A stretch of DNA of 63,691 bases, counting the filler, from Octopus bimaculoides (Eukaryota): NCBI RefSeq assembly GCF_001194135.2. It is 5 parts of 5 records of this genome, joined end to end, with 100 filler letters (N's around TTAATTAATTAA, not from the genome) between each part and the next. Parts side by side here need not be neighbours in the genome. Positions count along the whole stretch, not along the records: positions 1 to 20,873 come from NC_069004.1; 4 more parts are not named here. One strand, given 5' to 3'. Every line of letters starts with the position of its first letter. The first letter of the stretch is position 1. Made by a program: the position numbers and the translations under genes. A model generated the notes under the pieces. The model was not told the DNA's origin and ran no database searches. It saw only the letters and a program-made list of their open reading frames with translations. Below are positions 1 through 63,691 of this stretch, piece by piece.

Positions 1-175
1 TATATATATATATATTAGAATGTTTGGAAGTGATGTGCAGGTATTATATATTAGAAAAAATTAGGTACTCAGAGATTCTGGATGGTTGTACATTTACAGA
101 TTTTTATTAATATGTCACATGTTTTTATAAATCATATATTAGCACTTAAACATATGCGTATATACATATAAATAG

Positions 176-210
<35 letters not shown>

Positions 211-367
211 TTGAAAATGTGTGTAAAAAAATATAAAAAGTGGAAGAGAAATGCCTTCGTTTCATATAGTTTAATATCTTTTTATAAATATATACATATA
301 TGGATGTTGTGAAATCCAACTGGTTTCCGCTATTTAAATTAGCTTTTCAAGGGACATTGTACAGTAA

Positions 368-700
368 TCAGTTCTCGTGACAGAGGGGTTTCATCATTTT
401 GGATGTTTGAAGAATAAGAAGAATGAGTTTAGAGAGTGAACCAAGGGAAGCAACAAGTGGCAAGGGGGACAACTGGCTCCTCAGTAGAATTTTTTTAAAT
501 GGTCTAAGTTGTATATTGAGGTGTGGTCTGTACTTTTGTATGAACAGGTTTTCCTTGTTTAGGCGTTCTTGTACTGAGATTGAATCTTTGCATTGGTATA
601 ATGGGAAGATATGAAAATTAGGCGTTTCTTTTTTTTGCTTGCGCATCTGTCAATGTATCCACTCAGTGCTATCTGCTTGTATTGAGGGAAACGAATCTGT
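368..700 (-). mobile_element. Penelope-like element relic (GIY-YIG C-terminus)
   Basis: FHIFPLYQCKDSISVQERLNKENLFIQKYRPHLN resembles the PLE endonuclease end (F.IFP.Y...R..KE..FI.K..P.LN). Confidence 0.7.
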
Positions 701-772
701 TCTTTATGTAGCATGACTCGGTGTCTCAAAGTAAGGCTCGCTTGGCCAACATAATTGTGACCACAACCTGAG

Positions 773-940
773 CAATTCCCAGGGGCATCCTGTCTTGAAT
801 TCCTCTGTTATTGTCTGGAGGACTATGATAAATAGGAGGGGGTTGAGGACTGAACCTTGGTGGACCCTGACCTCTACCCGAAATTCTTCACTGTACTCGT
901 TGCCAACCCTCACCTTACTGATAGCATCGCTGTACATGGC
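773..940 (-). mobile_element. RTE-clade LINE RT fragment
   Basis: AMYSDAISKVRVGNEYSEEFRVEVRVHQGSVLNPLLFIIVLQTITEEFKTGCPWELL; inverted copy of 3304-3452. Confidence 0.85.
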
Positions 941-942
941 TA

Positions 943-1026
<84 letters not shown>

Positions 1027-1044
1027 TATATATATGTATTTTTT

Positions 1045-2400
1045 TTTATATCTAGTTTCAGCTCACAAGCTGTTGCCATGTTAGGGCACCGCCATTTGGT
1101 GTTGCTACATAATTTTACTTCACGAATGCTTTTTAGGAATTGACATTTGATGCATGAGGGAATTTCATGCTGCTGCCCGCATCTGTACCTCCTGCTACAA
1201 AGTTGGTTCATCTGGGACAGTTAACAGGAAGAGGTCCAGCTTTATTTTGAAGACACCTATATCCACCCCATGCAGGTCTCTCAGGTCCTTCGGGAGGATA
1301 TTGAAGAGCTGTGGACCTCTGAAGCCCAGGGTATTGCAGTATCTTGTCCTAAATCTTGATGGCAAATTTGGAGTCCTTGGCACTATGCAGTGGCGCCCAG
1401 TTCTAGTATTTGTGTAACTCTCGATGCCAAAGTTTGGGACAAGTCCTTCCAGATGTATATTATGTCATATCTTTCTTGCCTATGCTCTAAGGAATAGAGT
1501 TTTAATCTCTTGAGTCTTTCCCAGTAGCTTACTTGCTGCAAAGAGGCTATCTTCTTCATGTAGCTTTGTTGGATTGCTTCAAGTTCTGAGATTAATTTGA
1601 CACTGGTTGGTGACCATAGCTGAGAGCAATAGTCAAAGTGATTTAGGACAAGTGTCTTCCAGAGGACCATCATGGTTTGCTGATCTCTTGTTCTAAAAGT
1701 TCTAAGAATCCATCCAGTCAGCTGCCTGCATTTCATTGCCAACTTAGCAACATGCACATGGAAGGATACATCATTACTCATGGTCTTGCACTGTGTCTCT
1801 GGGATTTCAATCCCTCTAGGTCCAGTGCATTTAATTGGTATTGCATTTAGTTTTGCATACTGATAGCACATGGCTTGAAACTTTTCAGCATTAAACTGCA
1901 TGCTATTCGTTTCAGCCCACTTGTATATTTCATCCAGCTCACATTGCAGGTGCATAGTGTCATCAGGGTTCTGTATCCCGTGAGACTTTTGTATCATCTG
2001 CATAACTTGTGATCGTGGCTCTCTGTGTGGCTGAGGGCATATATGGGTTGGCCATTATGAACAGTAGTGGTCCCAAAACAGTGCCTTGTTGAACACCGCT
2101 CACTATTTGCATGTCATTGGAGGTGACCACATTGGCTACTACCACCTGACTTCTATCCTTCAGGAAGTCATGCAGCCATTCTCCCAATTTTCCAACTATG
2201 CCGAGATCATGCAGTTTATGACATATCCTTCCATGATCGACTTTATCAAAGGCCTTTGCAAAGCCGAGATATATCACTTCCACATTTGAGTGGTTGAGCA
2301 GCTGTTTCAGCACCCATTCATAGTGTTATAAGAGCTGAGTCAGGCAGCTTCTTCCTGGTGGGAAACCATGTTGGGTATATGTGTATATATATATATATAT
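1045..2400 (-). mobile_element. CR1/L2-like LINE, decayed 3' part
   Basis: Frameshifted RT motifs: FAKAFDKVDH, SGVQQGTVLGPLLF, SYADDTK, LNHFDYCSQLWSP, LKLYSLEHRQERYDIIY. Confidence 0.9.
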
Positions 2401-2815
2401 ATNNNNNNNNNNNNNNNNNNNNNNNNNNNNNNNNNNNNNNNNNNNNNNNNNNNNNNNNNNNNNNNNNNNNNNNNNNNNNNNNNNNNNNNNNNNNNNNNNN
2501 NNNNNNNNNNNNNNNNNNNNNNNNNNNNNNNNNNNNNNNNNNNNNNNNNNNNNNNNNNNNNNNNNNNNNNNNNNNNNNNNNNNNNNNNNNNNNNNNNNNN
2601 NNNNNNNNNNNNNNNNNNNNNNNNNNNNNNNNNNNNNNNNNNNNNNNNNNNNNNNNNNNNNNNNNNNNNNNNNNNNNNNNNNNNNNNNNNNNNNNNNNNN
2701 NNNNNNNNNNNNNNNNNNNNNNNNNNNNNNNNNNNNNNNNNNNNNNNNNNNNNNNNNNNNNNNNNNNNNNNNNNNNNNNNNNNNNNNNNNNTATATATAT
2801 ATATATATATATATA

Positions 2816-3017
2816 TCATCATCATCGTTTAACGTCCGCTTTCCATGCTAGCATGGGTTGGACGATTTGACTGAGGACTGGTGAAACCAGATGGCTACAC
2901 CAGGCTCCAATCTGATTTGGCAGAGTTTCTACAGCTGGATGCCCTTCCTAACGCCAACCACTCAGAGAGTGTAGTGGGTGCTTTTACGTGCCACCGGCAC
3001 GAAGGCCAGTCAGGCGG
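2816..3017 (-). mobile_element. RTE LINE 3' end with (ATG)n tail
   Basis: catcatcatcgtttaacgtccgctttccatgctagcatgggttgg..., nearly identical to 16400-16588. Confidence 0.8.
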
Positions 3018-3046
3018 TATATATATATATGTACACACACACACAC

Positions 3047-4485
3047 ATGAAGGTCACAGAGAGGGTCATAGCCCAACTAATTAGGGAGAGAGTCAGTCTA
3101 GATGAGATGCAGTTTGAGTTCATACCAGGGAAAAGCACCACTGATGCTATATTTCTGGTGAGACAGCTGCAGGAGAAATACCTAGCCAAAGATAACCCTC
3201 TGTACCTGGCTTTTGTTGACATGGAGAAAGCCTTCGACAGGGTCCACCGATCCCTTATCTGGTGGTCAATAAGGAAACTAGGGATAGAATGGTTCTGCGC
3301 AAGCCATGTACAGGGATGCTGTCAGTAAGGTGAGGGTTGGCAGTGAAGAATTCCGAGTAAGGATCCACCAAGGATTAGTCCTCACACCCCTCCTATTCAT
3401 CGTAGTCCTCCAGGCAACAACAGAGGAATTCAAGACAGGATGTCCCTGGGAGCTCCTCTATGCTGATGACCTTGCTATAATTGTTGAGTCACTATCAGAA
3501 CTAGAGGAAAAGTTTCAGGTGTGGAAGCAAGGATCAGAATTGGAGGGCCTTAGAGTCGACCTAGCTAAAACCAGAGTAGTAATAAGTAGGAAGGTAGACA
3601 AAACACAAACCCCTTCAGGTAGATGGCCCTGCTCGACCTGTAGAAAAGGCATAGGTAGAAACTACATAAGACGTACCCAGTGTAAGCTATGGACTCATAA
3701 GAGGTGCAGCAATATCAAAGGGAGGCTAACTGGGAAGATAGTTTTTGTATGTGGCAGATGCTCAGAGAACATCTTCCGTCACATTCCATGGAGAAAAACT
3801 AGAAGTAGTTGATAACTTCTGTTACCTAGGGGACCAAGTCAGTAGCAGGGGTGTAAGCTTGCAAGGAATGAACCCAGTATGCTCCTCTGGATGTGTAATG
3901 TCAGTGTGCATACACAACAGAGTGTAAGCAGCCTGAGAGAAAAGTTGGATTTAAGAAGCATCAGATGTGGTGAGCAAGAGAGATGACTGCCCTGGTATGG
4001 TTATGTGTTGCGAATGAATGAGGACAGCTGTGTCAAAAAGTGTCACACCCTAGCAGTTGAGGGAATCTATGGAAGAGGTAGACTCAAAACCTGGGATGAG
4101 GTGGTGAAGCATGACCCTCGAATATTAGGCCTTACCGAGGCAATGACTAGCAACTGGGACCTTTAGAGATATGCTGTGCTTGAGAAGACCCAACAAGCCA
4201 AGTGAGACCATAGCCCGTGGCCTATGCCAGTGGGTGTAACCAGTTCACTTATGAGTACCCCTCATTCATTGGACAATGAACTTTGCTTGTGAAGATCTAT
4301 TGAAGCAAGTGTAAACAAATCAAAATCACTGAAGTGGCTGATGACAGTACCACCTGATAGGCACTCGTGCCAGTGGAATGTTATAAGCACATCCGAGCAT
4401 GATCGTTGCTGTGGTTGGCATTAGGAAGGGCATCCAGCTGTAGAAACTCTGCCAGATAAGATTGGATCCTGGTGCAGCCATCTGG
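3047..4485 (+). mobile_element. RTE-clade LINE, degenerate RT through 3' UTR
   Basis: KSTTDAIFLVRQLQEKYLAK...AFVDMEKAFDRV, PWELLYADDL and a C-rich RWPCSTCRKG...QCKLWTHKRCS segment; internal deletions and stops. Confidence 0.9.
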
Positions 4486-4915
4486 CGAGAAAGATATGCC
4501 ATAATATACATCTGGAAGATCCTGGAGTGACTTGTCCCAAACTTTGGCATTGAGAGTTACACAAATACTAAAACAGGGCGCCACTGCATAGTGCCAAGGA
4601 CTCCAAATTTGCCATCAAGATGTAGGACAAGATACTGCAACAGCCTGGTCTTCAGAGGTCCACAGCTCTTCAGTATCCTCCTGAAGGAGACTTGCATGGG
4701 GTGGATGTAGGTGTCTTCAAAATGAAACTGGACCTCTTACTGTTAACTGTCCCAGATGAACCAATTTAACAGCAGGAGATGCAGATGAGGGCAGCGGCAT
4801 GAAATTCCCTCATGCACCAAATGTCAATTTCTAAAAAGAATTAGTGAAGTAAAATTATGTAGCAACACCAAATGGCAGTGCCACAGCTCATGAGCTGAAA
4901 CTAGATCAAATCAAA
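4486..4915 (+). mobile_element. CR1/L2-like LINE 3' end
   Basis: Reverse complement of ~1050-1480 with scattered mismatches; ends gagctgaaactagatcaaa. Confidence 0.85.
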
Positions 4916-5063
4916 TCAAATGATACCTATACATACACACATATATACACAAAACCGTTATGAGTATATACATATAAATATGTATGAGGCAGTTGCGTGC
5001 GTGCGTTTGTGATACATAATAACTGTAGGGGTAAGAATTTCATATATTGATTTGAATATTTTT

Positions 5064-5580
5064 TTTTCCCACGAGAGTTCCAGACCACAGTTATGAACTC
5101 ATTTGCATACAGCCAATCAGAGCTATCAAACTAATTTATGAGCGTATAACAAGTGATGGGCGATAAGATAAGGTCATTTGGGTAAGGAATGACCATACTT
5201 CTTTTCTCTTTTAATAATGCATATGTTCTTGTTCTTGTTTCAACCATGGCTGCCTGAGTATTTTTCTCCTGTTGTTGTTTACTTTCTAAAACAATAAGGG
5301 GAGAGGGTTGCTAGCACATCACTCTCTACCCATATTTTCCCCCATCCATATCTTTACCATATGGGGCCCTAACAAAATCCAATAATAAATATAGATGCAA
5401 ATCTATCTAATTACTTGTCTCCTTCTAAAATGAGGCATAACTTGGCGACACCACCATTCTTCGTCTCGAGTATATTTATTTGGTAGAGTGTATTTGTTAA
5501 CTTGACAAGGTCACGGTGAGCTCTGACTGGTTGTATGCAAATGAGTGCATTACTGGGGTCCGGAACTCTCGTGGGGAAAA
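5064..5580. repeat. 61-bp inverted repeat pair (5064-5124 / 5519-5580) carrying the octamer ATTTGCAT
   Basis: ttttcccacgagagttccagaccacagttatgaactcatttgcatacagccaatcagagct vs the reverse complement of 5519-5580: 6 mismatches and 1 indel. Confidence 0.9.
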
Positions 5581-6059
5581 GAAATTTCGCGGCCGGCTGC
5601 ATCTAGGTCATGACCTTTGCTGGCATGTTCTATTTTTAACCCTTGTAGATAGTTAAGGTGCCCCAGATTCAAGGTACCTTGGTATTGTAACCAGTTAATT
5701 CGAAAACGCCTTTTGAAATTCATTTCCATTAATACTTTATATTACTGCAAGCAGTTTGATCATATAGAAAGGGTGCCCTTCGATATTTTGAATACTGCAG
5801 ATAAAAAACATCTGACAATGGGAGGACCAATGTAATGGCACGAACGAACAAGGGATGTCATAAAGCAGCTTGTTTTAACCCTCTAAAGTTAAGATGCAGA
5901 AGTTAAAACAAATTAGTTTTCAGTTTCGCTTGTCGAAGTATCAGTTTTCGTTTCCTTAAAAATATCTGAATAAATGGAATTTATATATTTTTGTTAATTC
6001 ATTTCTTAAATGTCACATTATCACTGTTCTAATTATATACCAAATACATACATGTCAGT

Positions 6060-6275
6060 GTGTGTGTGTTTGTGTTTCTCCACAGCTAGACATACGGTGT
6101 TGGTTTGTTTACGTATCAGCAACTTGGAGATTCAACAACAGAGGCCGATAAAATAAGTATCTGACTTTAAAAAATAAGTACTGGGAGTCGATCTGTTTGA
6201 CTAAAAACCCTTTCAAAGCGGTGCCCCTGCATGGCCACAACCCAATGACTGAAACAAGTAAAAGATTTTTTAAAA
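6060..6275 (+). mobile_element. SINE 3' half (abundant family with internal TG microsatellite)
   Basis: Matches the 3' module of 14087-14490 and 35039-35722; ends gactgaaacaagtaaaaga. Confidence 0.75.
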
Positions 6276-7231
6276 AATTTAATTATTTATTTTTTTAAAA
6301 GATAAGATAGTTGATAATAGCTCGATCAGAGAGAAAGAGAGGCTGTGTGACCTCATGTCACAGTAAAAACTCCTTGTTATATATTGGAGATGGCCAGCAT
6401 CGCCTAAACTTGACTTGTTTTTCAAGTTTCGTCCGTCTCAGCTCTGAGTTAAAATACTGCAGGATGCAGGGATCGATACATTAAGTGCCAGTACTACGAT
6501 CGATCCTTCCCTTCTAATGTTGGTCTTAACAAAAGAAATGATTATTACTGATAGAAATAACAGGCTCTCATTGGAAATTAAAATTTCGCAAGAACATAGA
6601 TATTTAAAAGACTGGATGTTTTATATATTCAGAATAGGCAAGTGACACAAACTTATTTATATCAAATAAATGGTACAAGCGCCAATGATTCTCCGAGGAT
6701 GCCTCCACGTTTTTACTCCACTTTCCAGAATTGGTAGTCAAAGCTCCCTCAGAGCATAACCCCTAGTCTTGAAAGCTGTATAAGGTTCTACTTATATAAA
6801 AAAGCGGTGTAGTTAAAGCAGGAACACTTTTGATTATAGATCTGCATGACCAGGACAAATCTGGGGGTTAAATAACCACTACAACAAGAAACCTAATTAA
6901 TTAAGTAATTACGTAAGAACACATGTAAACTATTTCGAGCAAAACAGATGCTGCATAGATTTAAGTAATTTATTTCTGATAATTATATATTAGAAGCGGA
7001 ATTAATAACCGAAGGTAATTAGATTACAATAAAAATAGCTTTGGCAATAAATATTTATTAAAGACTCAAGTAACTTTCAATCAAAATAAACAGTCACACT
7101 GTTGATATCAAAGCATGCTTTCGTTCTCAGGATAGTTTAGTTAAATACTTATTCTAATTAACTAAAATAGAAGTTTTCCTAATTTCCTGTAAATGTGTAT
7201 GTGCTTGTCTACTAATTGAATGTTCACTTAC

Positions 7232-7314
7232 CGAAAGTTATATGTTTTAAACTTTTGAGATTCCCTCAACATTTTCTTATACAACGTGAGAACGCGTGTC
7301 CTCGTTGCAGACAT
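7232..7314 (-). CDS. LYRM4: LYR motif-containing protein 4 (ISD11, Fe-S cluster assembly), first coding exon
   Basis: Minus strand reads ATG TCT GCA ACG AGG ACA CGC GTT CTC ACG TTG TAT AAG AAA ATG TTG AGG GAA TCT CAA AAG TTT AAA ACA TAT AAC TTT CG|gtaagt = MSATRTRVLTLYKKMLRESQKFKTYNFR, closely matching the ISD11 N-terminus (human [29 protein letters not shown], from memory). Perfect gtaagt donor, phase 2. Later exons not seen in the window. Confidence 0.93.
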
Positions 7315-7489
7315 TCTGGTCTGTTATCACAGGAAGTGGTGCTGCCTTTGGTGCTCACCACGCGACTGGCGTGCGGCGTGTTTATATAATACGTGTGTAT
7401 ATGTGTGTGTATGTAAGTATATATATTTACAAACACATGTTTATATATATGTATTTAATCCCTTTATAGGTAAGAATACCGTATTTGTG

Positions 7490-7538
<49 letters not shown>

Positions 7539-8052
7539 GTGTGTATATATACATATATATATATACACACGCACACGTGTGTGTATGCTAATACAGTAGT
7601 GAGATCTGAAAGGTCGTGGTAAATGCAGTTGTTTAACTTCTAGCATCGACAAAGCTTGTATAGAAAACACAAAGAAGACGATAATTGATCAGTACAGCTA
7701 ATTAGGCAATTGTCGTTTATTAATCAATGTATTGATACACTTCGTCCCATATCGAAATTAGAAATTCCAGTTAGGGAGAGGTTGTAAACAACGTATTGGT
7801 TTTTATTTCGGAATAATAACAATTTCTTTTTCTCAAAATCCACAGTTCATTTATTATTATTAAAAAAATTAGAAAACAGAAAGTTTTCAAAAAAAAAAAA
7901 CCCAGCATGAAATTAAAATTAATTTGTACAGCAACGTTCTTCTGAGTACCTGTTCCGTTGTTTACTGACCCAAACACTCCGCCGTTTTCACTATTTAACT
8001 CGATAACTGTTTGTATATATTTGTCCGCTGATTAGTTTGGTAAATTGTCAGG
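7315..8052. promoter_or_regulatory. Probable bidirectional promoter and 5' UTRs of LYRM4 and FARS2
   Basis: 738 nt between divergent start codons. CpG-containing patches at both ends (7290-7380, 7960-8030), an ETS-type CAGGAAGTG at 7330-7338 and a TA/TG microsatellite at ~7390-7590. TSSs not determinable. Confidence 0.7.
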
Positions 8053-8069
8053 ATGGTTGTAATGCATAG
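8053..8069 (+). CDS. FARS2: FARS2 predicted first coding exon (MVVMH-R, 17 coding nt)
   Basis: ATG GTT GTA ATG CAT AG|gtaaga: phase-2 donor that matches the phase-2 acceptor at 12889/12890 (AG+G = Arg). It supplies an in-frame Met, which the 12890 exon lacks before the conserved core. Confidence 0.72.
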
Positions 8070-8275
8070 GTAAGATTTGCTCTTATTTGAAAAATATATA
8101 TAATATTAATATTGTCCAACCAGTGTCAACTCTGTCTTTCACTGTTTCGGGATCGCTAGCCCCTGGATGCTTTAAAGGAGCTGTTTGGGTAGCGAACCAC
8201 GAAACGGGGTTGGAATTCCAGTCGAGTACTGGCATCATCTCAAATTTTAGTCTTGTATCTCAGTTAGAAATAATC

Positions 8276-8413
8276 CACTGGTTCCCAACCCTTTTATCGA
8301 AATGAGTTTTCCCACGGACCCCTTTTAATATGCTTATCCTTATATATGAAATTTTGAATTTAGTTCACGCACCGTTAGTACTACCTTTGCGGACCCCTGG
8401 TTGAGAACCACTG
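8276..8413. mobile_element. hAT-type MITE with 8-bp TSD
   Basis: TIRs cactggttcccaacc / ggttgagaaccactg; identical 8-mer aaataatc at 8268-8275 and 8414-8421. Confidence 0.9.
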
Positions 8414-8558
8414 AAATAATCGATTATAGCAATAATAATAATTACAATTATTCTCATAAAACAGAAGGATGGAATAAACGGATGGAACGACGAAATGCTT
8501 TGCAGACGAAATGCTTTACAACCCCTTTACGTTCCAGTTAAAATCCGCCAAGGTCGAC

Positions 8559-9255
8559 TCTACGCAAGTGTGCCCCATTGATTTTGTTTGCACATAACCT
8601 TCTGAAAAATGGATATTTTTTTGCGTAATTTTCTACAAATACGTTTCAGATGGTGTGGATAACGATTATATTGAAATTTGTTGTTCAAATCTCTTCAGAT
8701 CTGGATAAGAGGAGTTTCGAATAACTTACACGCTTCGACTTCGTTTCCTCTTACATTATGATGATAAAGATTACAATTACGTTGAAAAGAAACATTAAAA
8801 AAAAACTTTCCCTTTGGACCATTCCACCCTTTCCTTTTTGGAATTTGTTTATTGTTTTTTTTTTTTAAATAAAATTTTCCAGGCCTACAGCATACCAAAA
8901 AGCCATACCAACAAATTCACGTCTGATAATTTTTGTTTTCAAATTATACCGGTTTCTCTGGAAAATTTCATTTCATTAAAAAAAATACCCATTTAACAAA
9001 TTCCGGAAGAGAAAGGTGAGAAAGGAACTTCAAAAGTTTTTTTTATTTTCAGCATAATTGTAAAATTGAAATCTACATCATTAAAACGCTCGAGGAAAAG
9101 TCGAGGTTCGTGAAATATTGCCCTCCACCCAGTTGTTGTGTTTATTTTTACTTTATAACCTGATGTACAATGTCTGAAAGGTTTTTGTAGAAAGTTTCAA
9201 TAAAAAATACTTATTTACTGTAAGTTATGAGGAGACCAAGTCGAGTGGTGCACGC
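8559..9255. mobile_element. Possible old non-autonomous DNA transposon
   Basis: Weakly complementary ends (gtgtgccccatt...cataacc / ...gttatg...agtggtgcacgc) around an AT-rich interior; no TSD confirmed. Confidence 0.35.
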
Positions 9256-9513
9256 CTATGTTATATCGACGTTGGTTATTCCGCATCACTCCTTAAAAAG
9301 CACAGGGCCGGATTATCGGTGGCATATATGTCAATACAATGGGTTGAATTGTGAGCAGGTGACAATTCAATCAACAACTATGTGATGGAGCGTGCAGTGT
9401 AAAACCGTAGACAATAGTCTTAATAAAATGTAGGCTGGACTGGTTTCTTGTAGCTCTTCTTCCAGTTCATGTGAGTCTTGGTAATCATCATCATCATCAG
9501 CATTATCATTTAA

Positions 9514-9720
9514 CCCTTTTGATACTAACCCTCCCTAGACTCTTTGACATAAATTTATTGTTTTAAAGTGGTCTCAATTATAATCTTTTAAAATTTTATG
9601 CTAATTTGTTCCAGACGCCATCTTAATAATGAGAAAGCTATTTTACTAAATTCTTTATTATATTAAAAATTTATTGACACAATGGCAGCATATGTTAACA
9701 GAAATATGGTAACAAAAGGA
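9514..9720. mobile_element. piggyBac-type MITE nested in an RTE 3' end
   Basis: TTAA at 9510-9513 and 9721-9724; ends cccttttgatac / gtaacaaaagga. Removing it restores the RTE tail catcatc...tttaacatccattttccatgctggcatgggttgg. Confidence 0.8.
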
Positions 9721-9869
9721 TTAACATCCATTTTCCATGCTGGCATGGGTTGGATGGTTTGACAGGAACTTGCATGCCAGAAGGCTATGCCAGACCCCAG
9801 TCATCTGTTTTAGCCTGGTTTCTATAGTTGGACACCCTTCCTAACGCCAATCATTTTACAGAATGTACT

Positions 9870-10110
9870 GGATGCTTTTTTCATGGTGCTGGAACACTGC
9901 TTTTCTGTGTGGTGCAGGCATGAGTTTGCTTTTTATGTGACTCCAGCATGGGTGCTCCTAACGTGTTGTGCTTTCTACATGGCACCAGTACAGGTGCTTT
10001 ATATGTGGCACTGGCATGGGTACTTTTACATGGCACTGGTACAGGCGCCGTTTACATGGTATCAGTATGGGTGTTATTTATGTGGCACCAGCACCTACAG
10101 GTTCACCAAA
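9870..10110. repeat. Degenerate ~30-bp tandem array in RTE-associated sequence
   Basis: About 7-8 units resembling gtgctttttatgtggcaccagcatgg. Confidence 0.7.
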
Positions 10111-10559
10111 TGACTTGCAAGACAAAGACGTCTCAGCTGAGAGAGGGAGAGGTACTGAAATAAGTGGCTATGTGTCGGGTGAGAAGTTGGATTATGATAG
10201 AGGGTCAGGGGTAGCTTTCTTACTGCAGAGGAGATACTTGGCTACTCCTGTAGGACAAGGAAGAAGAGAGAAACTGGAGAGAGAGAAGGAAGGATAGAGA
10301 CAGTCAGAGTCTGAGAGAGAAGTCTTACGCAAAGGGAACAATTGAGGGAGATTATAAGTAGCATAGAGGGGACAGAGGAGATATCTAGAGATAGCAAGTG
10401 ATGTTGAGAGTTACTGGAAGAGTCTGTAGTGGGTGGTGGGAGTTTTGAGGAGATGGTTGTGGGTGAGTTTTGCCAGAGAACAGAGTTATGCATGTGTGTA
10501 GGGGAAAAGTAGTTATGGCCATATAGCACGTCTCTATGTATAGATGGCCCCGATTTTAC

Positions 10560-11170
10560 TTAGCTTAACATGTCTTCTCAAGCTCAGCAAATTGCTAGAA
10601 GTCTTGATCCCTTGTCATCTCAGTGGCTTTAAATATCTGAAGATCCTTTCTCACCACTTCGTCCCAAATCTTCCTGAGTCTACCTCTTCAACAGGTTTTC
10701 TGTGCAATTAGAAATTGGCACTTCTTTATGCAGCTCTCCTCCTCTATATGCATCACATGACTACATCAGCACAGTCTCCTCTCTTGCTCACTATATTTAA
10801 TGCCTTTTATACCCAATTTTTCTCTTAAGTCATTTACACTCTGCTGTACATGCGCTCTGACATTACTCATCTGGCAGAGTATGCTGGCTTCATTTCTTTC
10901 AAGTCTTTGCATGTCCTCTGTAGTCACAACCCATATTTCACTGCCATATAGCATAGATGTTTGTACACAGGCATCATACAATCTACCTTTCACTCTGAGG
11001 GAGAGGCCCTTTGTTATCAACAAGGTAACAGCTCTCTGAAAGGTAATAGCTCTCTGAATTTTGCCCAGCCTATTCTTATTCTAACAATTACGCTCTCAGA
11101 GTTTCCTCCTTCACTGCTAACTTGGTCACCTAGGTAATGAAAACTATCTACTACTTCTAAGGATCCCAAT
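10560..11170 (-). mobile_element. RTE LINE RT C-terminal fragment
   Basis: KGLSLRVKGRLYDACVQTSMLYGSEIWVVTTEDMQRLERNEAS; same family as 17539-17915. Confidence 0.85.
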
Positions 11171-11620
11171 GGATATTTGAGTTAGCCTATTTTCTGTACA
11201 TCCCTAGTGTTTATTGTACCTGCACATCTGCCAAACCTAAAGACAAATAATATCAAACAATGACAACATAGAGTAGTGAGTGCTCTCTTTTCATCTGCTA
11301 GATGAGCCATGATGAAATGCACCATGTACATTCTGTAAAAAGGTTGACAAATGAGCAGAGACAGCAAAGGGTTGAGGGGATCTATTGGTCTTGTCAAGGA
11401 CATGACAACATCTCTTGTGCTAATGCAACAATCAAATGCATCCAGTACACTCTAAATTGTGGTTAATATTTGAAAGGGCATGTCTAGCATCACTGTTCCA
11501 AAAATGGAAGTGAGACCTGGTCTTCTGACTTGTGTAGGAGTGCAGTAACACCAAATAAGAATTGATTTGGATCTTGGCAAACTGTCCCATCCATACCATC
11601 ATAGAAAGTAAGTGTAAAAT

Positions 11621-12255
11621 GATGATGGTGTTGATAATGAAGAAAGAAAAGGTGAAGTTGATTTAAGTTGGACCTGAACTCACAAGAAGTAGCATAACCC
11701 ACCATTGTTAAAATAAACAAGCTTTTCCTGATGAACTGAACTTCTCTGTTGTACATAATTACAATTAAGTGTGCTCTGTAAAATTACTGCCTGTAATTGA
11801 ACCTTATAACAGAGAAAGCTATCGCTAAAAAAAGCTGATAAGAGTACTAGCATTAAATTGCACGAGACAGCTGTGCTGGGTGCTCTACGAAACACACATC
11901 ATCCACTCCAAATGGCTCTATCCATTTAGTTTAGTTCAGTATTGTAAGCAGAAGAGTTAAAGCTGCTCCCCCTGATGAAGACAACTGGCCTGCAAGAGTC
12001 TTGTGCTGGTACTATGTAAAAAGCACCCATGTCAGTGCCATGGAAAAGTGCGATAGCTTTCTCTGTTACAAGGTTTAATTGCAGGCAGTAATTTTACAGC
12101 GCACACTTAACTGTAATTATGTTCAACAGAGAAGTTCGGTTCATCAGGAAAAGCTTGTTTATTTTAGCAATGATGGGTTATGCCACATCATGTGAGTTCA
12201 GGTTCCCCCTTAAATTAATTTTACCTTTTCTTTCTTCATTATCAACACCATCATC
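11621..12255. repeat. Long foldback / MITE-like element, ~205-bp arms (11621-11825 and 12050-12255)
   Basis: Arms are reverse complements along their length, e.g. aaataaacaagcttttcctgatgaac / gttcatcaggaaaagcttgtttattt. Confidence 0.9.
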
Positions 12256-12599
12256 GTTCTTCAGGAAAACCACACTGTAATATGAATGTCTTCTAACATT
12301 ATTTATACTAGCAGAAGAACCACCCTGCAAACAGTGAGACTGGACAAATGCCACAAAGCATTATATCCAAAATGCCATCTATTTATGAAAAAAATAAAGG
12401 GAGACAGTATACCAGACAAAATGCCTTGTAGTATTTGTTCTGGTTTTTTACAATCTGATTTCTAAGTTAGTTTTTACTTTCATCCTTCCAGGTTCAGTAA
12501 AATATAAGTACCAGCAAGTACTAGGGTTCATTTAATTGATTACTTCTTCACAAATTTGTGACTGTAACTTTGTTTGAAATTATTATTTACTGTATATAA

Positions 12600-12785
12600 G
12601 GTGATGAGCTGGCAGAATCATTAGCACATTGGACATAACAGTATTTCATCCATCTCTACCTTCTGAGTTCAAATTTCACTAAGTTTGACCTTCCCTTTTT
12701 TCCTTTCAGGGTTGATAAAATAAGTACCAGCTGAGCACTTACCCTCCCCTCCCCTTAAATTGTTGGCTTTATGTTAAAATTTGAA
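12600..12785 (+). mobile_element. tRNA-derived SINE with an aggtcgactttgcctttcatcc...gataaaataagtacc-type core (Meta-SINE-like)
   Basis: Same family at ~15260-15465 (+), ~52300-52470 (-), ~58030-58170 (-) and several copies in 63110-63691 (-). Superfamily assignment is from memory. Confidence 0.7.
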
Positions 12786-12889
12786 ATCTTTATTTATTCT
12801 ATATTGCTTGACTTTATTACACACATTGTGTGTTGGAAACCGTTTTTAAAAAGCTTAATTCCAAAAATATTTGCTTTTTCTCATTTCAG

Positions 12890-13454
12890 GTATTCACTAT
12901 ATTTATTTCACTGGCGTTCGAAATGTTCTTTGTCACGACGATTCACAAGTTCATGTGTATTTAACAGTAAGCAACATACAGACAATAAATCCATTACCAT
13001 CTTGGATAAGCATTATCCCAGAGATTCAGTAACTAACGTTAGTGAAAGTATAGTTTCAAAAATTGGAGAGAACCTTCACAACAAGAAACACCACCCACTT
13101 AACTTAATTCGTCAGCAAATACAGTCATTTATATACAGCTATTTTAGAAACTCACGAGGTAACCCTCTATTTTCAATCTATGACAACCTTAGTCCTGTGG
13201 TCACCACATGGCAAAATTTTGACAGTCTTTTGGTTCCTACTGACCATGTGAGCCGAAAAGTCAGTGACAGTTACTATATTAATTCCAACTTGATGCTCAG
13301 AGCCCACACATCAGCCCATCAGAGTGATCTTATACGATCTGGATTGGATGCGTTTCTAGTGATCGGTGATGTTTATCGCCGTGATTCTATCGACCAATCT
13401 CATTTTCCAGTGTTTCATCAAATTGAAGGAGTTCGACTCTTTACACAACACACG
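12890..13454 (+). CDS. FARS2: Mitochondrial phenylalanyl-tRNA synthetase, large exon (presequence plus catalytic motifs)
   Basis: Acceptor ttgctttttctcatttcag|, donor |gtaagt at 13455 (phase 0). Encodes ...NLHNKKHHPL...LSPVVTTWQNFDSLLVPTDHVSRKVSDSYYIN...MLRAHTSAHQ...GDVYRRDSIDQSHFPVFHQIEGVRLFTQHT, diagnostic of mitochondrial PheRS (class II motif 2). Confidence 0.97.
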
Positions 13455-14086
13455 GTAAGTAGAAGGTTTCTTCAGAGATTTTAGGTCCTCCTCTGCTGCT
13501 CAGCACATTATGCAGCAAGTTTCCTCCATTAGGTTTGAGTCAGTTGCTACTCTTGCATGTCCATTCCATGTAATGTTGACTGTCTTCAGGTCATCTTGAA
13601 ATGTCTACTTCCGAGGGATCTAGCCTGCTCCTTTTATGCTTGCTGACAAGCTGTATCCAAGTCAAAGTAGTTTTCAAGTGCCATTGACTGGCTAGACTGA
13701 GAATGTTGCTAGCCTGGTGGAATTGGCACTCTGCTACAATCTCTTGCAGTGCTTATAACCTTCCTCTTCTTAGAATCTTCTCAGGTGTGACACTGTGCCA
13801 CCAGTTGACCCTTAGGATCTTTCTGAGTCACCTTTGATGGAATACATTTAGTATTTTTACCTGTCCTTACTGCCCTTTCAAGTCTCACTTTGTGGGCTAA
13901 GAAGATTTTTTTAATCATTTGAGCCAAAATATCATCATCATCATCATTGTTTTAATTTTCATCCTCTCCACATCCTTTGCTCCTCCTCTACTCTTCACTC
14001 TTTCTCCTTCCACCCTCCTCCTCTTCCCCCATCCTCATCATTGTTGCCATTGTCAACATCATCATCTTAATCTTTATTGTCAACAT

Positions 14087-14490
14087 AGGTGCAGGCGTGG
14101 CTGTGTGGTAAGAAGTTTGCTTCCTAACTACATGGTTCAGGGTTCAGTCCCACTGTTGGGCAAGTAACTTCTGTTATAGCTTTGGGCCAACCAAAGACTT
14201 GTGAGTGGATTTGGTAGTTGGAAACTGAAAGAAGCCTGTTGCATTTGTTTATGTATATATATGTATGTGTGTCTGTGTTTGTTCCCCACCACTGCCTGAC
14301 AACTGGTGTTGGTGTGTTTATGTCCCTGTGGTTTGGTAAAAGAGACTGATAGAATATATGCCAGGCTTAAAAAAGAAAAAAAAAGAAATAAGCCCTGGGG
14401 TTAACTCATTCAGCTAAAAGTTCTTCAAGTTGGTGTCCCAGCATGGCCACAGTTTAATGACTGAAAGCAAGTAACAGATAAAAGGTAAAA
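14087..14490 (+). mobile_element. Full-length tRNA-derived SINE with internal (TA/TG)n
   Basis: Head ggctgtgtggtaagaagtttgc...ggttcagtcccactg (box A/B-like), central microsatellite, 3' tail ...ccagcatggcc...gactgaaa...taaaag. Lies in FARS2 intron 2. Confidence 0.85.
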
Positions 14491-14889
14491 GGTAATCTCT
14501 CACCATCAAATGTACACTTGCTGTTCTGCCTCTATGTATATCATAGACACACAGAACAGAGTAAACAAAAGAGCTTCTATATAGCCACATAATCTGCTAA
14601 AAATAACAGCCAAATTTCTTTCAAACTGCACTCTACTGGCTTTAAAAAAGAGCAAGGACACATTGGATAATGTAATCCTAGGTAGACATTACCTAAGAAA
14701 GTCAGGGTGACTCTAACTAGAATGCCTTTGATCATAGAGTTACGCATTCAGGGTTGTCCTGAAACTAAGCAATATAAGTAGTTGATGCAGACACACCTGG
14801 CATATGTGTGTGTGTGTTGGAATACAATAACTTTTATATCTCTTTCCAGTGTTTATTTAACATTGTATGTCCTCTTATGTTTGTTCCAG

Positions 14890-15040
14890 TTGTATCAGAA
14901 TGACAACAACCAGTGTCTCTTTGAGGAAGGGGAAAGATTGGATGACAAACAAGCCTATCACAGAAGGGAAATGGTCAAACTAATAGAAGAAGACTTGAAA
15001 ACTTGCTTGCTAAACTTAGCAATCCATTTATTTGGTACCA
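14890..15040 (+). CDS. FARS2: FARS2 next exon (151 nt)
   Basis: Acceptor ttgttccag|, phase 0. LYQNDNNQCLFEEGERLDDKQAYHRREMVKLIEEDLKTCLLNLAIHLFGT matches the FARS2 LFE...KQ..H..E.VKL.E.DLK..L..L..HLFG segment. Donor A|gtaagt at 15041, phase 1. Confidence 0.95.
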
Positions 15041-15774
15041 GTAAGTAGGTTTTATAATACATATGAAAGTATATTTCAATCAAAGCAAAAAAAAACTTCA
15101 ATGAACCCCCTTTCATTAAAATTTCAGGCCTTGTACCTGTATTAAAAACAACTATTATCATTAAAGTGGTTGGTGTTAGGAAGGGCATTCAACTTAAAAA
15201 CCATGCCAAAGTAAATATTGGAGCTTGATACAGTCTTTGGACACATCGGTTCCTATCAACCTAGCAGAATCATTAGTATACCAGACAAAATGCTTAGTGG
15301 CATTTTATCTACCTCTACGTTCTGGGCACAAATTCCACTGAGGTTGACTTTGCCTTTCATTCTTTTGGGGTTGATGAAATAAGAACCAGTTAAGCCCTAG
15401 CTTTGATGTAATTGACTAGCTCCTTCCCCACCAAGATTTCAGGCCTTGTGCCTATAATAGAAAAGATTATTATTATTATAGTTTGTATATTTCACTTCTC
15501 AGATCTCTAAATTTCATTTGTTCTGGCTAATTCTGTAAGAGTGTATGACAAACTTTCTCAAAGGTCTTACAGGATCTCTTTCTACAATACTTAACACCCA
15601 TGTACTAATCTGAAGATCTTTGCTGTTCTCAGTAAAGCAGTTTATTGAGCATGTTCTTCTGCCATGTCAATTCTAATTTCTCCATTAAATTTCTCAAACT
15701 TTGTTCTTAATGCTGATAGTGCTCCTGCCAATTACTAGTATGACAGTTACATGCCCCTACAACTATTATTATTA

Positions 15775-16325
15775 TTATTGAATGAGAGAGCAATGCATGC
15801 CATTAAAGTGACACTGGGGTAAAATATACGAAGCCCAGTATACCCATCATGATTATCCGTCTGATAAGGGGACACCAGGCACATGCATCACAACCATATG
15901 GTGATCTCATATCAAGAGTAAACAGTGCATGACCTTGCAGGTGGGGCCCAGTTAGAATTTTCTTCAGGTTGAGTAGCCCATTCTGCCCAAAAGGTCCCTG
16001 AATAAGGGTTGTTTAAAGATGTTAAATGAAACACCCATGTTTCCACGGGTGAATTATCCCAACCCCAAATAATTCCTCTCAACACATAGCTATGATGCTT
16101 CCCCACTACTTTTGCTCGTGATCAGAGATGCACATATCGTCAGCCACCAAGAGACATGCTCAACTGGTTATGGTCAAACAACTGACGAGCAAATCTGTAG
16201 TATTGAGCAGAATATTTACTGCAGCCCATCTTTTATACCAAGACAAAACGATGTCCATGATAATACTTCCAATCAGTTAAGAGCAGAATCCATGAGGGCC
16301 AGTGTCTGGGACTGCATCAGGGCAT
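15775..16325 (-). mobile_element. Interspersed repeat flanked on both sides by (ATT)n, probable LINE 3' UTR
   Basis: (att)n runs at ~15763-15778 and ~16326-16343 bracket ~550 nt of complex sequence; family assignment uncertain. Confidence 0.45.
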
Positions 16326-16394
16326 TTATTATTATTATTATTACTAGCTGACCCTGTGTCAAAAAATGATGGCTAATTGTAGTATTTTATATAT

Positions 16395-17915
16395 CATCAT
16401 CATCATTATCATCATCGTTTAACGTCCGCTTTCCATGCTAGCATGGGTTGGACGATTTGACTGAGGACTGGTGAAACCGGATGGCAACACCAGGCTCCAG
16501 TCTGATTTGGCAGAGTTTCTACAGCTGGATGCCCTTCCTAACGCCAACCACTCAGAGAGTGTAGTGGGTGCTTTTACGTGTCACCCGCNNNNNNNNNNNN
16601 NNNNNNNNNNNNNNNNNNNNNNNNNNNNNNNNNNNNNNNNNNNNNNNNNNNNNNNNNNNNNNNNNNNNNNNNNNNNNNNNNNNNNNNNNNNNNNNNNNNN
16701 NNNNNNNNNNNNNNNNNNNNNNNNNNNNNNNNNNNNNNNNNNNNNNNNNNNNNNNNNNNNNNNNNNNNNNNNNNNNNNNNNNNNNNNNNNNNNNNNNNNN
16801 NNNNNNNNNNNNNNNNNNNNNNNNNNNNNNNNNNNNNNNNNNNNNNNNNNNNNNNNNNNNNNNNNNNNNNNNNNNNNNNNNNNNNNNNNNNNNNNNNNNN
16901 NNNNNNNNNNNNNNNNNNNNNNNNNNNNNNNNNNNNNNNNNNNNNNNNNNNNNNNNNNNNNNNNNNNNNNNNNNNNNNNNNNNNNNNNNNNNNNNNNNNN
17001 NNNNNNNNNNNNNNNNNNNNNNNNNNNNNNNNNNNNNNNNNNNNNNNNNNNNNNNNNNNNNNNNNNNNNNNNNNNNNNNNNNNNNNNNNNNNNNNNNNNN
17101 NNNNNNNNNNNNNNNNNNNNNNNNNNNNNNNNNNNNNNNNNNNNNNNNNNNNNNNNNNNNNNNNNNNNNNNNNNNNNNNNNNNNNNNNNNNNNNNNNNNN
17201 NNNNNNNNNNNNNNNNNNNNNNNNNNNNNNNNNNNNNNNNNNNNNNNNNNNNNNNNNNNNNNNNNNNNNNNNNNNNNNNNNNNNNNNNNNNNNNNNNNNN
17301 NNNNNNNNNNNNNNNNNNNNNNNNNNNNNNNNNNNNNNNNNNNNNNNNNNNNNNNNNNNNNNNNNNNNNNNNNNNNNNNNNNNNNNNNNNNNNNNNNNNN
17401 NNNNNNNNNNNNNNNNNNNNNNNNNNNNNNNNNNNNNNNNNNNNNNNNNNNNNNNNNNNNNNNNNNNNNNNNNNNNNNNNNNNNNNNNNNNNNNNNNNNN
17501 NNNNNNNNNNNNNNNNNNNNNNNNNNNNNNNNNNNNNNGGTTGTTCGTACGCATGCGTCATACAGTCTGCCTTTTACTCTGAGTGAGAGTCCCTTTGTCG
17601 CCAGCAGGGGTAAGAGCTCTCTAAACTTTGCCCAGGCTATTCTTATTCTAGCAGCTACACTTTCAGCGCACCCACCCCCACTACTAACTTGGTCGCCCAG
17701 ATAGCGGAAGCTATCGACTACCTCTAGTTTTTCACCCTGGAATGAGATAGAAGTTGTTTCCTGTTTGTTTGCAGTCTTTATTGCACCTGAACATCTGCCA
17801 CAAACAAAAACTAACTTGCTAGTTAACCTGCCTTTGATGTTGCTGCACCTCTTATGTGTCCATAGCTTGCACCGGGTACATCTTATAGAGTTACTACCTA
17901 CTCCTTTTCTACGGT
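16395..17915 (-). mobile_element. RTE LINE copy spanning an assembly gap
   Basis: RT C-terminus (RCKLWTHKRCS...GLSLRVKGRLYDACVRT) at 17539-17915 and the 3' UTR with (ATG)n tail at 16395-16588 on the same strand. Confidence 0.85.
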
Positions 17916-17964
17916 ATAATATAAGGTACATAATAATCATACATACAAACATTCACATCCTTAT

Positions 17965-19535
17965 TATTCACTAGTCTTAGTTTTATCATGTGCTTTCACT
18001 GCACTACCGAGCACAGCTCTCCATGCTTTGGGTATGTGCTGTGGTTTCTTGTGGTGCTCTTATTTTCCCTGTATTGAAAATGTTTTACATAGGATGTGTG
18101 TACTATTTTCTGTATGTCCTGGTGTTTTTGTTATGTATTTGTCTGAATGTTTTTTTTTTATCATGCCTAGTGTGTCTACTATAATAGGTATTGTTTCTGT
18201 TTTTAGGCTTCACATTTAAGCTATGTCTCTTTCCAGATCTTTGTATTTTGAAAGTTTCTCCATTTCTTTTAGAGAAATGTTGTTATCTGTTGATATTGAT
18301 ACATAGATTAGAAAGCATTTTTTTCTTGGTGATCTCTGACAACTATATCCAGACTAGTAGCCTTGATTTCTCTATCTGTGTGTATTGGCATATCCCAGAG
18401 TGTAGTTGCTTTCTCATTTTCTGTGACCTTTTCTGTGGTTTTCCTATACCATCTTTTTTCTGTTGTTATTCCATAGTGTTGGCATAGCTTTCAGTGTATA
18501 TAGGTCCCAACTCTGTCGTGTCTGTGAATATATTCCTTCTTAGCCAGGACTGGACAGCCAGAAACAATATGATTTATTGTTTCTTCTCCATCACCACATA
18601 TTCTGCAGTTACTTGTATTTCTTTTCATTACATGTTTTTGGTGATTTCTAGTGGGAAGGCTTTAATCTTGTGCTGCAATGAAAAATCCTTCAGTCTCTGC
18701 CTTGAGTCCTGAGCATCTCAGCCATTGGTGAGATTTTGCTTTGTCTATTTCCTTTCTGTTTAGTTTAACCCAGTATTTGCCATGAAGGGACTTTTCTTAC
18801 CATCGTATTATTATGATCCATTGCTGTTTCAGTTTTAGTTTGGATTTCAGTTGTTTTACAGCTTTTGTTGTTTCTTCTTTTTCTTCATAGTTGTTAGGTA
18901 CTATGACTTCTTTTTTGTATTTTTCAGTTTCCTTAAAAACTGAAAACAGTTTTTTGTTTTGTTCATGTTTTGTAGCTATTTGTATTAGTTTTCCTTGCTT
19001 CTGGAGTATTTCTGTAATCCTATGGATGGTTATTTTGTAATAGTTTTCCAGCTGTATAAGGTCTCTACCAACTTCGATATGTTGTGTATATAACATTTTT
19101 ATGTCAAATTTTGGGTGGTGCATCCTAAATCCTGTCATTATTTTTCTTGTTTTCCTGTCTATTTTGATTAGTTCATTTAGAGTCCAGTTAAGAATATTGT
19201 AGCTGTAACTTATAACTGGGATGGCTAGAGTGTTGATACATATTATCTTGTTTTTTGCATTGAGCTTTGTTTTCAGTGTTAATCTCACTTGTCTATAGTA
19301 TTCCTTTCTTATCTTCTCTTTTATTTGTGTGTGTTGTATCATATCTAGTTCATTGATTCCTTAGTATTTGTATGTTTGGCTTTGGTCTAATTCTCTTATT
19401 TCATTTGCTTTATCTAGTGTGATGTTGCTACTCTTAACTAGTTTTCGTCTTTTCAAGGTTGCTTTGGCACATTTCTCTAAGCCAAATTTCATGTTCATTT
19501 CTTTGGCAAATCCATGTACTGTCTGTGGTAATGTT
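17965..19535 (-). mobile_element. R4/Dong-like REL-endonuclease LINE, 5'-truncated and degenerate
   Basis: LNAKNKIICINTLAIPVISYSYNILNWT...IDRKTRKIMT..MHHPK, a CCHC-type segment and REL motif remnants; ends near an aataataag tail; same family as 62138-63085. Confidence 0.85.
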
Positions 19536-19719
19536 TCATCATCATCATCATCATCATCATTATTAATACGCCGACTTATTGTTTTTGTATGTGCGTACCT
19601 GTGATGTGTGTCACACTTACTTCAAAGGAAGAAGTGAGTGGCAAAGCAGGCGAGAGAAGGACAGAGAGGAAGTGAGAGTGAAAGAGACAGTGAGTGGTGA
19701 CAGTATATATATATATACA

Positions 19720-20105
19720 TGATGGGCTTCTTTCATCTTCCAGCTACAAATTCTACTCACACGGCCTTGGTTGGCCCAAGGCTATAGTAGAAGATACTTG
19801 CCCAAGGTGCCACACAGTGGGACTGAACCTAGAACCATGTGGTTAGTAAGCAAGCTACTTATCACACAGCCACTCCTGTGTCTATATATATGTGTGTGTG
19901 TGTGTGTTTGTGTTTGTCCCCCACCGCCACCATTGCTTGACAACTGATGTTGGTGTGTTTCATCCCCATAATTTAGCAGTTCGGCAGAAGAGACTGATAG
20001 AATAAGCATCAGGCTCACAGAGAATAAGTCCAGGGTTAATTTCTTCAACTAAAGGGCCATGCTCCAGTATGGCCACCGTCAAATGACTGAAACAAGTAAA
20101 AGAAT
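19720..20105. mobile_element. SINE halves in opposite orientation joined at a microsatellite
   Basis: 5' module on - (19720-19880), 3' module on + (19900-20105). Confidence 0.8.
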
Positions 20106-20599
20106 ACCAGAAGAACGTTCCGTACCATTAAACCGAGAAAGTTCTTTAAATATGTTCGATGTATTTTAAGGCTAAATAGTAATTCTGCTTACGTTTGTGT
20201 AACTAAGATATTTTGGTTGGATTATATAGTTATTGGTTTTACACTTCTTTCTATATTCTATAAGTGACACAATATGGAAACATTTCTCATGGCACCAGCC
20301 CACAATTTACAGATGCTTACATTTTTTAATGTTTTCTGTGAAGTTTTCATGGGTCCAGCTAGTTATTATTATGACAATGTTTTGATTTTGCTTTAATTCT
20401 ATATGAGTTGAACCCAAGTCTCAATCAGAGACATTTAGGGCAACAAGGTTTTGCATCTGAAGCTGCTAACAGGTGAGGTGCCATGCATTTGAAAACACTG
20501 ATGTCTGTGGGAGAAAAAAAGCACAGAGTAAGGTTGCATTTACATGGAGAGGAATTTATGTAGAATAAAATATCTGGCAGTGTTGGCTATAGCCTAGTC

Positions 20600-20873
20600 A
20601 CCCGTATTACGAACCAGGTGATACACGAAGGAGTCATACCCTATGACTGGTGTAGCAGCATCATAGTCAACTGCTACAAAGGTAAAGGGGACGCTTTAGA
20701 TACAAATAATTACAGAGGCATCAAGCTGTTAGATCAGGTTATGAAAGTTACAGAGAGGGTCATAGCCCAACTAATTAGGGAGCGAATCAATTTAGATGAG
20801 ATGCAGTTTGGGTTCGTGCCAGGTAAAAGCAAGGATAAACCTCTGTACCTGGCTTTCGTTGACATGGAGAAAG
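20600..20873 (+). mobile_element. RTE LINE RT fragment
   Basis: VNCYKGKGDALDTNNYRGIKLLDQVMKVTERV...EMQFGFVPGKS, fused by deletion to LYLAFVDMEK. Confidence 0.85.
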
Positions 20874-20917
20874 NNNNNNNNNNNNNNNNNNNNNNNNNNN
20901 NNNNNNNNNNNNNNNNN

Positions 20918-20929
20918 TTAATTAATTAA
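20918..20929. other. Artificial scaffold spacer TTAATTAATTAA inside an N run
   Basis: The same 12-mer sits between ~44-N blocks at 20918, 51718, 58829 and 62039; it has stops in all six frames. Confidence 0.85.
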
Positions 20930-21014
20930 NNNNNNNNNNNNNNNNNNNNNNNNNNNNNNNNNNNNNNNNNNNNGCAGGCAGGCAGGCAGACAGACAAGAC
21001 AGACAGACAGATAA

Positions 21015-21045
<31 letters not shown>

Positions 21046-21128
21046 TACATTTCTTTTATTAGCCACACAGGGCTCAACGAAGATGGGACGAATACAATGT
21101 AGAGCTTTCTTTTTGTGAGGGGGAAGGG

Positions 21129-21172
<44 letters not shown>

Positions 21173-21638
21173 TTATTCCTTACATATATCTTTCTTTCTA
21201 TTACCAATATTTACTATTTTGATCATACAATTCTTTGCTATAGCTCCCAAGAAATCATTGATTTGTAATTTCAGCACCATTCCTACGTCCCATCACTTAC
21301 GACCTGCTGACAATAACTCGATAACCTGGAGAAATCGATTTTAGAATTGGGGTAGTGTTAAAATAAAAATAATTTTTAAAAACTCATGATGAAGCATTCC
21401 TACAGGAACAGTGTAAATTTAACAACTGTATATCAAACACACCTCACACACACATATTTACATTTATATACACAGATACACGTATGTATATATGTATGGA
21501 TGTATGTATGTAAGCATGTGTGTATGTATGTACGTATGTATGGATGGATGAATGGATGGATGTGTGTAAGTATATATATATGCATGTATGTATGTGTATA
21601 TATATGCATGTATGTATGTGTATATATATATGTGTGTG

Positions 21639-21696
<58 letters not shown>

Positions 21697-21724
21697 TGTG
21701 TATATATATATATATATATATGTT

Positions 21725-21755
<31 letters not shown>

Positions 21756-21876
21756 CTATATAGATATAGATATATATATATGTATGTATGTATATGTATG
21801 TATTATAGTATTGTTTGGAATTTAAAACTTCTATATTCAATATAATGTGCATGATTGTTTACATACATACATACAT

Positions 21877-21909
<33 letters not shown>

Positions 21910-22419
21910 ACGACAAGTATATGTGTGTGTGTGTGTGTAGTTTTAAAGTTTTAGTGCAAATATATATGTATGTGTTGCTTTATGTATGTTTAATGTTTTT
22001 CATTTTTTTTTCTTTCTTCTCATTTCGTTTAGAACAGTTGTAATACTATCAACGTTTCTAGGCCTTCACCGACTCATCTTCTGGATGAAGAGACGCTGGC
22101 GTGTGTTTCTGCATCTTTCCTTCTATATTTATATATATGAAGTCAATGTCAGTTATATTCGTATTACCAGCAGAGGGTGAAATTTTAACAGTTATATCTA
22201 TACGTCTCCAATTTACAATTTTTAAATGAAAAGTGAATATTATACGTGATATAGTTTATCTTTCTACTATGCTATCAGTATTGCTCTGATCACCAAAAGT
22301 GGCACAGATAAATGCATATACTTACGTGGAGACAGGGAATTACTTCACAAATGCAAAACGTCAGAGGTAAAATTTTTAATTAAAAGAGCGTTTGAGTTCT
22401 CCACTTAAGCGAAGTATTA

Positions 22420-22832
22420 CTCTCTTTTACTCTTTTACTTGTTTCAGTCATTTGACTGTGGCCATGCTGGAGCACCGCCTTTAGTCGAGCAAATCGACCC
22501 CAGGACTTATTCTTTGGATGCCTAGTACTTATTCTATCGGTCTCTTTTGCCGAACCGCTAAGTTACGGGGACGTAAACACACCAGCATCGGTTGTCATGC
22601 AATGTTGGTGGAACAAACACAGACACACAAACACACACATATATATATATATAAATACACATATATACGACGGACTTCTTTCGGTTTCCGTCTACCGAAT
22701 CCACTCACAAGGCTTTGGTCGGCCCGAGGCTATAGTAGAAGACACTTGCCCAAGGTGCCACGCAGTGGGAATGAACCCGGAACCATGTGGTTGATAAGCA
22801 AGCTGCTTACCACACAGCCACTCCTGCGCCTA
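22420..22832 (-). mobile_element. Full-length, low-divergence tRNA-derived SINE
   Basis: Complete reverse-complement copy of the 35039-35722 family, including the (agtaaaag)n tail. Confidence 0.9.
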
Positions 22833-24077
22833 CATAAAGAAATCTACACAGTACACGAAGACTGAACAACTACACTATTCCAACAGAGTAATAGGCTAAC
22901 GCATAGAACAATATACAGAGAGAAACGAAGCACAGACAAAATACCTATTAAAATTTCACTTTGGTATATTAATCAAATACGAATTTAAAATAGATGGACA
23001 CATTATCAATATCATCATGAAATCGATTCCTGAAATTTAAAATATATTTTAAAATTGGCTGTGTGGCGAGAAGCTTGCTTACCAACCACATGACTCCGGG
23101 TTCAGTTCCACTGCGTGGCACCTTTGCTCAAACAAGGAAGAACACAGAACTTAACAACAGCAACAACAACAACAACTGCAAATCACGTAGCAAAATCCAT
23201 TAATTATATACACACACTAGAAGCTTTAAGCCCTAAAATTTAGGAAACCTCCAGGCTGGATGTAATATGTTCAGGTATAGAATTCCATATTTCATTTTTC
23301 TCATATTTTATTTCGCATGTTTATGGCGAATTCTACACCAGAGAGATGATTTATTGATAAATTGTAACACATGTACCTCTCTCTCACTCTCACTCTCTCT
23401 CTCTCTCTCACTCTCACTCTCTCTCTNNNNNNNNNNNNNNNNNNNNNNNNNNNNNNNNNNNNNNNNNNNNNNNNNNNNNNNNNNNNNNNNNNNNNNNNNN
23501 NNNNNNNNNNNNNNNNNNNNNNNNNNATGTGTGTGTGTGTGTGTGTGTGTGTGCATGCGTATGTACGCGTGCGTTTGTGTTTGCCTTGATTTGCATGATT
23601 TATGTATGTATCCTTGTATATATGCATATTTATATACGACCGTTAATCGTCTAAATCACACGTGATTCTTAACTCAACGAAGCTGAATGTGACACACTTC
23701 TCGACTATCTTGAAAATGCTGGCCTTTTGTTTCTCCTGCATACACATTTACCATTTTAAGGAATTTGGAACTCCAACCTTTATATGCTTTTGAAATACAT
23801 AAAAAAAAAATTAAAATTAAATATGTCTTCTAATACGCAAGTATCTAAATGCATAAATCTTGGAATCTTGTCAAAGAAAATCAATATCGTTCTATTGACC
23901 TGCATAACAATGCTAAAGCATCTGTCGACAGGTGACATACCAGCTGGATTGCACTGCCTTGTCATCAATATTATCTGGCTACATAGCGCCATCTATATGT
24001 GTGTGTGTATGTGTGTGCGTGTGTGACAGTGTGTCTGTGTGTGTTTGTCTGCGTGTATCTATATCTGTGTACATATG

Positions 24078-24108
<31 letters not shown>

Positions 24109-24160
24109 ATGTATGTATGTATATGTGTGTGTGTGTGTGTGTGTGTGCGTGTGCGTGTGC

Positions 24161-24198
<38 letters not shown>

Positions 24199-25383
24199 AT
24201 ATACATACACACATGTATATATATATATTCTTTTATTCCTTTATTTGTTTCAGTCAGTTGACTGCGGCCTTGCTAGAGCACCGCCTTAAAGGGTTTTAGC
24301 CAGACAAATCGACCCCCCGATACTTATTCTCTGTAAGCCTAGTACATTTTGTATCAGTCTTTTACATCGAACAGCTAAGTTACGGAGACATAAACCCACC
24401 AACATCGGTTGTCAAACGATNNNNNNNNNNNNNNNNNNNNNNNNNNNNNNNNNNNNNNNNNNNNNNNNNNNNNNNNNNNNNNNNNNNNNNNNNNNNNNNN
24501 NNNNNNNNNNNNNNNNNNNNNNNNNNNNNNNNNNNNNNNNNNNNNNNNNNNNNNNNNNNNNNNNNNNNNNNNNNNNNNNNNNNNNNNNNNNNNNNNNNNN
24601 NNNNNNNNNNNNNNNNNNNNNNNNNNNNNNNNNNNNNNNNNNNNNNNNNNNNNNNNNNNNNNNNNNNNNNNNNNNNNNTATATATAGTTTTAGGGTAAAG
24701 AACCAAGTTTCAAGAACTCATCGATTGATTTTAATTGAGTTTTTACCTGTAATTTGGGATTTTGTCCCTAATATTATTATCATTATTATATATGTGTGTG
24801 TGTGTGTGTGTGTTGTGTGTGTGTGTGTGTGTATGTATGTATATATATATATCACATTATCACAAACCACATATATACAGTTTCTCTCTAGACCCAGATC
24901 CCCATTCAGCAGATATAAAATATCTAAAAGAAAGACATAACAAATCTTTGTTAAAGCAGAACTTCCCAAACTTAAGAAACCCATATAAGACATTTCTGAT
25001 TGATTCCTGGCTTCTTGTCTGTAGCTATGAAGATAATAAGTTCCGTTTTCCTTTCTTTTAACAGATGTATGTCTTCAATGTCTGTATGCGAGAATATAAT
25101 ATTGAATTTGTGTCATTGATGCATCAATATTTGGCACCTTCAGTTCGAGCATATTGGAAAACGTATGCTTGTGCGTGTGAAATGTTTGTGCATATGTATA
25201 TGTAGGTATGTATCTGTGTGATTGTGTGTTTGTGTGTGTCTATGTGTGTGTATGTTTGTATCTATGTGTATATGTATGTATATGTTTGCATGCATACACA
25301 GATACGAACACATACTCAAGCATATATGTGTGGAATAAACAGGACAAATAGAGGTCAATAATTCTAAGAGTATGCATACGAAC

Positions 25384-25431
<48 letters not shown>

Positions 25432-26437
25432 TGAGTGAGTGTAAGAGAGTGACTCAAGGAATGTGTTCTTAGTGCATGGCATTTACCAAAACACACAAAT
25501 ACACACACACACATTCACTTTCTCTTTCTCCCTCTTTCTTTATAACTGTGAATCACTCTGTATGTGTGTATGTGTGTGTGCGTGTGTGTATGTGTGCCTT
25601 CTTATGTCTGCGTGCTTGTGTGTGCTTGTGCGTGCATTTTGTACTTTTGTGTGAGCAGACAGAAAATAGTATTGGATATACAGAATAGAGTTTGTATAAG
25701 TTTAGTCTTCTTGAATCGTTAGTCTGAGAGTCACGTTGCTGATCATTTAAGCAATTAAAGAAACGAAGCAGCATGACACTATATAAGCAAAGATATTTAT
25801 AAATACTTAGAATATGATGAGTCGACGAGATTTGATTGGTTTGTAAATTCAATTCAAAGTACACTAAGAAAGCATTAGACGTTACTATATTCATTTGTCA
25901 TAAGCAGAATTTGATATCTACGTTTAATGTGGCCAACCACAGGCTCGGAGGGAAAGCTGTAAAGAAAAGAGTTTTGTTCTCTTTATCATTCATTACGTAA
26001 CAAATTCTTTCTTTTAATTTTAGGAATCAGTTGCTGATATTTTTATTTTCATTTTCTCTCCTACTCAATGTGGTCATCTGTACTGCACGAATTATGCTGC
26101 CCTTGTTTGTCTCTAAAGATAGAAGTTTGGCATTTCTTTCATTTAGATGAGTTGGTGTATATCCACTTGCTCAAAGAATAATGGAAATGAAGCTGGAAAT
26201 TTTTTGCGTACCAGATTTGCAGACTCTTCAACAGGGATCCGTAGATATCGTCTTCCTCCTGCACAGACATACCCGCTATCCCTATACATACGACATAGGT
26301 TTATATGTATATTCGCAGGTATGTATATGTGTGTGCACGCGCATCTCTGTGTGTATCTTACAAAATATATGATATAATATATGTTTGCTTTGCTAATAAG
26401 TATGGCCATACTGTAAGAATATGAAAATATATACATA

Positions 26438-27284
26438 AAGGATGCGTTGGGTAAATTGTCACCATTTCATATTTCTAATTTCGCGCATGCGCATTGTTTG
26501 TTTTTGAATTTGTTGACTGCATAGTATAGTAGGATCAGTTGGACACCGTCTGTGAGAGAAAAAGCACTATGACGCAATTCACTCTGCCAGAAATTTGTAC
26601 TACTTGGCATTCGCACAGGAAAATTTCAAGAGTTTTGGTTGTCAATATGACGACAAAATGTCCCCAAAACATGTACCGAGAGTGATAAAAATCAAAGATC
26701 CAGTTAACATCATGGTGTTTGGAGTGATCATTAGTGATGGCGACGTTATGCTTCCATTCATTTTCCCATACGGCCTCAGATTCAACACGTAGGCCTACAT
26801 CAAGTGCCTGGAGGAGATAGTGCTGCCTTGGGTCAAGAGGGTGGCTGCTGGAAGACTCTATGTCTAGCAACAGGACTCTGCACCATGCTACACAAGAATG
26901 AGGACCCGATCATGGGTGTCAGACAATTTCTGCGACCACACCACCCTTAACATCTGACTACATAACTTCTCAGACTGCAACCTCCTTAATTATTATGTCT
27001 GAGGTCCAGTTGAGCGAGAGACCAACAAAGACCCTAGTTGGTCTCTCGCTCAAGACAAGGATTATGGCAGAATTCACCAGCTTAAACAAGGAGACCGTTC
27101 AGAAGAACTGTAAGAGATTCCGAAGTCATCTGGAGGCCGTGGTTGAAGCCAATGGCGATTTTATTGAACAAATTCACACTTTAGTATTTCAAGATATTTT
27201 TATGTAACATATGTGATAAAATGAGATACGAGTGTTATTTTCATTTTTGCGTAAATTAGGCGGCAATATATTCAACGCACCCTG
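26438..27284 (+). mobile_element. Tc1/mariner (maT/DD37D-like) transposon, internally deleted
   Basis: Degenerate TIRs ta|aaggatgcgttgggtaaattgtc and gcaatatattcaacgcaccctg|ta. Transposase remnants IMVFGVIISDGDVM, QQDSAPCY and AVVEANGDFIE, with stops. Confidence 0.85.
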
Positions 27285-28323
27285 TATGTGTATCTATATA
27301 TACATACAGATGTGTGATATACATACATACATACATACATACATAGAAACATACATACATACATAGAAACATACATACATATATAGATACATACATAATA
27401 CATATATTTATATATATANNNNNNNNNNATATATATATGTATGTATGTATATGTATGTATACATATATACATACATATATGTATATGCGTATATATACAC
27501 ACACACAAAGAGAAACATATATGCACGCACAGAAACGCATAGACGTATATGTATGTTCGTACGTACATATGTATGTATGTATGTATGTATGGATATGTAT
27601 GTATGTATGTTTGTATGTATGCACGAAAGTACATTTTTCAAAACTGCTTTTATTGTTTTCTGTATGCCAATTCCATCATTCCACGGAATACGTTGCAAGA
27701 TATAAGTCAAAAAGAAAAGCTCGTGAGACATTTATGGAAGTTTTTTTTTTTTTCTTAATTATTTCTAAAAGTACGGATACAGCTGATAAGCAGAGATATG
27801 GTACGACTTTAAATCTGAGACTTAAAAATACGTACAACAACTGGCAACATTATAACAGTGAACTCGAAAAGTAACCAAGATTACTGTTGCTGCTCGTAAA
27901 AAATTAGAGAAATTGCACAAAGATATATATAAATGTACATATATATATGTTTATACGCACACATATGTATGTATATAAGTATGTATTATGTATGTATATA
28001 TCAGTGATTTTCTACATGTTCTCCAAGGTATCACGATGTGATTTAGTGTTCAGACGTGTTTGTGTAGATTGGTCCGATATTATAGCTAATGTTTTTATGC
28101 ATATTCTCATAATCTTGCGTGTGTTCGTGTCCTCTTGCACGCGTGAATATGTACTTTTGTATAATTACATATATGTACATACATATATACATGCATGTAT
28201 ATATATATGTGTGTGTATTCATGTATACATACTTATGCTTCAACGTACATATACCTATAAGTACCTATATATGTGTGTGCGTGCGTGCGTATGTGTTCGC
28301 ATATGAATACGCACACACATACA

Positions 28324-28349
<26 letters not shown>

Positions 28350-28357
<8 letters not shown>

Positions 28358-28506
28358 GGAGTAAGCACATGAAATGTGCAACAAGGTGGAAAAAAGTGTA
28401 CTCAAATACCAGAGGTAGAGTAATATGCTTTATTTAAAAGCAGCAGAAATATAATAAAAAAACGGGGTTTTTTTGTTATATTTCTGCTGCTTTTAAATAA
28501 AGTATA
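28350..28506. repeat. Repeat end with a ~40-bp-arm palindrome running into a gap
   Basis: ctttatttaaaagcagcagaaatataataaaaaaac-ggg-gtttttttgttatatttctgctgcttttaaataaag (28428-28502). Confidence 0.75.
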
Positions 28507-29599
28507 NNNNNNNNNNNNNNNNNNNNNNNNNNNNNNNNNNNNNNNNNNNNNNNNNNNNNNNNNNNNNNNNNNNNNNNNNNNNNNNNNNNNNNNNNNNNNN
28601 NNNNNNNNNNNNNNNNNNNNNNNNNNNNNNNNNNNNNNNNNNNNNNNNNNNNNNNNNNNNNNNNNNNNNNNNNNNNNNNNNNNNNNNNNNNNNNNNNNNN
28701 NNNNNNNNNNNNNNNNNNNNNNNNNNNNNNNNNNNNNNNNNNNNNNNNNNNNNNNNNNNNNNNNNNNNNNNNNNNNNNNNNNNNNNNNNNNNNNNNNNNN
28801 NNNNNNNNNNNNNNNNNNNNNNNNNNNNNNNNNNNNNNNNNNNNNNNNNNNNNNNNNNNNNNNNNNNNNNNNNNTATAGTCCACAGACATATTCAGTTAG
28901 AAATATGCATACATACATAGCATTTTCTGTGTTTTGTGTGTGTATGCGTATTGTAGGTGAGTTTGTTCTTGTGTGATATAGAGTTATGTGGTTATTTTAG
29001 AGTGCAATTTATGTTTTGTATCCATATTTGAAATCTGCTTAATCTCCGCTTGCTCTAAACCCCGAAAAGAAGCAAAAACAAAATGTATAAAGAAAATAAG
29101 AACAAAACAAAAACAAAAATACGAAGAATGAAAACAAACAAAAATAAAAATCGTTTTAAAAATATAAAAAGATAAGTACGAAAAGGCAGATAATAAATAT
29201 AAAAGAAGATATCAGGAAATAAAATGAAAACCTAATAAATAGCATATGAAAATAAAGTAAAAACAGAAATCCCATTTCCATGTATGTGTTTTGCACCTTT
29301 TCCTGTTAAGCTGTTTCCACTTGGTCGACTCCATGATAAATAGATGTTCAAGAAAATAAGACTTTCCAAACTCAGATTTAAAGGAAATAATTTAAAAACA
29401 TAAGAAAAAAAAATAGATATGAAATATAAAAAGAAATAATAAAGACAGACATTAATACAAGAAATACTGTACAAATGAAAATATTAAATGATTGAAAGAA
29501 AGAATGAAGAAGAAAAGAAAGAAAAACGGGGAAAGGGAAGCAAGGAATGAACTAAATAAATTTCACCAAGGAGTCTGATATTGACTTTGTATTTATTTA

Positions 29600-30300
29600 T
29601 TTTTTGGGAATGATTCGTATTTTCCTCTCTTCTTTTTCTTTTTTGCGTTTTTCTTTTTTTTTATTTTTATATTCTCTGTCCCAGAACTTCTGTTATTTGT
29701 CTTTCTTCCTCCTCCACATCTTCTGTTTTATCTTATTTTCATTCTTCTACTTTTTCATAATTTGCCTCTTTTGTTGCTCCTCTTCTTTCTACTTCTTCTG
29801 TTCCTCCTCCTCCTCTTTCTACCACTACTACAACTTTTTCTTCTTCTTCTTCTTATTATTATTATTATTCGTCTTCTTTTTCTTTTTCTTCTTCTTCTTC
29901 TTCTTCTTCTTCTTCTTCTTCTTCTTCTTCTTCTTCTCGTCATCGTACTCCCCCTCTGCTTCTTCACACTCTCCATCTTTTTAGGTTTCTTTTTTTTCCT
30001 CTTCTTCTTCTTCTTTTCATTCTTCTCCCGCTCCCTCTCCATCATTTTCTTTTTCTCCTTCTCTCCGATCTCCCCTTCCTTTTTTTTTTTCATCTCTTCT
30101 CTGTCTTGTAGCCTCCAACTCTGATACCGTTCCTTATCCACGACCATCTCCTTGTCTGACTTATAAATCTTTTTAATCACATCCGACAAATCTTCTGTCA
30201 CTATTACCATTATATTTCACCTTCGTTGCTTTCTATTTTCCTTTCTGTCTTTCCTTTCTTACTACTACTACTACTACTACTACTACTAATACTACTACTA
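29600..30300. repeat. Polypyrimidine low-complexity tract with (CTT)n and (CTA)n
   Basis: Directly visible; yields the poly-F, poly-L and poly-R pseudo-ORFs. Confidence 0.95.
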
Positions 30301-31805
30301 CTATGAGGAAACATGATTTTACGCCCCCATATTTTTCCACTTTCGGATCAACTGGAACCCTCGTCGTTGTTGTCGTCGTCGTCGCCCTCGTCGTAACTTA
30401 TATATTAAAATGCAATGTGATTACGGGTGAATGTAGAATGGTCAGAGTTCGTATCCTTGCTATGAAAGTTGTATACAAATGTATCAAATTGACAAAATCA
30501 TTAGAGCATCCGTATAGAATCCCTCGCGTTATTTAATCTGACACACGTATTCAAATATAACTGAAGTTAATTTTATCTTCCATCCTTTAGAAGAAGTTAA
30601 AAGATTACCAATCCAGAGCGGTGGTTTAGCAAAACTGGGGGAAGAGGGCTACTTGGGTCGTAAATTTCATCCATAGCGCAAGCTAACACCACGACGTGGA
30701 AACTTGGGTACCTTTAGAGGAATACACTCTGTTGCAAGCATTCGGGCTGGTCCCCGGTTTGAGAATATCTTCCACTTTCGCTCCATCCTTTCTACAAAAC
30801 TCGGAGACCTTGTAAAGGGTTCTGGACACCACCCTTCTTTCTTGAGTAAAAGATAAAAAAGAAAATATAGATTAAACGTTTTTAATAGTTTGATCTCAAA
30901 GAAGAGTTTGTGGCCGTTTCCGTCTCAATCTTTCCGAAACCTGTGGATCAACATCAGTAATGTTCTTCTTTAGTAGTCACAAGTCAAAATCATGACTTAG
31001 AAGAAAGCTTTAGAGAGTAAATGGTTTAGAGAAATAGGACTGGGCAGGGAGTAGTATATGACCTGAGTGTAGATGGAGGGTAAACAATAGAAGTAGAGAT
31101 GAGTGATTCGAGAGGGCTTAAATGAAGGTGGCACGAACCCAGCCATCCTCGAACTGCAGAAGCTAATATAGTAGTGATGTAAAAGATAGACAAAAGGACG
31201 ACAGTGCAGACATAGGCCAGGCTTCAGGAGAAATATACACATTTTAACGTAGAAATGGAAGAAAATCAACTGAAACTATTTTACTTTTAAATTGCTGAGC
31301 GCTGATTACGTATATTTTGCCCTCAGTAAAAAATCGAACAGTAATCGCTTAAGACAATATATGATGTTACTGAAATTACAATGGGATAGAGGGTTTGAAC
31401 TATGTGTTTTGAAAATTGTTTTGATGATCCTTGATATGGCACTAACAGAAAACCTTTGGTACAACTGTAACTGACTTTTACGTCATTACTGTTAAAGAGC
31501 GTGTAATATAACTAATTGTATAGACGTTTACTTCTGTGTTTCCTATCATGATGTGATGTCACTTGTCACAAGTTACATATCCAATTCATGCATAATATTC
31601 ATTATATTCATCCTTCTGTCCAACCCGGTTTTTTTTTTCCTGAACATCATGGAACTCCAAGTATTTTCAGAGAAATATATGCGTGTTGAAATATAACTTC
31701 CAATCTGCAATCAACGGCAACGTGAAACTATTCGTATTAACAAATAGCTAAATATATATAAAAGCCTTGTGACTGGACTTGGTAGACGAAAACTGAAAGA
31801 ATCTA

Positions 31806-31839
<34 letters not shown>

Positions 31840-33061
31840 TCAGTAAATAGTGGGGTTGTGTTAACCGCACGTGGAGAAATAATAGGAAAATGAAAAAAAG
31901 CCAGAATGCTGAACTGGAAGCATAATTTAATAAAGATTTTTTCTAACCGGTTTTCATTGCGAAGAAGCAAATTATCAAGAAGGAGAATGAAAATGTTTTT
32001 TTACAAAGAAGTACAAAATGAAGAAAATAATATATAAAACAATAATATATAAAAAAATAAATATACCCATACATTATATTGTCTTTGAGCTTTTGTAGTT
32101 CAATAGTAGTTCATGTATAAATTGGTAGGAAAAATNNNNNNNNNNNNNNNNNNNNNNNNNNNNNNNNNNNNNNNNNNNNNNNNNNNNNNNNNNNNNNNNN
32201 NNNNNNNNNNNNNNNNNNNNNNNNNNNNNNNNNNNNNNNNNNNNNNNNNNNNNNNNNNNNNNNNNNNNNNNNNNNNNNNNNNNNNNNNNNNNNNNNNNNN
32301 NNNNNNNNNNNNNNNNNNNNNNNNNNNNNNNNNNNNNNNNNNNNNNNNNNNNNNNNNNNNNNNNNNNNNNNNNNNNNNNNNNNNNNNNNNNNNNNNNNNN
32401 NNNNNNNNNNNNNNNNNNNNNNNNNNNNNNNNNNNNNNNNNNNNNNNNNNNNNNNNNNNNNNNNNNNNNNNNNNNNNNNNNNNNNNNNNNNNNNNNNNNN
32501 NNNNNNNNNNNNNNNNNNNNNNNNNNNNNNNNNNNNNNNNNNNNNNNNNNNNNNNNNNNNNNNNNNNNNNNNNNNNNNNNNNNNNNNNNNNNNNNNNNNN
32601 NNNNNNNNNNNNNNNNNNNNNNNNNNNNNNNNNNNNNNNNNNNNNNNNNNNNNNNNNNNNNNNNNNNNNNNNNNNNNNNNNNNNNNNNNNNNNNNNNNNN
32701 NNNNNNNNNNNNNNNNNNNNNNNNNNNNNNNNNNNNNNNNNNNNNNNNNNNNNNNNNNNNNNNNNNNNNNNNATATGTGTGTTGGTGTGTGTGTCTGTGT
32801 CTGTGTGTACATATATGTATGTGTGTCTTTGTGACTGTTTGTCTCATCACCACTGCTTGACAACCCTATTAGTGCATTTACGTTCCTATAACTTAGCAGT
32901 TCGGCAAAGCAGGCCGATAGAATAAATACTAGTCTTTAAAAAGTCTTGACGTCGATTGTTCGACTAAAACCCTTCAAGGCGGTGCCACAGTCAAATTGGC
33001 CTCAGTCAAATGATTGAAACAAGTAAAAGATATATATACAGATACTTGTACACACATACAT

Positions 33062-33124
<63 letters not shown>

Positions 33125-34229
33125 NNNNNNNNNNNNNNNNNNNNNNNNNNNNNNNNNNNNNNNNNNNNNNNNNNNNNNNNNNNNNNNNNNNNNNNNNNNN
33201 NNNNNNNNNNNNNNNNNNNNNNNNNNNNNNNNNNNNNNNNNNNNNNNNNNNNNNNNNNNNNNNNNNNNNNNNNNNNNNNNNNNNNNNNNNNNNNNNNNNN
33301 NNNNNNNNNNNNNNNNNNNNNNNNNNNNNNNNNNNNNNNNNNNNNNNNNNNNNNNNNNNNNNNNNNNNNNNNNNNNNNNNNNNNNNNNNNNNNNNNNNNN
33401 NNNNNNNNNNNNNNNNNNNNNNNNNNNNNNNNNNNNNNNNNNNNNNNNNNNNNNNNNNNNNNNNNNNNNNNNNNNNNNNNNNNNNNNNNNNNNNNNNNNN
33501 NNNNNNNNNNNNNNNNNNNNNNNNNNNNNNNNNNNNNNNNNNNNNNNNNNNNNNNNNNNNNNNNNNNNNNNNNNNNNNNNNNNNNNNNNNNNNNNNNNNN
33601 NNNNTATATATATATATATATATATACATGCATACTTATGTACATATATGCACACATATATATGCATAAACACATACAAATAATGTAAATTGTGTGTAGT
33701 AATTATGATAGGATGTTGGGAAGTCTTGGATTTGTGAGTTATGCTTCTTCCGGCTTTGTTGTTATTAAATTATAAGCCGTCAACACGGTTTCACTTCTTG
33801 CAAATGATTGAAGCACTATTTCTTTTGTTATGTTTGAGTTGTTATTTTTGCATTTTTCCTTTGTTACATTACATCAAAACATAAGCCATAATATTGTTTT
33901 TCAAACCAAAGTTCGCACTTTTAGGTTTTAGTGTAGAAACGCGAGTAAAAATACTGAAACTAATACATCTTGCACTGAAATTGTTGAACGTTAATTGCAT
34001 ACAAGAGATGTGGCAGGTCTGATGATTAACTATTTAATTTCAGTGTTGTTTCTTCAATTCACTTTTAATGATCACACATGCATTGCCAAATAAATGGTAT
34101 TCTTCACACATGTTCCTGAAGATGCCCGTATAATTTGAAATGCTTGATTTTTTTTTTTTTTTTTTTTGTGTTTTATGTTACTTTCTTCTTTACAGTCACT
34201 TGTTAATAAATCATTTTTGTTAAACATTT

Positions 34230-35194
34230 GCTGTTCAGCAGGCAGAGATCGACATTTTAACAGTTATAATTACGTAGCACAATTCAGGTTCCTATACGCC
34301 GCGATCTATCTAACCACTTAGAATTCTACAACCTATCATTCCTCAACCAGAATCATTCTACCAACCATGTTTCATCTGGAATTCTCATGCTCACAATTCT
34401 TCATCTTGCACAACTTTCGAAGTGTACCTCCAGATCAAAAGGCCGCAACATTTTATGTCAGATTCTACGCTTCAAGCAATTAGCTAAACTCTTCTTGAAC
34501 TTTATTACTCCACCACCAGTCGCCTCAATATAACATACACACAGATATCAAAGGGTAACTATATTGCTAATAAAAGAAGCAACCGTGACCGACAGTACTC
34601 CTTGTGTTGCTCTCGGATTGTACTCCTCAATTCTGAGTCTTGCTCGTGCTAAGTTATTCGTCATTTTCTTTCAATTGGTATTTATCTCAGTTTATGAAAA
34701 TGTACTTATGTGTCCCATCACCAAAGAGAGTAATTACTGATCCATTTCCTAAACAGATACTTTAGAGCCAAATATGGGGGAAAGTAACGTTTTGGCCCTT
34801 GATGTCATCAAATTTTTTAATCGAGTCTGGTACGAAAACTGTCAAGTTAAGTTGATCGCCTATTATCCTCCGATGTTTCCCATCTCTCAAATAAGCTTAG
34901 TGCAGTATCTATTGATAGATCTCTCTTCTGTATACACTACATCAACTCTGGTGTAGCCATACAGAAGTGTATTTCCAGTACTGTTCGTTCTCAACATTCG
35001 CTACATATTTCTTGATACTTTCAACAACAAAAAATTAATAGGAGTGGCTGTGTGGTAAGTAGCTTGCTTACCAACTATATGGATCCGGATTCAATCCCTT
35101 TGCGTGGCATCTCGGGCAAGTGTCTTCAACTATAGCCTCGGACTGACCAAAGCCTTGTGAGTGGATTTAGTAGACGGAAACTGAAAGAAGCCCG

Positions 35195-35229
<35 letters not shown>

Positions 35230-36330
35230 NNNNNNNNNNNNNNNNNNNNNNNNNNNNNNNNNNNNNNNNNNNNNNNNNNNNNNNNNNNNNNNNNNNNNNN
35301 NNNNNNNNNNNNNNNNNNNNNNNNNNNNNNNNNNNNNNNNNNNNNNNNNNNNNNNNNNNNNNNNNNNNNNNNNNNNNNNNNNNNNNNNNNNNNNNNNNNN
35401 NNNNNNNNNNNNNNNNNNNNNNNNNNNNNNNNNNNNNNNNNNNNNNNNNNNNNNNNNNNNNNNNNNNNNNNNTGTGTCTGCATGTGTGTGTGTGTGCGTG
35501 TGTTTGTGTGTCTGTGTTTGCCCGCCCCCACCACCACAATCGCTTGACAACCGATGTTGGTTTGTTTACGTCACCGTAACTTAGTGATTCGGCAAACGAG
35601 ACACCGATAGAATAAGTACTAGGCATACAAAGAATAAGTATTGGGGTCGATTTGTTCGACTAAAGGAGGTGCTCCAGCATGGCCGCAGTCAAAAGACTGA
35701 AACAAATAAAAGAATAAAAGAATAATACTATTCTTTTATTTTCTTTCATTTCTCATGCAAACACCATGACGTCACATCAGAGGTCTACTCTATTTATAAA
35801 CAGACCTCGTACACGTACAATAGTAGGGACATAAGAACAACAAAGAAACACATACAGGAAATAATCCTTTACCATACACTTTACACATGAACAACACAAC
35901 GTTGTTGCAAATATGTACTTCGTTACAGTCTCTGTTAATGTTTCATGATGACCTAGCATATCTAACGCTACAAAACTAGCATAATTTTATAGCAAGAAAA
36001 TAATTCACCCTTTCGCAGATGCTAACTCCCTACGAAGCTGAATGAAGCCAAACATCAGAATGTTGTCCACATAAGTGTAACAGTGCTGCAAGCATTTTGG
36101 ATCACATTCTAAAGTACTTCTCAACGAAAAGGATCAAGCAGATTGGCATAAATTTACTCCACACATTACAGCCATTATTAGTTCATGCTTTACTCCTCTA
36201 CTGCTTTTAAACAACGTTGGTTTATCAGAACACACTAGTTATATACCACTGCCATTCAATCCCATCAAACACAACTGTGTCATTTCCGTCAGCTTTACAA
36301 TCTCGTACCATCTCAGATACTACACTGAAT
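34230..36330 (+). mobile_element. Highly decayed LINE (jockey/I-like RT) interrupted by a SINE
   Basis: GESNVLALDVIKFFNRVWYENCQVKLIAY resembles (V)ALDISKAFDRVWH..L..KL..Y; a FADA-like remnant near 36010. Confidence 0.5.
35039..35722 (+). mobile_element. Full-length tRNA-derived SINE, central (TG)n broken by a gap
   Basis: Head ggagtggctgtgtggtaagtagcttgc; tail gactgaaacaaataaaagaataaaagaata. Confidence 0.9.
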
Positions 36331-36521
36331 ATTTTTTGCAACTAATCATGCTTTACCTTCACAGAGAAGCAACTGACTGGGATTCTCACACAACCCATTT
36401 GGTCTTTTCTGTGAAGCTTGAATTAATGGTGGTCAGCATAAGTGTCTTTGATTTCAATAGTTTCAGCAGTTGTTCAAATATACTGGACATTACCTTTTTT
36501 ATCTGACTAAATTATATACGC

Positions 36522-36901
36522 GGAGGCGCAATGGTCCAGTGGTTAGGGTAACAGACTCGCGGTCATAGGATCGTGGTTTCGATTCCCAGACCGGGCGTTG
36601 TGAGTGTTTATTGAGCGAAAACACCTAAAGCTCCACGAGGCTCCGGCAGGGGATGGTGGCGACCCATGTTGTACTCTTTCGCCACAACTTTCTCTCACTC
36701 TTACTTCCTGTTTCTGTTGTGCCTGTAATTCAAAGGGTCAGCCTTGTCATACTGTGTCACGCTGAATGTCCCCGAGAACTACGTTAAGGGTACACATGTC
36801 TGTGGAGTGCTCAGCCACTTGCACGCTAATTTCATGAGCAGGCTGTTCTGTTGATCGGATCAACTGGAACCCTCGTCGTCGTAAGCGACGGAGTGCCAAC
36901 A
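36522..36901 (+). mobile_element. Second SINE family with a tRNA-like head
   Basis: ggaggcgcaatggtccagtggttaggg...ggtttcgattcccagacc (boxes A and B). Near-identical copy at 39065-39440; variants at ~44150-44900. Confidence 0.88.

Positions 36902-63691: not shown

What the first reader, a model, noticed from the sequence alone, without database searches (positions are those of the whole stretch)
7232..8069. Head-to-head LYRM4-FARS2 pair in a probable cephalopod, mirroring the human locus
Seen: the LYRM4 ATG (7314, -) and the predicted FARS2 ATG (8053, +) face away from each other 738 nt apart. Neither first exon is in the ORF track. Established: human LYRM4 and FARS2 are divergently transcribed neighbours on chr6. 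Inference: if this is a mollusc, the arrangement may date to the bilaterian ancestor and survive heavy TE invasion. It would couple Fe-S cluster assembly (NFS1-ISD11-ACP) with mitochondrial translation. I do not know whether this has been reported.
Basis: partly seen in the sequence, partly recalled or inferred. Interest (0 to 1): 0.75.

Follow-up and report, generated by a model that had tools for sequence, protein, structure and literature searches.

The report
Octopus LYRM4–FARS2 divergent gene pair
Two nuclear genes for mitochondrial proteins, LYRM4 and FARS2, sit back-to-back 738 bases apart in Octopus bimaculoides just as in humans; the pairing looks as old as bilaterian animals, but it is one more example of a known kind of conserved gene pair.

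Summary
The window is 100% identical to Octopus bimaculoides chromosome CM046624.1. Positions 7314..7232 (-) encode the first 28 residues of the NCBI-annotated O. bimaculoides LYRM4-like protein, an exact match. FARS2 coding exons lie on the + strand at 12890..13454 and 14890..15040.

It is orthologous to the annotated FARS2 start codons of O. vulgaris and O. sinensis (MVVVLHR, in-frame indel, donor kept). One conflict remains: the GenBank O. bimaculoides FARS2 CDS range begins at 7411, at a non-conserved AT|GTAAGT.

The same divergent adjacency occurs in a scorpion (631 nt between the two ATGs) and in humans. In the bivalve Solemya velum I found only a frameshifted LYRM4-like exon 2 upstream of FARS2. 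The adjacency is absent within 10 kb in Trichoplax, Lingula, Acanthaster, Helobdella and Daphnia. A bilaterian origin with repeated loss is the simplest reading.

Functional coupling through a shared promoter is inferred, not shown. The human bidirectional promoter and the class of ancient head-to-head pairs are already published. I rate it a new member of a known kind, of modest interest.

The parts
7232..7314 (-). LYRM4 (ISD11) coding exon 1, codons 1-28 plus 2 bases of a split Arg codon; donor CG|GTAAGT
   Evidence: (exact match to annotated O. bimaculoides LYRM4-like P0298). The intron sits at the same position and phase in scorpion, Lingula, Trichoplax and Acanthaster.
7315..8052 (.). 738-nt divergent intergenic spacer, the presumed shared or abutting promoter region of LYRM4 and FARS2
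   Evidence: Orthologous spacers are 864 nt (O. vulgaris) and 876 nt (O. sinensis). No TE-sized insertion relative to the sister species.
7331..7339 (+). CAGGAAGTG, an ETS/GABP-like motif 17 nt upstream of the LYRM4 ATG, identical in three Octopus species
   Evidence: Consensus match only; binding not tested.
7411..7412 (+). AT|GTAAGT: first CDS bases of FARS2 in the GenBank O. bimaculoides annotation (start codon split by an intron, or an alternative 5' exon). Not conserved in O. vulgaris or O. sinensis.
   Evidence: gene ranges are CDS-based; TATATA in the sister species; donor ranks 10th.
7496..7565 (.). (TA)n microsatellite inside the spacer, variable in length between species
8053..8069 (+). 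FARS2 first coding exon, 17 nt (MVVMH + AG of Arg), donor AG|GTAAGA, Kozak-like context gtcaggATGG
   Evidence: (orthologous annotated starts ATGGTTGTTGT[C/A]CTGCATAG|GTAAGC)
8070..12889 (+). FARS2 intron 1 (4.8 kb). It contains a ~2.0-kb insertion (10121..12166) absent from O. vulgaris and O. sinensis, with a LINE-like ORF and an internal inverted repeat.
12890..13454 (+). FARS2 coding exon 2 (188 codons plus 1 base); presequence and start of the class II core domain
   Evidence: PF01409, 66.7 bits against cutoff 19.8
14890..15040 (+). FARS2 coding exon 3
1..7231 (-). Part of LYRM4 intron 1. Positions 1..4692 are LINE reverse-transcriptase debris with no colinear counterpart in O. vulgaris. 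LYRM4 exons 2-3 lie beyond the window.
   Evidence: RVT_1 hits at 1963-2313, 2978-3812

Best explanation
This is the 5' junction of two divergently transcribed nuclear genes for mitochondrial proteins in Octopus bimaculoides. LYRM4/ISD11, the partner of the NFS1 cysteine desulfurase, reads leftward from 7314. FARS2, the mitochondrial phenylalanyl-tRNA synthetase, reads rightward from a 17-nt first coding exon at 8053..8069, which is spliced over a 4.8-kb intron to the large exon at 12890. Shown: gene identities, orientation, spacing and gene structure. Also shown: the same head-to-head adjacency in three Octopus species, a scorpion and humans, with partial evidence in a bivalve. Inferred: the pair was already adjacent in the bilaterian ancestor and has been lost repeatedly. 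Inferred, and least certain: it persists because the two core promoters share or interdigitate within a spacer under 1 kb, as in the documented human bidirectional promoter. On that view a breakpoint or TE insertion there would damage one or both housekeeping genes, and both are driven by common factors, possibly ETS/GABP-type.
For: The window equals O. bimaculoides CM046624.1. LYRM4 exon 1 is identical to the annotated protein, whose full product hits PF23511 ISD11. FARS2 exons were found by tblastn and Pfam. Public gene calls show FARS2 and LYRM4 head-to-head in O. bimaculoides, O. vulgaris and O. sinensis. The mini-exon ATG, reading frame (3-nt indel) and donor are kept in the sister species, and it has the best donor among 202 candidates. 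The alternative in-exon ATG at 12771 is absent from O. vulgaris. In the scorpion, LYRM4 exon 1 lies 631 nt upstream of FARS2 and divergent from it. In Solemya, a LYRM4-like exon 2 lies 5.5 kb upstream of FARS2 on the opposite strand. The human bidirectional promoter is reported in PMC12167029, PMC3488223 and PMC12672016 Table S1 (TSS distance 94 bp). The general phenomenon of ancient head-to-head pairs kept by shared cis-regulation is described in PMC3514665. A conserved CAGGAAGTG sits next to the LYRM4 ATG.
Against: No transcript or TSS data were available, so promoter sharing and co-expression in octopus are untested. Sequence identity of the spacer between Octopus species (about 91% in alignable blocks) equals the intron baseline (about 90% excluding gaps), so no excess constraint is measurable. 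The pair is broken in Trichoplax, Lingula, Acanthaster, Helobdella and Daphnia, so coupling is not essential. The O. bimaculoides GenBank CDS range for FARS2 starts at 7411 rather than 8053. Solemya exon 1 was not found, and its exon 2 carries a frameshift.
Confidence: 0.7

Rival explanations
1. Neutral persistence. The pair is ancestral but survives only because a spacer under 1 kb offers a very small target for rearrangement breakpoints. There is no shared regulation and no functional link between Fe-S assembly and mitochondrial translation.
For: The pair is lost in 5 of 7 tested non-octopus invertebrate lineages, with LYRM4 paired to unrelated genes (eIF6, a THAP gene, an unknown gene) in Lingula, Daphnia and Helobdella. 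The spacer is no more conserved than introns among Octopus species. A variable microsatellite and indels split the spacer into a LYRM4-proximal and a FARS2-proximal block, which fits two separate core promoters.
Against: Cephalopods disrupted over half of ancient bilaterian microsyntenies (PMC6386654), yet this pair survived. Neighbouring introns took up kilobase-scale TE insertions while the spacer did not. In humans the two genes are reported to share a bidirectional promoter (PMC12167029). Head-to-head ancient pairs as a class show elevated co-expression (PMC3514665).
Confidence: 0.3
2. FARS2 in O. bimaculoides actually starts next to LYRM4. An exon ending at 7412 (AT|GTAAGT) supplies the first two bases of a start codon completed by G at 12890 or 8052. 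Transcription of the two genes would then begin within about 100 nt or overlap, and 8053..8069 would be an alternative or internal exon.
For: The public CDS range for the 436-aa FARS2 product ends at L003 9904, which is window 7411. Ten gene-range ends checked in these tables coincide with ATG or stop codons. AT|GTAAGT sits exactly at 7411 and is phase-compatible. Human FARS2 has an untranslated first exon close to LYRM4 (PMC3898479).
Against: The 7411 donor lies in TG/TA low-complexity sequence and is replaced by TATATA in O. vulgaris and O. sinensis. Its donor score ranks 10th. A 436-aa length fits MVVMHR+188+242, the O. vulgaris exon lengths minus one codon, better than a split ATG joined to 12890, which gives 431 aa. 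Both sister annotations start at the 8053 orthologue.
Confidence: 0.2
3. Convergence. LYRM4 and FARS2 became neighbours independently in vertebrates, chelicerates and molluscs.
For: Patchy distribution: absent in the echinoderm, brachiopod, annelid, crustacean and placozoan tested.
Against: For one specified pair among roughly 2x10^4 genes, chance adjacency in divergent orientation is of order 10^-5 per genome (my estimate). It would have to happen three times with a spacing of 0.6-0.9 kb each time. Randomised gene orders give about 0.015 conserved pairs in PMC3514665.
Confidence: 0.03
4. The 7232..7314 ORF is another LYR-family gene or a dead exon, not LYRM4.
For: It is only 28 residues, and LYR proteins share the motif.
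Against: It matches the annotated O. bimaculoides LYRM4-like protein exactly, and that protein's gene call continues to exons ending ...KLVIE* and hits PF23511 ISD11. Only LYRM4 matches in the PDB. The intron position and phase are conserved. It is syntenic with FARS2.
Confidence: 0.01

Closest known systems
Human LYRM4-FARS2 bidirectional promoter locus (6p25.1)
   Same: The same two orthologous genes in the same divergent orientation, with 5' ends less than 1 kb apart. FARS2's large conserved exon is reached by splicing from a tiny or non-coding first exon. Both products are mitochondrial.
   Different: Human FARS2 exon 1 is wholly untranslated (PMC3898479), whereas octopus exon 1 appears to carry the ATG and 5 codons. 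Human TSSs are reported 94-400 bp apart, and octopus TSSs are unmapped (the ATGs are 738 nt apart). The octopus spacer is AT-rich (32% GC) with a (TA)n microsatellite; I found no GC-rich motifs (Sp1, NRF1) in it.
Conserved ancestral microsyntenic pairs (CAMPs) of Irimia et al. 2012, e.g. HSPE1-HSPD1
   Same: Unrelated genes, head-to-head, with a short spacer, shared between protostomes and deuterostomes and repeatedly lost in some lineages. HSPE1-HSPD1 is likewise a pair of nuclear genes for mitochondrial proteins.
   Different: I documented the pair in three major lineages, one fewer than the four that definition requires. HSPD1 and HSPE1 act in one complex, whereas LYRM4 and FARS2 have no known direct functional link. 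I could not check whether the pair is in the published CAMP list, because the supplement is not held.
Human divergently-paired genes (DPGs), PMC12672016
   Same: FARS2-LYRM4 is listed as a human protein-coding DPG with a TSS distance of 94 bp (Table S1).
   Different: That study compared only yeast, fly and worm among non-vertebrates, and its invertebrate table does not contain the pair. The mollusc and chelicerate occurrences shown here lie outside its sampling.

Membership tests
LYRM4 / ISD11 (LYR-motif protein, NFS1 partner) | N-terminal L-Y-R/K tripeptide with a downstream conserved Phe (Complex1_LYR domain) | tested here: met
   LYK at residues 11-13 and F at 22. Pfam PF05347 scores 27.6 bits against cutoff 24.8 on the 28-aa exon alone.
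LYRM4 / ISD11 (LYR-motif protein, NFS1 partner) | Orthology to LYRM4 rather than to other LYR paralogues | tested here: met
   PDB phmmer: LYRM4 chains at E=3e-5, next protein at E=1.3. Exact identity to the annotated O. bimaculoides LYRM4-like protein, whose product hits PF23511 ISD11. Phase-2 intron in the YN[FY]R Arg codon, shared with scorpion, Lingula, Trichoplax and Acanthaster LYRM4.
LYRM4 / ISD11 (LYR-motif protein, NFS1 partner) | Binds and stabilises NFS1 together with acyl-ACP | not testable with these tools
   Biochemical property, inferred from orthology only.
FARS2 (monomeric mitochondrial phenylalanyl-tRNA synthetase) | Class II aaRS core domain of the PheRS alpha type (tRNA-synt_2d) | tested here: met
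   PF01409 scores 66.7 bits against cutoff 19.8 on exon 2. tblastn against human FARS2 gives E=1e-62 at 54% identity.
FARS2 (monomeric mitochondrial phenylalanyl-tRNA synthetase) | C-terminal FDX-ACB anticodon-binding domain on the same chain | tested here: met
   This lies outside the window, but the public 436-aa gene call spanning it lists PF01409 and PF03147. The same holds for the 437-aa O. vulgaris and O. sinensis products.
FARS2 (monomeric mitochondrial phenylalanyl-tRNA synthetase) | N-terminal mitochondrial presequence | tested here: inconclusive
   The predicted first 39 residues have 7 basic residues, 1 acidic residue and 9 Ser/Thr, which is presequence-like. No targeting predictor was available, and the start codon itself is a model.
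Bidirectional (divergent) gene pair | Opposite strands, 5' ends facing, less than 1 kb apart, no intervening gene | tested here: met
   The start codons are at 7314 (-) and 8053 (+) with 738 nt between them, so the TSSs must lie within that interval or overlap. No ORF or Rfam hit of note lies in the spacer.
Bidirectional (divergent) gene pair | Shared promoter activity or co-expression | not testable with these tools
   No RNA-seq, CAGE or reporter data. The only lead is a conserved ETS-like motif.
Conserved ancestral microsyntenic pair (CAMP, PMC3514665) | Non-paralogous neighbours linked in at least 4 of the major metazoan lineages sampled | tested here: inconclusive
   Linked in vertebrates (literature), molluscs and chelicerates, which makes 3 lineages. 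Not linked within 10 kb in placozoan, brachiopod, echinoderm, annelid and crustacean.

The most novel reading that the evidence does not exclude
LYRM4-FARS2 is an unreported urbilaterian (over 550 My old) bidirectional-promoter pair. Selection for co-regulating Fe-S cluster biogenesis with mitochondrial translation has kept it in vertebrates, chelicerates and molluscs, even through the cephalopod genome reorganisation that broke most ancient microsynteny.
Probability: 0.25. Interest if true: 0.45.

Novelty: new member of a known kind. Interest (0 to 1): 0.3.

Why it matters
If the pair is ancestral and kept by a shared promoter, it adds a second mitochondrial example, after HSPD1-HSPE1, of very old head-to-head gene pairs. 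It would offer a compact (under 1 kb) natural test case for how nuclear genes for different mitochondrial pathways are co-regulated. It would also be a useful anchor in the heavily rearranged, TE-rich cephalopod genomes. It has some bearing on the human 6p25.1 locus, where promoter variants and deletions affect both genes. The practical gain is small: both genes are already annotated in public octopus genomes, and the phenomenon is well described.

Tried and rejected
(1) Looking up the 237-aa raw ORF at 12771..13484 and the Haliotis isoform X2 FARS2 in the contig index found nothing on record.

(2) The FARS2 protein search returned no octopus protein. The best hits were 65-69% identical Logan fragments, so it could not settle the N-terminus.

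(3) The first LYRM4 profile search, which included the human sequence, was swamped by mammalian isoforms. A probe made of octopus exon 1 plus scorpion exons 2-3, aligned with scorpion and Solemya sequences, gave the diverse hits used later. This is a search device, not a real protein.

(4) I first read the scorpion FARS2 start as a mini-exon. Translation shows a continuous ORF from its ATG, so that parallel is withdrawn.

(5) Solemya LYRM4 exon 1 was not found by regex, a small HMM or tblastn.

(6) The coral Stylophora LYRM4 is not on record, so no cnidarian was tested.

(7) Cross-Octopus conservation of the spacer is no higher than the intron baseline, so it cannot be used as evidence of constraint.

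(8) Rfam found nothing in the window. The promoter scanner offered is bacterial and was not used.

(9) Literature: no paper holds both LYRM4 and 'microsynteny'. The Davila-Lopez 2010 supplements do not mention either gene. The Irimia 2012 supplement is not held. 'C6orf149' gave nothing relevant.

Full report
WHAT IS THERE

The window (1..20873) is 100% identical, in reverse orientation, to Octopus bimaculoides chromosome record CM046624.1 of assembly GCA_001194135.2. The mapping is locus L003 position = 17315 - window position.

LYRM4

- On the minus strand, ATG at 7314 opens MSATRTRVLTLYKKMLRESQKFKTYNFR. The exon ends after 7232 at a CG|GTAAGT donor.
- tblastn against human LYRM4 gives E=4.6e-7.
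- In a search of all PDB sequences, only LYRM4 chains match (E=3e-5). The next protein has E=1.3.
- Pfam Complex1_LYR passes its curated threshold on these 28 residues alone.
- The peptide is identical to residues 1-28 of the NCBI protein 'LYR motif-containing protein 4-like [Octopus bimaculoides]'. It differs at two positions from the O. vulgaris orthologue.
- The public gene call for that protein starts at exactly this ATG, spans 20.5 kb and hits the ISD11 Pfam family.
- The intron splits the Arg codon of the YN[FY]R motif after two bases. The position and phase are the same in scorpion, Lingula, Trichoplax and Acanthaster LYRM4.
- LYRM4 exons 2 and 3 lie beyond the left edge of the window, and tblastn finds none inside it.

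FARS2

- On the plus strand, a large exon (acceptor cag|G at 12889/12890, donor ACG|GTAAGT after 13454) matches human FARS2 residues 34-205 at 54% identity, E=1e-62. It hits tRNA-synt_2d.
- A second exon (14890..15040) matches residues 205-256.
- After the acceptor, the large exon has no in-frame ATG, and it needs two bases from an upstream exon. The start codon is therefore upstream.
- I enumerated all 202 ATG-to-GT phase-2 candidates between 7315 and 12889. This exon has the best donor score on a simple position weight matrix.
- In O. vulgaris (OX597837.1) and O. sinensis (CM016882.1), the annotated 437-aa FARS2 CDS begins with ATGGTTGTTGT[C/A]CTGCATAG|GTAAGC (MVVVLHR). This aligns base-for-base with 8053..8069 apart from an in-frame 3-nt indel, and the flanks are conserved.
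- The alternative unspliced ATG at 12771 is not an ATG in O. vulgaris.
- The predicted N-terminus is basic, Ser/Thr-rich and almost free of acidic residues, as expected for a presequence.

One conflict in the annotation

The O. bimaculoides gene table gives a 436-aa FARS2 product whose CDS range begins at window 7411, only 96 nt from the LYRM4 ATG.

- At ten other gene ends I checked, these ranges begin at ATG or end at the stop codon, so they are CDS-based.
- At 7411 the sequence is AT|GTAAGT. That implies a start codon split by an intron, or an alternative 5' exon.
- This donor lies in TG/TA low-complexity sequence and is TATATA in both sister species. It ranks 10th by donor score.
- A length of 436 aa equals 6+188+242, which is the MVVMHR model with O. 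vulgaris-like downstream exons. A split ATG joined to 12890 would give 431 aa.
- I suspect the range is the union of two annotated isoforms, but I could not see the feature table.
- Either way, the FARS2 5' end is at or closer than 738 nt to LYRM4, so the head-to-head claim stands.

DISTRIBUTION

Public gene calls show FARS2 (-) and LYRM4 (+) head-to-head in all three Octopus genomes. The ATG-to-ATG spacers are 738, 864 and 876 nt.

Lineages with the adjacency outside Octopus:
- Scorpion, Centruroides sculpturatus. An unannotated LYRM4 exon 1 (MAAARSEVISLYRQLLKESRQFSSFIYR, same donor phase) lies 631 nt upstream of the annotated FARS2 ATG and divergent from it. Exon 2 lies further on the same strand.
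- Bivalve, Solemya velum. A LYRM4-like exon 2 lies 5.5 kb upstream of FARS2 on the opposite strand. It carries a frameshift, and I could not find exon 1.
- Humans. The pair shares a bidirectional promoter (PMC12167029, PMC3488223; TSS distance 94 bp in PMC12672016 Table S1), and FARS2 exon 1 is untranslated (PMC3898479).

Lineages where no FARS2 lies within 10 kb of LYRM4, by annotation and by tblastn:
- Trichoplax, two strains
- Lingula
- Acanthaster
- Helobdella
- Daphnia

In Lingula (eIF6), Daphnia (a THAP-domain gene) and Helobdella (an unknown gene), another gene occupies the head-to-head position.

Presence in Deuterostomia, Ecdysozoa and Lophotrochozoa, at 0.6-0.9 kb in the same orientation, is best explained by adjacency in the bilaterian ancestor followed by several losses. 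Independent assembly of one specified pair three times is very improbable. I could not test any cnidarian, so an older origin is open, and Trichoplax lacks the adjacency.

TE CONTEXT

Relative to O. vulgaris, O. bimaculoides has several kilobase-scale additions near the spacer:
- window 1..4692 in LYRM4 intron 1 (LINE reverse-transcriptase fragments, RVT_1)
- about 2.0 kb at 10121..12166 in FARS2 intron 1
- about 0.85 kb at 13897..14746 in intron 2

LYRM4 spans 20.5 kb here, against 5.0 and 4.7 kb in the sister species. The spacer itself has only a variable (TA)n microsatellite and small indels.

However, with four or five insertions in 20 kb, an empty 0.74-kb spacer is expected by chance.

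HOW IT LIKELY WORKS

Two housekeeping nuclear genes for mitochondrial proteins are transcribed away from a common spacer under 1 kb.

The alignment splits the spacer into three parts:
- a LYRM4-proximal block (7315..7378) containing a CAGGAAGTG ETS/GABP-type match conserved in all three species
- a variable microsatellite region
- a long FARS2-proximal block (7575..8052)

Identity in the alignable blocks (about 91%) equals the intron baseline (about 90% excluding gaps). These species are therefore too close to show constraint.

Shared or interdigitated promoters that penalise breakpoints are the mechanism proposed for such pairs in general (PMC3514665). I consider this the most likely reason for retention. 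A purely neutral small-target explanation is a serious rival, given the many losses. Functional coupling of Fe-S assembly to mitochondrial translation is an inference with no direct support here.

COMPARISON AND NOVELTY

- The human locus is known.
- The class is known: 595 conserved ancestral microsyntenic pairs, most of them 5'-5', with HSPE1-HSPD1 as the mitochondrial example (PMC3514665).
- Cephalopods are reported to have lost over half of ancient bilaterian microsyntenies (PMC6386654), so survivors are of some interest.
- In the searchable literature I found no statement that LYRM4-FARS2 specifically is conserved beyond vertebrates.
- The CAMP supplement could not be read.
- The octopus genes are already annotated side by side in public records.

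I rate this a new member of a known kind, of modest interest.

Noticed in passing
window 7411-7419: The GenBank O. bimaculoides FARS2 CDS range starts at an AT|GTAAGT inside TG/TA repeat sequence, implying a start codon split by an intron. It is not conserved in O. vulgaris or O. sinensis and may be an annotation artefact or a lineage-specific alternative 5' exon.
   Followed up: partly
L001 4427-4545 (Solemya velum JBHNWI010000006.1): The LYRM4-like exon upstream of FARS2 changes reading frame between ...DNKEITD and IQGLIKRAEENLEIIKRQV, and no exon 1 was found. This could be an assembly indel, an unannotated gene or a decaying copy.
   Followed up: partly
L008 7535-10001; L011 8992-10001; L010 6137-10001: Where FARS2 is not the neighbour, LYRM4 is still head-to-head with another gene: eIF6 in Lingula (194 nt), a THAP-domain gene in Daphnia (225 nt) and an unknown 178-aa gene in Helobdella (1.3 kb). 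The LYRM4 promoter may be generally prone to divergent pairing.
   Followed up: no
L004 6795-7736 and L005 6797-7837 (Trichoplax): The gene just upstream of LYRM4, on the same strand, is PDCD9/MRPS30, a mitochondrial ribosomal protein. That is a different mitochondrial-translation neighbour from FARS2.
   Followed up: no
window 10121-12166: A ~2-kb insertion in FARS2 intron 1, absent from O. vulgaris and O. sinensis. It carries a LINE-like ORF (10766-11023, related to the ORF at 17539-17952) and a ~91% inverted repeat (11618-11825 against 12050-12255).
   Followed up: partly
window 1383-3812, 16552-17952, 18797-19342, 20618-20873: Several degraded LINE reverse-transcriptase ORFs (RVT_1) on both strands, with repeated segments such as 2792-2998 matching 16388-16588 in inverted orientation at 95%. 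Typical of the octopus repeat load.
   Followed up: partly
window 2403-2791 and 16589-17538: Assembly gaps (runs of N) flanked by TA microsatellite or TE sequence. Six-frame ORFs across them are artefacts.
   Followed up: yes
P0001: The top FARS2 database hit, Pteropus alecto 'Phenylalanyl-tRNA synthetase, mitochondrial', contains an internal duplication of about 125 residues, probably a gene-model error. This inflated its score to 403 bits.
   Followed up: yes
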